64,000 nucleotides of DNA, taken from the NCBI GenBank assembly GCA_039586795.1, contig JBDHJS010000011.1, positions 1 to 64,000 on the forward strand. The letters run 5' to 3'. This DNA is from Gemmatimonadota bacterium (GTDB lineage: Bacteria; Gemmatimonadota; Gemmatimonadetes; Palauibacterales; KS3-K002). A program made the translations under genes and the position numbers. Position 1 is the first letter of the stretch. Every line of letters begins with the position of its first letter. This document shows positions 1-64,000 of the stretch, one piece after another. A model generated the notes under the pieces. The model was not told where the DNA came from and ran no database searches. It was given only the letters and a program-made list of their open reading frames with translations.

Positions 1-330
1 GTGGCCTCGACATCGCTTGCGGCCCACGGACTCCTTCTTCTGAGGTCTGTAGGGAAAGCTCAACGCCGCGTCATGGAGGATACCGAGACAGTCGTTGAGG
101 TTGGCGTATATCGCTTCATCCGACATCCGCTGTACGCCTCGCTGCTCTTTATTGGGTGGGGAGTATTCTTCAAAGGTCTCGACTGGCCGAGCGGTGCGCT
201 TGCGCTGGCGGCGACTGCCTTTTGGATCGCAACAGCGCGACACGAAGAGCGTTTCAATATCGATCGTTTTGGCGTGGCGTATTCTGAGTACATGAAGCGT
301 ACGAAGATGTTCGTCCCGTTCTTGCTGTGA
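1..330 (+). CDS. Isoprenylcysteine carboxyl methyltransferase (ICMT/PEMT) family membrane protein, 5'-partial
   Basis: GVYRFIRHPLY motif, hydrophobic helices, EE...FG..Y.EY...T.MFVP C-terminus; runs off the window start. Confidence 0.85.
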   Translation: MASTSLAAHGLLLLRSVGKAQRRVMEDTETVVEVGVYRFIRHPLYASLLFIGWGVFFKGLDWPSGALALAATAFWIATARHEERFNIDRFGVAYSEYMKRTKMFVPFLL

Positions 331-408
331 GAGGAGCGGTATTGAGGTTATGTGGCGGCAACGGACAGTCAGTCCGTTGCCCTGTTGTTCAGTGCGCGAA
401 TCGCTACT

Positions 409-489
409 TCACTGGCCCAGATACAGGTCGAACCAGTCGAGCGTCCATCGCGCAACGACGTTCTCCTCCGTACTGGAGTTCAAGACGGA
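409..489 (-). pseudogene. Orphan 3' gene fragment, possibly the tail of an alpha/beta hydrolase
   Basis: Reads SVLNSSTEENVVARWTLDWFDLYLGQ* with no start, directly after the stop at 490; TLDWFDxYL resembles hydrolase/peptidase C-termini. Confidence 0.4.
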
Positions 490-1018
490 CTACGGCAGTG
501 CGACGTCCATTCGCATGCGGTGTATAACCTCTGTGACCGTCGCATCGGGTGTTATGCCCGAAACCGCCGGCTCGTCCGCCAAAGGCGTCGTGCCCCAGGC
601 ATAGAAGGCGCTGAAATCATACTTGATCGTCGCTTCGTGTTCGGAGTTCACCGTAATCCAACCCCTGCCGGCGATAATCGTCGGTAACTCGTCAGGTGGG
701 TCGACACGATCGGGAATGGTCATGTTGAGAAGACGAATCTCATAGACATCGCCCGACCGCAGCACCTCCCCCGTCCAATCCGACATTATGGCGTCCAAAC
801 GTAACAGGACTGTACATCCCCTAAGCCAGTACAAACCATCGATCGGGACCTGTCGGAACAAACGAATACTGGTACTTATACCCGGCATGGTCCGGATTGT
901 CGCTGCCTCCGTACCACGTTCCGCATAGCGGATCCGCTCCGCCCTTTTGCACGCCGCCGGCGAATACTCCAGTCACCCCTATCGCCAAAGCCAAGAACGC
1001 CACGAATGCCGTTTTCAT
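490..1018 (-). pseudogene. Secreted hypothetical protein disrupted by a nonsense codon and a frameshift
   Basis: RBS AAGGAGG, ATG at 1018, signal peptide MKTAFVAFLALAIGVTGVFA; in-frame TAG at 821-823 (WFVLA*GMYSPVTFG), then a frame switch near 795 into AIMSDWTGEV...VALP*. Confidence 0.65.
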
Positions 1019-1220
1019 AAGACACCCTCCTTCGGGTTTGAGATGATCATCGTTACATACTCTCACACGGTAGCAACACTGACGGGGGGGGCGCCATTCT
1101 TCAGCGCGCCAACAAGCTGCGTGAATGACCGGGGTGGGGCTCACCCACTCTTCTACGCGCTCCTTTAGACGCCGGGCCTGCGCACGCGGCGATGGCCTAC
1201 TCACACTTCACCACCACCAC

Positions 1221-1417
1221 CTACTTCGACGCTAACTTCCAAGCCTCCACGAAGCGGACTGCGTTCTGCGTCATCCGAGCGAAGGTCTCCTCCCCCATCT
1301 CCGCCGTTGCGGACCTCGGATCGCTGAACGACCAAATACCGTTGCTCGACAGCTCGTCGCTGGCTCCGCCCTTCTTCGTGTCGGACGGAACCCCCATCAG
1401 CTTCTCCCAAACAGACA
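1221..1417 (-). pseudogene. Displaced 3' end of a creatininase-family gene; diverged direct repeat of 5325-5521
   Basis: 197 bp ungapped match to 5325-5521 (about 19 mismatches by manual count), encoding SVWEKLMGVPSDTKKGGASDELSSNGIWSFSDPRSATAEMG...AWKLASK*. Confidence 0.92.
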
Positions 1418-1426
1418 GCGCCTAGC

Positions 1427-4402
1427 TCAACTCCCCGGTAACAGAGCATCGATGGCGCGGCGCGCCTCCTCCACGCGGGGCTGAAGCTCCGGGTCAGAGT
1501 CCTTCCATAGCTCGATGAAGCGTTCGTAATGGTGCACCGCCTTCTCGCGCTCCCCCAGCCGCTCGTAGATTTCCGCTTGCCGAAGGTGCGAGGGGGCCAG
1601 GTACATCGGGCCCATCGCACGCTGGCCCAGCGTTTCGTACCAGCGTAGCGCTTCTTCGTGTCGCCCCAGCTCAGCGAGGAGCCCGGCTCGCAGGTACCGC
1701 TCCTGCGGCGCCGTGTAGAAGGAGGAGAACCACCAGCGCGATACGTCGACATGACGCGGCGCCGCTTCGAGAGCTTCAAGGGCCTCCTCCGGACTCCCGC
1801 GATCCGAGAACACTCGCGCCCGGATCGCCTGGGCCAGATCGCGCGCCAGTGTCCTGGCCTTCGGCTCAGCAGCCATCGACTCGAGCTGGGCCGCGTACTG
1901 CAACGCGGCATCGTGCTCACCCAGCCGGGTGCTCAGACGGCCCAATAGATAGACCCTGAGGTGGGGGTGTATGTGTTCATGCTGCGCTCTGACGTGAGTG
2001 GCGAACCCACCTTCTTGAAAAGCCGAATCCGGGGATACTTCGTCGGGCTTCCAGTGAACCAGCGAATCTCGCAGCTCTTCAAGCCTGGCCCGGCCTGTGG
2101 GCAAGAACGGCTCCAGCGACCAGAGGATCTCATATTCGAGCGCCGAGGCCGGATCAAACTCTGCTGCCCGAGCCACTTCCGCCTTTGCCGCACTCGGGCG
2201 TCCAAGCCCTTGCTCCAACTGAGCAGCGTGCAGGTACGCAAACGCTCTGATGGCGGGTGATTCGGTGCGCCGCGCCGCCAAGCGGGCGAGATGCAGAGCG
2301 GCGCGAAGGTCCGGCACCATGGTCGCCACCGAAGTGGCTGCACCCACAAGAGGTCCGAGCGGAACCTCGTTCGCGTCTGCCAGAACCTGCTGCTGCGACG
2401 CCGGGTCGTCCCCGGCAAATGCCAGGATTGCTCGGAAATAGAAGTGGACCGGCCGATCGGGATAGGCCCGCCGAAGTAACGAGTCTGCCGCTGACCAGTT
2501 GCCTGTGGAGGCCTCCACGCGAGCTAGGGTATACAGCAGTTCAAACCTGTCCGGCTGGTATGAGAGTGCGCGCTGCAACGGTCCACGCGCCTCTCCGACA
2601 GAGCGGCCGTTCAGCGCGTTGCAGAATTCCAGCACAACGCCCAGCCCGCTCATCGCTTCAACGTCATGTGGGTACATGCTGAGGACTTCCCGGTAAATCC
2701 GCTCCGACTCGCCGGCCGCGCCCAGCAGGAAGGCGCGGCTCGCCTCCAGTATTCGCCGCTCCCGCCACGGCAGGCGACTGCTGTGCCGCACGGCCTTCTC
2801 CGCCGCCTCGTGGGCGAGTTCGACGGCCCCCCAGCTAGCGGCGCCGGACAGCCCATAGTAGGCCAGGGCAAACGAAGAGTCGATCTCGATTGCGCTTTGG
2901 AACCAGGGGATAGCGCTGTCGAACCGCCCGGCCCGAAGCTCGATCTGTCCCTTGAGGTAGACCTTGAGCGCCGCCAGCGAGTCGGTGGTGAGACTCGCAA
3001 CCTGGACAATGTGACCCGCCGGGCCACCCTGAGGTCCCACAAAAAGCTGCGCTGCCAGGTCATCCACCAACTCAAAAAACTTCCCCGCCTCCCCCTCCAC
3101 CGACGCGCGCACAACTTCTTCGAGGCCTGCAGTCGAATCGAAGAGTCGTGCGGTAATTCGAAGCCGCCCGCTCACTTCCAATACATCCCCAAAGACGTAG
3201 CGGCCCGCACCCAGCTTGCTGGCTACGATCCGAGCCCTTTCGAAATCCGAGCTTCCTCCACTCTCCTGCGCCAAGATTCCCAGCACCGCCTGGGGATTAA
3301 CACTGCGAAGCTCTCCCGCACCGTCCAGCTTGGCGCTCAACAGGTCGATCATACCCTCGCCCAGGTAGGTGTACTCCTCGCCGCCCCGGTACAAAAAGGG
3401 CAATACAGCAACCCGATTCGCCGGGTCAACTGCCCCGGTGTCCGCAAGTGGCCGTTGAATTCGACCCCCGAGAGCGAGATACACGGCGGCAACACTGACC
3501 GACACCACCAACGCGATCACCGCTAGCCGGATCAGGGAGCTACGCCGGCGGATTCCGTGATAGATGAGTCGGCCGAGCCCGCCGGCGGCCACCTGCGCTC
3601 GGGCCGGTTCCCGGGTCGATCCAGCACTGGCTGCTGTATCCGGACGCTCGATACTACGCACCGGCTCGTCGACCGCTTCGCTTACAGGCGCCGGCTCGTG
3701 TCTCAGCTTCTCGGCAAGAGCCACGAGGTCGGCGTCTGTCTCCATGCCGAACTCATCGCGCAGCAGTCGCTCATGCTCTTGGAAGTATTGGAACGCGTTT
3801 GCGCGGTCGCCCGCTTGCGCCATGGCCTCCATCAGGCGAAACGCAACTCGCGAGTTGTAAGGGTCGAAGGCGATCAGCCGCTTCCACCACTCCACCGCCC
3901 GCGGCCAGTCGCTCGTCGCCTCGGCTCGCTCTGCCAGCGACTCGAGGACTTTGGCATAGCGCTCGGCGAGTCGTTGGCGCTCCGTCTCCACCCAGTGCTC
4001 GAATCCGCCTTCGCTGCCCAGATAGAAGCCGTCCAGGAAAGGCCCGCTGTAGACTTCCGCCGCCTCCTCGAGGTCTTCCCGTGTCAGCGCCCCCTCAAAG
4101 GACCACACGTCGCACTGGATTACCTCTGGATTGAGGCGCAGGAGTTCGCCTGAGCCGAGGACAACGTCTTCGCCCAGGTCTTTTCGGAGCACGTAAAGAG
4201 AGTCGGAGAGCAGGTGTCGCGCGCTGGCCTCATCGCAATCGGGCCAGAGAAGGCCCATCACCTTGTCGCGGGTCGCGCCCCTATCCCGTGCCGCTCCAAG
4301 CACGGCCAGTAGTGCTAGGCGACGTCGTTGGATCACGCGGCCGGAAAGGGGGCCGCTAGCGTCTCCGAGACTGAGGCCAGCAAAAAGGCGTAGGGAATAC
4401 AA
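1427..4402 (-). CDS. Membrane-spanning SARP/BTAD transcriptional regulator with TolB-like and TPR domains
   Basis: N-terminal LRLF...RRRLALLAVL...RDKVMGLLWPD...LRKDLG winged helix; GPFLDGF...FEHW...DPYNS BTAD; TM helix LAVIALVVSVSVAAVYLALGG; RVAVLPF TolB-like domain; DSSFALAY TPRs. Confidence 0.85.
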   Translation of the reverse strand: MYSLRLFAGLSLGDASGPLSGRVIQRRRLALLAVLGAARDRGATRDKVMGLLWPDCDEASARHLLSDSLYVLRKDLGEDVVLGSGELLRLNPEVIQCDVWSFEGALTREDLEEAAEVYSGPFLDGFYLGSEGGFEHWVETERQRLAERYAKVLESLAERAEATSDWPRAVEWWKRLIAFDPYNSRVAFRLMEAMAQAGDRANAFQYFQEHERLLRDEFGMETDADLVALAEKLRHEPAPVSEAVDEPVRSIERPDTAASAGSTREPARAQVAAGGLGRLIYHGIRRRSSLIRLAVIALVVSVSVAAVYLALGGRIQRPLADTGAVDPANRVAVLPFLYRGGEEYTYLGEGMIDLLSAKLDGAGELRSVNPQAVLGILAQESGGSSDFERARIVASKLGAGRYVFGDVLEVSGRLRITARLFDSTAGLEEVVRASVEGEAGKFFELVDDLAAQLFVGPQGGPAGHIVQVASLTTDSLAALKVYLKGQIELRAGRFDSAIPWFQSAIEIDSSFALAYYGLSGAASWGAVELAHEAAEKAVRHSSRLPWRERRILEASRAFLLGAAGESERIYREVLSMYPHDVEAMSGLGVVLEFCNALNGRSVGEARGPLQRALSYQPDRFELLYTLARVEASTGNWSAADSLLRRAYPDRPVHFYFRAILAFAGDDPASQQQVLADANEVPLGPLVGAATSVATMVPDLRAALHLARLAARRTESPAIRAFAYLHAAQLEQGLGRPSAAKAEVARAAEFDPASALEYEILWSLEPFLPTGRARLEELRDSLVHWKPDEVSPDSAFQEGGFATHVRAQHEHIHPHLRVYLLGRLSTRLGEHDAALQYAAQLESMAAEPKARTLARDLAQAIRARVFSDRGSPEEALEALEAAPRHVDVSRWWFSSFYTAPQERYLRAGLLAELGRHEEALRWYETLGQRAMGPMYLAPSHLRQAEIYERLGEREKAVHHYERFIELWKDSDPELQPRVEEARRAIDALLPGS

Positions 4403-4411
4403 GCGTGATCA

Positions 4412-4455
4412 GTCCTAAACGATAGCTGGACGATTTTGCGATGAATCCTACACGA
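4412..4455. promoter_or_regulatory. Four imperfect direct repeats at 11-bp period; candidate winged-helix operator
   Basis: ACGA at 4419, ACGA at 4430, ATGA at 4441, ACGA at 4452; units 1 and 4 read TCCTAAACGA / TCCTACACGA. Confidence 0.4.
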
Positions 4456-4655
4456 CCAACTCCTCATATGATACCGCCAGACCGAGCTGTGAGGCCAGCG
4501 TTGGCGGCCACCCACTGGAAATCCATGAACAGGGCCAACGGGTTTTAGGCCCGCCTGTGCAAGACAAGAGAGCTCATGCAACGGGAACGTGCCCCACCCA
4601 ACAAGTTCGAGATGCACTCTTCCGCCCGTCGTTGACTATCAAAGGAAGGTGAAAC

Positions 4656-5159
4656 ATGAAAGCCCTAAGAACTGCCCCCGCTTGTCTGCTCGTGGCGATT
4701 CTCGCCTGCTCCGACCAAACACCGACGGATCCAAACAGCGTCGCGCCAGACGAACTTGGAGTGGATGCCGCCGTGATATTTCACGAGCGCGATGTGCAAT
4801 CAACATTCGAAACCGCATGGTGCGGGGAAACCCAACTGTGGGAATACACGCAACACATCATTGAACAGGAGACGGAAACGCCGAGCGGCAGGATGCTATG
4901 GGCCTTTCGCACCAACTTTTACGGAACCGTTGTCGGTGTGCCGAGCGGTAACGTCTATAAGCTCAGAGGCCACTTTGAAGTTCGAGAGATCCTGGACGAT
5001 GATGGGTACCCCTACATCTTCATGAGGCCCGGGAACAATGCCTTGATCGGCCAGGGTGGTGTCCCAAACATACATCAGCACGTCAAATTCGTGATCACGA
5101 AAAACGCGAACGGGGACGTAACCGTGGACCGGCTAGTCATCGACGTGAAGTGCCAGTAG
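4656..5159 (+). CDS. Hypothetical lipoprotein
   Basis: RBS GGAAGG, signal peptide ending LAC-SD (lipobox), beta-rich body, followed by a hairpin. Confidence 0.8.
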   Translation: MKALRTAPACLLVAILACSDQTPTDPNSVAPDELGVDAAVIFHERDVQSTFETAWCGETQLWEYTQHIIEQETETPSGRMLWAFRTNFYGTVVGVPSGNVYKLRGHFEVREILDDDGYPYIFMRPGNNALIGQGGVPNIHQHVKFVITKNANGDVTVDRLVIDVKCQ

Positions 5160-5188
5160 GATCACCAGTACAAACGGCAGTGAAGCTC

Positions 5189-5211
5189 GAGGGCAGCCTA
5201 GCGCTGCCCTC
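5189..5211. terminator. Hairpin between convergent genes
   Basis: GAGGGCAGC-ctagc-GCTGCCCTC, 9-bp stem. Confidence 0.55.
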
Positions 5212-5324
5212 CCTGCCCGTTTAGTCAATCAACTCGACAAGACGGCTGCACTCGAAGCGCCAGGTGCCGGCAATGCCGCCGCAGTCCTCAAGCTTCCCGC
5301 TCACCACGGAGCCACCTCGCCGCC

Positions 5325-6209
5325 CTACATCGACGATAGCTTCCAAGCCTCCACGAAGCGGACTGCGTTCTGAGTCATCCGCACAAAGTTCCGTTCCCCG
5401 ATCTCTGCCGTCGCGGACCTCGGATCGCTGAAGGACCAGATCCCGTTGCTCGACAGCTCGTCGCTGGCTCCGCCCTTCTTCGTGTCGGACGGGACCCCCA
5501 TCAGCGTCTCCCAAACAGACATGAGCTCCGGGTAGTCCTCGGCGAGCACCCTCAGCTCTTCGGCCTGTGCCGTGAATCGGATGTCCGGCTTCTCAGCTCG
5601 ATCCATCCTCACCAGCTCCGGCGCTATGAACAGCATGTTTGACGTTTCAGACACACCGGCGTGCCAGTCGAAGAACTCGCCGTCATCGGTGGCCTGGAAC
5701 GAGGCGCCGAGGCCAATCGCCACAGCTGTGGCTTCCGTGGTGTGATTGATGCGGTGAATCAGCTTCTGCTGAATGACGGAGTTGCCGCCGTGATAGTTGA
5801 AGAACATGATACGTCGAAAGCCGTGCTTGATCAGACTCTCAACGCCTTCAAAGATCACCTGCTCCATCGTTTCCGGTCTCAAGCTGATGCTGCCCGGAAA
5901 GCCCAGGTGGTATTCGCTGTAGCCGGCGAGAAGAAGAGGGGCCACGACCGTACCGGTCTGCTTTGAGACCTCCTTGGCCATCTCGAAGGCTTCGTAGAAG
6001 TCGGATCCCAAAGGCAACTGAGGACCGTGTTGCTCGGTGCTGCCGAGCGGGATGATGACCATGTCGTTTGTCTCTAGATATGCCGCAACGTCGACCCATC
6101 CCATTTCCTGCAGCACTAGCGGGCTATCCTCGCCCGAAAGAGACGACAGCGCCGGTTGCACTAAGACGGCAAAGCACAACGGAAACCAGCAGTAGCGTAC
6201 GTTCTTCAT
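5325..6209 (-). CDS. Creatininase / creatinine amidohydrolase family protein with N-terminal signal peptide
   Basis: PLGSTEQHGPQLPLGSD, SEYHLGFPGSISL, FNYHGGN, WHAGVSET metal-binding motifs. Confidence 0.92.
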   Translation of the reverse strand: MKNVRYCWFPLCFAVLVQPALSSLSGEDSPLVLQEMGWVDVAAYLETNDMVIIPLGSTEQHGPQLPLGSDFYEAFEMAKEVSKQTGTVVAPLLLAGYSEYHLGFPGSISLRPETMEQVIFEGVESLIKHGFRRIMFFNYHGGNSVIQQKLIHRINHTTEATAVAIGLGASFQATDDGEFFDWHAGVSETSNMLFIAPELVRMDRAEKPDIRFTAQAEELRVLAEDYPELMSVWETLMGVPSDTKKGGASDELSSNGIWSFSDPRSATAEIGERNFVRMTQNAVRFVEAWKLSSM

Positions 6210-6412
6210 AAGCACCCCCCGATTCTGGGAATTCTGCCATTAACTGGTGACGGATATGCATGGTACGCTCCGTGCAACATAGTCTATCGAGACTGGTAAC
6301 TGACCGGGTATAGTGTAAGCCTGGCTTCAAGATGGTACGCATGCCAGCACGAGGCAACGCGCGGAGGTAGCCACCGAAAAGCCTCGAAGATACTGGTCTG
6401 AGGAGCGTTTCA

Positions 6413-7852
6413 ATGTACGGTCGAATGGCCTCTATCCCCGCGCTGTTCGCCGTCGTCGGGCTGATCATGGGGTGCGGCGATCTCGAGACAATTCCCGCGC
6501 CCGCAGATGACACGTCAGAAATCCAGGCGACCATCGAGCAGTTTGGACTGACCCCGCTGCCTGCGATCCCCTATCCGGCCAACAACCGTTTCAGTGCCGA
6601 GCGGATAGCCCTCGGAAAGCTGCTGTTCTTCGACCCCATCTTGGGCGGCGAGTCGGCCCCGTGGGTCAAAGAGGCGGCGGGTAAGGATCCCTACCGCTTC
6701 CGGGCCAACGACATGGCCTGTGGCACCTGCCACCCTCCGATGATGGCCTTTGCGGATGGGCGGCGCCTTGGGGCGGGCGTCTCGGGCGCGCAGTTCAGAG
6801 ATACGGATCTGGGACCCGAGCGGGTGGTGCCCGGACCGTCCATCGTCACGGGGCTCGACGTGGGCGCGGAGCCTCGCAACGTTCCGACGATCCTCAACAC
6901 AGCGTTCAATGGCAAGAACAGTCCGCAGCCCACAGCGGAGAGCTTCCTGTTTATTGACGGTAAGGTCACCATGGGGCTCGAGGAGCTGGCGGGGATACCC
7001 ATCACCTCTCGCGACGAGATGGCCGGCGATGCCTTTGGCCCGAACCCCACGGAAGAAGAGATCCAGGACAGCGTCACCCATCGGATCCGTGATATCCCGG
7101 AGTACGTAGAGCGGTTCAAGCAAGCCTTCGCCGGGGAGATCAACTCGGCGGACGACATCGAACTCGACCACATCGCGAGGGCGATCGCGGCCTTCGAACG
7201 GGAGCTAATCACACCTGGCTCCCGTTACGACCAGTTCGTCGGGGGAGACTTCGGAGTTTTCAGCGATCAGGAGCGGCAGGGCTTCGAGCTCTTCTTCGGG
7301 AAGGGTCTCTGCGGCGAATGTCACCACGGGCCCATGCTGTCTGACTTCAGCTTCCGGGTCCTTGGAGTGGCGGATGACTACGAGTCCATCATTCCCGGCT
7401 TCGAAGGCAAGAACGGGCATGGTGGGGACTTCGGACGGTTCCACGCTGACGAGGTGGAGCTCGCGGATGAGAAGTACGCTTTCCGTACGCTGACGATCCG
7501 CAACGTCGAGCTAACGGCGCCCTACTTCCACAGCGGTAGTGCCGGCACTCTTCAGGAGGTCCTCGAGTTCTATAACCGCGGCGGTCTTGGCGAGCAGGAC
7601 CTGTCGGATCTGGACCTCGCGGCGGCCGGTGCCGACCGGGACCTTTCGATTCGTCCGCTGGGCCTGACCCAAGTTGAAATTGATGCAATCATTGCGTTCA
7701 TGAAGACGACGACGGCACCGGTACAACTGGGGCCACTGGGCACCGATCTGACCGCGGTCCCAGAGCGCGTCCCCAGTGGACTTGTACCGCCGGGGATCCC
7801 GACGCCTGAGGGGCCCGGTCCGTTCTTGAGCGCGGTGAACAGCGGCCGCTAG
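6413..7852 (+). CDS. Di-heme cytochrome c peroxidase / MauG family lipoprotein
   Basis: Lipobox IMGC; LGKLLFFDPIL; heme motifs CGTCH and CGECH; RNVPTILN; FRTLTIRNVELTAPYFHSG. Confidence 0.92.
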   Translation: MYGRMASIPALFAVVGLIMGCGDLETIPAPADDTSEIQATIEQFGLTPLPAIPYPANNRFSAERIALGKLLFFDPILGGESAPWVKEAAGKDPYRFRANDMACGTCHPPMMAFADGRRLGAGVSGAQFRDTDLGPERVVPGPSIVTGLDVGAEPRNVPTILNTAFNGKNSPQPTAESFLFIDGKVTMGLEELAGIPITSRDEMAGDAFGPNPTEEEIQDSVTHRIRDIPEYVERFKQAFAGEINSADDIELDHIARAIAAFERELITPGSRYDQFVGGDFGVFSDQERQGFELFFGKGLCGECHHGPMLSDFSFRVLGVADDYESIIPGFEGKNGHGGDFGRFHADEVELADEKYAFRTLTIRNVELTAPYFHSGSAGTLQEVLEFYNRGGLGEQDLSDLDLAAAGADRDLSIRPLGLTQVEIDAIIAFMKTTTAPVQLGPLGTDLTAVPERVPSGLVPPGIPTPEGPGPFLSAVNSGR

Positions 7853-7936
7853 GAATCCGCGGCTCCTCGTGTAAGCTCCGACCGCAAATGGGTCGCTCAG
7901 GTGGGCACGCCGCTTCCACGGTCGCGAGACATGGGC

Positions 7937-10264
7937 CTACGTATCGGGTGACAGGGCTTCAATCGCCCGGCGTGCCGCCTCAACCCGTGGCTGTAGCTCG
8001 GCGTCGGCGTCCTGCCAGAGTTCGACCAGCTTGCCGTAGTAGTAGATCGCCCGCTGCCTGTTACCTCTCCTTTCGTGCAGCAAGCCGAGTCGCTCGTAGA
8101 TCGTTGCCAGGTAGTAGGAGTCCCAGATCACCCGCCACATCCAGGGCGTCGTCAGATAGCCCTCGTACAGAACGAGAGCCGAGTCGGGTTGGTCTGACAG
8201 TTCGTAGGCGAAGCCGAGCTGGGCGTCACCGCAGGCCCGGCACCAAACGGGCGCCTCCTCAGCCCATACCCTGTGCTCGGCGATGGCCTCCTGTAAGCGA
8301 CCCTCGGCCAGAGCCAAATCACCCAGCACCAGGCTGTAGAGAGGTTCGTCGCTCCGTCTCAGCCCGGGCTCGATTACCGCCTCGTATTCATCCAGCAGAG
8401 GTCTCGCCAGGTCCGAGCGCCCAGCTCTGGCATACAACCAGGCGAGCTCGCCGTATGGCCGATCTAAAGGTGGAATGGACTCCAGAGCATATCGTCTCAG
8501 CGACTCCTCGATACTCCGCAGCGCACGCGCGGGTTCTGCGACAATCTCGACATCCCATCGGGCCATTTCCGCAGTGTTCTTCAGGCACTCAGCGGGTAGC
8601 CCCCGGTCCTCGTTGGCGGTCATCGCGTCGCGCAAGTAGGCTCGCGCCTCGCCGAGCCGGCCGCGCACGGCCGCGAACCGGGCCAGCCAGGTGCTCGCTT
8701 CGGCACGCAAGGCAAGGCTGCCACTGTGCACTTCCCTCGACTCTTTCATGCGCTCTGCTGCGGACTCGTAATCCCCCGCGGCGCTCGACAGGCCAGCCTC
8801 AGAGAGTGCAACCATGGGGTGCAGGGGAAACCTCTGTTCCATCGCTCGGAGGATCGCGCCCGCTTCATCAGGTCTTCCGAGATCGACGTGGGTCGCCACC
8901 GCGTTGAAGTAGGCTACCGGATTGGAGGAATCAACGTCGACACCGCGGAGGTATAACTCCGCGGCGCGCGCGTAGTCACGTTGGCGGCTATAGAGGTTGC
9001 CAAGGTTATTCAGGGCCGTCGGGTCATCGGGGTAGAGGTCCAGCAGTGAAAGGTAAGCGTTGATCGCGCGCTCGCGGTCTCCAGCAACAGTTGTGTAGTA
9101 GTCCGCGAGCGTCAGGTATCGCTCCCGCTCAGTCAGCCGGTCGCGGTATTGGTATGCTTTCGTAAACGCCTCAACCTGACGCGCCCGCTCTTGGAACATA
9201 TTGCCGAGCCCAATTCCCAACGCCCTGTACGCCATGGCAAAGGTCGTGTCGAGAGCGATGGCTTCCTCAAAGAGCGTAATGCCCCGGGCTTCATCGCCCT
9301 CAGTCTCCGACACGCGGAGCGCCAGGGAGTACTTCTGCAACGCTGCGAGCGAGGACGTGGTGACGCGCTCCAGAGGCTCGGCCTGACGAATGGTCTTTAG
9401 CGATTCACCGATCCGCTCCCGCAGGCCTTTGGACGCCTGATCGATGACCGAGATGATACGCGCGGAATCGGTCGCCGCCTCGCGGTAAGCGACCAGGACT
9501 TCGCCCGTTTCCACAGCCACAAGTCGAACGGTGAGAACGTAGCCCGTCCCGACCGAGTTGATCTCGCCGGCGACAATGGCCTTGAGCCCATCACGGATGG
9601 CAACCTCGCGAGCCAGCTGGTAGTCAATAGCAGCTTCTGTTTCTCGCCGCATCCGTTGCAGCACCCGATGTAGCTGTTCTGGTTCGACGACTCTCACCAC
9701 GGGAGACTGCGACAGATCCGTACGCAACGCCTCGGTCACCGCCATGGCGAGCAACGTGTCGCCAGTTGCGCTCTCGAAGTCGGCAATGACGATGGGGTCG
9801 CGTGACTCCAACACGCCCTTGGCGATCAGCGTGCCAGCCGGGCCGATCCCCATGACCCGCATAGCCGTGTAGCCGGAGACACCTACGCCGAGCACTGCGA
9901 ATGCGCCTGCGAGAGCCAGGATCGCGTTCCGCCAGGTGAGAATGCGGTGGTGAGCGCCTCGTTCCCGAATGGCGGCGGGTTCTTCTGGCTCTGCTGGATC
10001 GCCAGCGTCGGTCGGAGCTACGACTGGCTCACGCGCCCCAGGCCCAGCGATGCCCTCCTGGACGAAGGCTGTCGCCAGTACGACAGGAAGGAAGATGATG
10101 AACAGACCGACCGCAAAGCCTGGGAACCAGTCGGGTAGGCCAAGCCCCTCCGTGAGGGCCTGCACAGCCTGATAGGCGACTAAAGCGCCCCCACAATATA
10201 TGAGGAAGACTTGCCAGAGAGACCGGCGATGCGCTTCGATGATGAGCCGCTTGAGCCGGCTCAT
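7937..10264 (-). CDS. Membrane-anchored TolB-like/TPR protein
   Basis: HRRSLWQV N-terminal membrane module with three TM segments, IVIADF, VTTSSLAAL, DTTFAMAY and TPR repeats. Confidence 0.8.
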   Translation of the reverse strand: MSRLKRLIIEAHRRSLWQVFLIYCGGALVAYQAVQALTEGLGLPDWFPGFAVGLFIIFLPVVLATAFVQEGIAGPGAREPVVAPTDAGDPAEPEEPAAIRERGAHHRILTWRNAILALAGAFAVLGVGVSGYTAMRVMGIGPAGTLIAKGVLESRDPIVIADFESATGDTLLAMAVTEALRTDLSQSPVVRVVEPEQLHRVLQRMRRETEAAIDYQLAREVAIRDGLKAIVAGEINSVGTGYVLTVRLVAVETGEVLVAYREAATDSARIISVIDQASKGLRERIGESLKTIRQAEPLERVTTSSLAALQKYSLALRVSETEGDEARGITLFEEAIALDTTFAMAYRALGIGLGNMFQERARQVEAFTKAYQYRDRLTERERYLTLADYYTTVAGDRERAINAYLSLLDLYPDDPTALNNLGNLYSRQRDYARAAELYLRGVDVDSSNPVAYFNAVATHVDLGRPDEAGAILRAMEQRFPLHPMVALSEAGLSSAAGDYESAAERMKESREVHSGSLALRAEASTWLARFAAVRGRLGEARAYLRDAMTANEDRGLPAECLKNTAEMARWDVEIVAEPARALRSIEESLRRYALESIPPLDRPYGELAWLYARAGRSDLARPLLDEYEAVIEPGLRRSDEPLYSLVLGDLALAEGRLQEAIAEHRVWAEEAPVWCRACGDAQLGFAYELSDQPDSALVLYEGYLTTPWMWRVIWDSYYLATIYERLGLLHERRGNRQRAIYYYGKLVELWQDADAELQPRVEAARRAIEALSPDT

Positions 10265-10267
10265 GTT

Positions 10268-10369
10268 CTGCTCCGGGCGGCTGGAAGGTGTGATGGTTGG
10301 GCTGGCTAGAAGATGGGACTTAGTTCTTGTACCTGCAATCGCAGGCTGTTCGCTCTACTGTCAGGGACC
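10268..10369 (-). promoter_or_regulatory. Duplicated promoter/5' leader, copy 1
   Basis: 102 bp ungapped match to 12800-12901; TTGCAG-N17-CATCTT at 10338-10310; GGAG RBS before the ATG at 10264. Confidence 0.7.
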
Positions 10370-10390
10370 CTGGCAAGAATCCTCGGCACC

Positions 10391-11506
10391 TCAGTTGGTG
10401 ACGTGCCGCTTGAAAGAAAGGATCTTCGGGTTACGGATCTCGCCGCCCTTGATCTCAATTGCCCGGCGCAGTGTCTCATCTTCCTCCCAGCGCTCCGGTC
10501 CCCCGATCACCTTCTCAAGGTATGGCACGACAACCTTGGAGATCTCCCATGAAGCGCTGCGCCATAGGTAGCTCGGCGTGTGGTCCACGGCGTAATATGT
10601 GGCGTTCCCTACCATGAAAGTGGGTTCCGCGAACGTTGTCGGCCGGGCAAACGGGAAACCCATACCCAAGTCACAACTCACATCGACGATAAGGCTCTCA
10701 CGCTTCAATCGGCTGTGCTCGCCTTCGCGCAGATACATCAGTGGACGGTCAGTATCCTGGAGTATGCCGTTAACGATGACATCCGCCTCGACGAGGACTT
10801 CGACAAGCGGTCGATGGCTGCCATCCTCATCAATGGCAGTCACCTCGCCGCTGTCATCGCGCACTATCTGCCCGTAACGGCACCCAGGTGCCTTTTCTCC
10901 GACCTCCTGCGGGGGACGCTGAGTATAGACGCGGGGATGGGCAATACCCAGTCCGCGAAGGGCTCTGACCGCACCTCGACTGACCGAGCCGAAGCTCAGC
11001 ACGACGGCGTTCAATACCGGCCCATAGTGCCCATCGAGCCCCATCAGGGAAAAGGCGTGGATCACGCCGCAGTAACCAGCCATCTCATTGTTACGATAGA
11101 ACAGGTGTGTCCCTCGAACGTCACCGTCCCAGACGAACGTGGCCTCGAAGGCCAGTAATGTCAGCCGACGCTCCACAGCCGCGCGCGTGATCTCCATCTG
11201 CTGGACGCAGTGAGGCCAGCCCCACACGACCCCTCCCACGCGCATCTCTTCTATGTCTCTGGAAACAGGTTTGGGTAGTAGTACTCCGTCGCAGTCGCCG
11301 AGTAGTTCCTCCCGATCGGCGAGCCCACCGAAGCGGCGTTCGATCTCGCTGTCCGGGATCCCGAAGGGTTCTCCGTATCCCCGCTCGAAGATCAACCGCT
11401 CAACGACAGTCTCGGGGATCAAGTCGAAGTGGGCCGGGTGGATCGGAACCCGGAACTCGTTCTCCTTGCGGGCTCGGCCAACGATGCCCAAACTGGCTAG
11501 CTCCAT
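10391..11506 (-). CDS. N5-(carboxyethyl)ornithine synthase-like protein (AlaDH/PNT superfamily)
   Basis: KENEFRVPIHP, FERGYG, WGWPHCVQ, NNEMAGYCGV, SFGSVSRGA, IVDVSCD, YAVDHTPS. Confidence 0.85.
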   Translation of the reverse strand: MELASLGIVGRARKENEFRVPIHPAHFDLIPETVVERLIFERGYGEPFGIPDSEIERRFGGLADREELLGDCDGVLLPKPVSRDIEEMRVGGVVWGWPHCVQQMEITRAAVERRLTLLAFEATFVWDGDVRGTHLFYRNNEMAGYCGVIHAFSLMGLDGHYGPVLNAVVLSFGSVSRGAVRALRGLGIAHPRVYTQRPPQEVGEKAPGCRYGQIVRDDSGEVTAIDEDGSHRPLVEVLVEADVIVNGILQDTDRPLMYLREGEHSRLKRESLIVDVSCDLGMGFPFARPTTFAEPTFMVGNATYYAVDHTPSYLWRSASWEISKVVVPYLEKVIGGPERWEEDETLRRAIEIKGGEIRNPKILSFKRHVTN

Positions 11507-11509
11507 CGT

Positions 11510-12741
11510 TCACTCCAACGGTTCCGTCTTCTCTGTGAATTCCAGCCCTGCTCTCGCGAGTCCCTGCAACACCGGTTCGTAGATCGACGGGTGTGTCGGA
11601 ATATGACTCCCCACGAGTTCGAGCTTCCCCTGAAGCAACAATTCCGCTGCCAAGGCCGTCGGCAACCCGACGGTCTTCGCCATCGCCGTGAATCCGTTCT
11701 CCTCGCCTTCAGCGACAAGTGTGGACGTTATTCTCTCCCGCTTTTTCTCCGCGCCGCCGTATTCCACATCGAGTTCGTGCTTTATCACCACCATGTCCCG
11801 CATTCCCGGCAGCAACGGCAGCTTCCTCTTCAAAAGGTATATCATCATCGATGCCGGTGTCTCACCTTCGCAACCGATCTCCTCATCGGAGAACAGACCA
11901 AGCCACCTAAGGTCTTCCATTATTCGGCCTGTGGGACTGATCTGCAGGAAACGGGCGACTCGCACCTCTAGTGGCTCGTCCACGTTCGTCATCGGGAGAA
12001 ACATCTCCGTGACTTCCGCATAGCTGCGCTGACTCAAGTTCGGAATGCGCATATTCTCGTTCGGGAGACCCAAGCGCACGATCTTCTCCCACGTCTCGCT
12101 CCACCCAGGATAGCGCAGCGTACCGCGGATCATCGTCCGGACATCGTCAAGCCCAAAGTGTTCTCCATATACTGGGCGCCCTGTTCGCTCGCCATCACGA
12201 CGTTTCGGGGATTCCAGGTAATGACATAGCGGAGTGGGTTATGCTCTTGATTGGGCGCAGGAATGCCACTGCCATAGGAACAGAAGCGGACGATGCGCCC
12301 GCTAGCATCACGTACACGCGTAATGACCGCCATGGCAGACATGTGGTCGATGCCCGGATCCAGTCCCAACTCGCACAGCAGCAGCACGCCCTTCCGCCGA
12401 GCGTCGCGCCCAACTTCTCGCATGGAACGGTCTCGGTACGAGACGGAGAGCATGTGGCGGCCGTTTGCTACGCAGTCCCATGCCACGAGGTCCTGGTACG
12501 CCGGTGAGAGCATATTGATGACAACGTCCGACCGCTCGATCTGAGTCGACCTCTCCAGCTCGTCGTTGACATCGAAGCGTATTGCCGTGCCGCGAGAGTG
12601 GCCCGCGATACTCCTCTTGGCGAGATCGCGATCGATGTCACCCACCGTAACCTGCCAGTCATTCTCCTCCGCATGCTGGAGTAGATAATGGATCAGGTAG
12701 GGTGTGCTCTGACCAGCGCCGAGAACGAGGATTTGTTTCAT
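11510..12741 (-). pseudogene. Saccharopine dehydrogenase family gene split by an internal deletion and frameshift
   Basis: ILVLGAG and ELGLDPGIDHMSA, TWNPRNVV in 12130-12741; IRGTLRYPGW and TAMAKTVGLP in 11510-12133; at about 12160 QYMEN joins out of frame to HFGLDDVRTM and the family EAYPNRDSL segment is missing. Confidence 0.85.
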
Positions 12742-12799
12742 ACTCTAGCGGAATGTCTCCTCACGGTCCGTTATGTCTGGCGGAGCTTACATCCTTGTG

Positions 12800-12901
12800 C
12801 TGCTCCGGGCAGCCGGAAGGTGTGATGGTTGGGCTAGCTACAAGATGGGCCTCAGAACTGGCACCTGCAATCCAGGGAGAATCGTTGTACTGTCGGAGAC
12901 C
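12800..12901 (-). promoter_or_regulatory. Duplicated promoter/5' leader, copy 2
   Basis: Matches 10268-10369 (about 21 mismatches in 102); same TTGCAG-N17-CATCTT at 12870-12842. Confidence 0.7.
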
Positions 12902-12939
12902 AGCGGACGGTCAGTCCGTGGGTTGAAATGTTCACCTGC

Positions 12940-13941
12940 CTAGATCGAGTGGATGATCTCTGCAGATGGTGCGCTCCGCGCAAGCAGCGGTCCTGCTGCA
13001 TCTCCGGCCATACCGAAGATCGCGGTACCCGCCGCGTCGGCGGTCATGCAATCGTCAGCCGCCACCGTGACGCTGCGCATGCGAGCCACCCGCGGCTCGC
13101 CCGTGACCGGGTCGAGCAGGTGGTGATAACGGCGCCCCTCATGCTGGAAGTAGCGGATATAGTCGCCGGAGGTGGCCACTGCCCGGTCACTCACTTCGAG
13201 AGTCTCGATGATCCCGTCGGGGTCCTCCGGGTCGCGGATGCCGATCTTCCACGGGTCGCCGTTCTCCGACACGCCCATCGCGTACAGATCGCCGCCCACA
13301 TTTACGATAGCGTTGTCGATTCCGTTAGATCGAAGCGACTTGACAGCGCGGTCGACGCCGTAGCCCTTGGCGATGCCGCCCAGGTCGAGTTCGACGTCGG
13401 GGTCGCTAAACAGGACGACGGGTGCGCCACCCCGCATGCCAACCTCCAGCGATTTGTATAGACCTCGCCCTGCCAACCCGCGAACCTCCTCGGGAGAGGG
13501 TGGCGACTGACGCTCGGCGAAGTCCCACAGCGCCATCGCCTTACCGATGCACGGATCGAAGGCGCCGTCGCTCGCCGACGCCCAGTCCATCGCACATTCC
13601 AATACCAGGCCCGTTTCGTCAGAAACATGAACCGGACCCTTGGCCGCGTACAGATTCGCGCGGCCCACGTCGGACTCGGAGTTGAACCATGACATCGTGC
13701 GCTCGACAAACCGTAGCTCGGCGATCGCCGCATCGATGGCGTTCTGGGCTTCTCTCTCGTTCCCGCCACGGTGGACTACCGCAAAGTCGGCGATCGTTCC
13801 CATCACCGGGACGCTGCGCCGTGTCAGTCGCTGGCGGTTGATGAACGAGACCGGCACCGTGAACACCGCGAAAGCGCCGATCCCCAGCCGAAGGAAGTCG
13901 CGGCGGGGGAATGAACGCAGTGAACGTTCGACTTCACTCAT
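12940..13941 (-). CDS. apbE: FAD:protein FMN transferase with Tat signal
   Basis: RRDFL twin-arginine, MGT, GAFDP, LDLGGIAKGYGVD, VGGD, ATSGDY, HHLLDP.TG. Confidence 0.95.
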   Translation of the reverse strand: MSEVERSLRSFPRRDFLRLGIGAFAVFTVPVSFINRQRLTRRSVPVMGTIADFAVVHRGGNEREAQNAIDAAIAELRFVERTMSWFNSESDVGRANLYAAKGPVHVSDETGLVLECAMDWASASDGAFDPCIGKAMALWDFAERQSPPSPEEVRGLAGRGLYKSLEVGMRGGAPVVLFSDPDVELDLGGIAKGYGVDRAVKSLRSNGIDNAIVNVGGDLYAMGVSENGDPWKIGIRDPEDPDGIIETLEVSDRAVATSGDYIRYFQHEGRRYHHLLDPVTGEPRVARMRSVTVAADDCMTADAAGTAIFGMAGDAAGPLLARSAPSAEIIHSI

Positions 13942-14099
13942 GATCTAACATCTCCGAGGTCCAAGAACTTGCAATCCGATTCGTCTACGCACGCCCCGTC
14001 GCAGTGGCCGCAACCCTCCGCTTCGTCCCTACCCCGGTTCATGAAACCGATGGCGACGAACAGCGCCGAGCAGGTGAGGACGGTCAGTAGCATCTCCAT
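13938..14099 (-). CDS. 53-aa single-TM Cys-rich protein, NqrM-like; not in the ORF track
   Basis: MEMLLTVLTCSALFVAIGFMNRGRDEAEGCGHCDGACVDESDCKFLDLGDVRS*; TAATG overlap with the rnfA stop and ATGA overlap with the apbE start. Confidence 0.8.
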   Translation of the reverse strand: MEMLLTVLTCSALFVAIGFMNRGRDEAEGCGHCDGACVDESDCKFLDLGDVRS

Positions 14100-14674
14100 T
14101 ACGAACTCAACAGTCCGGCAAAGCCCATGAACGCCAGCGACAGGATGCCGGCGATGATGAACACCAGGGCGTTGCCCCTAGCGATACCCGGTACTTTCAC
14201 GAATTCAAGATCTTCGCGGATCGACGCCATCAGCACAAGGGCCAGCGTCAGGCCGGCGCCGGCTCCCCAGGCGAAGAACAGCCCCTCGAAGAATGTGTAG
14301 CTCCGGTTCGTCTGCGAGATCGCCATGAAGAGGATCGCGCAGTTCGTCGTGATCAGCGGCAGATAGATCCCCAGCGCCCGAAACAGCGCCGGGCTCACCT
14401 TCTTGATCGTCATCTCGGTGATCTGCACCGCCGAGGCGATGACGAGGATGAACGAGATCAGCCTCAGGTACGGCGCGTAGGGCAGGATGAACGTGTTGAG
14501 GATCCAAGCGCAGACCGACGCCACGGTCAACACGAACACGTTGGCGGCGCCCATGCGCAGCGCTGTGTACACCTTGCCGGAAACGCCCATGAACGGGCAG
14601 AGGCCGAGGAAGTACGCCAGGGTGAAGTTGTTCACCACCATCGCCGAGATGAAGATCCAGGCCATGTTACCCAT
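14099..14674 (-). CDS. rnfA: Rnf complex subunit A
   Basis: NNFTLAYFLGLCPF, LGIYLPLITTNCAI, LSLAFMGF; start placed at 14674 by the TGATG overlap. Confidence 0.95.
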   Translation of the reverse strand: MGNMAWIFISAMVVNNFTLAYFLGLCPFMGVSGKVYTALRMGAANVFVLTVASVCAWILNTFILPYAPYLRLISFILVIASAVQITEMTIKKVSPALFRALGIYLPLITTNCAILFMAISQTNRSYTFFEGLFFAWGAGAGLTLALVLMASIREDLEFVKVPGIARGNALVFIIAGILSLAFMGFAGLLSS

Positions 14675-15330
14675 CAGGCGGCCCTCCCCACGGCGCCTTC
14701 CGGCAGCGTCCCGGCCCGTGCTCTGTCGGCTTTGCGCTTCTCCCACCAGTTCATCACCAGCAGGACGAACCCGATGGTCAGGAACCCGCCGGGCGGAAGG
14801 ATGAAGATGATCCACGGCTCATACCCGGAGCCAAACAACGGGTATCCCAAGAAGGATCCGTAACCCAGGATCTCCCGCACGCTACCCATGATCAGCATGG
14901 CAATCGTGAACCCGATTCCCACGCCCACGGCGTCCAGCAGCGAGCGGCCCACCGTGTTCTTCGAGGCAAACGCCTCCTGGCGACCGAGGATCATGCAATT
15001 GACCACGATCAGCGCGATGAACGCGCCCAACTCGGCGTGGATCTCCGGCACGACGGCCTCGAGCACCATGTCGGCGACGGTGACGAACGTGGCGATGATC
15101 AGGATGTACGTGGAGATCCGCACTTCCCCGGGAATGAAGTTCTTGAACAACGAGACCAACAGGCTCGAGCAGAAGAGCACGAAGAATGTGGCGGCCGCCA
15201 TGGCCAGGCTGTTCATCACCGTGTTAGAGACGGCCAGCGCTGGGCAAAGACCGAGCATCTGGATGAGTACCGGGTTCTCGCGCCAGATACCGCGGCTGAA
15301 GTCCTGACCCGGCGTCGTCTTCGTCGGCAT
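14674..15330 (-). CDS. rnfE: Rnf complex subunit E
   Basis: ENPVLIQMLGLCPALAV, LIVVNCMILGR, LPPGGF. Confidence 0.95.
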   Translation of the reverse strand: MPTKTTPGQDFSRGIWRENPVLIQMLGLCPALAVSNTVMNSLAMAAATFFVLFCSSLLVSLFKNFIPGEVRISTYILIIATFVTVADMVLEAVVPEIHAELGAFIALIVVNCMILGRQEAFASKNTVGRSLLDAVGVGIGFTIAMLIMGSVREILGYGSFLGYPLFGSGYEPWIIFILPPGGFLTIGFVLLVMNWWEKRKADRARAGTLPEGAVGRAA

Positions 15331-16010
15331 CAGTTGACCTCCTCCAGGTAGGCCTCCAGCATCGGCCCCAGCCTCTCCAGTTGGTTGTTGATGATCGCGA
15401 TTATGGTGCGCGACGAGATGGTCGCGCCGGTGATCATGTCCACTTCGTTAGCCGCACCCGTCTGGCGGCCCGCTTTAACTCCGGCGAGGGGCGCCTCGGG
15501 GCCTCTGAATTCCTGAACGAAGGCGCTGTCCTTCACGATCTTGTCACCCAGGCCCGGCGTCTCCTTGTGCCCCAGTACCTTCATGCCCAACACGACACCC
15601 GCCTCTGCATCGTAGCCGAAGATCAACTCGATGATGTCCTGGAACCCGGGCTCGCCGCCGGTGATCGCGTAACCGACGGGCGAATCTTCCTCGGTATAGC
15701 CGAGGAAGACCATCTCCAGCGTCGCCACATCGACCCCGGCCGGCGGTGCTAACACGAGGTCACCGTCGTGGACGTAGAGCGTGTCCCAGCGGGCCGGCGA
15801 CGCGAGCACCTCCGACACCGCTTCCCTCAGTTTCAGCGCCTTGTAGGCCTGGATAGCCGGCTGCGTCGCCTGGTGCACGAAGACGATGAGCAGACCCGCC
15901 AACGCGCCCGCCGTGCTCAGCGTCATCAGCAATTTCAGCGACGAGGTTTCCTTCTGCTCGGGCGCGCCTTGCGCCTGCGGCAGCGGCCGTCCCTCGCCGT
16001 TCCCGCTCAC
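15330..16010 (-). CDS. rnfG: Rnf complex subunit G (FMN-binding)
   Basis: N-terminal TM, ETPGLG, flavinylation motif ITGATISS; GTG start at 16010 overlaps the rnfD stop. Confidence 0.93.
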   Translation of the reverse strand: MSGNGEGRPLPQAQGAPEQKETSSLKLLMTLSTAGALAGLLIVFVHQATQPAIQAYKALKLREAVSEVLASPARWDTLYVHDGDLVLAPPAGVDVATLEMVFLGYTEEDSPVGYAITGGEPGFQDIIELIFGYDAEAGVVLGMKVLGHKETPGLGDKIVKDSAFVQEFRGPEAPLAGVKAGRQTGAANEVDMITGATISSRTIIAIINNQLERLGPMLEAYLEEVN

Positions 16011-17005
16011 GACGCCGCCTCCGAGACCTGGGTTCCGAACACCTTGGGTTGGGTCCACTGGTTGAGGTACGGGACCAAGGCGTTCATCAGCAGGATGGCG
16101 TACATCACGCCCTCGGGCAGTCCGCCCCACAGTCGAATGATCACGATCAGCGCACCGACACCGGCGCCGAAGATCCAGCACGCCTTGTTGGTGACGGGCG
16201 ACGTAACCATGTCAGTGGCCATGTACCAGGCGCCCAGCATGAGGCCGCCGGCGAACAGCATGAACTGCGGCGTCGGATAGCTGTCACTGATCATGTGGAT
16301 GAACTGTGAGAGGACCGCTACGCTGATGAAGATGCTGACCGGGATGCGCCAGTTGAGGAAGTTGCGCAGCGCCAGGTACAGCCCGCACACGATGATGATG
16401 ATGGCCGACGTCTCACCCGCCGAGCCGCCGATCGTCCCCATGAACAACTCGCGCGTCCCCGTCGCTACACCATCGAACTTCATCAGACCGAGGGGCGTCG
16501 CGGCGGTGACCGCATCGACCTGGGCGCTCATCAAGGGGAGCGACAGCTGCCCCGGGTAGAGATCCCAGAAGCTTCCGGTGGCCACAGGCCACGTGGTGAT
16601 CGCCAACGGAAACGCCGCCTGCAAGAAGGCACGTCCCAACAGGGCCGGGTTGAAGGTGTTCTGGCCCAGGCCGCCGAAGATCAGCTTGCCGACACCTATG
16701 GCGAATATCCCACCCAAGAACGACATCCAGAGGGGGAAGCTTGGGGGCAGCGTCAGCCCCAGCAGCAAACCGGTGATCGCTGCCGATCCGTCAACCAGCG
16801 ACCCTTTGGCGCCGAATACGACTTCGGTAAGGAGCGCCCCGAACGTCGCCGAGGCGACGACCAGTAAGGCACCCACGCCGAAGAAATAGCCGGAGGCGGC
16901 GATGATGGGGACCAGGCTACCCACCACGTTCCACATGATCGTCGGCGTCGTGGCCGGCCCCTTCAGGTGAGGCGATGCGGTGACGAGGAAGCGCGGCTCG
17001 CTCAT
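16007..17005 (-). CDS. rnfD: Rnf complex subunit D
   Basis: SPH, DGSAAITGLLL, FGGLGQNTFNPAL, VTAATPL FMN site, GETS, MATDMVTSP, PEGVMYAIL. Confidence 0.95.
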   Translation of the reverse strand: MSEPRFLVTASPHLKGPATTPTIMWNVVGSLVPIIAASGYFFGVGALLVVASATFGALLTEVVFGAKGSLVDGSAAITGLLLGLTLPPSFPLWMSFLGGIFAIGVGKLIFGGLGQNTFNPALLGRAFLQAAFPLAITTWPVATGSFWDLYPGQLSLPLMSAQVDAVTAATPLGLMKFDGVATGTRELFMGTIGGSAGETSAIIIIVCGLYLALRNFLNWRIPVSIFISVAVLSQFIHMISDSYPTPQFMLFAGGLMLGAWYMATDMVTSPVTNKACWIFGAGVGALIVIIRLWGGLPEGVMYAILLMNALVPYLNQWTQPKVFGTQVSEAAS

Positions 17006-18336
17006 GCCGCCGACTTCGCTTTCGCTCTGCGCAATGCTGTGCGGGTCACGGCGAATAGCTGCGATAGCGGGATATTGGACGGGCACACATAGGAACAGCA
17101 GCCGCACAGCATGCAGTCCCAGATATGGTGGTCCTCCGCATCCTCGTAGCGTCCCGCGATGGCGATTTTACCCAGCAGCTGCGGATTCAAGAATACGGGG
17201 CACGCATCAAGGCAGTAACCGCAGCGGATACAGCTATAGGATTCCTGCCGTCGAGTCTCATCTTTCGAAAGTACGAGTACGCCTGTCGTTCCCTTGAGAA
17301 CCGGGACATCGAGGCTCGCTTGCGGCGCGCCCATCATCGGGCCGCCGAAGACGATCTCGTGAGCGTCATCTGTCATGCCGCCGCACGCCTCGATCAGTTC
17401 GCGCACTTTGGTGCCAACCGGAACGATGAGGTTGGCCGGTTCCTTGACGCCGCGGCCGGTGACGGTGACGATGCGCTCGATCAGCGGCAACCCTGTCTCG
17501 AACACCTCGGCGATCGTCGCCGCCGAGCCGACGTTCTGCACGACGACGCCCACGTTCATCGGGAGCTTGCCCGAGGGCACCTCACGACCCAGCAGCGCTT
17601 CGATCAGCATCTTCTCAGCGCCCTGGGGATATTTCACAGTGAGCGGGTGGACGGTGACGTTGATATCGGTCGGCAGCGTGGCGCGGATCGCCTCGATGGC
17701 ATCAGGCTTGTTCTTCTCGATCCCGATCATCACACGGTCGACGCCCAGCGCCTTCATCATGATGCGAATGCCCAGGTGCACGCGCTCCGGGTACTCCGAC
17801 ATGATGTGATGGTCGGTCGTCAGATACGGCTCGCACTCGCAGCCATTGATGATGACCGTGTCGATCTTCGCGTCCTCAGGCGGCGACAGTTTCACGTGCG
17901 TGGGAAACGCGGCGCCGCCCAACCCCACCACGCCGGCGTCCTGCACCGCCTGCACGATTCCCTTGGGTGATAGCCCCTCCCACTCGGGGACGATGCGCGG
18001 CCGCGGCACCTGCGCCGAGTACTTCTCCACCGCGATGCGCACCGCGGTTTGATAGTCGCCCAACGGGTGCGGCCACAGCTCGACCGCCGCCACCGTGCCG
18101 CTCGCCGAGGCGTGGACCGGCGACGAGATGAAGCCGTCGGAGACAGCTATCTTGTCGCCGCGTTCTACCTTATCGCCTTCTTTGACGATGAGCTTGGCGG
18201 GCGCCCCTGTGTGCTGACTCAAAGGCAGGACAACTTCGTCGGGGAACGGCATGCGCCGGATGTTCTCGGCCTCCGTGAGCCCCTTGAGCTCCGGCGGATG
18301 TACTCCGTGCCTGAATGTTAGGCGTTGGCCCAGCAT
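17002..18336 (-). CDS. rnfC: Rnf complex subunit C
   Basis: QHTGAP, GVVGLGGAAFPT, INGCECEPYLT, YPQGAEK, GGPMMG, CIRCGYCLDACP and CMLCGCCSYVCP. Confidence 0.97.
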   Translation of the reverse strand: MLGQRLTFRHGVHPPELKGLTEAENIRRMPFPDEVVLPLSQHTGAPAKLIVKEGDKVERGDKIAVSDGFISSPVHASASGTVAAVELWPHPLGDYQTAVRIAVEKYSAQVPRPRIVPEWEGLSPKGIVQAVQDAGVVGLGGAAFPTHVKLSPPEDAKIDTVIINGCECEPYLTTDHHIMSEYPERVHLGIRIMMKALGVDRVMIGIEKNKPDAIEAIRATLPTDINVTVHPLTVKYPQGAEKMLIEALLGREVPSGKLPMNVGVVVQNVGSAATIAEVFETGLPLIERIVTVTGRGVKEPANLIVPVGTKVRELIEACGGMTDDAHEIVFGGPMMGAPQASLDVPVLKGTTGVLVLSKDETRRQESYSCIRCGYCLDACPVFLNPQLLGKIAIAGRYEDAEDHHIWDCMLCGCCSYVCPSNIPLSQLFAVTRTALRRAKAKSAA

Positions 18337-18396
18337 CTATTGATTGGTGTGCTGTTGGCGATTAAAGCATGGCCTTAGCGGCCAGTGCGAAATCTC

Positions 18397-21300
18397 TTAG
18401 TTAAACGGCTCCGCTCGCTTGAGCCACTTCTCCAGGTCCTTCTCCTTCGGATTCAGCGGCGTCCCCGGGTGGATGATCTTCACCGGGCAGCGCTCGGCGG
18501 CCATTACGATCTCTCTGAACGTGCCGGCCTTCGCATCCTTTATGAACGCCTGCTTCTTATCGTCGTAGGCGAACAGCTTCTTGTTCAGGTTCGTGCATTC
18601 GTTACAGCTGGTGCAACGGAGCGTCTCGATATACGGCTCCATGGCGAGGGCTTCTTCACCCTCTTCTTCTTCTACTGCCGCGGGCGCCGGCGAGGACGTG
18701 GGCGCGGGCGGGGCGTCAGCGACAGCTACGCCGCCGTCGCCGGCGGGAGCTGGAGCGCCGCCGCCCAGGTCGGACACGTCCATCGTCAGCGGTTGCAGAC
18801 CCGTCGTCTTTGCGGCCTTCGTCAGCAAGTCGGTCACTGTCATGTCGCCGTTGCCGGCACGCAGTAGGCCTTCCGCCATGCGGCGGGCCACGAACTGCGG
18901 GTAGCGAGTTCTGAGATCGGCCAGCTTCGCTTCGTACTCGGCGCGCAACGCCGCGACCTTCTCCTCGAACTCGGTTTCCAGCTCGGCCTCGACGACGCCA
19001 CGAGCGTCATCGCTGACCACCTGGCCGTCCATCTCTCGCAACTGGTTCCAGAGCAACAGGCGGTCCTCGGCCAGCTCGACGATCTCGTCCGAGACCGAGA
19101 CGCGGCGCAGCTTCTTGTCCGGTCCGATGCTATAGATGAAGGGCCGTTCGCCGTTCCGCTCTTCCTTTGGCATCGCCACGTACTCGTGGAACGGGATCAA
19201 CCCGTCGTCGTCCGCATCCGCCGGAATGCCCTTGAAGTGCTTCTTGAAGCGCGCCTCGGTGGCCGCCCAGTCGGCGATGGTCATCGGCAACTCCATCACC
19301 TGCTCGGCGCCTTCGTCGTCCACATACTTGAGCTCGTAGCTCGGCCACGTCTCGTCCTGGTCCGGGTTGCCATCCAGGTTGATGCAATCGGCCAGCGACG
19401 GACCGCCATCGGGGTCGTAGACTAGGAATGGGAAGGCGCGGCTCTCCAGCGATAGCTTGGCCGCCTGCGTCGCCTGGTCATCGCCCAGGCCATGCTCGGG
19501 CGGACACGGGCAATGCAGCACGAAGACCGCCGGACGCCGGCTGTTCAGCCCCTGGATCACACCGGCCAGCAGGTGCGACGGCAGCGCCTGCGAGGACTGC
19601 AAGACAAACGTGCCGCGGTGTGCCATGGCCAGCAGCGCCATCTCCTTGCGGGTCTCTTCCTTCCCGTGCTGGTCCTTTCCGAACGCAGCCATGTCGGAGA
19701 CCTGGCCGGTGAAGCCACTTGTGCAGGCCTGGCCACCGGTGTTCGAGTAGACCTGGGTATCGAGAACGATGATGCGAATCGGCTTGCCGGACGCCATGAG
19801 CCGCGAGGCGTTCTGGAATCCAATGTCCATCATGGCGCCGTCGCCGCCCACCGCGAAGATCGGCGGACATAGCTTGAACTCCTCATCGCTGAACTGACGC
19901 CAGTCGAACTTAGAGAAGAACGGTTCGTCGGTCTCCGGCTTGTACTCGCCGCTCACTTCCAGTTCGGCGCGGCGGATCGCGATGAACCCATCGCTCATCT
20001 TCCGCATGTGACCCTCGAAGATGCCGATAGCAATCGAGGGTGCGTCCTGGAACAGATGGTTGGTCCAGGGGAACGGGTACGGGTTATAGGGATAGGTGCT
20101 TCCCCAAACGGACGAGCAGCCCGTCGCGTTGGTGAAGCCCGTCACCGAACGGCCCTTGCCGCTCGGCCCTTCCTTGTAGCGCCAGTGGAGGTCCTTGAGA
20201 TCGCGAATCATCTCCGCGATCCGTTCGACTTCGGTGCGCTTCGACTTCTCCAGGGGCACGTCCACTTCGCCGGAGTCGTCGGAGCTCACCGAATCGAGAT
20301 CCGCCTCCGAAGCAAGCAGCTCCCGGGCTTTCGCATCCAGCCCGGCGATAAGCTCCTCGATGTGCTTCACGTGTTTCTCGACCCGCGGCTGCATCACGGC
20401 GTTCACCGCCGCCAATATCAAGTGGATTCCCGTCTTCTCGCCGCACCCCATGCAGGAACCGTCGCCGCCGAACATCGAACGGTAGTTCTCTTTCTTGAGC
20501 AGCAGCGACGACAGCACGCCGATACCTTCGTCTAGGTTCGCGATGTTGATGTAGCGGTCGTCGGTATCCGGCAGCCACTCCCACATCTTCCAGTTGCGGC
20601 GCAGCTTCTCGACCACCTCATCATCTTGCTTCACCGTGATGAGCGCCTTGTCCGGGCAGACCTCCACGCAGAGGTTGCAGCCCTTGCAGGCGGTGGGGCT
20701 CACCGTGATCGAGAGCAAACCGCCGGTCCCCTTCTCCTGGGACTCGGGCAGATCGTAGAACGGCGCCGTCTTGGCGATTGGGAACTCGGCCAGCGCCGAG
20801 TAGACCGGGGCGAACTCCTCGTCCAATTGGGCGCGCTTCTCGGCGTCCCAGCCCAGTTTGTCCACCACCTGCTTGTACGCTTGGGAGACGATGTCGGCGA
20901 AGTTGCTGACCGGCACACCCTTCATGATGCGCCGCGACTCGTTGGCCACGTGCTTGCTGATCTGGCGCAACTTGTCGAAGGAACGGCCGTTGGAGCTCGA
21001 GGCGATCGCCGCATCGAGAATCTGCTCCACCGTGTTAACCATGCCCGGGATCGCCGCATCCGGACAGACGACCCAGCACTGGCTACAGCCCGTGCAGTTC
21101 TCCGGGACGAACTCCGGTACCTCGAACCGCACGTCGGTCATGTCGCGGATCGTACTGGTCGCCGCGGGTATGGCACTGATCGCGGCGAACGGGTCGGCGA
21201 TCGGCTCGTCGCCCGACTTGTACAGGTGAGCGACCTGCTCCCAGAAGCGGCCGGGGTTTCCGATACCGTCGCGCCATCCTTCCCCGTCCATCTCCGCCGG

Positions 21301-23448
21301 CATCTGCGGCGTCTGCGCCGCCTCGGCGCCCTCATCGCTCATCGCGGCGGCGCCCAGCACGCTCGTTTCATCGAAGCCGCGCTTGATCACGCGAACGTTG
21401 TCCTCAACCACACGCTCGCCCAGGTGCCCGAACTTCTTCTGCAGCTGTTTGCGGATTCCCTCGAACAGCGAGTGCTCGTCCAGTCCTTCACGCTCCATCA
21501 GACCGGCCGTGCGGAAGAACGCGCCCATGAACGCGGCGCCCTGCATCCGGTAACGCAGCTCGGGATCTGAAGCCTCGTCGGACGCGATCTTGAACCCGTC
21601 AACGAAGTAGACTTTGATGTCCTTCTCTCTGATCTCGCGTCGCGCGCCCGCCGGGAACGCGTCCCACAGCTGTTCGGCCGTTAGGTCGCTCTGGATCACG
21701 AAAGCGCCGCCCTCCGAGAGGCCCGCCAACGGGTTCGAGTGTCGGAACACGTTGGGGTCCGGAGAAAGCACGACGTCCACGTGCTTGAGCTCGCTGTTCA
21801 GACGGATCGCTTCTTTGGCCAGCGTGCCGTAGAACGTCGTCGGCTGCCCCTTCTTCTCCGATCCGTACTTGGGGTTCGCCTTGATGTGCCAGCCGAGCAA
21901 CTCGAACGCGGTCATCGCCACGTTCTTGCCCGTCGTGATCGCGCCCCAGCCACCCACGGAGTGGATGCGGAACGAGACCGAGTCCTTGGGCATCAGGTTG
22001 ATATTGCCGGCGGAATCGAGAGCCAGGTGCGAGATGTCCGGGTACGACTCCAGCAGCTTCTCCTGCCAGATCTGGAGCTTCGGCAGCCGAGTGCCTTTGC
22101 GGACGAAGTCGATGCCCAAGTAGAACAGGCGACGACCATCACCCTCCGGCATTGCGTTCTTCACCGCGGCGATCAGATCTCCGGGCTGCAGGTCGCGACT
22201 TCCCAGCCCGTAGACGCCGGAGAAGAACTCGGGAACCTCTTCCGACTTGAGAGCGGCGAGGCCGGGGTGCGGCAGCGAGCCGCTCTTCGCCCGACCGTTC
22301 TCCACACCCTTTGCCATCGCGGCACGGATCTCACGTACGAGCGGCAGATCGACGGCCAACGGCTGGTCGGTGCGCTCCAGCACGACGACGGACTTCTTGC
22401 CGCGCAGCAGCTTCGTGAGGATGTCCGCCGGGAAGGGCCGGAACATAGTGACGTTGACGACGCCGACCTTGACGCCGTGCTCGTCGCGCATGTGGTCGGC
22501 TACTGCCTCGGCGTTCCAGACCATCGAGCCCTGGCCGAGGATCACGATCTCCGCGTCATCCAGCCGATAGCCCGTCGCGCGCTCGTATCGCCGACCGGTC
22601 AATTGGAAGAACTCCTCCATCGCCTGGTCGGTCAGCGCCTGAACGTGGTCGAAGTAGAAGGGGCGCTGAGCGGCGACGCCCTGGGCGTAGCTGTCCTGGT
22701 TCTGGACCACACCGATCATCGCTGGATAATCCAGGTCGAACATCTCGGGTATGCGGCGGCGCTTCTCTCCGAAGACCATCCGCTGGGCGGGAGTCGGCGA
22801 CTCGATGATGTCCGAGGGATCACCCAGGTACTCTTTAACCAGCTCGCGTTCCGGCAGCATCACCGATTCGATCACGTGGCTGGTCAGGAAGCCATCCTGC
22901 GCGCACACGCCAGGCGTCAAAGCGAGTTCGGCGATACGATGCGCGATCAGGTTCAGATCGGCGGTCTCCTGCACGTTCTTGCCGAACAGCTGGAAGAAGC
23001 CGGTATCGTCGATAGCGTGATAGTCATCGTGCCCGGCGTGCACGTTGAGCGCGTGCTTGGTCATCGCCCGGCAGGCGATGTTGAGCACGTACGTCAGGCG
23101 CTTGCCCACGGCCGCGTAGAGCGACTCGTGCATGTAGGCGATGCCCTGGCCGCTCGAGAAGTTCGTGGCGCGCAGGCCGGTCATGCTCATGCCGGCGGTG
23201 ACCGCGGCGGCGGCGTGCTCGCCTTCCGGCTCGAAGAATATGAGTTTGCGACCGTTCACGTTGTGACGGCCCGCTGCGACGGCGGCGGCCCAACCCTCAC
23301 CCATCTGCGTCGAAGGCGTGATCGGGTACGCGCCCGCACCCTCGCTGCCCGCCGTTTCCATGGCGACGACGGCTTCACTTCCGTCCATCGCCTCCCGGGT
23401 GCCCGGGTACTTCGCGGTCGCTTCCTGTTTCGCTTTCTTCAGCATCAT
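18397..23448 (-). CDS. por: Fused pyruvate:ferredoxin oxidoreductase (NifJ-type) with insertions and an extra C-terminal ferredoxin domain
   Basis: YPITPS, EGEHAA, GGWGAITTGK, two CxxCxxCxxxCP, SCMGCGE, TGCSSVW, GGDG, YSNTGGQ, HCPCP; terminal CTSCNECT...ERCP. Confidence 0.93.
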   Translation of the reverse strand: MMLKKAKQEATAKYPGTREAMDGSEAVVAMETAGSEGAGAYPITPSTQMGEGWAAAVAAGRHNVNGRKLIFFEPEGEHAAAAVTAGMSMTGLRATNFSSGQGIAYMHESLYAAVGKRLTYVLNIACRAMTKHALNVHAGHDDYHAIDDTGFFQLFGKNVQETADLNLIAHRIAELALTPGVCAQDGFLTSHVIESVMLPERELVKEYLGDPSDIIESPTPAQRMVFGEKRRRIPEMFDLDYPAMIGVVQNQDSYAQGVAAQRPFYFDHVQALTDQAMEEFFQLTGRRYERATGYRLDDAEIVILGQGSMVWNAEAVADHMRDEHGVKVGVVNVTMFRPFPADILTKLLRGKKSVVVLERTDQPLAVDLPLVREIRAAMAKGVENGRAKSGSLPHPGLAALKSEEVPEFFSGVYGLGSRDLQPGDLIAAVKNAMPEGDGRRLFYLGIDFVRKGTRLPKLQIWQEKLLESYPDISHLALDSAGNINLMPKDSVSFRIHSVGGWGAITTGKNVAMTAFELLGWHIKANPKYGSEKKGQPTTFYGTLAKEAIRLNSELKHVDVVLSPDPNVFRHSNPLAGLSEGGAFVIQSDLTAEQLWDAFPAGARREIREKDIKVYFVDGFKIASDEASDPELRYRMQGAAFMGAFFRTAGLMEREGLDEHSLFEGIRKQLQKKFGHLGERVVEDNVRVIKRGFDETSVLGAAAMSDEGAEAAQTPQMPAEMDGEGWRDGIGNPGRFWEQVAHLYKSGDEPIADPFAAISAIPAATSTIRDMTDVRFEVPEFVPENCTGCSQCWVVCPDAAIPGMVNTVEQILDAAIASSSNGRSFDKLRQISKHVANESRRIMKGVPVSNFADIVSQAYKQVVDKLGWDAEKRAQLDEEFAPVYSALAEFPIAKTAPFYDLPESQEKGTGGLLSITVSPTACKGCNLCVEVCPDKALITVKQDDEVVEKLRRNWKMWEWLPDTDDRYINIANLDEGIGVLSSLLLKKENYRSMFGGDGSCMGCGEKTGIHLILAAVNAVMQPRVEKHVKHIEELIAGLDAKARELLASEADLDSVSSDDSGEVDVPLEKSKRTEVERIAEMIRDLKDLHWRYKEGPSGKGRSVTGFTNATGCSSVWGSTYPYNPYPFPWTNHLFQDAPSIAIGIFEGHMRKMSDGFIAIRRAELEVSGEYKPETDEPFFSKFDWRQFSDEEFKLCPPIFAVGGDGAMMDIGFQNASRLMASGKPIRIIVLDTQVYSNTGGQACTSGFTGQVSDMAAFGKDQHGKEETRKEMALLAMAHRGTFVLQSSQALPSHLLAGVIQGLNSRRPAVFVLHCPCPPEHGLGDDQATQAAKLSLESRAFPFLVYDPDGGPSLADCINLDGNPDQDETWPSYELKYVDDEGAEQVMELPMTIADWAATEARFKKHFKGIPADADDDGLIPFHEYVAMPKEERNGERPFIYSIGPDKKLRRVSVSDEIVELAEDRLLLWNQLREMDGQVVSDDARGVVEAELETEFEEKVAALRAEYEAKLADLRTRYPQFVARRMAEGLLRAGNGDMTVTDLLTKAAKTTGLQPLTMDVSDLGGGAPAPAGDGGVAVADAPPAPTSSPAPAAVEEEEGEEALAMEPYIETLRCTSCNECTNLNKKLFAYDDKKQAFIKDAKAGTFREIVMAAERCPVKIIHPGTPLNPKEKDLEKWLKRAEPFN

Positions 23449-24296
23449 GCTGCTTCACTCCCTGCAGGTTGGGGCTGGGAAACGAACTGCTGACCTTCGA
23501 CCCAGGTGATGGCGCCCGTCGGGCACCGCTCGATCGCCTTCAGGTCAGCAAGTTCGTTCAAATCGTAGTTGATGACGGCCAGACCGTTAACGATCTCGAT
23601 CAGACCGGGCGCCGCATCGGTCGCGCATAGACCGCAACCGTTGCAAGCAACTTTGCACAGTTCTTCCGCCTCATCGCCCTCGAGCAAGCTCTTGCACTGA
23701 ACGAGCAGCTTCTGCTCGACGGGCATGACTTCGAACAAGTCTCTGGGGCAGGCCTCGACGCAATCTTCACACGCCGTGCACAGATCCGGAATCACGACCG
23801 GCAGGCCAACCCCGTTCATGTAGATCGCGTCATAGTCGCAGGCCACTTCGCAATCGGCGAGGCCCAGGCACGACCACGAGCACCCCTTGCCGCCGGCGGC
23901 TACCGCCGCCGCCGCCCCGCAGGTCTGCACGCCCTGATAGTCGGCGAGTCGCACCGAGACGTGAGAACCGCCGGCACACAGTAGGCGCGCGACCCGTTTC
24001 ACCGCTTCACCCGCATCGACGCCCAGGTAATTCGCGATATCGACGACGGCATCCTCGCCCAACTGTGTGCACTGCGCCGGCTGGCGCGCACCATCGATGA
24101 CCTCCTCAGCGAAGGCGCGGCACCCCGCAGCACCGCAGGCGCCGCAGTTGGAGCCGGGCAACATCTCGTTGACCGCATCGATCCGCGGATCCTCCCACAC
24201 CTTGAGCTTCTTGTTCGCGAGCGCGATCAAGATCGCAAAGGTGAGAGCGACGCCGCCGAGAATCGCGACCGATAGCAGGATCGTTGAGATGCTCAT
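23445..24296 (-). CDS. rnfB: Rnf complex subunit B
   Basis: N-terminal TM, EDPRID...LPGSNCGACGAAGC, several ferredoxin motifs (CLGLADCEVAC, CTACEDCVEACP, CNGCGLC). Confidence 0.93.
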   Translation of the reverse strand: MSISTILLSVAILGGVALTFAILIALANKKLKVWEDPRIDAVNEMLPGSNCGACGAAGCRAFAEEVIDGARQPAQCTQLGEDAVVDIANYLGVDAGEAVKRVARLLCAGGSHVSVRLADYQGVQTCGAAAAVAAGGKGCSWSCLGLADCEVACDYDAIYMNGVGLPVVIPDLCTACEDCVEACPRDLFEVMPVEQKLLVQCKSLLEGDEAEELCKVACNGCGLCATDAAPGLIEIVNGLAVINYDLNELADLKAIERCPTGAITWVEGQQFVSQPQPAGSEAA

Positions 24297-24306
24297 GCGG
24301 GTTCGG

Positions 24307-25314
24307 TTACTCGTTCAGATCGGTGTTGCTCAGCAGCCAGGAGGCTAGCTTGTCGACCGACGTCATCTGGGCCGGCGCTGCGCCAGTGCTTTCAGCGACG
24401 CTGGCGGCCGACTCCTGGGCCGTCGAGAGCGCCCGCAACTGATCCAAATCCTCGTTCTGCTGGCGTGCGCTCATGCCACCCAACTTCTTCCGCGGCGGCT
24501 TCTCCGGCAGCTTCCCAACCTTGAGCCGGTCCTGCAGCCGCTCGCCGCCGGCCGAATCGTGGACGAACTGCGCCGCGTCAGCCGGCATCAGTGCGGCGAT
24601 GGCTGGCGCCGATGCTGCGGCGAACTTCTTCTCCAGCTCTTCCGCATCTGGTGTCTGGAGCACGAATGTCGACGGCGTGATCAGGCGAACCAGCGGCGCC
24701 GGTGGCGCCTCGCCGTTCACCAACAGCACGAGCTTGACGTTTCCATCCAGGAACTCGGCTAGCTCGCTCGCTACGAGATCCGAGCCCTCCAACTCGACCA
24801 CTAGCGGCGGAGACAGCTTTCGCTCGCCCGTGTTCCAGCCGTCGAACTCCAGCGGTTGCAGAAGATCGTCGGCCTTGCCGTTCAGCACGCCGAGCGTCGC
24901 CAGGCCAGCGACCCGGGCGGCACCGAAGGCACGGCCGATCTCGGCAAACCGATCCGCAACCGCATCCCGCAGCCGGTCGCCGGGCTTCAGCTTCAGGTAG
25001 AAGGCGTCAGCGCCGCTGGCCGACGCCGTTCGCAGAATGTCGAAGGCCTTCTCGACCTTCTTTATCGTCTCGGGGTCCTGGGCCTGTTTCTCCTCCGAAA
25101 CGAGGCTCTCGAACCGGCCGATATCGATACGGCCCTCCGCAAACTGGCCTAACCCCGCCGCGGTACTTCCATTGTCTTCCAGAGCGCCCTCGGCCTTATG
25201 CGTCGCCAGGTAGCCACGCACCTCTTCGACCGTAGTCACGACCAGGGACCGGTAGGTCTCGATCGGCTCGGCGAGCGCCTTGAGTGCGGCTTCCTTTCGT
25301 TCCTCAGACGGCAT
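24307..25314 (-). CDS. Hypothetical protein OrfX resembling a degenerate PFOR TPP-binding (beta) domain
   Basis: ATG at 25314 overlapping the korB end; ERKLSPPLVV and TFVLQT align with EFKLCPPIFA and TFVLQS of the neighbouring PFOR; no Cys, no GDG. Confidence 0.75.
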   Translation of the reverse strand: MPSEERKEAALKALAEPIETYRSLVVTTVEEVRGYLATHKAEGALEDNGSTAAGLGQFAEGRIDIGRFESLVSEEKQAQDPETIKKVEKAFDILRTASASGADAFYLKLKPGDRLRDAVADRFAEIGRAFGAARVAGLATLGVLNGKADDLLQPLEFDGWNTGERKLSPPLVVELEGSDLVASELAEFLDGNVKLVLLVNGEAPPAPLVRLITPSTFVLQTPDAEELEKKFAAASAPAIAALMPADAAQFVHDSAGGERLQDRLKVGKLPEKPPRKKLGGMSARQQNEDLDQLRALSTAQESAASVAESTGAAPAQMTSVDKLASWLLSNTDLNE

Positions 25315-26257
25315 AACGGTCCAACTCCTTATTGAGCAGCTCGACTCGCTCTTCCGCCGTGTGGGCGGGGAGCGTCCGCAACTCTTCATAGCGCGGCGCG
25401 TTCTCGTCCCTGTAGAGCACGCCGATACGCACTGTACCGCTCGGCTCAGCCAGGCGGCGCGCTTCATTCAGATTGCTGGGATCGTGCACCAGCTGGTTCT
25501 TGTAGACCTGTTCCAGGTCCGGCAGGTTGATCCCGTTTTCGTGCACCAGCAACTCGATGACATCCGGTTTGCGCACGGCCTCGTCATAAATCGAGGCGGT
25601 GTAGATCGGGCAACGCTGAAGAATCCGCACGAACGAAAAGCCCTTGTGCTCGTAAGCCTGCTTCAGCGTCTCGTACAGGTGAGCCGGAATCCACTCCGCC
25701 GTCTGCGCGACGAACGACGCGTTGGTCACGCCCAGCGTTCCGGAAAGCGGGTTCAACGCGCGCAGATAGCTACCTTTCGGTTGCGTGTTGCTGGGGAACT
25801 CCGCCGGAGTCGTCGGCGATGTTTGGCCCTTCGTAAGCCCGTACATGTTGTTGTCGAGCATCAGGGCCACCATGTTCACGTTGTAGCGGACGGCGTGGAT
25901 CCAGTGCCCGGCGCCGATCGAACAGCAGTCTCCGTCACCCATCACGGCGAAGACATCGAGCTCTGGGCGCTCTAGCTTGATGCCCGTTGCCACCGGCAGG
26001 GCACGACCGTGCAGGCCATGAAAGCCGTACGTCTTCATGTAATGCGGGAAACGACTCGAACAGCCGATTCCGGAAACGAATACCGTGTTCTCGGGCTTCA
26101 GCTGCTTCTCTTCCAGCAGTCGCTGCATCGAGGTCAGGATGCTGTGGTCGCCACAGCCGGGACACCAGCGCGCCACCGCGCCCTCGTAGTCCTCCAGCTC
26201 GAAGTGGCGGTCGTCCTCTATTCCGCAGCTCAGTAACGAGCCTCCGTGGTGCGTCAT
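25304..26257 (-). CDS. korB: 2-oxoacid:ferredoxin oxidoreductase beta subunit
   Basis: RWCPGCG, SGIGCSSR, LHGRALP, GDGD, NNMYGLTKGQTSPT, LQRCP; true start at 26257 (ATGA overlap with korA). Confidence 0.93.
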   Translation of the reverse strand: MTHHGGSLLSCGIEDDRHFELEDYEGAVARWCPGCGDHSILTSMQRLLEEKQLKPENTVFVSGIGCSSRFPHYMKTYGFHGLHGRALPVATGIKLERPELDVFAVMGDGDCCSIGAGHWIHAVRYNVNMVALMLDNNMYGLTKGQTSPTTPAEFPSNTQPKGSYLRALNPLSGTLGVTNASFVAQTAEWIPAHLYETLKQAYEHKGFSFVRILQRCPIYTASIYDEAVRKPDVIELLVHENGINLPDLEQVYKNQLVHDPSNLNEARRLAEPSGTVRIGVLYRDENAPRYEELRTLPAHTAEERVELLNKELDRYAV

Positions 26258-28167
26258 ACCTTCACCCCCATCTCCAGTCGCCGCTTGATCGCGTCGAAGA
26301 TGTTGCCCGGACGCAAAGGCTGTCCGGGAACCCGCGACCAGCAGTCGATATCCACCAGCGTCGCGGCGCGCAGCACCCAGGCCAGCTGGGCATAGCGCCG
26401 GTTTTCTTCCGTGATATACGGAGCGTTGATCTTGTCGCTGTAATTGATCTCCACCGTCATCACCCGCTCGAACCGGCTGAAGATCTCTTTCAGCCCCGGC
26501 TGCAACGGCGAGATGAACGTGAGGTGCGTCGACGAGACTGAAAGCCCTTCGGCTCGCGCACGATCTACGGCTTCCTCGATGGCGCCCCTCGTGCTGCCCC
26601 AGCCGACGACCAGCAGTTCGCCGGAATCGCCGCCGTGCACCGGCGGCGGCTGAAGCGTCTGCTGAAGGACGGCGAGCTTGCGACTGCGCATCTCGCAACC
26701 AAGCTCGTGGCTGTCCGGGTCGTAGGCGATCTTCGACCATTCGTTGTGCGCCAGGCCAGTGGCGATATACTCGCCGCCCGGCTGACCGGGAACGCGCCGC
26801 TGCGACAGGCCCGTCTTCGGATCCCAGTCGTAAGGCGGCTTGTCCTCCGGGATCGGGGCCAGCGTGATCGGCGCCTGCTGCCAGCGCGGGTCGAGCTGCG
26901 GCCGTGGGAACGGCGTCACGCCGGTCGCCAGGTTCGCGTCCGTCAGCACGATCACTACCGTACGGAACGCCTCGGCGATCCGTCGGGCGGTGGTCATCAC
27001 GTGGAAACAGCCCTCGATGGTCGATGGCGCGATCACGACGTGCGGCGCATCGCCGTGCTGTCCATACAACGCCGTCAGCAGATCCGACTGTTCCACCTTG
27101 GTCGGTAGGCCGGTGCTGGGGCCGCCGCGCTGGACGTCCACCACGACCAGCGGCACCTCCAGCATGACGGCCAGGCCCAGGAACTCTTGCTTGAGCGAAA
27201 GGCCCGGACCGGAAGTGATGGTGTAGGCAACCTTCCCCGCGTAGGAAGCGCCGATCGCGACGCCCACCGCGGCGATCTCGTCCTCGGCCTGGTGCACCAC
27301 GCCGCCGAATCTGTCGTATACCTCGCTCAGGTAGTGAGAGGCCGATGTGGCCGGCGTGATCGGATACATGGAGCAAAGCTCCATCCCCGACGCGATCGCG
27401 CCCATGCCGATCGCCTCGTTCCCGTTCATCACCACCTGCGGGACGTCCGACTTAATCGTCGGCACCTCGATCCGGAAATCGAGGTTCTCTTTCGCCCACT
27501 CGTATCCGGCTTCCAACAACTGGATGTTCCGCTCGGTGATCTCCTTCGCCTTCTTCCGGAACTGGTGCGCGATCTGGCCCCTGATGAGCTCGATGTCGCG
27601 ATCGTAGACCCAGGTGATCAAGCCGAGGGCGAACATGTTCTTCCCGCGACGCACATCCTCGGCGATCTTCAGACATTCGGCTTCCATCGGGACTTCGATG
27701 ATCCGGTAGTCCCTCTCGGACAACACCTCCATCGCGTCTTTCCACTGCTGCTGAATGTCTTCGTCCGGATGATCCTTCCACATGTTCTCCAGAAGGATGA
27801 TCGCGTCGTCCGCCAACGCGCCCAGCTGATGCCGGCCCAGCAGCACCTGCTCGTTGAACGCCACCACCAGGTTCGTCTCATCTCCCCAGTTGGTGATCGT
27901 ATCGCTACCGAACCGAACTCGGTTTCCGCTTCCACCCTCTATACTGCGCGGCGGCGGCTGGATCTCCGCCGGGATGATCTCCACCGTCCAGGCGCCGTTG
28001 CCCATCTTGGCGCACACCGATCCGAACGTCTGACCGCACTTCTGCGCGCCCTCACCCGAGTCGGAGACGATCTCTACCGTGTGCTCCGGCACCTGGATGA
28101 TTCTCGGACCTTTCTTCTTACCGCCGCCCGATTTCTTCTTCGTTGACGTCTGCGCTTTCGTCGCCAC
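26254..28167 (-). CDS. korA: 2-oxoacid:ferredoxin oxidoreductase alpha subunit (gamma-alpha fusion)
   Basis: DSGEG, PAEI, GNEA, YPITPATS, QAEDEIAA, TSGPG, QRGGPSTGLPT, GWGST. Confidence 0.93.
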   Translation of the reverse strand: MATKAQTSTKKKSGGGKKKGPRIIQVPEHTVEIVSDSGEGAQKCGQTFGSVCAKMGNGAWTVEIIPAEIQPPPRSIEGGSGNRVRFGSDTITNWGDETNLVVAFNEQVLLGRHQLGALADDAIILLENMWKDHPDEDIQQQWKDAMEVLSERDYRIIEVPMEAECLKIAEDVRRGKNMFALGLITWVYDRDIELIRGQIAHQFRKKAKEITERNIQLLEAGYEWAKENLDFRIEVPTIKSDVPQVVMNGNEAIGMGAIASGMELCSMYPITPATSASHYLSEVYDRFGGVVHQAEDEIAAVGVAIGASYAGKVAYTITSGPGLSLKQEFLGLAVMLEVPLVVVDVQRGGPSTGLPTKVEQSDLLTALYGQHGDAPHVVIAPSTIEGCFHVMTTARRIAEAFRTVVIVLTDANLATGVTPFPRPQLDPRWQQAPITLAPIPEDKPPYDWDPKTGLSQRRVPGQPGGEYIATGLAHNEWSKIAYDPDSHELGCEMRSRKLAVLQQTLQPPPVHGGDSGELLVVGWGSTRGAIEEAVDRARAEGLSVSSTHLTFISPLQPGLKEIFSRFERVMTVEINYSDKINAPYITEENRRYAQLAWVLRAATLVDIDCWSRVPGQPLRPGNIFDAIKRRLEMGVKV

Positions 28168-28187
28168 GATCCGCTCGTCCTCTCAGC

Positions 28188-28247
28188 AAATCCCCAAAAC
28201 CCCGAACCTCATAACCCCCGAATCCCAGCACCCCCGAATCCCACAAC
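28188..28247. repeat. Degenerate C-rich tandem repeats of about 8 bp in the korA leader
   Basis: aaatcccc aaaacccc gaacctc ataacccc cgaatccc agcacccc cgaatccc acaac. Confidence 0.7.
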
Positions 28248-28253
28248 ATAGAG

Positions 28254-28268
28254 GCTTATTCCGTGCCA
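28254..28268 (-). promoter_or_regulatory. Candidate sigma-54 (-24/-12) promoter for the kor-por-rnf operon
   Basis: TGGCACGGAATAAGC = GG-N10-GC, with the inverted repeat CTAAGTC-N13-GACTTAG (28294-28320) just upstream. Confidence 0.55.
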
Positions 28269-28381
28269 CAAATCGGACCGATGCCCAGCCCACCTAAGTC
28301 ATTGCCAAACAGAGACTTAGGTCGTGTAACACTCCACCTACACCGCACCCACAACTCCAAGCTGGGACATACTGACCCGAA

Positions 28382-28405
28382 GGCGGGACTTAACGTATTC
28401 CCGCC
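28382..28405 (-). terminator. Hairpin downstream of nosY
   Basis: GGCGGGA-N10-TCCCGCC. Confidence 0.4.
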
Positions 28406-28437
28406 TAACTCCTTAATCTAGTTGAAGATCGCTACAC

Positions 28438-29277
28438 CTACAGGGCAGACCATGCCTGAGGACGGCGGAAACGCCACCAGGCGAACGCCGTAGGGACGAG
28501 CGTCCAGAGAAGAAGTGAAGCGAAGCAGAGGGCGATCACGCCGCTGGCGCCCAATGAAGTCATCCAGGCCAGGCCAACCGGGCCGAGCAGACTGCCGTCA
28601 GGATCCAGGCTGGCGATCACGCCAAGCCGAAAAGCTTCCACCGGATTGCCGAGCGCCCAAGCGCTGAGCACCAGCCTTGGGAGACCCCAGCGGAGTGTCG
28701 CGCCCATGATGGCCAGCGTGCCGAAGCCGACGGCGACGATCCAGACCACGATGCCGGCACCCGTCGCCCGGGCGCGTGTGGTGGCGATGACCGAGCAGAA
28801 CAGACCAACGGCCACGAAAGTCTCGGCCAACAGAAGCGTGAGAGCGAGCAGCAACGCGACGGGTCGCCAGGGTGTTCCGTTCAGGGTAGCGACCGCGCCC
28901 GCGAAGCCAAACCCGATGAGCAACGACAGCGCCACGGCGAGGCTGACCCCGATCCACTTTCCCCAAAACAGCTCGCCGAACGAGATCGGCTGGCTGACCA
29001 GGTATTCGAGACTCCCCATCTCTCTTTCTCCTGCCACGGCGGCGGTGGCCGGGAAGAGCGCCATCAGTGGTACGAACAAGAGCGCCAGGTGAACCAGCCC
29101 CGCCATGACCTTGGCAAAGCCGCGATAACCGTAGATGTCAGAGCCACTCAGCCCGAAGAACGTGAGGGCGAGAGCGCCCAGCAAGAAGACAGCGGAGTAG
29201 GCGATGAACCACCGCGACCTCAGCGACTCGCCCAGCTCTCGGCGCACGAGAGTGCGGATCACGCTCACCCGACTCAT
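28438..29277 (-). CDS. nosY: Nos ABC transporter permease
   Basis: Multi-TM, PLMAL...ERE.G.LEYL.SQP, NPVEAFR, LLGP; position in the nos operon. Confidence 0.9.
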   Translation of the reverse strand: MSRVSVIRTLVRRELGESLRSRWFIAYSAVFLLGALALTFFGLSGSDIYGYRGFAKVMAGLVHLALLFVPLMALFPATAAVAGEREMGSLEYLVSQPISFGELFWGKWIGVSLAVALSLLIGFGFAGAVATLNGTPWRPVALLLALTLLLAETFVAVGLFCSVIATTRARATGAGIVVWIVAVGFGTLAIMGATLRWGLPRLVLSAWALGNPVEAFRLGVIASLDPDGSLLGPVGLAWMTSLGASGVIALCFASLLLWTLVPTAFAWWRFRRPQAWSAL

Positions 29278-30182
29278 ATCTCGCCCTCGCCGAAGAAGCG
29301 CTGAACGATCTCCTCGAGCTGTGGCTCGACCACCCAGAAGTCATCGATCGCCAGATTCGATTCCTTCAGCCTCCAGAGCGCCTCCGCCCTCCCGGCCGCC
29401 GGGAGCTTCACGGCGACGTGGGTTCCGTTGGCCATGACCGCTTCGGGTTCAGCCAGGCTGAGAAACTTATCGCGTGCCGCATCACGGTCCTCTCGTCGCG
29501 TCCGCACCCACAGCCACGCATCGGCGCCCGCTCGGGCCCGGAGGTCACCCAGCCCGCCGTCGAACACGATGCGCCCCTCGTGAAGGATCCAGATTCGATC
29601 GGCTATCATTTCAACTTCGTCGAGGCGGTGCGAGGCGAGCATGAGCGTGGTCTCGGGGCTGACCTGGCGCAGCGCGCGCATGAACTCGCTGCGGGCGCGT
29701 GGGTCCAGGTTGGCCGTCGGCTCGTCCATGAGCAGCACCTGTGGATTCGAAGCAAGGGCGACAGCCAGCAGTGCCTTCTGCATCATGCCGCCGGACAGCT
29801 CGCGGAGCGCTAGACCGCCCGTCTCCGCCAGCGGCAGCCCGAACGCGTCCAGCTGCTCGGCAATCGTTTCGGCGGGTATACCGCGGAGTGTGGAGAAGAA
29901 CTCGACCATGGCGCTCAGCGACATGTGGAAGACCGGCGGCCGCTGTGGGACATAGCCGATGCGACCCCGCACCGCTTTGCCCGACGATGCCACGTCCGCA
30001 CCATCCACCTCGATCGATCCGTCGAACGACAGCACGCCCATCACGCAGCGCAGCAGCGTAGTCTTCCCCGCCCCGTTCAACCCGAGCAACGCCAGGCGCT
30101 GCCCGCGCTCGATTTCGAAGTCGAGGTCATCGAGCACTGACCGGGATGCGAAACGCTTGCTCAGCCCGTTGGCCTTGATCAT
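29274..30182 (-). CDS. nosF: Nos ABC transporter ATPase
   Basis: GLNGAGKTT, LSGG, LMDEP, SH; GGAGG RBS before the ATG at 30182. Confidence 0.92.
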   Translation of the reverse strand: MIKANGLSKRFASRSVLDDLDFEIERGQRLALLGLNGAGKTTLLRCVMGVLSFDGSIEVDGADVASSGKAVRGRIGYVPQRPPVFHMSLSAMVEFFSTLRGIPAETIAEQLDAFGLPLAETGGLALRELSGGMMQKALLAVALASNPQVLLMDEPTANLDPRARSEFMRALRQVSPETTLMLASHRLDEVEMIADRIWILHEGRIVFDGGLGDLRARAGADAWLWVRTRREDRDAARDKFLSLAEPEAVMANGTHVAVKLPAAGRAEALWRLKESNLAIDDFWVVEPQLEEIVQRFFGEGEI

Positions 30183-31528
30183 AGCGGCCACCTCCACACC
30201 CCCCAGGCAGAGAGTCCTGCCAGGCCAAGCCAGACCATAGCGACCAGCGGAGCACGGCGCGGTGGGTCTCCTCTGTTCCCCTCCTTCATCAAACCCACCG
30301 GCCGCGTTTCCGCGTTCCAGTGCAGCGGTTCAGGTGTCGAATCGATCGCAATCGGCTGGGGCTCCAGCAGCGGAAAGAAGCGGGCTAGCGCATCGAGCGC
30401 CAACGCCGCCGGGCTAAACTCATACAGCCTCAGTTGAGGATGGCGAGCGAACAGATCGTCGGACAGGCGATCGATACGGTACGGCATGTCGAGGGTCCCG
30501 TCGCGGTCGGCATCCCACGCCACGGCGTCGTCCCATCGGTTTCCCGTCCACGCGTTAGCCAGCGCCGTCCCGCCACCTGACACTGAGACGTCCCTCACGT
30601 TCCCCACGAAAGTGTTCGCATTGAAGTTGTTCTGCCTAACGGAAGGCAGGAGCTCGATGCCCACATCGTTGAACGCGATGACGTTGTCTGCTACCTGGTT
30701 CTCTGCCGTCATCGAGCTCGGCGAATTATCGAAGTAAAGGCCGATCTGGTTTTGAACGATGAGGTTGCCCGTTACCGTTATCCGGTCAGCATCCTTCAGG
30801 CCGATACCGAATCCGCTGCGCCCGCTCGCATGGGCAAATACGTTGTCGCGAAGGGTGATATCCGAGGAGTACATGATGAACGCCGCTACATCGTTGCGCT
30901 CGAACTCGTTCCTCTCGAACAGATTGTTGCTGCTGTACATGTAGTGGAGGCCGTAACGGCCGTCCGTCACCAGGTTTTCTCGAAACTGTAGCCCATGACT
31001 GAAGTAGACGACCACGTCCCTGGTCCGGTGAACCCGGTTTCTCTCCACAACTACGTCGTTGCTTTGCCACAGACGGATGCCATCGCCGCGCATCCCGACC
31101 AGTCGGTCCTTACCTTCGATGACATTGCCGATGACGCGGCTGCCATCGCTCTCCTTCAAGTAGATGCCGAACAGAACGTCACTCAGTTCGTTGTCGATCA
31201 CCACGGACGAGTCAGCTACGACCATGATCCCGGCGTTCTCTTGATCGAGGATTCGACCGGAGGCCCGTATGTGAAAGCCGGAGATCACGCTGCCGGGCGC
31301 CCGCAGCTCGACCACCGTGCCTTCGCCTTCGCCGTCGATGATCGGGCGGCCCTCCCCGAGCAGCACTACAGGCACTTCCACGACCAGCTTCTCCCGGTAC
31401 GTCCCGGCCGACACGCGAATCGTGTCGCCGGGCTCCGCGGCGGCCAGGGCGGCACTTATCGAGTTATGGCCCCCGGCACCGCCAACCTGTAGCGTCTGCG
31501 TCACAACAAGAAGAACTGCCCAGAACAT
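30179..31528 (-). CDS. nosD: Nitrous oxide reductase maturation protein
   Basis: Beta-helix repeats, RGDGIRLW, RYGLHYMYS, GFGIGLKD, NAWTGNRW, DRDG.LD.PY. Confidence 0.95.
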   Translation of the reverse strand: MFWAVLLVVTQTLQVGGAGGHNSISAALAAAEPGDTIRVSAGTYREKLVVEVPVVLLGEGRPIIDGEGEGTVVELRAPGSVISGFHIRASGRILDQENAGIMVVADSSVVIDNELSDVLFGIYLKESDGSRVIGNVIEGKDRLVGMRGDGIRLWQSNDVVVERNRVHRTRDVVVYFSHGLQFRENLVTDGRYGLHYMYSSNNLFERNEFERNDVAAFIMYSSDITLRDNVFAHASGRSGFGIGLKDADRITVTGNLIVQNQIGLYFDNSPSSMTAENQVADNVIAFNDVGIELLPSVRQNNFNANTFVGNVRDVSVSGGGTALANAWTGNRWDDAVAWDADRDGTLDMPYRIDRLSDDLFARHPQLRLYEFSPAALALDALARFFPLLEPQPIAIDSTPEPLHWNAETRPVGLMKEGNRGDPPRRAPLVAMVWLGLAGLSAWGVWRWPL

Positions 31529-32124
31529 CAATCGGCCTTACGTCTGTTTCTGTACTCGATGACCAATGACAACGGCCCCAGCCCTCCGGCGATGAACATC
31601 AGGATAGCGCCGACAGCCGGCCAGCTGGCCACATGGAAGTTCGCGACTTGTGTCGTCCCGATGAACCGTGGTGTGAACGGTTCAATGGAGATGGGAGCGT
31701 CCGGTGACAGCGTGTGCCCGTACTCGTATAACCAGTGTTGAAAGTCCACGAGCATTACGATCCCGAAGACGACAAAGTCAATCCAGCCCAGAGCAGCGAT
31801 CTCCAGTCGCGCCACCATCATTGCCAACAGAGCGAGTGCCAGGAAGCGCATGATCAGGAAGGGAATGAACCGAAACTCAGGAAATTCGTTCGGCTCGATT
31901 TCTTTCATCCCGATGTAGTGGTTGAGGATGTTCACTTCCTCGATCTCACCAGCGACCTTGTGCGAATGGATCGACAGCGAGAGGCCCTCAGGGTATTGCG
32001 GCGCTTGCAACGTTATCGTCCACACCGGGAAGAACAGCGAGAGGATGAGGAGAGCTGCCGCGACACCCACGAGTACCCTCGAGGTGGGCGACAGATCTCC
32101 TCGGAACAGATCGACCGTCGTCAT
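31528..32124 (-). CDS. nosB: Clade II nos membrane protein
   Basis: WTITLQAPQYPEGL, INILNHYIGM-like motif (VNILNHYIGMK), YEYGH.L.P.AP, NF...SWP; four TM. Confidence 0.85.
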   Translation of the reverse strand: MTTVDLFRGDLSPTSRVLVGVAAALLILSLFFPVWTITLQAPQYPEGLSLSIHSHKVAGEIEEVNILNHYIGMKEIEPNEFPEFRFIPFLIMRFLALALLAMMVARLEIAALGWIDFVVFGIVMLVDFQHWLYEYGHTLSPDAPISIEPFTPRFIGTTQVANFHVASWPAVGAILMFIAGGLGPLSLVIEYRNRRKAD

Positions 32125-32126
32125 CT

Positions 32127-32516
32127 TCAGGTCCCCCCGCTGACCAATTTCGCGGCGAGCACAGCGGCCGTCCCTGATTTCACGTAGTATTGCCAGGCCA
32201 TGTTCCCCATGTTGCCGGCCTTCACGTAGTCCTCAGCGTCGTATGCTTCTTTGGCTGCCGCCAGCGTCTTCTCGCCTTCGTCCGCCCAACGCTGCGCGTC
32301 TTTCACCTGGTCCTTGGCCACGGCGTGCTCCTCGGCGCCGCCTTCGATCGCACTGGCGATGACGCTCTCGACTAGCGCCTTAACGCTGTCCGCCTGGGCG
32401 ATCCAACTTTCCGCTTTGGCCTTTGGGTCCTGCTCTTGTTGCTGGGCGGGCACGCCCATCAAGGCGTGCCCACTCAACAGCAAGAGAACAGCGAGTGGAA
32501 GTGCTAGCTTTCGCAT
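32127..32516 (-). CDS. Secreted helical hypothetical protein within the nos operon
   Basis: AGAAGGAG RBS, Sec signal peptide, Ala/Glu/Lys-rich helices; 2-bp gap to nosB. Confidence 0.8.
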   Translation of the reverse strand: MRKLALPLAVLLLLSGHALMGVPAQQQEQDPKAKAESWIAQADSVKALVESVIASAIEGGAEEHAVAKDQVKDAQRWADEGEKTLAAAKEAYDAEDYVKAGNMGNMAWQYYVKSGTAAVLAAKLVSGGT

Positions 32517-32534
32517 CGCTGATCTCCTTCTGGT

Positions 32535-34484
32535 TTACGGCTGCACGAACAAGTAACCCACCATCTCCAGATGCAGCGCCGAACAAAACTCACTGCAGTA
32601 GAACGAGAAGACTCCGGACTGGTCGGCGACGAACTCGATCACTTCAGACTCGCCCGGTTCAAGACTGACGTTGATGTTGTACTTGTCGATGGCGAAGCCG
32701 TGCGTCGCATCGCGGGTCGTTTCCAGGCTGGTCAAGTGAATGGTCACCCGATCGCCCTGCCGCACTGTGATGTGTTCCGGAATGAAGTGACTACGGATCG
32801 CCGTCATGTAGACATCGACGTTGCGTCCGTTGCGCACGACACCCTCTTCACCCGACGATACCGCGTTCGGATCCGTCTCCATCGCGTGCGGGCTAAAGTC
32901 TGGCGGATAGACGAGCCATGGGTCCAGCTTGTCCGCCTTGATGATCTGAGCGTAGTGCGGCTCGCCGATTCCGATCGGCATGTCGTACAGCAACTGCATC
33001 TGTTCACCGGTGATGTCGATCAACTGGAAGTTCTGCGGGTGCAGCGGGCCCACTGGCTGAAAGCGATCGATCGACCACTTGTTCAGCGCGACGATGTAGT
33101 TGCCATCCGGCGACCGGGTGTCACCCTCCGCCGCCGCCAGGTGCCCGATGTTGTAGTGGACGCCGATCTTCTCCTTCACGGTCCAATCCTCGAGGCTCCA
33201 GCGCACCACCGCCGATTCGATGAACAGCGACGTGTAGGCGCCGCCCCGGCCGTCGAACTGCGTGTGCAGGGGCCCGAGGCCCAACTCGACCTGCTGCTCC
33301 AAAACCGCGTCGAAGTCGAGGATCGGCACGCCGAACGGGTCGGTGCCCGAGTACGTCTGGTTGGCGATGGCGTCCTGGATCTTCTGGAACGAGTAAACCG
33401 ATACGTGGGGATCCAGCTTACCGGCCGTGACGATGAGGCGGCCGTCCGGCGTTACGTCGGCGCCGTGCGGGCTCTTGGGCTCCGGAATCAGGTAGAGCAG
33501 GCCTTCACGGATCGAGACCTCGAGGGGGATGACGTTCATCCCCTGAATCCGAACCACACCGGTGCCGGCCTGGAAGATCTCCTCGGCGCGGCGCCAGTTG
33601 ATGGCGTGCAGGTAATCCATGTCGTTGGCCGAGACGCCGGCCTCGAACGGAACGCCCGTCGTCTCGATGCCGCCGGTCGCCATCTCGCTGTTGAACGAGC
33701 CAAGAAACGCCCAACCATCGGACGGGCCCTTACCGGCGTCTGCCAGGTCCTGCCAGTAGGGCGGAAGCTCCAGCGTGAAGGTGCGGGACGGATCGATGCG
33801 GCCGGCTTCGCGATCGAACTTCCAGAACGTAGCCGCGCCGCGGTAGCGCTCCTGGTAATCGCTGATGGGTGCATATCTGCCATCCAGCGGAACCGCGTAC
33901 TGGCTCGACTCGATCACGTATTCCGTGTTCGGCGTCACGAACGTGGCGCCGTGGTCCGAACCCATGAGCGGGTTGGCGAGGATCTGCTTGGTCTCGAAGT
34001 CCTTGAGCGAGATCACCGCGACACGCGCGTTCGCCTTGTCGTCGATGAACAAGAACTCGCCGTCGTACTCGCCGTCCGTCTCCGAGATCGCCGGGTGGTG
34101 CGTGTCACCCCAAAGCACCTGCCTGCCATTGATGTCGCCCCCGGCGATCGCCTCCATCGTGCCGCCGGCGCCGTAGCCGAAGCCCTGCCAGGGCTCTGGC
34201 GTGAACGCCGCGATCACCTTGAGGAGGCGCATCGACGGGACGCCGATCACCAGCACCTGTCCCGAGTGCCCGCCCGACGAGAACATTACGTACTCGTCCA
34301 GCTGACCGGTCGGGATGTAGGTCTTGAGCGCCGCCGTGATGTCAGCCTCACTCAAGCCCCGATCGCTGGCGATCTGGCTCACAGATGCGCCCGCTGGACC
34401 GCGAGCACACGACTGCGGGCCCGCGATCGCAAACGCTACGACCGCCAGGGCCACCAGTCCCCAGACTGCGCCTTTTGGTTTCAT
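32535..34484 (-). CDS. nosZ: Sec-dependent (clade II) nitrous oxide reductase
   Basis: SSGGHSGQ; seven CuZ His (DTHH, DHG, PHG, PLHT, IGH, EPH); CuA THGF...YCSEFCSALHLEM; no twin-arginine. Confidence 0.98.
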   Translation of the reverse strand: MKPKGAVWGLVALAVVAFAIAGPQSCARGPAGASVSQIASDRGLSEADITAALKTYIPTGQLDEYVMFSSGGHSGQVLVIGVPSMRLLKVIAAFTPEPWQGFGYGAGGTMEAIAGGDINGRQVLWGDTHHPAISETDGEYDGEFLFIDDKANARVAVISLKDFETKQILANPLMGSDHGATFVTPNTEYVIESSQYAVPLDGRYAPISDYQERYRGAATFWKFDREAGRIDPSRTFTLELPPYWQDLADAGKGPSDGWAFLGSFNSEMATGGIETTGVPFEAGVSANDMDYLHAINWRRAEEIFQAGTGVVRIQGMNVIPLEVSIREGLLYLIPEPKSPHGADVTPDGRLIVTAGKLDPHVSVYSFQKIQDAIANQTYSGTDPFGVPILDFDAVLEQQVELGLGPLHTQFDGRGGAYTSLFIESAVVRWSLEDWTVKEKIGVHYNIGHLAAAEGDTRSPDGNYIVALNKWSIDRFQPVGPLHPQNFQLIDITGEQMQLLYDMPIGIGEPHYAQIIKADKLDPWLVYPPDFSPHAMETDPNAVSSGEEGVVRNGRNVDVYMTAIRSHFIPEHITVRQGDRVTIHLTSLETTRDATHGFAIDKYNINVSLEPGESEVIEFVADQSGVFSFYCSEFCSALHLEMVGYLFVQP

Positions 34485-34528
34485 GGGCTCTTCACTCCCT
34501 GTTGATGGTTAGCGCTTTCATCGCACTT

Positions 34529-34975
34529 CTATTCACCATTGCTCTGGGAATCCTTGAGTCGGAAATACTCGAACAGCGCCAGCGCGTCTTCGCGTGTCAC
34601 GTTCTGATTCGCCATCGGCGTGAAGTACTCGGCTAGCATCTGCCTCGCGTCTTCGTTGTTCACCAACATCGAATCCGGGTTCACGATCATCGCGATGATG
34701 AACTCGGGGGTGCGACGCTGCGTGACGCCCAATAGGTCGGGCCCAACCAAGCGGCCGCCGCCGACGCGGTGGCAAGCCGTGCAGCCCTTCGACTGCATCA
34801 GACCCTCGCCTGTCGCCGCCAGTTGCTCATCGATTTCGCCGAACTCCATCTGGGACGCTGGAGCACTCGCTTCTGACGCCGCCTCGCCTGCTCCGCTGTC
34901 TGCGCTCCCTTCGCCACCTCCCCCACAGCCGAGCATGAGGGTCGCTGCGATCATCATCGCCATCTCAATCTTCAT
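34529..34975 (-). CDS. Monoheme cytochrome c lipoprotein (NosC-like)
   Basis: Lipobox MLGC, CTACH, VGPDL, distal Met in TPMANQ. Confidence 0.92.
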   Translation of the reverse strand: MKIEMAMMIAATLMLGCGGGGEGSADSGAGEAASEASAPASQMEFGEIDEQLAATGEGLMQSKGCTACHRVGGGRLVGPDLLGVTQRRTPEFIIAMIVNPDSMLVNNEDARQMLAEYFTPMANQNVTREDALALFEYFRLKDSQSNGE

Positions 34976-35388
34976 CACTCGCATTGATCCGCCTTGTCTA
35001 GCAGGTCCGCTAACGCTGTCTCACGGAAGAATTCGATCATCGGGTCCGAAGCGCTCTTCCAGCCGTCATGCAGCCGGCAGGGCGACTCGTCCGAGCACTC
35101 GCCACGCCCCAACACACACCCCTGACGCTGATCGAGAGGGTCGAACGGCCCGATCACGTCGCCGAGGGAAACGTCGGCGGCCGGCCGCGCCAGCTTGAAA
35201 CCGCCGCGGGGCCCCCGCTCCGACACCAGCACGCCCGCACGAGCCAGGGCGTGAAGGATCTTGGAGAGGTAGTTGGGCGGGAGCCCCACCTCAGCAGCGA
35301 TCTCGGAGGCGCGAACCGGCGCATCTTGTTGGTGTTGCGCGACATAGAGCACCGCACGAAGCGCGTATTGGTTGGTTTTCGAGATCAA
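34975..35388 (-). CDS. Rrf2 family transcriptional regulator with three Cys
   Basis: SKT.QYALRA, YLSKIL, SERGPRGGFKLA, CVLGRGECSDESPCRLH. Confidence 0.95.
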   Translation of the reverse strand: MISKTNQYALRAVLYVAQHQQDAPVRASEIAAEVGLPPNYLSKILHALARAGVLVSERGPRGGFKLARPAADVSLGDVIGPFDPLDQRQGCVLGRGECSDESPCRLHDGWKSASDPMIEFFRETALADLLDKADQCE

Positions 35389-35424
35389 TTAAGGTCCCGG
35401 TTAGGGCCGCACAGGTTTGACGTG

Positions 35425-35446
35425 TTTATCATGCTAATATGATCAA
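35425..35446. promoter_or_regulatory. AT-rich imperfect palindrome; candidate Rrf2 operator
   Basis: TTTATCATGCT-AATATGATCAA (core ATCAT-N6-ATGAT) about 40 bp upstream of rrf2. Confidence 0.5.
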
Positions 35447-35584
35447 TTAACTTACGCAACCTTTTCTTCTTTCTCTCTCTAACCCCGATGTACGATGAGA
35501 ATCGGACGTCGAACGTCGATCGCCGAATTGTCCTCGACCGTCGAGCGCCGGCTGTCGGCTGTCCGCTGTCGAAATGTCGCGCCG

Positions 35585-36316
35585 TCAGGCGCGTCCATAC
35601 ACAGAAACGTGAGATGTACTTTGGGGCGTAAACGGCTCCCGTCTCCAGCCCCCCCACCGTTCTTTCAGCTCGAGCCCTGCGAGTCGCGCCATCAGATCGA
35701 GCTCCGAAGGCCAGGCGTAGCGAATCTTCAGCGGGTAGAACTTGTTCCCCTTTTCCGTCAATACCATGTGCCGGCTGGTCACCGTCTGTTTCACCGGATC
35801 GTGTACCGATGCCTCGATCCGTACCGCATCCGGTTCGTGTGATTCCATCCCGACGCGTTGATGGCGATCGAAACGAGAGAGGTCAGGAACAAATGCGTCC
35901 AGTACGAAGACCCCGTCGGCGCTAAGGTGCTCGGCCACGTTTCGGAAGCAGCGCAGCTGATCTTCCTGTGTGATCAGCGCGAAGATGGTGTTGAACGGTA
36001 TGAAGATGACACGGTAACGACCGTCCACCGGTATGTCCGCGAAATCGCCCATAGTGACAGGGATCTGATCTCCGCCCGGCTTCTCTCGCAGCTTTGCGAC
36101 CATATTATCCGAGCCGTCGATTCCGTGGACCTCGACGCCGCGCTCCTGGAGTGGTAGCGCGATGCGGCCGGTGCCGATCCCGAGTTCAAGGGCAGGGCCC
36201 TTCCCTGCTTTTTCGGCGATGAACTCCACGACGGCTTCTTTCTCGAGGGCGGGGTACCAGCCGTCGTAGACTTCCGCTATATGGTCGCCGTAGGTGGCCG
36301 CATCATAGTTTTCCAC
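35585..36316 (-). CDS. Class I SAM-dependent methyltransferase
   Basis: ALELGIGTGRIA, GIDGS, MGDF, RYAWPSELDLMA. Confidence 0.92.
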   Translation of the reverse strand: MENYDAATYGDHIAEVYDGWYPALEKEAVVEFIAEKAGKGPALELGIGTGRIALPLQERGVEVHGIDGSDNMVAKLREKPGGDQIPVTMGDFADIPVDGRYRVIFIPFNTIFALITQEDQLRCFRNVAEHLSADGVFVLDAFVPDLSRFDRHQRVGMESHEPDAVRIEASVHDPVKQTVTSRHMVLTEKGNKFYPLKIRYAWPSELDLMARLAGLELKERWGGWRREPFTPQSTSHVSVYGRA

Positions 36317-36411
36317 GTTCCGTTCCCCCTTACCTGCCGAGAACGAGTACTCGGCTTGCCATGGCCCACATTCTGCACAGTTTCTCTGAACTTAGGCACG
36401 GAGGCAACCAC

Positions 36412-37470
36412 TTGGCCACAACTCTACAAGAGATCCTGGACGCGCGAACACGCCCCGGCGAGCTCTACCAGCTCCTCGACGGCGAGAACAATATCCGTTG
36501 CTTCGCCTGCGGCCTCCGCTGCCTCATCCGCGCCGGCCGCCGCGGCGTCTGCCGGGTCCGCTACAACGACGCCGGCACTCTGCAAGTGCCTTCCGATTAC
36601 GTCGTCGCACTACAGTGCGACCCTATCGAAAAGAAGCCGTTCTATCACGCGCTCCCCGGCTCCGGCGCCCTCTCCTTCGGCATGCTCGGCTGCGATCTCC
36701 ACTGCGACTACTGCCAGAACTGGATCACGTCGCAGGCGTTGCGAGACGATGCAGCAGGCGTCGGACCGCGTGACATCAACTCCGACGAAATCGTCGATTT
36801 AGCGGCGAAACGTGACGCGCGCTTCGTCGTCTCCACGTACAACGAGCCGCTCATCACCAGCGAATGGGCGGCGGAGATTTTCGATAAAGCGAAGGCAAAG
36901 GGTTTCCGCACGGCCTACGTCTCCAACGGCAACGCCACGCCCGAGGCCCTCGACTACCTGCGACCCCGACTCGACGCCTTCAAGATCGATCTCAAGACGA
37001 TGAGCGATCGCAAGTACCGAAAGCTGGGCGGCGTTCTCCAACACATCCTCGATACGGTTCGCGAGGCGCACGCTCGGGGCTTCTGGGTCGAGGTCGTCAC
37101 CCTAGTCGTCCCCGGCTTCAACGATTCCGAGGCCGAGCTCGCGGACGCGGCAGAATTCGTCGCCTCCGTCTCGACCGATATCCCATGGCACGTCATCGCC
37201 TTCCACAAGGACTACCGGATGCAGGACCCGGCGGACACGACGGCCCGCCAACTTGTCCGCGCCGCCGAGATCGGCGCCAAGGCCGGGCTCGACTTCGTCT
37301 ACGCCGGGAATCTCCCGGGCCAGGTCGGTCGCTGGGAACACACCCACTGTCCGCACTGTGACCGCCGGCTCATCGAGCGCCTCGGTCACTCGGTCAGGCA
37401 CGATGAGCTTAGTCCGAGAGACGGTAACTGTCCGGGATGCGGGGTCGGGATACCGGGGATCTGGTCGTAG
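36412..37470 (+). CDS. amrS: AmmeMemoRadiSam system radical SAM enzyme
   Basis: CFAC...C...GVCRVR, DPIEKKPFYH, CDLHCDYCQNW, TYNEP, YAGN, two C-terminal CP.C; TTG start at 36412 after GGAGG. Confidence 0.92.
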   Translation: MATTLQEILDARTRPGELYQLLDGENNIRCFACGLRCLIRAGRRGVCRVRYNDAGTLQVPSDYVVALQCDPIEKKPFYHALPGSGALSFGMLGCDLHCDYCQNWITSQALRDDAAGVGPRDINSDEIVDLAAKRDARFVVSTYNEPLITSEWAAEIFDKAKAKGFRTAYVSNGNATPEALDYLRPRLDAFKIDLKTMSDRKYRKLGGVLQHILDTVREAHARGFWVEVVTLVVPGFNDSEAELADAAEFVASVSTDIPWHVIAFHKDYRMQDPADTTARQLVRAAEIGAKAGLDFVYAGNLPGQVGRWEHTHCPHCDRRLIERLGHSVRHDELSPRDGNCPGCGVGIPGIWS

Positions 37471-37653
37471 CCGGGCCTGCTTTTTGCAATTTTTATATAT
37501 ATAGAGTCTTTAGCCCGCGATCGGCCGGGCGCTTGAGCGTTGACGCCCCCTGCTCTGGAGGGAAGCAGCGGGCGCGGCTCGCCGATCGCTGGAGAGTAGT
37601 GTACGCCCGTCAGATGTCCCGTTTTGTCACACGCTGTCCATGAGGAGGCGGAG

Positions 37654-38700
37654 ATGGCAGGCATAGTAGGATACGGGGCCTTCATGCCCCGAAAGCGTAT
37701 CAAGACAGAAGAGATTGCCCGGCAATGGGGCAAGAACCCGGAGTCGATTAAGAGAGGCTTGCTGCTTCAGGAAAAGACGGTCCCCGGCTTCGACGAGGAC
37801 ACGATCACGATCTCCGTGGCGGCGGGTCGTGCCGCTTTGGACCGAGCCGGAATCGATCCACAGAAGGTTGGCGCACTCTACATCGGTTCCGAATCGCATC
37901 CCTACGCGGTGAAGCCGAGCGGCACGGTAGTATCTGAGGCGCTGGGTATCGGGCCGGAAGTTCACATCGCCGACTTCGAGTTCGCGTGCAAGGCGGGCAC
38001 TGAAGCGATGTTCGTCGCGCTCAGCCTGGTCGAAGCGGGTCAGATGGAGTACGCGATGGGGATCGGCGCCGACACATCGCAAGGCGCGCCTGACGACGCG
38101 CTGGAGTTCTCGGCTTCGGCGGGCGGCGCGGCGTACATCTTCGGCAAAGACAATCTCATCGCCGAAGTGCTCCACACGTACAGCTATACGACCGACACGC
38201 CGGACTTCTGGCGGCGCGAGGGTGAGTTCTACCCTCGGCATGGCGGCCGCTTCACCGGCGAGCCAGCGTACTTCACGCACGTGATGGGCGCTACGAGCGG
38301 CATTCTCGAGAGGACGGGTTATAAGCCCGAGCAGTTCGCTTACGTCGTCTTCCACATGCCGAACGGCAAGTTCCCGCTGTCGGTGGGCAAGAAGCTGGGC
38401 TTCAAGCAAGAGCAGCTGGAGACCGGCTGGATCGTCAACATGATGGGCAACACGTACTCCGGCTCTTCGCCCACCGGCCTGGCCGCGATCCTTGATGTGG
38501 CAAAGCCCGACGATCTGATCCTGATCACATCGTTCGGCTCTGGCGCCGGCAGCGACTCCTTCATCTTGAAGGCCACCGATCACCTGCCGAAGGTTCAGGG
38601 CCTCGCGCCAACCGTTCGCTCGATGCTCGATGGGCCACGCCAGTACGTGACCTACGGCGAGTACGCGAAGCTGCGCGAGAAGATCATCGTCAACGACTAG
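37654..38700 (+). CDS. Archaeal-type hydroxymethylglutaryl-CoA synthase
   Basis: GIVGYGA, DEDTIT, GSESHPYAVKP, EFACKAGT (catalytic Cys), TDTPDFWRR, FHMPNGKFP, GNTYSG, SFGSGAGSD. Confidence 0.93.
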   Translation: MAGIVGYGAFMPRKRIKTEEIARQWGKNPESIKRGLLLQEKTVPGFDEDTITISVAAGRAALDRAGIDPQKVGALYIGSESHPYAVKPSGTVVSEALGIGPEVHIADFEFACKAGTEAMFVALSLVEAGQMEYAMGIGADTSQGAPDDALEFSASAGGAAYIFGKDNLIAEVLHTYSYTTDTPDFWRREGEFYPRHGGRFTGEPAYFTHVMGATSGILERTGYKPEQFAYVVFHMPNGKFPLSVGKKLGFKQEQLETGWIVNMMGNTYSGSSPTGLAAILDVAKPDDLILITSFGSGAGSDSFILKATDHLPKVQGLAPTVRSMLDGPRQYVTYGEYAKLREKIIVND

Positions 38701-38737
38701 AACGCCCGGTAAGACGGCGTAGCCATAGGAGGCAAAT

Positions 38738-39886
38738 ATGCGTGAGGTTGCGATCGTTGGAGCCGGGATGACCCGGTTCGGTGAACTCTGGAAACAGAGC
38801 TTACGTGATATGTTCGCCGAGGCGGCGAACGCCGCGCTCAGCGATGCCGGCGCCGATCACATCGATTCGCTCTACGTGGGATGCATGTCCGGCGGTCAGT
38901 TCGTGGGCCAGGAGCACCTGGGCCCGCTGATGGCCGACCAGATGGGAATGACCGGTATCCCGGCTGTGCACGTCGAGTCCGCCTGCGCGTCCGGCGGGAT
39001 CGCGCTGCGCTCGGCGTTCATGGAAGTAGCGTCGGGGATGAGCGATCTGGTGCTGGCGACAGGCATCGAGAAGATGAACGACGGCGCCGACGTGACGAAC
39101 GTGCTGGCTACGGCGGCGGACCAGGAGCTCGAGGTTTATCACGGCGTGACCTTCCCCGGTCTCTACGCCATGATCGCCCGGGCCCACATGACGAAGTACG
39201 GCACGACCGAAGAAGACCTGGCCTGGGTGTCGGTGAAGAACCATAAGCACGGCGCCATGAATGATAAGGCCCAGTTCCCCCTCGAGGTCACGGTCGAGCA
39301 GGTCCTGGCTTCCGCGATGGTGGCCGAGCCGCTTCGGATGCTCCACTGCTCTCCAGTGACCGACGGTGCGGCCGCCGTGCTGCTCTGCCCGCTCGACATG
39401 GCCAAAGAGTTCACCGACAACCCCGTGAAGATCATCGGCAGTGGCCTATCGACCGGTTCGCTGGCCCTGGCGGATCGTGCAGATCCCGCCTTCCTCGACT
39501 CGGTACAAAGTTCGGGCGAACAGGCCTTCAAGATGGCGGGCGTCGGACCGCGTGACGTGCACGTGGCCGAGGTTCACGACTGCTTCTCCATCGCCGAGAT
39601 CTGCTGTATCGAGGCGCTGGGTTTCGTCGACCAGGGCAAGGGTAACAAGGCCGCGCAGGAAGGTTTCACGGCCATCGGCGGCTGCATCCCGGTGAACACC
39701 AGCGGCGGCCTCAAGAGCAAAGGCCACCCGGTGGGCGCCACCGGCATCGCCCAGGCGATCGAAGTCTTCCGCCAGCTGCGCGGCGAAGCCGGCAAGCGCC
39801 AGGTCGAGAACGCCCACATCGGGCTCACTCAGAACATGGGTGGATCGGGCGCCAGCTCCGTCGTCCATATCTTCCAGGGGGTCTGA
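38738..39886 (+). CDS. Archaeal/SCP2-type acetyl-CoA acetyltransferase (thiolase)
   Basis: [44 protein letters not shown]. Confidence 0.93.
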
Positions 39887-39888
39887 TC

Positions 39889-40290
39889 ATGCCGAGTCCT
39901 AGGTACTGGAGAGAGATACCCAACCGCTATCGCCTGGAGGCGGCGAAGTGCACGGGCTGCGGCAAGGTCGTCTTCCCGGCACGCCGCATCTGCCCCGCCT
40001 GTCGTGGCGAAGCGTTCGAGACGATCAACCTGACCCGCAAGGGCAAGGTCATCACGTCGACGGTGATCCACGTGCCGCCTGACGACTTCCTGATGGAAGC
40101 GCCGTACGCCATGGCGGTCATCGAGACCCCGGAGGGAGCGCGGTTGATGGCGCAGGTCGTTGACTGCGAACCGTCGTCGGTGATGCCAGGGATGGAGGTC
40201 GACCTGGAGTTTCGGCTCATCAGGAAGGAAGGAAACAGCGGGATCCTTTGCTACGGGCACAAAGGCGTGCCCGCCGCAAACGGAAGTTAG
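39889..40290 (+). CDS. DUF35 Zn-ribbon/OB-fold scaffold protein
   Basis: PRYWRE...RYRL, CTGCG...FP.R..CPAC, G.I.YG.K. Confidence 0.93.
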   Translation: MPSPRYWREIPNRYRLEAAKCTGCGKVVFPARRICPACRGEAFETINLTRKGKVITSTVIHVPPDDFLMEAPYAMAVIETPEGARLMAQVVDCEPSSVMPGMEVDLEFRLIRKEGNSGILCYGHKGVPAANGS

Positions 40291-40313
40291 CAGGTCAAAC
40301 GGGAGACCGAACG

Positions 40314-40499
40314 ATGCACAAGATCCAGGTGTGGGCTGAGCTCAAAGACGAGCACTTCCACGCGTACGAGTTGGAGGCGAAGCGCCGCGGCGTGACCGTG
40401 GAGGAGCTCGTTCAGCACACGGTCAACTGCCTGCTGCGTGAACTCGAGGCGGAAGAAGAGGAAGGTGGCGGGCCCGATCACCTGATCAGCGCCAGCTGA
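40314..40499 (+). CDS. Small hypothetical protein, possibly ribbon-helix-helix
   Basis: GGAG RBS; MHKIQVWAELKDEHFHAYELEAKRRGVTVEELV. Confidence 0.6.
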   Translation: MHKIQVWAELKDEHFHAYELEAKRRGVTVEELVQHTVNCLLRELEAEEEEGGGPDHLISAS

Positions 40500-40531
40500 G
40501 TTGTCCGGCTAGCCAGCCTTCAAGACGCGGA

Positions 40532-40573
40532 AACGGCCAGTGCCCCGGGGATCGAACCGGGGCACTGGCCGTT
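40532..40573. terminator. Strong hairpin between convergent genes
   Basis: AACGGCCAGTGCCCCGG-N8-CCGGGGCACTGGCCGTT, perfect 17-bp stem. Confidence 0.75.
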
Positions 40574-40622
40574 CCACATCGATGCCAGGCCCGTCCTCAA
40601 ACGGTGGGCCGTTGGCATGAGG

Positions 40623-41921
40623 CTAGGTCGAGAAGTCCCACTGAATTCTAAACCGCCACTGGTTTTGGTCTTGTAGGCCCGGGAAATCGAACTTGAAGTA
40701 CGTGATGTCCGTCGTCAGCTTGTTCGAGTGCCCGTTGAAGAACCAGTTGAACGCCAGCGAGAACTCCCGCAGCAGATCGTCCCCAAGATCGATGTCAGGG
40801 TTATAGAACGCGGCCTGGCCGGCGATCTCCAGTGGTTGGGGAAACGACTCAAACAGATAGTGGAAGAAGTAGCCCGCCTGGAAGTACAACCCAATCAACG
40901 TCCGCTCCGTGTTGTTGATCGTGTCATCGACGTTCTTCCAGTGAAACTCCTGCTGCCAGGCAAAGCCCTTGTACTTGAAGGCCGTCTCCTGGTACAGCTG
41001 GTTCACCCGGTACTGGCCGGGTTCACCGTCGTCGAAGCCGACCAGCTGACCGCCCCCTGAGGTCGAGAACCGTGTATACGGGCTCTGGTTTGTGACGGCG
41101 GCAAACGCCAGCACGCCCGCCGGCTGCTCGTGGTATTCCACGTCGGAACCCGTGAACGGGACCTGGCGGCCGAAGAAGTTCCACTGTCCGCGGAACATGT
41201 ACATCAGGTTCTCGTCGTCGTTCTCTCTGGCGCCGCGGCCCGTGCCGGTGAATACCGACACCCAGTAGTTGAAGTTGGCGGCGCCCCCGCCGTCCAAATT
41301 TCCGTAGAGCGACACGCCCTGCTGGCGGTCGATGGTGAACGCTCGGTTGACGATCGAGCGCTCCATCATCTGCTGCCGGCCCGACGAGATGATGCGCTCA
41401 CGGCTGTACTGGGCCTTCCACTGCCCGACCTTGAACCGCAGCTGTCGCCACTTTTCCAACATCAGGCGGAAGTCCAGCAGCACCGAATTCCCGACCTCGT
41501 ACTCCATGTAGTACTTCATCCAGGGCCGATAGGCGTTGCCCCCAATCTTGAGGCGGGAGCGATTCACCTTGAACAGGTGCTGATCCGGCGAAGTGAAGTC
41601 GTCGAAGGTGATCGGATCGGAGTCTCGTGGATAGGCGTAACGAAACTGCAGGCGGAGTTGGAGCTGCAACAGCCAGTTGCCATCCGGGCTCCCGAACTCG
41701 AATCCCTTGGATCCGTGACCAATGCGAAAAGCCGGCGCGCTCTGCTGGGCCGTGTCCGGAGTTTCGGAAACGGCCTCAACGGTATCCGCCCCAGCGGGGC
41801 CCTTTTCGGACTCCTGAGCAAGAGCCGGAGCCACACGGGTCACTGTGCCGAGCAGAATGACGAACAGCGCCAGTCCAATGTGCGGAAATGCTGACCGTAC
41901 TTCACGACGGGTCGCTTTCAA
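40623..41921 (-). CDS. Phosphate-selective porin (OprO/OprP family)
   Basis: Signal peptide, RLQFRY, RSRLK, GQWK..YSRE...SSG.QQ..ERS, DRQQG, aromatic C-terminal strand RIQWDF. Confidence 0.8.
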   Translation of the reverse strand: MKATRREVRSAFPHIGLALFVILLGTVTRVAPALAQESEKGPAGADTVEAVSETPDTAQQSAPAFRIGHGSKGFEFGSPDGNWLLQLQLRLQFRYAYPRDSDPITFDDFTSPDQHLFKVNRSRLKIGGNAYRPWMKYYMEYEVGNSVLLDFRLMLEKWRQLRFKVGQWKAQYSRERIISSGRQQMMERSIVNRAFTIDRQQGVSLYGNLDGGGAANFNYWVSVFTGTGRGARENDDENLMYMFRGQWNFFGRQVPFTGSDVEYHEQPAGVLAFAAVTNQSPYTRFSTSGGGQLVGFDDGEPGQYRVNQLYQETAFKYKGFAWQQEFHWKNVDDTINNTERTLIGLYFQAGYFFHYLFESFPQPLEIAGQAAFYNPDIDLGDDLLREFSLAFNWFFNGHSNKLTTDITYFKFDFPGLQDQNQWRFRIQWDFST

Positions 41922-42121
41922 TGGATATCCCTCCTGGGTTTAGCGAGCTATGCCGGATCGCGAGGAGGCTCTCTGCCTCCCCGCTGATCCACCGTCGCTA
42001 GGTAGATATCACGCGACCATAACGGGCCCGCAACGACTGTGTAACAGCTATGTATCGAAGCACAGTCCCGTATCGCGAAGGACCTCCCTACCAGAGCAAG
42101 GCTGAGACGGAAAGACCAGGT

Positions 42122-42784
42122 TCACATGCCGGCCAATCGGATGATGAACCCGACGCTGAACACCAGATCGTTCTGCACTTTCGAGCAGGGACTGAACGTG
42201 CCTACTTCCGGATCGTCCTCCAGTTTTGGTTCGAATCGGTAGAAATAGTCCTCGGCGTCGATGCGGATCGCGAACCTCGGCGATAGATCTATCGCGCCGC
42301 CCAGGTTCACGACACCGCCCAGGTCGGTCGTGGCGTCCGCTGCCTCCCAGAAATCTCCCACGTGACCCGACACTGCAAAGCCGAGGCCCGCAAAAACGTA
42401 CCAACCTCGGTACGTCCCGGGCGCGTACCTGAACATCAACTTCGAGCTGGCAAACCAGACGTTGGCGGCACAATTGGTGCCCTGTGCGCACGCATCCGTA
42501 CCGTCCGCCGCTTTCAGCTGTGCATCGCTAATGCTGTAAGCGAAGTTGCCTTCCCAACCGACGATGCGCCCCCACCAGCCGATCAGGCGCGCGCCGAATG
42601 TCGCGCCGGCGTTCTGCTTGATCTCGTAGTCGGTCCCGCTGATCGTCGCGGTGCCCAACTCTCGAGTCGGCACGAAGACTCCGCCGTACGGAATCCACTC
42701 GAACGTCGCCCCTTGTGCTGCTGCGCCGCTGGCACAGACCAGCATAAGGAACGTGGCCGCTACACAACTTCGCCTGACATTCAC
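42122..42784 (-). CDS. Small outer-membrane beta-barrel protein
   Basis: Signal peptide AAAQ, amphipathic Gly/aromatic strands, RIDAEDY, terminal FSVGFIIR. Confidence 0.75.
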   Translation of the reverse strand: MNVRRSCVAATFLMLVCASGAAAQGATFEWIPYGGVFVPTRELGTATISGTDYEIKQNAGATFGARLIGWWGRIVGWEGNFAYSISDAQLKAADGTDACAQGTNCAANVWFASSKLMFRYAPGTYRGWYVFAGLGFAVSGHVGDFWEAADATTDLGGVVNLGGAIDLSPRFAIRIDAEDYFYRFEPKLEDDPEVGTFSPCSKVQNDLVFSVGFIIRLAGM

Positions 42785-42803
42785 AAAGCTCTCCCGATTT
42801 CGA

Positions 42804-44735
42804 TCACCGCCCAGGAGTGTACCAAATCGGACTTGTGTATGCCCGCTCCTGCGTGATCATCGGCACCTCTGACGGCAGCGTAATGCCGAAGCGCTTGGCC
42901 TCGTACGCCGTCCAGCGCGGCGTCGGGATCTCAAGCACTCGGGCGTAGTAGACAGCCGGCACGTCAGGATCGAAATCGGGATCGGTCCACACCTTGATCA
43001 ACTCCGGGGCACCGATCGTGTTGGTCCAGGTGGCGTTGGCGACGTCCACCGTATTGCCCACCGGCGGCAACTTGCCATCCGCACCGATCGTGCGATCGCC
43101 AGACCACTCCACATCGTAGACCCGCTCGTTGCGGTTTCCGTCGTCGTCCAGCCAGCCCTTCACGATCTGGATACGATCGAGGTTGCCGGAGAGCGGGTCC
43201 TTGAGCGCCGCTACGAGGAAGGTAGGTGCCCCACCATTCGGCGCCGGCGGCAGGTCGGCGCCCATGGGGACGCCCTTCATGTAGCCGGCGTTGGCCGGCA
43301 AGCGGCTCTGCGCGTCCTCTTCGGTGAACTCCCAGCCGCCGAAGAAGCGCACGAGCATCCGCGGCCCAGTGGTCGCGTAGGTCTCCTTGCGCATCATCGC
43401 GTCGAAGATCGCTTCGCGCGTGTTCTCCGTCGCCCAGACGGCGGCGTAGCCCGAACTGACCATGTCCCAGCTCTCGTACTTCTTGTCGCCAAGCTGGGCC
43501 ATCGGGTGCTGGTAGCGAACAGGACTCGGTTCCGTGCCCGAGTGCTTGCCGAAGAAGTTCTCTTCCTCGGCGGTGGCGAGCCCCGTATGGCTGTCGGTAG
43601 AGCCGATCATGCCGAACTTGTACGGGTTCACGCCAAGCTCCTGCTCCAGCTGCAAACCGATCTGGAGGCCGCTACGCGCGTACTCGTACTGCAGCATGTC
43701 GTTCTCTTTCGCCACGCTGAGGTCGAGGTTGCCCTGGTCCCAGGTCTCGTAGTCGGCGAACTCGTCATTCGGCGAGAGGAACGGATGCGCCTCGCCGTCA
43801 CCCTTGATCTGGGTCACCTCGTAGAGCGGCTCCCACTTCGCACGGGTCTCGGCATAGGCGCGGTCGAACGACCGACCGGTGAACGGGTCGAGGATCGGGA
43901 ACATGATGCCGTTGCTCAGGTTGCCGTTGTGGGCAATCGCGAGGACCTGGCCGCCGGTCTTGTCCTCGTACGCACTCAGCCAGTTCCAAAGGTCACGCGG
44001 GTTGTCGCTGCCCAGCGGCGCCAGGGTTGTGTAGGGCTCCACGACACCGGCTTTGTCGCCATCGTCGCGGAAGATCACGACGCGATGCAGGTTGTTGCCC
44101 GCGGTATTGGACGTCCACTCGTAGCCGATGAACGCCGTAAACTCACCGGGATCGTTGTACTCCTCGGCCGCGTCTATCGTCTCATCCCACGCATCACGAT
44201 AGGCCTTGCTGCCCGGTAACGAAGCCAGCGCTTCGGGGAACTCGTTGTTCGAAAACGCCGTGATGACCTCGACGGCGACCTGTACACCCTGTTGCCCACC
44301 TTCCTGAATCATCCCGTACCACCGCTTGCCGGTGGGGTCGGCCAGGAACTCCGGATCGCCGGCAAACAGCCGCGGGAAGAACCCCATGTTGTCCGAATGA
44401 TCCGCGACGACGAGGAAGTCGAGCGGCCTGGAGAGCTTCACCTGTAGACCCGTCGATGAAGTGAGTTCCTCACCTCGGGCAAAGCGGTAGGCATCTACCG
44501 GAGTGAGCCGCGCGCCGAACGCGCCTGCATCCATCGACATCCCCGTATGCAAATGCGTATCGCCCCAGAAGACCTCGGTCGGGAAGTTTCGCCCCGCATA
44601 CGGCGAGTAGTGCTTCTGCGCCTTGAACGCGCCCTCCAGCGACTCGGGCGGGGGCACCGGGTCCTGAGCCAGCGCGGGTGCACTAAGTAAGGCTCCCGCC
44701 AGCGCCAGAAAGATCAAGCATCTCGTGCTCTTCAT
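42804..44735 (-). CDS. DUF3604 (PHP-like) secreted metallohydrolase, copy 2
   Basis: FWGDTHLHT..SMDA, VADH, GYEWTS, NLHR, AHNGNLSNG, QIKGDGE.HP, GSTDSH, QERAYTSPIWYTP. Confidence 0.9.
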   Translation of the reverse strand: MKSTRCLIFLALAGALLSAPALAQDPVPPPESLEGAFKAQKHYSPYAGRNFPTEVFWGDTHLHTGMSMDAGAFGARLTPVDAYRFARGEELTSSTGLQVKLSRPLDFLVVADHSDNMGFFPRLFAGDPEFLADPTGKRWYGMIQEGGQQGVQVAVEVITAFSNNEFPEALASLPGSKAYRDAWDETIDAAEEYNDPGEFTAFIGYEWTSNTAGNNLHRVVIFRDDGDKAGVVEPYTTLAPLGSDNPRDLWNWLSAYEDKTGGQVLAIAHNGNLSNGIMFPILDPFTGRSFDRAYAETRAKWEPLYEVTQIKGDGEAHPFLSPNDEFADYETWDQGNLDLSVAKENDMLQYEYARSGLQIGLQLEQELGVNPYKFGMIGSTDSHTGLATAEEENFFGKHSGTEPSPVRYQHPMAQLGDKKYESWDMVSSGYAAVWATENTREAIFDAMMRKETYATTGPRMLVRFFGGWEFTEEDAQSRLPANAGYMKGVPMGADLPPAPNGGAPTFLVAALKDPLSGNLDRIQIVKGWLDDDGNRNERVYDVEWSGDRTIGADGKLPPVGNTVDVANATWTNTIGAPELIKVWTDPDFDPDVPAVYYARVLEIPTPRWTAYEAKRFGITLPSEVPMITQERAYTSPIWYTPGR

Positions 44736-44814
44736 TATCATACCATCCCTGGTTGAGGCTATCGCTATCTCACCAACCACCCATTTACAGCTTACCGCTT
44801 ACCGTCTACCGAAC

Positions 44815-46740
44815 CTACGGCGTATACCAAATCGGACTCGTATACGCCCGCTCCTGCGTGACCATCGGCACCTCGGCCGACATCGTGATCCCAAAGCGCT
44901 TCGCATCGTACGCCGTCCAGCGTGGTGTCGGGATCTCGATCACCCGAGCATAATAGACGGCTGGCAGATCTGGATCGAAGTCCGGATCGGTCCAGACCGT
45001 GATCAGCTCGGGATCGCCGATCGTGTTCGTCCACGTCGCGTTGGCAACATCCACCGTGTTGCCCACCGGCGGCAGCTTGCCGTCGGAGCCGATCCTGCGA
45101 TCGCCGGACCACGCCACGTCGTAGACCCTTTCGTTTCGATTGCCGTCGTCATCCAGCCACCCCTTCACGATCTGGATACGATCGAGGTTGCCGGAGAACG
45201 GATCTTTGAGCGCCGCCACCAAGAACGTCGGCGCGCCGCCGCCCGTCCGCGAGGGCAGGTCGGCGCCCATGGGGACACCCTTCATGTAGCCGACATCGGC
45301 CGGCAAGCGGTTCTGAGCGTCCGCATCCGTGAACTCCCAGCCGCCGAAGAAGCGAACCATCATGCGCGAGCCGGTCGTCGCGTACACTTCACGCCGTTTC
45401 ATCGCATCCCAGATCGCTTCCCGCGTGTTCTCAGTCGCCCACACGGCAGCATACCCGGACGACGCCTGCTCCCAGCCCACGATCGTCACGTCGCCCATTG
45501 CGAGTACAGGGTGTTCCCATCGCATCGGGTCCGGCTCCGTGCCCGAGTGCTTGCCAAAGAAGTTCTCTTCCGCGGCCGTGGCGAGCGATGTGTGGCTATC
45601 TGTGGAGCCGATCATGCCGAACTTGTAAGGATTGACGCCGACCCGTTGCTCGACCTGCAGTCCCAGCTGCAGGGCGGTGCGGGCATACTCGTGCTGCAAC
45701 ATGTCGTCTGTCTTCAGCTCGCTTAGGTTCAGATTGCCCTTGTCCCAAGTCTCGTAGTCGGCGAACTCGTCGTCCGGCGAGAGGAACGGATGCGCTTCTC
45801 CGTCCCCCTTGATCTGTGTCGCCTCGTAAAGCGGCTCCCAGCGGAACCGCGTCTCGGCGTACTCCCGGGTCAGCCTCTGGTTGGTGACCGGGTTGATGAG
45901 CGGGAACATCATCCCGTTGCTCAAGTTGCCGTTGTGCGCAATGGCCAGCAACTGTCCTCCCGTCTTGTCCTCGTAGGCCTGCAGAACCTGCCACAGATCT
46001 TCTGGATGAACGCTGCCCGCCGGCGGCAACATAGTGAACGGCTCGGTCTGGATCGCCTTGTCACCATCGTCCCGGTAGACGACCACGCGGTGCAGGTTGT
46101 TGCCGGGTGGCGCCAGCGACGTCCACTCGTAACCGATGAAGGCCGTAAACCGGCCTGGATCGTCGTACTTCTCCGCCGCCTCGATGGTCGCCTCCCACGC
46201 CGACCGGTATGAAGCGCTACCCGGCGAGTAGACGAGCGCTTCCGGGACCGTGCCTCTCGACGCCATGTCGATGATTTCCAGCGCGGCCGCCACCGCCTGT
46301 TCACCACCCGCCTGGATCATACCGTACCAGCGCTTGCCCGTCGGGTCGGCGAGGATCTCCGGATTGCCCGCGAACAGGTCAGGGAAAAAGCCCATGTTGT
46401 CGGAGTGGTCGGCCACGACCAGCCAGTCAAGAGGTCGGAACAGTTTCACCCGTTGGCCGGTCGCCGACGTGACCTCCTCGCCCCGGGCGAAGCGATAAGC
46501 CTCGTCCAGGCCGAGCCGGTTGCCGAAAGCTCCCGCGTCCATCGACATCGCGGTGTGCAGGTGCGTGTCGCCCCAAAACACCTGGGTCGGGAAGTTGCGC
46601 CCCGCGTAGGGAGAGAAGTGATCCTGCGCCTTGAAAGCACCCTCGAGCGCTTCGGGCGGCGGCACCGGGTCCTGCGCATATGCGACGGACGGCAGCGCGA
46701 GGGCGATGGCCGCCGTCAGTAGAAGTCCCTTCGCTTTCAT
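44815..46740 (-). CDS. DUF3604 (PHP-like) secreted metallohydrolase, copy 1
   Basis: Same motifs as 42804-44735 and collinear over the full length; GGAGG RBS. Confidence 0.9.
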   Translation of the reverse strand: MKAKGLLLTAAIALALPSVAYAQDPVPPPEALEGAFKAQDHFSPYAGRNFPTQVFWGDTHLHTAMSMDAGAFGNRLGLDEAYRFARGEEVTSATGQRVKLFRPLDWLVVADHSDNMGFFPDLFAGNPEILADPTGKRWYGMIQAGGEQAVAAALEIIDMASRGTVPEALVYSPGSASYRSAWEATIEAAEKYDDPGRFTAFIGYEWTSLAPPGNNLHRVVVYRDDGDKAIQTEPFTMLPPAGSVHPEDLWQVLQAYEDKTGGQLLAIAHNGNLSNGMMFPLINPVTNQRLTREYAETRFRWEPLYEATQIKGDGEAHPFLSPDDEFADYETWDKGNLNLSELKTDDMLQHEYARTALQLGLQVEQRVGVNPYKFGMIGSTDSHTSLATAAEENFFGKHSGTEPDPMRWEHPVLAMGDVTIVGWEQASSGYAAVWATENTREAIWDAMKRREVYATTGSRMMVRFFGGWEFTDADAQNRLPADVGYMKGVPMGADLPSRTGGGAPTFLVAALKDPFSGNLDRIQIVKGWLDDDGNRNERVYDVAWSGDRRIGSDGKLPPVGNTVDVANATWTNTIGDPELITVWTDPDFDPDLPAVYYARVIEIPTPRWTAYDAKRFGITMSAEVPMVTQERAYTSPIWYTP

Positions 46741-46765
46741 GGTTCCCTCCAGTATCTAGCATTGC

Positions 46766-48994
46766 TCACCGAATCCGCTCCTGTTCCAGCACCTCTATGG
46801 AGCGGATCTTCCACATGCCATCAATAGGTACAACGGCGACGCGGGTGTCGTAGCGGTTCTGGCGAAAGTGGCGGTGCCCGAAGTGGGTCACCGTTCCACC
46901 GACAGTCCACGAAGCGTCGGCGTTAAAGCCTCCGTCGTCTCTTGGCTCGATCGCGCCGACATCGAGCACCTCCACGGCGTCGACCAGAGCTCGTGCACCG
47001 CCCCGCTCTTCCATCTCCAGTGAGCGACGATGCTGCAGGTAGACATCCGTCAGCGTCGCGCCCGTCACCGCGACGGCCAGGCGGTCGTAGGCGGCGGCTT
47101 CATCTCGGAACTCGAACGCGCGATACACGTTCGGAAGCACGCTCGCTAGGATGCGCCGCGCCGAGCTTTCTGATGGCGCCGACCCAAGAGAAGCCGACCC
47201 AAGAGAAGCTGGCAATGCGATGGCCACCCGTGCCAGCGGTCCGACGATCAGAGCCAAGGCCAGAGCGATCCGCGCGCCGGCGAATGAGGTGGTCCGCCGC
47301 CGGCCGCGCAGGCCGCCCACGAACAGAACGACGGCCGCCGCAAAAAGTGCCAGCGAGATCAACGGCAGCGGCAGGCGGGCCGGCTCGACGGCCACGCCGG
47401 TCACGGTGACCACCGGGTTCTCCATCAGGTCGTTCTCCCAACGGAGCGCCGGCTGTGCCTCCGTCAGTACCGTCGAAATCGACGCCTCGGGATCGATCAC
47501 GGTGGCCGGGACCGCTGGCGTCGCTTCGCTGAACTCGCTCCAGCTCAAGGTGACGGCGTCGGGCATACCCTCGATCAGGTAGACGATCGTCACGCCGACC
47601 AGCGCTGAGTCCAACGCTTCTCTGACCGGCGTTTGCCGCGGCAGCACGCCCGTCGCGTCGGCCGTCGCGAAACCGACCCGGTCGATGATCTCGTCAGCAA
47701 CTCTTCCATCGATCTCGACGACAGACTGCGACACGACCAGTTCGCCGATTTGCCGCGCGACTTCGCTCTGCGTCTCGATCTCGATATAGCCGTCGCGGCT
47801 GACTCGGAGATCGATAACGCTCGCAACTTCACCCACCCGCACCAAAACCTCGTTACGAACCTCGAACGGTTCCACCGCCAGGTAACTCTGGATCGGCGCA
47901 TCGATCGTTTGCGGCGCCAGTCGCCGTGAGACGGGCAAGCCGGAAGCAGTTCTCGCGCCGGACATACCTGGAAGCCGCGGGTTGGTCGTCACCGACGTCT
48001 CCGGTGCGGGACTGACGAATGCCAGCCCGAGCGCGGCGGCTACCGCCGTTCCACCGATCACGTAGGAGAGGGCAGGCCGAACCCAGGCGGTTCGCCAGCG
48101 GCGAGCGGCCAGCGTGCCGACGCCAGAGACCAGGAGGGCGAGGGCAAGCATTGCCGCGTCCATCCCCAGTACCAGTACGAGGAGCTCGGGCCAGGCAACG
48201 CCCGTCGCGTCCGGCGCCGCCGGTAGCAGGGCAGCCAGGGCGAGCCCGTGAAAGAGGCCGGCACCCGCTGCCAGTCCGTCGATGCGGCGTTGCTCGGGCT
48301 GCGCACGCAGAGTCTCCCGAGCCAGAAACGCCACCGCGATGGCAACGCAGATCTCGGCCGCCGCCGGCTCGAAGGCTCGGCCGATGACCGCGGTCAAAAC
48401 CACCGCCGTGAGCTGACCCACCGCGAAGGCGGAGACGAGGCGGATGGAACCTGTGGCACCGCCCAGCAGAATCAGCGCCAGCAGAAAGGCGACGTGCACC
48501 CAGTGTCCCACGACGTGGCGAGTACCGGTGAGGGTAGCGAGCCGCGCGTCGCGCAACCACGCGTCTATCGCTCCGATGTTCCCTGCCGGTAGCTGCCAGG
48601 ATTCCTCCAACGGATCCAGCGATTGTGCGAACCGCTCGCCAGACAGGAACTCGACTCGGATCACGGTGCTGATCGTCGGATTTGGCATCGGGTAGCTGAT
48701 GCCAACCGTTTTCCCGAGCAGCCCTTCGGAGCAGCGATAGACCTGGCGGTTCATCCAGCCGCTCGGTTGATCGAGGAAGATCCGCTCGCCTTCCGGTCGG
48801 CAACTCTCGGGCAGCACCGGCGTGGGCATCGCCCGAACCGGCAGAACTTTCGGCACGCGCCACTGCACCAGGAAGGAACCGGGCTCGCGCTCTTTGATCT
48901 GCACGTGAACGGGGCGCGTCACATCGCCGAACGCCGGCGCGACAGCCATCGCGACGGCCAGTGCGGAGAGCACCAGCCAAAGGCGCGTCGTCAC
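46766..48994 (-). CDS. HupE/UreJ-like membrane protein fused to a large unknown domain
   Basis: Signal peptide, periplasmic P.LP..C domain, G..H....VH and GLFHGL motifs, C-terminal GTVTHFGHRHFRQNRY. Confidence 0.7.
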   Translation of the reverse strand: MTTRLWLVLSALAVAMAVAPAFGDVTRPVHVQIKEREPGSFLVQWRVPKVLPVRAMPTPVLPESCRPEGERIFLDQPSGWMNRQVYRCSEGLLGKTVGISYPMPNPTISTVIRVEFLSGERFAQSLDPLEESWQLPAGNIGAIDAWLRDARLATLTGTRHVVGHWVHVAFLLALILLGGATGSIRLVSAFAVGQLTAVVLTAVIGRAFEPAAAEICVAIAVAFLARETLRAQPEQRRIDGLAAGAGLFHGLALAALLPAAPDATGVAWPELLVLVLGMDAAMLALALLVSGVGTLAARRWRTAWVRPALSYVIGGTAVAAALGLAFVSPAPETSVTTNPRLPGMSGARTASGLPVSRRLAPQTIDAPIQSYLAVEPFEVRNEVLVRVGEVASVIDLRVSRDGYIEIETQSEVARQIGELVVSQSVVEIDGRVADEIIDRVGFATADATGVLPRQTPVREALDSALVGVTIVYLIEGMPDAVTLSWSEFSEATPAVPATVIDPEASISTVLTEAQPALRWENDLMENPVVTVTGVAVEPARLPLPLISLALFAAAVVLFVGGLRGRRRTTSFAGARIALALALIVGPLARVAIALPASLGSASLGSAPSESSARRILASVLPNVYRAFEFRDEAAAYDRLAVAVTGATLTDVYLQHRRSLEMEERGGARALVDAVEVLDVGAIEPRDDGGFNADASWTVGGTVTHFGHRHFRQNRYDTRVAVVPIDGMWKIRSIEVLEQERIR
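47178..47207. repeat. Perfect 15-bp in-frame tandem duplication
   Basis: GCCGACCCAAGAGAA x2, giving ASLGS-ASLGS. Confidence 0.9.
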
Positions 48995-49890
48995 CGGTCG
49001 CCTCCGCTGTTGTCTACCTGGAGCGATCGCTCGCGAATTGCTTCTTCGTCGATCGTTACGGCGTAGCCTTCCAACAGGCCGGCCAGCATGGCGTCGTTCG
49101 CTCGTTGCCGCAGCTCTGACGCGAAGTCTCGCTCCACGAGGTTGCGCACTTCGGCCAGCTCGGGCACGCGCCCCTCCTGAACATCGCTCACCCGCACCAA
49201 GTGCAGCCCGTAGCCCGACGCGACGGGACCTTCCCAGTCGCCGGGCTCCAGCTCGAACAGCGCGTCCGCGAAGCGCTGCCCGAACGCACGCCTGACGTCA
49301 TCCGGTGATTGGGCAGAGTAGTCGTGTTGCAGCATGAAGCGATCGCCACGCTCCGGCGCACGGGCCACCGGACTCGGCAATGCCCTCAGTTCGGCCAACT
49401 CCCGCTCCGCGTCGTCGTATACGGACTCCCCGCGGCGATCGACGTTGTAGTAGATGTGCGTGAAGCTGCGTAACTCCGGCAGTCGATAGTCGTCCAGGTT
49501 CTCCTGGAAGAAGGCAAGCAGCTCCGCCTGCGTCGGCTGCGCCTGCGCGGCCAGGTCTTCGGTGAGGAATTCTATCTTCTGGACCATGCGCCGGCGGATG
49601 ACCTCATCGTCCCGGTCCATCCCCAACTTCAGCGCCTCGCGATACAACACTTCCTGGCGCACCCAATCGTCCGCCAGGCCGCGGAGCTCGGCCTCGGTGG
49701 GTGGACGTTGCCAGCGCGCCTCCCAGTTGGCCGACAGCCATTCGACTTCCGAGAGGCCGACCTCTATACGCTGGCTCGCTTCTTCCTCGGCGCGTCCGCT
49801 GAACAAGGAGTAGCCTGCGAACAGCGCTACCCCCAAGACGAGGAAGTGCACCAGCGGCTCGCGGAGGAAACTCCGCAGTCTATCACTCAT
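48991..49890 (-). CDS. PpiC/parvulin-type peptidyl-prolyl isomerase (rotamase) family protein
   Basis: LREPLVHFL, EVLYREAL.LG.DRDD.VIRRR, W.GPV.SGYGLHLV. Confidence 0.9.
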   Translation of the reverse strand: MSDRLRSFLREPLVHFLVLGVALFAGYSLFSGRAEEEASQRIEVGLSEVEWLSANWEARWQRPPTEAELRGLADDWVRQEVLYREALKLGMDRDDEVIRRRMVQKIEFLTEDLAAQAQPTQAELLAFFQENLDDYRLPELRSFTHIYYNVDRRGESVYDDAERELAELRALPSPVARAPERGDRFMLQHDYSAQSPDDVRRAFGQRFADALFELEPGDWEGPVASGYGLHLVRVSDVQEGRVPELAEVRNLVERDFASELRQRANDAMLAGLLEGYAVTIDEEAIRERSLQVDNSGGDR

Positions 49891-50064
49891 GTGCAGCTAA
49901 CTCCGCCGCAAAACGGCTTCACCTGGTTGTATCCTGAATCCAGCGCCAAGATAGAGCATCATCCAAGGCCAGCAAGACCTGGAGCGGCCTTCTATGTGCC
50001 TTCGTAACACGATATTACGGGTGGGCTGGTCGTCTAGTAACGGCGAGCTCGGCGGGCATGTTCC

Positions 50065-50967
50065 TCACCAGCGGAATTGATAGAAGAGACCGACGGAATC
50101 GAAGTCGGCGCCGCGCTCGACCCGGGCGCCGCTGGCCAGGACCAGCCGCAGTGTGTGCCTCCGGGCGATGGGGACGGCGAACGTCAGTCCGAACCTGAAC
50201 GTGGAGATCCGTGTGTCCTTCTCGGCGCCATCGAGGGTCGTCCGACCGCCATAGCCGTACCCGCCGTCCAGCGCCAGCCACCACCCCCTGGGGAAAGAAC
50301 GGATTACGTGCAGCTTCCCGACCAGCAGCGGCCGCTGCTCCACCGTGGAGCCGCCGAAGAAGTCGGTGTTGTCGGTGAAGAACCAGGCGCCGGCGAACGC
50401 CTCGAAGGTCCATCGGCGGACGACCTGGGAGATGCCGATCTGGGTTCTAAAGGTCCAGCGATTCGAGCCGAGGTTGAGCAGCCTGGACGAATCGTACTGG
50501 CCCAACGGCGTGATCAGTTGGAGGCTGGCCCCGACGATAGTCTTCTGTACGTAGCCAGCATACTCGGCCGGTCGTAGCGCCGGCGCGCCGACGAAGTTCA
50601 CCGACAGACGAACGCGGGGATCCCCAAACCCGGTGACCGCCCGCGCCGTGTCGACCCCTTCAAGTTGACCCTTCCAGTCCGCGTCAGCGAAAGAGACCAC
50701 CACGTCGAGCTTGCTGGATAAACCGAAGAAATCGATGGCGCGCACGTAGGCGCCGATGAAGGTGTGCAGCTTGGCGTCGAGGTCTTCGATGGGGACGACC
50801 GGATCGAGTAGTATGTTCCCCTGGGCGTACACGTAGCCGGCCGCAGCGAAGTTCCATCCGACTGGAACGTTGGTGAGCGCCCGGGGCTCGAGCTCCTGGC
50901 CGCTACCTTGGACAGCGGCCAGGTGAAGCACGAGGGCAAGGAGAGCCAGCCTGCGCATTTGCTTCAT
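50065..50967 (-). CDS. Outer-membrane channel, MetA-pathway (Phenol_MetA_deg) family
   Basis: QELEPR...N.P.G, GFGDP, PLGQYD...L.NLGSNRW, terminal YQFRW. Confidence 0.8.
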   Translation of the reverse strand: MKQMRRLALLALVLHLAAVQGSGQELEPRALTNVPVGWNFAAAGYVYAQGNILLDPVVPIEDLDAKLHTFIGAYVRAIDFFGLSSKLDVVVSFADADWKGQLEGVDTARAVTGFGDPRVRLSVNFVGAPALRPAEYAGYVQKTIVGASLQLITPLGQYDSSRLLNLGSNRWTFRTQIGISQVVRRWTFEAFAGAWFFTDNTDFFGGSTVEQRPLLVGKLHVIRSFPRGWWLALDGGYGYGGRTTLDGAEKDTRISTFRFGLTFAVPIARRHTLRLVLASGARVERGADFDSVGLFYQFRW

Positions 50968-50987
50968 ATCTTCAGAAGCAGCGCCCG

Positions 50988-51845
50988 CTAGCCAACCGGG
51001 ATCACATAGGTGACGTTCGCCCGGAGTTTAGTCTCCGCGGCCGGGCCCAGCCAGTCATCGGTGGCGAACTCGGTCGCGTACTCGACATAGAAGTTCCAGG
51101 AACCCTTGGGCTTGACCAGCACGTAGCCGAAGCGGACGCCGAGCGGCACCTTCCACCCTCCGAACTCCCAGCTGTGCTGCGCCTGCATGTCGTTGCTGGC
51201 GATGTACCAGCCTTTGCCTAACTGGTAGTTGATGAACGGGTTGATCACGAGCGGGTGGGCACCCGTTTCCGTTCCTTCGCCCGGCGTCACCGTCGGCGGT
51301 CCTTCTTCGGGTTGACCGATATCCACCACATCCCGCTTCCCCCACACCTGCTGCACCAGCAGACCGACCATCATCTTGTCGTTGAAGAAGCGCTGGATGA
51401 CGGCAGCCGCAACACCGAATGACCACTCGCTGCTGCCGACTTTCGAGCTACCCGGGATGACGATGTCGGGCCCGAGGCCCGCGCGTCCCGTCCCCCAGTC
51501 CCACGGTACGATGAGCGCGAACAGATCAGTGGGGCTGAGCCCCCACTCGCCGTCTTTGTTCTGGGTGTAACGAATCGTGAGTCTCGGGAGGATCTTTATC
51601 TTTCCGATCGGAATCGGAGCTACCATACGATACTGAAAGAAGCTCTGGTTACCCTCTGGCCGGACTTCACCCGTGACCATCGTGTCCGATCGGTAGTCCG
51701 GCATGGCCTGATAGGCGAACTGCAGCGACCACTGCGAGGCGGTGGCGTCATTCACCGCCGACTCGCGGCTCTGTTGGGCCGCGGCGCTATTGGTTGTCAA
51801 CGCGAGCACCAGCACCCCGCAAACACCCGCTATGGTCTTTCTCAT
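50988..51845 (-). CDS. Outer-membrane beta-barrel hypothetical protein
   Basis: Signal peptide, GLGP....P.....GS..WS.G, NPFINYQL..GWY, W.VPLG. Confidence 0.75.
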   Translation of the reverse strand: MRKTIAGVCGVLVLALTTNSAAAQQSRESAVNDATASQWSLQFAYQAMPDYRSDTMVTGEVRPEGNQSFFQYRMVAPIPIGKIKILPRLTIRYTQNKDGEWGLSPTDLFALIVPWDWGTGRAGLGPDIVIPGSSKVGSSEWSFGVAAAVIQRFFNDKMMVGLLVQQVWGKRDVVDIGQPEEGPPTVTPGEGTETGAHPLVINPFINYQLGKGWYIASNDMQAQHSWEFGGWKVPLGVRFGYVLVKPKGSWNFYVEYATEFATDDWLGPAAETKLRANVTYVIPVG

Positions 51846-51857
51846 TCGCACATCCTC

Positions 51858-52694
51858 CTAGAAAGCGAGATCAATCACGAACCGCAGATCCCACACCGTT
51901 CCCTTCGTCGGTCGCACGACGTTATAGAACAGCTGCAGACCCAGGTTCATGTCGACAGTACCAAGTCGGAAAAGCCTCTGAGCGCCGCCTCCGATCGGGA
52001 AGTAAACCTTCTCGCCGCTTGGCTTGAGCCAGTAGACGGAGACCCCGTACGGCACGTAAATCAGATCCCATTGCTCCGACAGCGAGTAGTAGATGAACGG
52101 CTTGATCATCAGCATGCTCACCGCTTCACGGTCGGGATCGCCGGCAAACGACCAGATCTGAAGCGCGATAGCCCCCGCGAAGAGCCGGCCGCTCTCGTAC
52201 TCGTAGTCGATGCTGGGACCGATCGACCACTTTCCGCTTCCCAGTGTCTCGGACGAGGCTGTGGGAAACTGAGCTGCCAGACCCGGCGCGAAGTGATGCT
52301 TGCCGTGGTGCGGGCCTTGTTTCGAGAACCAGAAGCCGGTGAGAAGATCGGAGATACCGGTGGCTGCCTCAATGCTACCTGCGACCGGATTGCCCGGCGG
52401 CTGGCCGGGGATGGCGCGCGGGAAATCGGCGACCTCCAGATACGCGATGTTCTTGACCTCGTAGCCCGCCACGCCCAGATAGCTCTCGAGCTCGATACCG
52501 AGAGTTGTGGCGTCGTCCCCTTCGTCTACCATGAAGCTGCGAAATATCCAGTTCCTTAGCCCGCCCACGTGAAAGCCGGCTGAACTCGTGCCGTGATCTT
52601 CGCTGGCACCCTCCTGCGCCCAGCCAGCGCCAGGGGCGCCTGCTAGCACCAGCGAAACCAGCGCGCAGGCACTCGCCAGTCTCTTCATCATCAT
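51858..52694 (-). CDS. Outer-membrane beta-barrel hypothetical protein, same family as its neighbour
   Basis: Signal peptide, FPTAS..TLGSGKWSIGP, KPFIYY, FPIGGG, terminal Phe. Confidence 0.75.
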   Translation of the reverse strand: MMMKRLASACALVSLVLAGAPGAGWAQEGASEDHGTSSAGFHVGGLRNWIFRSFMVDEGDDATTLGIELESYLGVAGYEVKNIAYLEVADFPRAIPGQPPGNPVAGSIEAATGISDLLTGFWFSKQGPHHGKHHFAPGLAAQFPTASSETLGSGKWSIGPSIDYEYESGRLFAGAIALQIWSFAGDPDREAVSMLMIKPFIYYSLSEQWDLIYVPYGVSVYWLKPSGEKVYFPIGGGAQRLFRLGTVDMNLGLQLFYNVVRPTKGTVWDLRFVIDLAF

Positions 52695-52724
52695 TCGGAT
52701 GCTCCTCGCTCATCTCGCGCCGCG

Positions 52725-52763
52725 GGATTGGCGATCGAAGTTCAACTCCGCGATCGCCAATCC
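52725..52763. terminator. Intergenic hairpin
   Basis: GGATTGGCGATCG-N13-CGATCGCCAATCC. Confidence 0.55.
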
Positions 52764-52854
52764 GCCATCGCTAACTGCGCCACTCTGTGTCTCATACTCA
52801 TCTCCTTTAGGTGGCTGTCCAATTCATTACTGACTACTGAATCACTCACCGCTC

Positions 52855-55136
52855 TCAATTCGTCCCTTCGGTGAGTCTGAAGATCACTTTATCCAACTCC
52901 CCGGTGAACGGGTAATGGTTTTGGATCCGGTACCCGTTGCTCACCGGTGTTCCAGCATCCACACCCACGTCGAACGTTTCGGAGAGTGAAAACGTGGAGA
53001 TATGCATCTCCGGCATCTCCACCTCATCGACCTTGGTGCCGTTGATGTAGAGCTCTCCGGTTCCGCCAGGAATCCCGGCCGTGCTGCCGCCGGTTTCGAT
53101 GAAGTTGAACTTGATGTGCACTTCACCGCGCGGCAGCGGCTGCGACTCCAGGGAGTAGTAACGCCCGTGGTAGTAGTTGTAGTCGTAGTATGCCCGGTTG
53201 TTCTTGATGTACAGCGTGTATCCGCCGGTGAAGCCACCGCAGGCGACGATCACACCTTCCTCGTTGCCGGTGAGATCGAGCGTGGTCTCGATACTGTGCG
53301 AGCGGCCCTTGACCGGAGCCGAGGCCTTCTCGGCGATACGTCGGGCACCAGGCGCATAGTAGACGAACTCGGTGCGGTCACCGAAAAGCCTGTCCTGCTG
53401 CTTGGCGATGCGCTGGATCATGTCGTCATACAGCGGGTAGACGTTGTTCTCCCAGGCCAGTTCCTCCCAACGCGCCTTGAGCTCCTCGAGTTTTTCGGGA
53501 TACTGATCGGCCACGTTTACAGCTTCGGAAAAATCCTCATCGATGTTATAGAGCTCCCACACGTCGTCCTCGAAGGGCGACGTTCTGTTGAGCTGCCAGG
53601 GCATGCGGTTGGCGTGGATGGTGACCGCCTTCCAGCCGTCCTGGAGGAGTAAGCCATGCTGACGCCGTCGAGGTCCATCTGCTCCTCGCCGTCCAGCTCC
53701 CTTAGGAAGGGCGTGTTCGTCACGTCGAGTATAGTGGCACCGATGTCGGTGATGTGGTGGTACTGGTTGCGGACCTCACCCTTCGCCTGAATCCCGGCCG
53801 GCCAGTGGATGACCAACGGGTCCTGGATGCCACCGCGATGGACGATCTGTTTGAAGTACTGGAAGGGAGTGTTGCCAGCCAGCGCCCATCCCGCGTGGAA
53901 GTGCGGGTAGGTCGTGGGGCCGCCCCAATCGTCGTAGTGCGAGAGGTTTGCTTCGAGCGGGGTCTGCAGCCCGTTCAGGACGTAGGTCTCGTTGAAGCTG
54001 CCGGTGAGGCCGCCTTCGCCTGACGACCCGTTGTCGGCCGTAACCATGATGAGCGTGTTGTCGAGCTGGCCGGTGCGCTCGAGGGTCTCCAGAATACGCC
54101 CAATCTGCTCGTCCACGTGCGTGAGCATCGCGGCAAACACCTCCATCTGTCGAGCGTAAAGCCTCTGTTCCTCCCGGGGGAGACTGTCCCAGGCGGGGAT
54201 TTCCGCCGTGCGCTCAGTGAGCAGCGTACCCTCCGGGATAACCCCCATCTCCAGCTGGTTCTGGTGGATCATCTCCCGGGCGCGGTCCCAGCCCATGTCA
54301 AACCTACCTCTGTACATTTCGATATACTCGGGCGGCGCCTGGTGCGGCGAGTGCATGGCCACCGGAGCCCAGAACAGCATGAAGGGACGGTCGGGCGACG
54401 CGGACAGGTGCGCGGTGATGTTACGGGTCGCCTCGTCGGCCATCGCCTCGCTCCAGTGGTACCCGGGTCTTCCTTCCCAGTCCTCGAGTGGATAGTGATC
54501 CCGCCAAACCAGAGAGCGGAAGTTGTCGGCATCTGCCGCCATGAAGCCGTAGTAGTGATCGAATCCCTCGCCGCTGGGCCAGCGATCGAAGGGGCCGCTC
54601 TCCGAGACCTCGTACAGCGGCGTGTGATCCCATTTCCCGATCGCGTAGTTCACGAAGCCAGCTTCTTGCAGATGTTTCGCGATCGACTTGCCCGACTCGG
54701 GTGGAAAGGCATTGTAGCCCGGGAAGCCCATGGCCGTGAGCGAGTGCGAGCCGAGTCCGATCCGGTGGTGGTTCCGGGCCGCCATGATCGTGGCTCGGGA
54801 CGGCGAGCAGAGCGCCGTGGTGTGGAAGTTGTTGTAGCGCAGCCCGTTCGCCGCCAGCGCGTCGATATTGGGTGTCTCGATGAGCCCGCCGAAGCTTCCC
54901 AGGTGTCCGAAGCCCGTGTCATCTAGTAGAAAGATGATCACGTTGGGTGTTCCCTCCGGCGGCTTGGGCGTAGATGGCCACCACTCCTCCGAGTCCTCGT
55001 ACGACTCGGCAATCTTGCCTTCGAACTCCTGCCCATACTTCTCGAACGACTCGGACCTCTGCTCGCCCGCCGGGGCACAGGCTCCGGCCATGCCGAAGAG
55101 TACAGCGAGGCCGACGAAGATTCTCCAATTGTTCAC
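52855..55136 (-). pseudogene. Arylsulfatase lipoprotein broken by an internal deletion and frameshift
   Basis: Lipobox AGAC, PNVIIFLLDD, CSPSR formylglycine motif, GKWD, HSPHQ, ADNG; at about 53645 GVSMAYS joins out of frame to QDGWKAVTIH; WELYN..EDFSE and FDVG.D follow. Confidence 0.88.
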
Positions 55137-55197
55137 AGAGTCCTCCTTCTATCTGGTGAAAGGCGGTGTACCCCCGCGTTGCTTCTCTCCAGTCCGC

Positions 55198-55596
55198 TCA
55201 CTTGGCCTTTGAGATTCGCACAGGGCCGAAGACGCCGGTCACATAGATCTCGTTCTCGTTGAGCGGGATGAGAATGCCCCCAGCGGTGTTGAAGATTGGG
55301 CTGGTGCCGAGAATCACCTTGCCGACCTCCTCGCCGGTGTCCCAGTCGACATGCACGAGGCTGTAGACCCCACCCTCCACCGGAGTGAGCGTCACGGTGT
55401 TGCTGGCGGCGGAGACGGGATGGAGGGCCCACTGGAGAGAATAGTTCACTTTCCAGTCGCTCTTGAGCGAAGCTGTTTTTGAATCCCAGCTCCACTTCTC
55501 GGCCCCCACCGTGGCTTCCCGGGTGACTCCGGCCGCGAGCACCGTCTCGAATACCGCCACTGGGCCGAGGGTCCAGGTAATCCCCAGCGGACTCAT
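55198..55596 (-). pseudogene. Probable 3' remnant of a larger beta-rich protein
   Basis: Protein-like C-terminus (DWDTGE...ILG.SPIFN...GVFGPVRI) with no signal peptide or clear RBS, starting 10 bp after the upstream stop. Confidence 0.5.
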
Positions 55597-55606
55597 TTGA
55601 CCACCG

Positions 55607-56203
55607 TCATCCTAGCTTCCGCGACCCGAGTGCGACCTGCGTGTCGGCGCCCCAGTTGAAATACCAACCCGCCGCATCCATGAAGCCCGTATCGAGGGGC
55701 TGCACCTTATCGGAGTCGACGATCTGCAACGTCCCCATCGTCGGCAGCGACGTGAGCGGCTGGTACACCGTCATGCGGTTGCCTTCCAATTCCTCGACGA
55801 TGAACGCGACAGTGCTCACTCCGGGTCCCAAGTCAAGGAGCGCCGGCTTCATGTTCCTCAACTCTTCGCCGGCCAGCTGATGCGTGATATTGCGTACGAC
55901 GCGGTAGGGCGGGAAGCGATTGAAGTATTCGCGCTCGATCCAGCCGCCGAGCCACCTTGCCGGCGCGGTGTCCTTCAGCATCCCGATCAGAACGAAGATC
56001 AGAAACAGGAAGGTGAGGATGGCCAGCTGACGTCCCGTAGGGCTTAGCATACCGAAGCGCGGAATCAAGTCTTGCAGTGGTTGCGTCAGCAAGACGGTAA
56101 GATCGTAGAACCCGCCGATCAGCAGGTAGGCAAGAAGGAACGGGAGCAGGATAAGAAAGCCGCTCACGAACTTCCTGCCGAGCGTACTCAGGAAGCCGCC
56201 CAT
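55607..56203 (-). CDS. DUF502 family membrane protein
   Basis: F.SGF.ILLP, two TM, PPY..VR, F.VEE, TVY.P...P..G. Confidence 0.75.
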   Translation of the reverse strand: MGGFLSTLGRKFVSGFLILLPFLLAYLLIGGFYDLTVLLTQPLQDLIPRFGMLSPTGRQLAILTFLFLIFVLIGMLKDTAPARWLGGWIEREYFNRFPPYRVVRNITHQLAGEELRNMKPALLDLGPGVSTVAFIVEELEGNRMTVYQPLTSLPTMGTLQIVDSDKVQPLDTGFMDAAGWYFNWGADTQVALGSRKLG

Positions 56204-56391
56204 GGTCGGTCATCCCTTTCGGTTGAGCGCGTCTCGGCCGTAGCAAGCGTGTTGGGGCCTGAAGGGAATGTGTGAGAAGTGATTCTAGCAGACTTCGCGT
56301 GCCGCAGGCAAGAGACCTACCGGTCTGTTACAGGATCGTTTAAATCGGGCACGAACCGAACGAAGGGAAGCGCTTCCTGCTCGCGGATCGG

Positions 56392-58758
56392 TTAGAACGA
56401 CGTGTGTTCGGTGCGGGCGATGATCTCGTCCTGGAGGGCTTTGCCGAGGTCGCAGAAGTAGTCGCTGTAGCCGGCGACACGGACGATGAGGTCCCGGTGC
56501 TTATCGGGCTCGGCCTGGGCGGCGCGCAGCGTGGCGGCATCGATGACGTTGAACTGGATGTGGTGGCCGTCCAGCTTGAAATAGGAGCGAACGAGGTGCA
56601 CGAACTTCTCGAGCCCCTCTTCGCCGTCCATCAGGCTTGGTGTAAGCTTCTGGTTGAGGAGGGTTCCTCCCGTACGCGCATGGTCCATCTTCGACGCGGA
56701 TTTCAGCACCGCGGTTGGGCCATTCCGGTCGGCGCCCTGCACCGGCGAGATTCCTTCGGAAAGTGGTTCCGATGCTTTGCGGCCGTCCGCCGATGCGCCG
56801 CACACCGAGCCGAAGTAGATGTGGCACGTCGTGGGCAGCAGGTTGACGTGGTACTTGCCGCCGCGGGTGTTGGGTCGCCCGTCGATTGTCTCGAAATAGG
56901 CCTCGAAGATTTCCTGCATGACTGAATCCGCACAGTCATCATCGTTGCCGTACTTCGGCGTCCGATTCAGCAGCAGCTTCTTTAGGCGGTCGTGTCCCTC
57001 GAAGTCGTTCATTAACGCCTCGAGCAACTCCGTCATCGTCACTGATTTCTCTTCGAACACATGGTGCTTGATGGCGGTCATTGCATCGGTGATCGTGCCG
57101 AGGCCGACGCCCTGGACATACGAGGTGTTGTAGCGAGCGCCGCCGTCGTGGTAGTCCTTTCCGTTCGCGATGCAATCGTCGATCAGTAACGACAAGAAGG
57201 GAGTCGGTATATACGTGGCCCACAATCGCTCGATAACGTTGTTGCCGCGCATTTTGATGTCGACAAAGTGGCGCAGCTGTTTCTTGTATGCTTCGAAGAA
57301 CTCCTCGAATCTGTCAAACGCCCTCGGGTCACCTGTTTCGATCCCGATCCGCTTTCCGGTACGCGGGTCGATCCCGTTGTTGAGCGTGATCTCGAGCACC
57401 TTCGGCATGTTGAAGTAGCCGGTCAGGTTGTAGTTCTCTTTCCCGAACGCGCCCACCTCAACGCAACCACTGGAGCCGCCGTTACGAGCGTCCTCCACCG
57501 ACTTACCCTGCCGCACGAGCTCCTGGACAATCAGGTCGGCGTTGAAGATCGATGGCTGTCCAAAGCCGGTTTTGATGATCCTTCCCGCCCGCTTGAGGAA
57601 ACGATCGGGGTTCATCTTGGAGAGCTGAACCGACGAGCTTGGCTGCACCAGCCGCATCTCCTCGATGACGTCGAGCATCAGATAGGTGACGTCATTGACC
57701 GCGTCCGTGCCGTCTTCGTTGATCCCGCCCGTGTTGATCTGAGCGAAGTCGGTATAGGTGTTGCTCTCCTCGGCCGTGACACCGACCTTCGGCGGCGCCG
57801 GTTGGTTGTTGAACTTGATCCAGAAGCACTGAAGCAGCTCGCGCGCCCGTTCCTCGGTGAGGGTCCCGTCGTCAAGCCCCTTCTTGTAGAACGGATAGAG
57901 ATGACGATCCAGGTGGCCCGGGTTGAACGCATCCCACGTGTTGAGCTCGGTGATCACGCCCAGGTGTACGAACCAGTAGTGCTGCAACGCTTCCCAGAAG
58001 TCCCGCGGCGGGTGCAAGGGCACGTGGGTGCAGATATCGACCATCCGCTCCAACTCGGCCTTTCGCTCCGGATCGCGGGTCTTGTGCGCCAGGTCGCGGA
58101 TCTTCTCGGCGTGTCGCTCGGCGTAACGAGATAGGGCTTGCGCGGCGACCTTCATTGCCTTGAGTTGCTGCTCCTTAGCGTAAGCCTCCGGATCGTTCAG
58201 CCAGTCGAGGGCCTCGATCCGCGCATTGATGTCTTCCTTGAAGTTGCCCAGACCCTTCGGATAGATCTTGTCGTCGAGCACGGTATGCCCGGGTGCCCGC
58301 TGCTCCATAAACTCGGTGAAGATCCCGGCCTCGTATGCGGCTTTCCACTCCTCCGTCATCTCTGACATGATGACGTCGCGCAGCGAGCGATTCTTCCAGA
58401 ACGGGATCATCCGGCGCTCGAAGAGCGTCCGGGTCCGATCATCGACCGAGAACGAAACCTTCTCCCGCGAGTCGAGGATTTCGAGGTCCTGAAGGCTGTG
58501 GCAGCATACTTCTGGATACGTCGGCGTCGCCTTCGGCGCCGGTCCGCGCTCGCCGACGATCAACTCGCCCTCTTCGATGAAGATCTCTTTGTTTTCCAGA
58601 ATGTGTTTGAAGGCAAGCGCACGCCGCATGGGCGCGGAGAGCGTGCCGTGGTCCTGCTCGTAGAACTCCGTTATCAGCTCGGCCCGCTCCGACGAAACGC
58701 TGGGCTGGGCTCCGAGGCTCAGCTTCCGAAGCTTCTTTACCCTATCGCTGAGACTCAT
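56392..58758 (-). CDS. hypD: Glycyl radical enzyme, trans-4-hydroxy-L-proline dehydratase
   Basis: MEQRAPGHTV, WDAFNPG, ESNTYTDF, SGCVE, LTGY, LPTTCH, RVAGYS match the HypD active-site motifs. Confidence 0.9.
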   Translation of the reverse strand: MSLSDRVKKLRKLSLGAQPSVSSERAELITEFYEQDHGTLSAPMRRALAFKHILENKEIFIEEGELIVGERGPAPKATPTYPEVCCHSLQDLEILDSREKVSFSVDDRTRTLFERRMIPFWKNRSLRDVIMSEMTEEWKAAYEAGIFTEFMEQRAPGHTVLDDKIYPKGLGNFKEDINARIEALDWLNDPEAYAKEQQLKAMKVAAQALSRYAERHAEKIRDLAHKTRDPERKAELERMVDICTHVPLHPPRDFWEALQHYWFVHLGVITELNTWDAFNPGHLDRHLYPFYKKGLDDGTLTEERARELLQCFWIKFNNQPAPPKVGVTAEESNTYTDFAQINTGGINEDGTDAVNDVTYLMLDVIEEMRLVQPSSSVQLSKMNPDRFLKRAGRIIKTGFGQPSIFNADLIVQELVRQGKSVEDARNGGSSGCVEVGAFGKENYNLTGYFNMPKVLEITLNNGIDPRTGKRIGIETGDPRAFDRFEEFFEAYKKQLRHFVDIKMRGNNVIERLWATYIPTPFLSLLIDDCIANGKDYHDGGARYNTSYVQGVGLGTITDAMTAIKHHVFEEKSVTMTELLEALMNDFEGHDRLKKLLLNRTPKYGNDDDCADSVMQEIFEAYFETIDGRPNTRGGKYHVNLLPTTCHIYFGSVCGASADGRKASEPLSEGISPVQGADRNGPTAVLKSASKMDHARTGGTLLNQKLTPSLMDGEEGLEKFVHLVRSYFKLDGHHIQFNVIDAATLRAAQAEPDKHRDLIVRVAGYSDYFCDLGKALQDEIIARTEHTSF

Positions 58759-59669
58759 GGCCGCTCACCCCTCACAGTTACATCCAGTTCGTATACTTCC
58801 AATTGCCTCACGACTTCTACTATAAGTTCCCGAGCCGGCGGTTCGAGAGCGGGGAGCTTGTGCTCCCGATCGAGCCGTCCGTACTTCTCGACGCCAATCC
58901 TGTGATACGGGAGAATGTCCACGGGATACTTCGACGGCAACTCAGAAAGAAAAGTTCCCATAGCGCTCACGTTTTCCGCATCGTCGTTGATACCGGGATG
59001 AAGCGGAAAACGCACGATCGCGTGCCCATCGTTCTCGGCCAACCAGCGCAGGTTCTCATGAATCGAACGGTTCGATTGACCCGTGAACTCGGTATGCCGG
59101 TGATCGTCCATCACCTTCAGGTCAAACAGGAAGATATCGACTCGCTTCGCCACGCGCCTGAAGATGTTCGGCGCGATGTTTCCGGATGTGTCCACCGCCG
59201 TCCGAATCCCACGCGCTTTGCACCCGTCGAGCAAGCCGATGAGGAATTCCGGTTGATGCAGCGGTTCGCCCCCGGAGAACGTGACGCCGCCTCCCGACTC
59301 GTCGTAGTAAATCGTGTCCTTCTCGATCTCTTCCAGCACGTCTTCAACGCTGACTTCACGACCGACAATCTCGATCGCTCCGCTGAGACAGACGTCGGCA
59401 CAGGCGCCGCACAGATCGCAACGAGCGCGATCGATTCGCACGGCTGTTCCGTTCTTGGAAATGGCGATTGGAGCACAGACGTCGATGCAGTCACCGCAAA
59501 GATCGCAGCGACTCTCCCTCAGCATCAACTCCGGCTCGAACTTCTGACTCTCCGGATTGTGACAAAGCCAGCAGCCCAGCGGGCAGCCCTTGAGGAATAC
59601 AGTCGTACGAAGGCCCGGTCCGTCGTGGATGGCGAACTTCTTGATGTCGAAGATGGTACCGCTGTTCAA
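58755..59669 (-). CDS. Glycyl radical enzyme activating protein
   Basis: HDGPGLRTTVFLKGCPLGCWLCHNPE, two ferredoxin motifs, GGVTFSGGEP; overlaps the hypD start. Confidence 0.95.
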   Translation of the reverse strand: MNSGTIFDIKKFAIHDGPGLRTTVFLKGCPLGCWLCHNPESQKFEPELMLRESRCDLCGDCIDVCAPIAISKNGTAVRIDRARCDLCGACADVCLSGAIEIVGREVSVEDVLEEIEKDTIYYDESGGGVTFSGGEPLHQPEFLIGLLDGCKARGIRTAVDTSGNIAPNIFRRVAKRVDIFLFDLKVMDDHRHTEFTGQSNRSIHENLRWLAENDGHAIVRFPLHPGINDDAENVSAMGTFLSELPSKYPVDILPYHRIGVEKYGRLDREHKLPALEPPARELIVEVVRQLEVYELDVTVRGERP

Positions 59670-59748
59670 TAGATATACCCCAGTTCGTAGACGAACTCTG
59701 CCCAGCCCGCCCTGGGGGATTCAGTTGGGGCTAATGTGGATTATTACA

Positions 59749-59757
59749 ACTATATCA
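59749..59757 (-). promoter_or_regulatory. Candidate extended -10 promoter for the activase-hypD pair
   Basis: TGATATAGT in an AT-rich patch about 80 bp upstream of the start. Confidence 0.35.
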
Positions 59758-59832
59758 GAATTCCGCCATGCGCAAAGACAGCCGCCTTAACGCATTGCAC
59801 CCCAACGTCTTAGGCCCTCTGTACGCCGGGCT

Positions 59833-62800
59833 TTACAGCGGTTCGTATCGCCAGGTCGGCACGCCGCGCCCCGGCGTCCATGGCGCGCCCGCCGCCTCCA
59901 GCGCGTCCTCCAACGCTGCCAGATCGGTCTCGATCAGCGCCCGCAGCCGCGCCAGCACTTCACCGAACGCCTGTCCCGCCACCTCGTAGTTCCGCTGGTG
60001 CGTCGTGGTCGGTGCCGCGCTGCTCCAGAATCCGCCCACAGCACGCTGCACGCGCCGAGTGATCGACGGCGGTATGTACTCAGCCCGGCTAGAGATCGTC
60101 CGGTCGCCCTGCAGGTCCACCTGGATATCCAAAAGCTGCTTCTCCAGCGACCTGATCTGCTCGAGAAGCGCTGCATCCGCCGCCGGCGCATCCATCACCG
60201 CCTGCTTCGCGTAGCTCAGCTCTTCCAGCGTCTGATCGACCACCTGATTGGCGCCGAGCACCGCGCGCTGTAGTCGCCCCAGTTTGTTTCTGAACTCGAG
60301 GAGCGCCGCCTGGTCGGCGGCGGCGAGCGTCGCGAGACCAAGCGGCTTCGCCTCGAAGATCTGAGGTGCGCCCATCGGCGTTAGCACTCCGTCGACGACC
60401 TTGCCCAGCTGAACGGTGTAGGCGCCGGGCATCGCCATTGGGCCGGACTGATCGCTCCCCGGCCGCGAGGGTCGGAATCCAGAATAGCGCAGGTCCCACG
60501 CAACGCGATGGATCCCGGAGGAAGACCGCCCTCTGATTCTGCGCACCACGTTTCCGTCACTGTCGGTGACAGTGAGGATGATCACGGGAGCCTCTTCACG
60601 ATCTTCTTCCCGCAACTCATCCCAGCTTGGGTAGTATACCGGCTCCCCTTCCCTGCGCAGGTTCGCCTCATGGCGCTGCCGGCGTTGCTTTGCCGTTTCC
60701 AACCCGTCTTTCAGGTAGTAGGTGAAGATGGCTCCGAAGGACGGATTGGGCGCCGTATAGAACGAGTGCCCCTGCGAGCCCTTCTGGCTGTATCCCATCG
60801 GGCCTGCCGGGATGTACATCAGAGCGTCTTTGACCGGGAAGATGTGCGCCTCTTCGGCGAGCAACGCAGCGTTCACCGCACGCAGCGGTGAGTAATCATC
60901 GAGTATGTAGATCCCGCGACCAAACGATGCGGCAACGAGATCGTTCTCCCGGCGTTGAATTTCCAGGTCGCGGAACGCGATGGTCGGCACACCGCTCGTC
61001 AACTCGATCCAGTTGCTTCCGCCGTCTAGCGAAGAGAAGAGGCCAAGCTCCGTGCCGACGAATAGCAGGTCCGGATTCACGTGATCTTCCTGGATCGACC
61101 ACGTTACGTGTCGCTCCGGAAGGTTACCGGCGATCGAGCTCCAACTGCGACCCTTGTCGGTGCTCTTGAGCACATAGGGGCTGAAGTCGCCTTCTTTGTG
61201 GTTGTTGAAGACGGCGTAGACCGTGTTCACATCGTTACGCGACGCGAGCACGTCGGCCACGTACGTCATGTCAGGCACCCCGGGAAAACGATCGACTCTT
61301 CTCCAGGTCGCGCCATCGTCTTCGCTCACCTGGATCAGCCCATCGTCCGTGCCAACGTAGAGTAACCCTTCCTGCAGCGGCGATTCATCCAGCGACACGA
61401 TCGTCCCGAACGGAGAGGTAAAGACGTTCTTCCACACCGCGTCAACGCCCCAAACGGTACCCATCACCTCGCGACGATTGCGGTCCATCCCGCGGCTCAG
61501 GTCGGGGCTGATCGCCTCCCAAGTGTTCGCCCGGTCGTCACTTTTATATAGACGGTTCGCCGCGAAGTAGAGCCGCGTCGGCGAGAACGGGCTGATGATC
61601 AGCGGCGAGTCCCAGTGCCAGCGGAGCGCCGGCTCACCGGGCTCCGGCTGCGGTTGGATGTCCAGCCGCTCGCCACTGGCCCGGTCGTAGCGCACGATCC
61701 CGGCGTACTGCGACTGCGAGTACAGAATGTCGGGGTTGCCGGGTTCGACCCGGGTCTGGAATCCGTCGCCGCCTACCGTGATGATCCAGTCGCTGTTGCG
61801 GATGCCGTGCAAGTTGTTGGTGCGTGACGGGCCGCCCAGCGTCGAGTTGTCCTGTGTACCGCAGTAGACGTTGTAGAAGGGCACGTCGTCATCGATGCCG
61901 ACGCGATAGCACTGGGTGATGGGCATGTTCGAGATGAACTTCCACGTATCGCCGCGATCCCACGACTCATAGATACCGCCGTCACTTCCCACCATCAGGT
62001 AATCGGGATCGTGGGGGTCGAACACGAGGGCATGGTTATCGACGTGCTTGAACCGCGAGCCCAACCGTTCGAAAGTGCGACCGCCATCTTCCGTGTAGTG
62101 AATCATCACGTCCATTGCATAGACGCGATCGAACTTGTGGGGGTCGGCGAAAATCTCGCCGTAGTACTGGGGATCGACGACGATGTAATCGCTCATCTTC
62201 TCCCAGCGCTCGCCGCGGTTCGACGAACGGAAGAACCCGCTTCTGTCATCGGCCGCCGCGACCAATGCATAGACCACGTCAGGGTGCTGGGGCGAGACGG
62301 CGATGGCGATGCGACCCAGGTCGACCGAGGGGATGCCGTTCATCACCTTCTTCCAGGTCGCGCCCCCGTCAATCGTCTTGTAGATCGCGGACTCGGGACC
62401 GCCGGCCACGAGCACTCCGACGTGTCGGCGCCGCTGGTACGACACGGCGTAGATTACGTCCGGGTTGCGAGGATCGAAGGCCAGGTCGGCGATGCCGGTG
62501 TTCTCGCTGATCTCCAGCACGAGCTGCCACGTCGCTCCGCCATCCGGCGTCCGGTACAAGCCCCGGTCACCGCCCGGCGCCCAGAGCGGGCCCTGCGCGG
62601 CGACGTACACCACATCGCTGTCGCGCGGGTCGATGAGGATCTTGCCGATGTGCTCCGAGTTCTCGAGTCCGACATTCGTCCAACTGCGTCCGCCATCGAG
62701 ACTCTTGTAGATGCCATCGCCGTAGCCGGCGCTCCGCTGACTGGCGTTCTCACCCGTACCGAGCCACAACACATCCGGGTCATTCGGGTCGATGGCGATG

Positions 62801-63090
62801 ACACCCATCGAGTAGGAGCCATAGTCATCGAAGATCGGATCCCACGTCGTCCCGTTGTTTACCGTCTTCCAGACGTTGCCCGACGATACCGCCACGTACC
62901 ATGTACTGGGATTTGTTGGATCTTTGACGATGTCACCGATGCGGCCCGACATGACCGCCGGCCCGATGTTTCTCAACCTCAAGCCGCTAAACGTTCGCGA
63001 AGTCATGCCCTCGGACCCGCGACCCTGTCCGAGTACGGCGTGCGGATTGAGAGCTAGCACCGCGGCGAGCGCCAGAACGACGAATCTCAT
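59833..63090 (-). CDS. Secreted BNR/VPS10-repeat glycosyl hydrolase-like protein
   Basis: RNIGPA.MSGRI, many S.D.G.TW Asp-boxes, HVDNHA, GTQDN, GGDGF, SFGRG; GGAGG RBS before the ATG at 63090. Confidence 0.88.
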   Translation of the reverse strand: MRFVVLALAAVLALNPHAVLGQGRGSEGMTSRTFSGLRLRNIGPAVMSGRIGDIVKDPTNPSTWYVAVSSGNVWKTVNNGTTWDPIFDDYGSYSMGVIAIDPNDPDVLWLGTGENASQRSAGYGDGIYKSLDGGRSWTNVGLENSEHIGKILIDPRDSDVVYVAAQGPLWAPGGDRGLYRTPDGGATWQLVLEISENTGIADLAFDPRNPDVIYAVSYQRRRHVGVLVAGGPESAIYKTIDGGATWKKVMNGIPSVDLGRIAIAVSPQHPDVVYALVAAADDRSGFFRSSNRGERWEKMSDYIVVDPQYYGEIFADPHKFDRVYAMDVMIHYTEDGGRTFERLGSRFKHVDNHALVFDPHDPDYLMVGSDGGIYESWDRGDTWKFISNMPITQCYRVGIDDDVPFYNVYCGTQDNSTLGGPSRTNNLHGIRNSDWIITVGGDGFQTRVEPGNPDILYSQSQYAGIVRYDRASGERLDIQPQPEPGEPALRWHWDSPLIISPFSPTRLYFAANRLYKSDDRANTWEAISPDLSRGMDRNRREVMGTVWGVDAVWKNVFTSPFGTIVSLDESPLQEGLLYVGTDDGLIQVSEDDGATWRRVDRFPGVPDMTYVADVLASRNDVNTVYAVFNNHKEGDFSPYVLKSTDKGRSWSSIAGNLPERHVTWSIQEDHVNPDLLFVGTELGLFSSLDGGSNWIELTSGVPTIAFRDLEIQRRENDLVAASFGRGIYILDDYSPLRAVNAALLAEEAHIFPVKDALMYIPAGPMGYSQKGSQGHSFYTAPNPSFGAIFTYYLKDGLETAKQRRQRHEANLRREGEPVYYPSWDELREEDREEAPVIILTVTDSDGNVVRRIRGRSSSGIHRVAWDLRYSGFRPSRPGSDQSGPMAMPGAYTVQLGKVVDGVLTPMGAPQIFEAKPLGLATLAAADQAALLEFRNKLGRLQRAVLGANQVVDQTLEELSYAKQAVMDAPAADAALLEQIRSLEKQLLDIQVDLQGDRTISSRAEYIPPSITRRVQRAVGGFWSSAAPTTTHQRNYEVAGQAFGEVLARLRALIETDLAALEDALEAAGAPWTPGRGVPTWRYEPL

Positions 63091-63381
63091 ATGTCCCTCC
63101 ATGACGTGCGGGGCTGATCGTCAGGTTCGGATCTTGTCGTGCATGGCTATAGGATGGGGTCTGTCGACCCGGGCGCAACCACCGGCTCGGCGGATCGAAT
63201 CGCTGCGGCTCTCTGGCGCGCGCTGCTACAACTGTCCCGATACGCTACACCTGTTCGCTGGGCCTGCGGGCCCTGATATTCCTTTGCCCAAGCGACTTAC
63301 CGGCCGGGCATGATCTCTGCCCTTACCGTTCCGCGTTCGCATCGAATCATTCATCGAGACCGATAAACTGGAGGAAAGGCC

Positions 63382-64000
63382 GTGTCTGTTTTTGCGCGAG
63401 CAAGAATTCCCGTCCTGGCAGCGGCCGCTGCCTGCACCGCAGTCGCCTGTAGCGACAGCATCGGTCCGGGCGGGACAGCAGCACAGTTCACGCAGGATAT
63501 CACGTTCGAACAATTTGAGGACGCGATAGCGGCGGGAGATCCGGTACGCGTGGAGGCGAAGGTGACTTCGGTTTCCGGCGGTCCCCCGTATGTCTTGCGC
63601 GAACTGGAGATCGAGGAGCTAGAAGACCTGGCGGACCGCGAGGAAGTGAAGAGTCGGGTCACGGAGTTGCAGTCAACCGCTGCGTGCGAAGGCACGCTGG
63701 TTCTGGAGCTCGAGAACGCGGTCGTCGCCTACAATGACGCAACCCGCTTCGAGCGTGACGACGACGGCGACATGACTTGCCAGGAGTTTCTCGACTACAT
63801 CAACGGCGAGCTGGGCGCGGGCCGGCGGCCGGAGATCGAGGCAAAGCGAGAGCCTCGTTTCGACGCTGGGGTCCCCACTCCGCAGGCGCCCGACAATCCC
63901 GTTTTCGACGCGTCGCGCATCGAGGTAGAGGACGAAAGCTCCGATGCCGAGCTGGAGATGAGCATCGACGACGACAATCTCCTCGACTGCAGCACACTGG
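63382..64000 (+). CDS. Acidic hypothetical lipoprotein, 3'-partial; not in the ORF track
   Basis: GGAGG RBS, GTG start, MSVFARARIPVLAAAAACTAVAC-SD lipobox; open to the window end. Confidence 0.8.
   Translation, partial: MSVFARARIPVLAAAAACTAVACSDSIGPGGTAAQFTQDITFEQFEDAIAAGDPVRVEAKVTSVSGGPPYVLRELEIEELEDLADREEVKSRVTELQSTAACEGTLVLELENAVVAYNDATRFERDDDGDMTCQEFLDYINGELGAGRRPEIEAKREPRFDAGVPTPQAPDNPVFDASRIEVEDESSDAELEMSIDDDNLLDCSTL

Follow-up and report, generated by a model that had tools for sequence, protein, structure and literature searches.

Domain VI of the PFORs is known to bind ThDP and the proximal cluster, and two-subunit OFORs that do without domain V have been described (PMC13768988). 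Accessory OFOR subunits, with an unknown or an electron-transfer role, are also encoded in por clusters: the epsilon subunit of the five-subunit PFORs of Aquifex and Hydrogenobacter has no match among the seven domains of PFOR, and the methanococcal PorE is a polyferredoxin. The same 2026 PFOR review states that OFOR subunit composition is far from understood (PMC13768988). Among the OFOR architectures given in the available text of PMC13768988 and PMC12337175 there was no cofactor-less domain VI or pseudoenzyme subunit, nor did literature searches return one. In a study of tubeworm symbionts a cluster composed of por, rnfB, por-like, korB, korA, nuoF* and frdx* was reported, and in the Escarpia symbiont por-like was transcribed about as strongly as korA and korB (log TPM 2.64, compared with 2.70 and 2.98; PMC6315080, Table S1). 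In the available text of that work PFOR is treated as functional and por-like is not discussed.

The window analysed here, 64,000 nucleotides of DNA from a Gemmatimonadota bacterium, carries an operon of the order korA-korB-orfX-rnfB-por-rnfC-D-G-E-A-apbE (Table 1), in which rnfC was named by TIGR01945 above cut-off, and rnfD, rnfG, rnfE, rnfA and apbE by inspection of sequence and gene order. The window's Por matches solved PFOR and OFOR structures by sequence; its catalytic motifs are all intact, and it has an extra helical insertion, a helical tail and a C-terminal ferredoxin preceded by a low-complexity linker. KorA and KorB share the (alpha-beta)2 architecture of the two-subunit OGOR/OFOR enzymes of Magnetococcus marinus (6N2N) and Sulfolobus (5B46/5B48), without domain V. 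Between them the two subunits have a single cluster, and neither brings a ferredoxin domain; the korA product lacks one. The solved two-subunit enzymes have no third subunit, however, and the window's KorB falls into a subfamily apart, marked by 25 residues that are conserved in 90% or more of the 73 members and shared by no more than 15% of the 14 ordinary KorBs. Since the genome also encodes E1 dehydrogenases, SucA-type among them, and has another KorAB of the ordinary kind, the korAB-orfX operon plausibly serves as a low-oxygen route.

Table 1. Positions of the operon genes and of regions within their products in the window.
Feature	Position	Strand	Description
orfX	24307..25314	-	335 aa; predicted cofactor-less descendant of PFOR domain VI
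OrfX residues 14-98	25021..25275	-	helical hairpin homologous to OrfY hairpin; helices in model
OrfX residues 121-272	24499..24954	-	putative eroded ThDP PP-domain core
OrfX residues 283-330	24325..24468	-	C-terminal helices and variable linker
korB end / orfX start overlap	25304..25314	-	11 nt
korB	25304..26257	-	beta subunit, distinct KorB subfamily; CPGC, GIGC, GDGD and cluster Cys intact
korA	26254..28167	-	alpha subunit, domains III-I-II; YPITP intact; TIGR03710 above cut-off
rnfB	23445..24296	-	TIGR01944 above cut-off
por	18397..23448	-	1683-aa one-chain PFOR
Por residues 1146-1363	19360..20013	-	region homologous to OrfX core
Por C-terminal ferredoxin, ~residues 1607-1660	18469..18630	-	single cluster; Fer4_13, Fer4_15
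rnfC, rnfD, rnfG, rnfE, rnfA, apbE	12940..18336	-	remainder of operon

Directly upstream of korA and on the same strand, window positions 28438-35388 hold nosZ, nosD and ABC transporter genes clustered with those for a cytochrome c and an Rrf2 regulator, the nos genes being named from inspection; nosZ/nosD lie next to the operon here and in 7 of 13 loci of close relatives. Elsewhere in the window, a saccharopine dehydrogenase-like gene (11510-12741) is split in two ORFs that cover C-domain positions 1-70 and then 117-264, and the approximately 46 profile positions missing between them reflect either an internal deletion or an assembly error. A three-gene cluster at 37624-40290 encodes a synthase III-like protein, a thiolase and a ChsH2/DUF35 OB-fold protein, an arrangement which we take to resemble the archaeal HMG-CoA synthase/thiolase/DUF35 complex.

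In the original prediction OrfX was regarded as a catalytically dead paralog of the PFOR TPP-binding domain, based on four collinear matches to the neighbouring Por aligned by hand. The quoted segments are all present in the two proteins (OrfX 122, 155, 189, 213 and 234; Por 1147, 1181, 1218, 1277 and 1303). Pairwise BLASTP of OrfX against Por gave a best E of 0.44, which is not significant, and a hand alignment alone is therefore no evidence. The four pairings were all recovered in a single profile-profile alignment, which extended over 153 columns (probability 41%, E 2.8e-4) with 55 Por sequences and over 151 columns (probability 80.5%, E 1.3e-5) with 61, the latter joining OrfX 121-271 with Por 1146-1363. 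The unshuffled OrfX profile scored 44.7, whereas 40 block-shuffles averaged 20.5 +/- 4.3 (maximum 35.3) and the reversed profile reached 22.1. When control profiles were run against OrfX, those of KorA, KorB, RnfB, RnfC and Por 1-480 gave E values of 0.08 or above, and Por 481-960 gave a weak match of 40 columns (E 0.004, probability 8%). Searching its own genome with the OrfX profile, Por was the best non-self match among 19,528 six-frame ORFs, at an E of only 0.088. A 146-sequence OrfX profile scanned over 301 genomes gave weak secondary matches, five of them in Por reading frames, and within 88 loci (9,124 ORFs) the non-OrfX matches were nearly all Por, profile positions 120-177 aligning with approximately Por 1146-1204.

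The predicted structure of OrfX has a confident fold (pLDDT 92.8), and a Foldseek search of this model ranked PFOR and OFOR structures first, none of them at E <= 0.001. The top ranks were held by domain VI of the one-chain PFORs of Moorella thermoacetica (6CIN/6CIO/6CIQ) and Desulfovibrio africanus (2C3Y/1B0P) and by OFOR beta subunits, namely the oxalate oxidoreductase beta (5C4I/5EXD) and Methanosarcina PorB (9BT4); the best whole-domain alignments placed residues 1-298 of the model on 6CIN 812-1170. Judged from sequence, by the profile matches to Por and to OrfY (described below), OrfX and PFOR domain VI have a common ancestor. Such a relic would be set apart from epsilon and PorE by the descriptions that the available portions of PMC13768988 give of those subunits.

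Unlike domain VI, OrfX is a separate polypeptide with its own N-terminal hairpin, and its first strand and several cofactor-bearing elements have been deleted. YPITP, NATGC, GDG and NTGGQ are present in 55/55 Por sequences. None of the 146 OrfX members has GDG at the aligned site, where a relic G-x-D-L (D-G-A-D-L type) is found; NTGGQ is likewise absent from all 146, the loop of ~30 residues that bears it being deleted along with other loops, as are the proximal [4Fe-4S] motifs (CxGC, NxTGC and a late Cys), the last cluster Cys of the core having been deleted. As had been predicted, the window's OrfX is without GDG and NTGG and contains no Cys. One to five Cys occur in 107/146 homologues, none at a conserved position and with no Cys column above 41/146. 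Since domain VI is the site of ThDP and the proximal cluster, and the motifs for both are lost, OrfX should be unable to bind either ThDP or an Fe-S cluster in the known way. With neither the GDG...N motif, the four Cys nor a Pfam or NCBIfam match of the active beta-subunit family, OrfX falls outside that family by its sequence, and it probably works through the family's subunit contacts.

The OrfX family gave 307 matches among 8000 scored candidates and has 426 representatives at 50% clustering, the nearest homologues being Gemmatimonadota proteins annotated as hypothetical. No Pfam family was common to more than one of the 146 members at E 0.1, TPP_enzyme_C (PF02775) was found in none of them at E <= 0.1, no NCBIfam family, including PorB/KorB, was assigned to the window's OrfX, and no solved structure, PFORs included, matched it by sequence. 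Its core has the near-invariant features PAPLxRLxxP, Q220 and FxHxP, and R165, E164, D190, Q220, H252 and R263 are polar residues that are invariant or nearly so. Residues 283-330 consist of a conserved QQxEELxQL helix, a variable Ala/Pro linker and a conserved LAxWLL end helix, and resemble the Por tail without statistical support (E 0.13). The median dN/dS was 0.20 over 39 usable of the 40 closest locus pairs, which are not independent, compared with 0.09 for KorB and 0.10 for RnfB, indicating that OrfX is under purifying selection. In one homologue of 457 aa (P0145), encoded on a single 3.7-kb contig, OrfX runs directly into a tail and ferredoxin of the Por type, the tail having 47-54% identity to Por and 36-43% to OrfY (described below); it is either a natural intermediate or a deletion or assembly chimera. 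In the cultured Gemmatirosa kalamazoonensis the operon is carried complete on plasmid 1, which measures 1.1 Mb (NZ_CP007129.1:588154-589185, locus L144), with apbE relocated between rnfG and rnfE.

A second relic was encountered in Gammaproteobacteria. Among 400 of these genomes the OrfX profile detected a single full OrfX, plus 12 weak matches, nine in large PFORs and three in a protein of ~820 aa, here called OrfY, which occupies the slot of OrfX between korB and rnfB. OrfY gave 536 matches among 8000 candidates, including proteins of the Riftia and Lamellibrachia symbionts, Sedimenticola and Endothiovibrio, with database labels such as "ferredoxin" and "pyruvate decarboxylase". The gene order of OrfY loci equals that of the tubeworm cluster in the available text of PMC6315080, and the por-like gene of the Escarpia symbiont is presumably OrfY, by this gene order and by the membership of related symbionts' proteins in the OrfY family. 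Under sulfide limitation korAB and a gene named "PFOR-like" are reported to fall together (PMC11636981). No characterised OrfX or OrfY was found in the literature. OrfY aligned with Por 709-1683 (profile-profile probability 100, E 3e-102), lacking both domain-V cluster motifs and all ThDP motifs, and with OrfX 11-278 over 261 columns (probability 96.2, E 2.5e-9; score 74.0 compared with 20.1 +/- 3.5 in shuffles). The N-terminal hairpin of OrfX matched OrfY at E 2.7e-5 and Por at only 0.08. Because this hairpin is common to OrfX and OrfY and not to Por, the two most likely share one dead ancestor, with which a quick tree, open to long-branch attraction, agrees. Thus the paralogy proposed with the neighbouring Por stands as shared ancestry with domain VI, and OrfX is a descendant of the C-terminal half of the large Rnf-linked PFOR, but not a recent duplicate of the adjacent por. 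Given the profile matches to Por and OrfY, the shuffle controls and the motif loss, we regard it as nearly certain that OrfX is a real gene, truly homologous to the TPP-binding domain and catalytically dead.

Like OrfX, OrfY of the Riftia, Ridgeia and Lamellibrachia symbionts, Sedimenticola and Endothiovibrio is a cofactor-less domain VI with the shared hairpin in the same slot. Unlike OrfX, which has 335 aa, no cluster and an intact Por beside it, OrfY retains domain V remnants, a domain-VI extension, a tail and a C-terminal ferredoxin (Fer4_13), and stands beside a dead Por. In 9/11 loci OrfY is followed by rnfB and por (in one the contig ends and one has neither). In 9/9 this Por no longer has YPITP, the EHAA Glu, the Cys of the proximal cluster or GDG, yet both domain-V cluster motifs are kept in 9/9, and its C-terminal ferredoxin is absent in 8/8 complete copies. 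The operon therefore carries a single tethered ferredoxin, which belongs to the intact Por where OrfX is present and to OrfY in the gammaproteobacterial form. Operons in which both PFOR derivatives, OrfY and the full-length Por, are dead were seen in L135:1033-14745, L136, L187 and L189-L194; in several of these korA is preceded by genes for an SdhA/NadB-like flavoprotein and a NuoF-like protein. One OrfY (L188:5637-8567) ends in two ferredoxin domains in tandem, with neither rnfB nor por following it, and one genome (G591) has a Por fragment followed by rnfC on one contig (L137) and korAB-orfY-rnfB-dead Por on another (L189).

The original prediction also suggested that OrfX may be a structural partner or an adaptor between Por and KorAB or RnfB. 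In a set of 86 OrfX loci, which includes a few that duplicate the same contig, korB was directly upstream in 81/81, rnfB directly downstream in 84/84, and por downstream in all 74 with enough DNA, so that the por/rnf neighbourhood is indeed fixed. The korB/orfX overlap is exactly 11 nt in 68/73 loci, with one 190-nt gap and four not scorable. Across the 301 genomes OrfX was found in 52, the KorB subfamily in 52 and the C-terminal region of Por (E < 1e-60) in 53. OrfX and the KorB subfamily occur together in 51, the remaining OrfX genome having a frameshifted korB, and the sole genome with this KorB and no OrfX (G299) carries OrfY; 51/52 OrfX genomes have the Por region. In the 400 Gammaproteobacteria 12/12 subfamily korB genes were followed by OrfX (1) or OrfY (11), whereas neither followed the ordinary korB in 0/11 loci over the 1.1-1.4 kb covered. 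The Por of this clade is found alone in a one-contig genome (G134), without C-terminal ferredoxin, korAB, orfX or rnf nearby, and four gammaproteobacterial rnfB-por loci (L133, L134, L142, L143) have neither korAB nor relic upstream. As Por occurs without the relic and the subfamily KorB, in the samples searched, never without OrfX or OrfY, the relic follows KorAB, and it is a single KorAB subfamily, rather than Por, that forms its obligatory partner in the genome. These counts ignore kinship and describe a pattern with no p-value. In one Gemmatimonadales genome the subfamily korAB is immediately preceded by an ordinary korAB pair (L011:4082-6819).

It is quite likely that OrfX is a non-catalytic subunit of the KorAB subfamily in some form, and our main reading, to which we give a probability of about 0.55, is that it is a pseudoenzyme subunit bridging KorAB to Por/RnfB. 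OrfX would be made together with KorB through the overlapping genes and join KorAB by its retained domain-VI helices, most simply by a domain VI-domain VI contact as in OFOR dimers, thereby docking KorAB onto the Por scaffold. Electrons from 2-oxoacid oxidation could then pass through the domain-V clusters of Por to its tethered C-terminal ferredoxin and on to RnfB, or in reverse, with no freely diffusing ferredoxin needed between KorAB and RnfB. In the gammaproteobacterial operon OrfY, with its own tethered ferredoxin, may take over the job of OrfX, next to a catalytically dead Por of which only the two wire clusters are kept. Because there is one tethered ferredoxin per operon, and two-subunit OFORs have no domain V, the simplest reading may be a single assembly in which KorAB reaches RnfB by PFOR-derived clusters with OrfX as the minimal connector, against which stand two genomes (G299, G579) with korAB-orfY and neither por nor rnf beside it.

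The same korAB-orfY loci without por or rnf would suit an accessory that serves KorAB alone, be it an assembly factor, stabiliser, oxygen shield or regulator, or for example a replacement of one beta subunit in a half-dead alpha2-beta-beta* tetramer, with no bridging to Por or Rnf. The exceptionless association with the KorB subfamily and the 11-nt overlap point the same way. Against it are rnfB in 84/84 and por in 74/74 OrfX loci, and the tethered ferredoxin, carried by Por in one form and by OrfY in the other, together with the retention of a dead two-cluster Por, argues for a shared assembly; we consider a role confined to KorAB unlikely. A partner of Por alone, pairing with its domain VI as a pseudo-homodimer that tunes or stabilises Por while KorAB merely shares the operon, is less probable still: the Por of this clade that lacks OrfX (G134 and the four rnfB-por loci) and a KorB subfamily never alone in the samples searched speak against it, in spite of the derivation of OrfX from Por domain VI, the dimeric OFOR cores (PMC13768988) and the Por C-terminal region in 51/52 OrfX genomes.

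The invariant or nearly invariant polar residues listed above could instead mean that the old fold has taken on a new function, either catalysis or the sensing of a ligand, for example a nucleotide, CoA ester or 2-oxoacid. Most of them align with conserved structural positions of Por and OrfY, however; no known catalytic or nucleotide motif and no Pfam or NCBIfam family was found, Walker A being absent from OrfX and PF00004 from all 146 members, and the Atlas look-alikes, which are AAA ATPases, score no higher than 0.88, all below 0.9, so that we think such a function improbable to a high degree. That the resemblance to PFOR is due to chance or convergence, or that orfX is a decaying pseudogene, is suggested by the non-significant BLASTP, the lack of a sequence match to solved PFORs and of a Foldseek match at E <= 0.001. 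It is largely refuted by the significant, controlled profile matches through OrfY, the same gene slot, the 426 family representatives and the dN/dS of 0.20, and we give it hardly any credence.

Beyond the bridging subunit itself, we hold as a tentative whole, somewhat short of even odds, that korAB-orfX/Y-rnfB-por-rnf encodes one membrane-docked 2-oxoacid:Rnf supercomplex with PFOR-derived pseudoenzymes in place of free ferredoxin. OrfX would there clamp KorAB to Por, giving two oxidoreductase active sites, one tethered ferredoxin and one wire to RnfB, and the two PFOR-like genes of the sulfur-oxidising symbionts would be pure scaffold and wire, the "PFOR" credited to them being unable to make pyruvate.

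The relic family, with hundreds of members, marks an Rnf-tied KorAB subfamily in Gemmatimonadota (52/301 genomes), in at least one planctomycete and in chemosynthetic symbionts. The claim is testable in a cultured host with the OrfX form, Gemmatirosa kalamazoonensis KBS708. If true, it would show how a low-potential enzyme that is soluble can be wired to Rnf with no diffusing ferredoxin, would account for a possible need of a third gene when this KorAB is expressed in another host, and would correct metabolic models that count the cluster's "por" as a working PFOR where it is dead.
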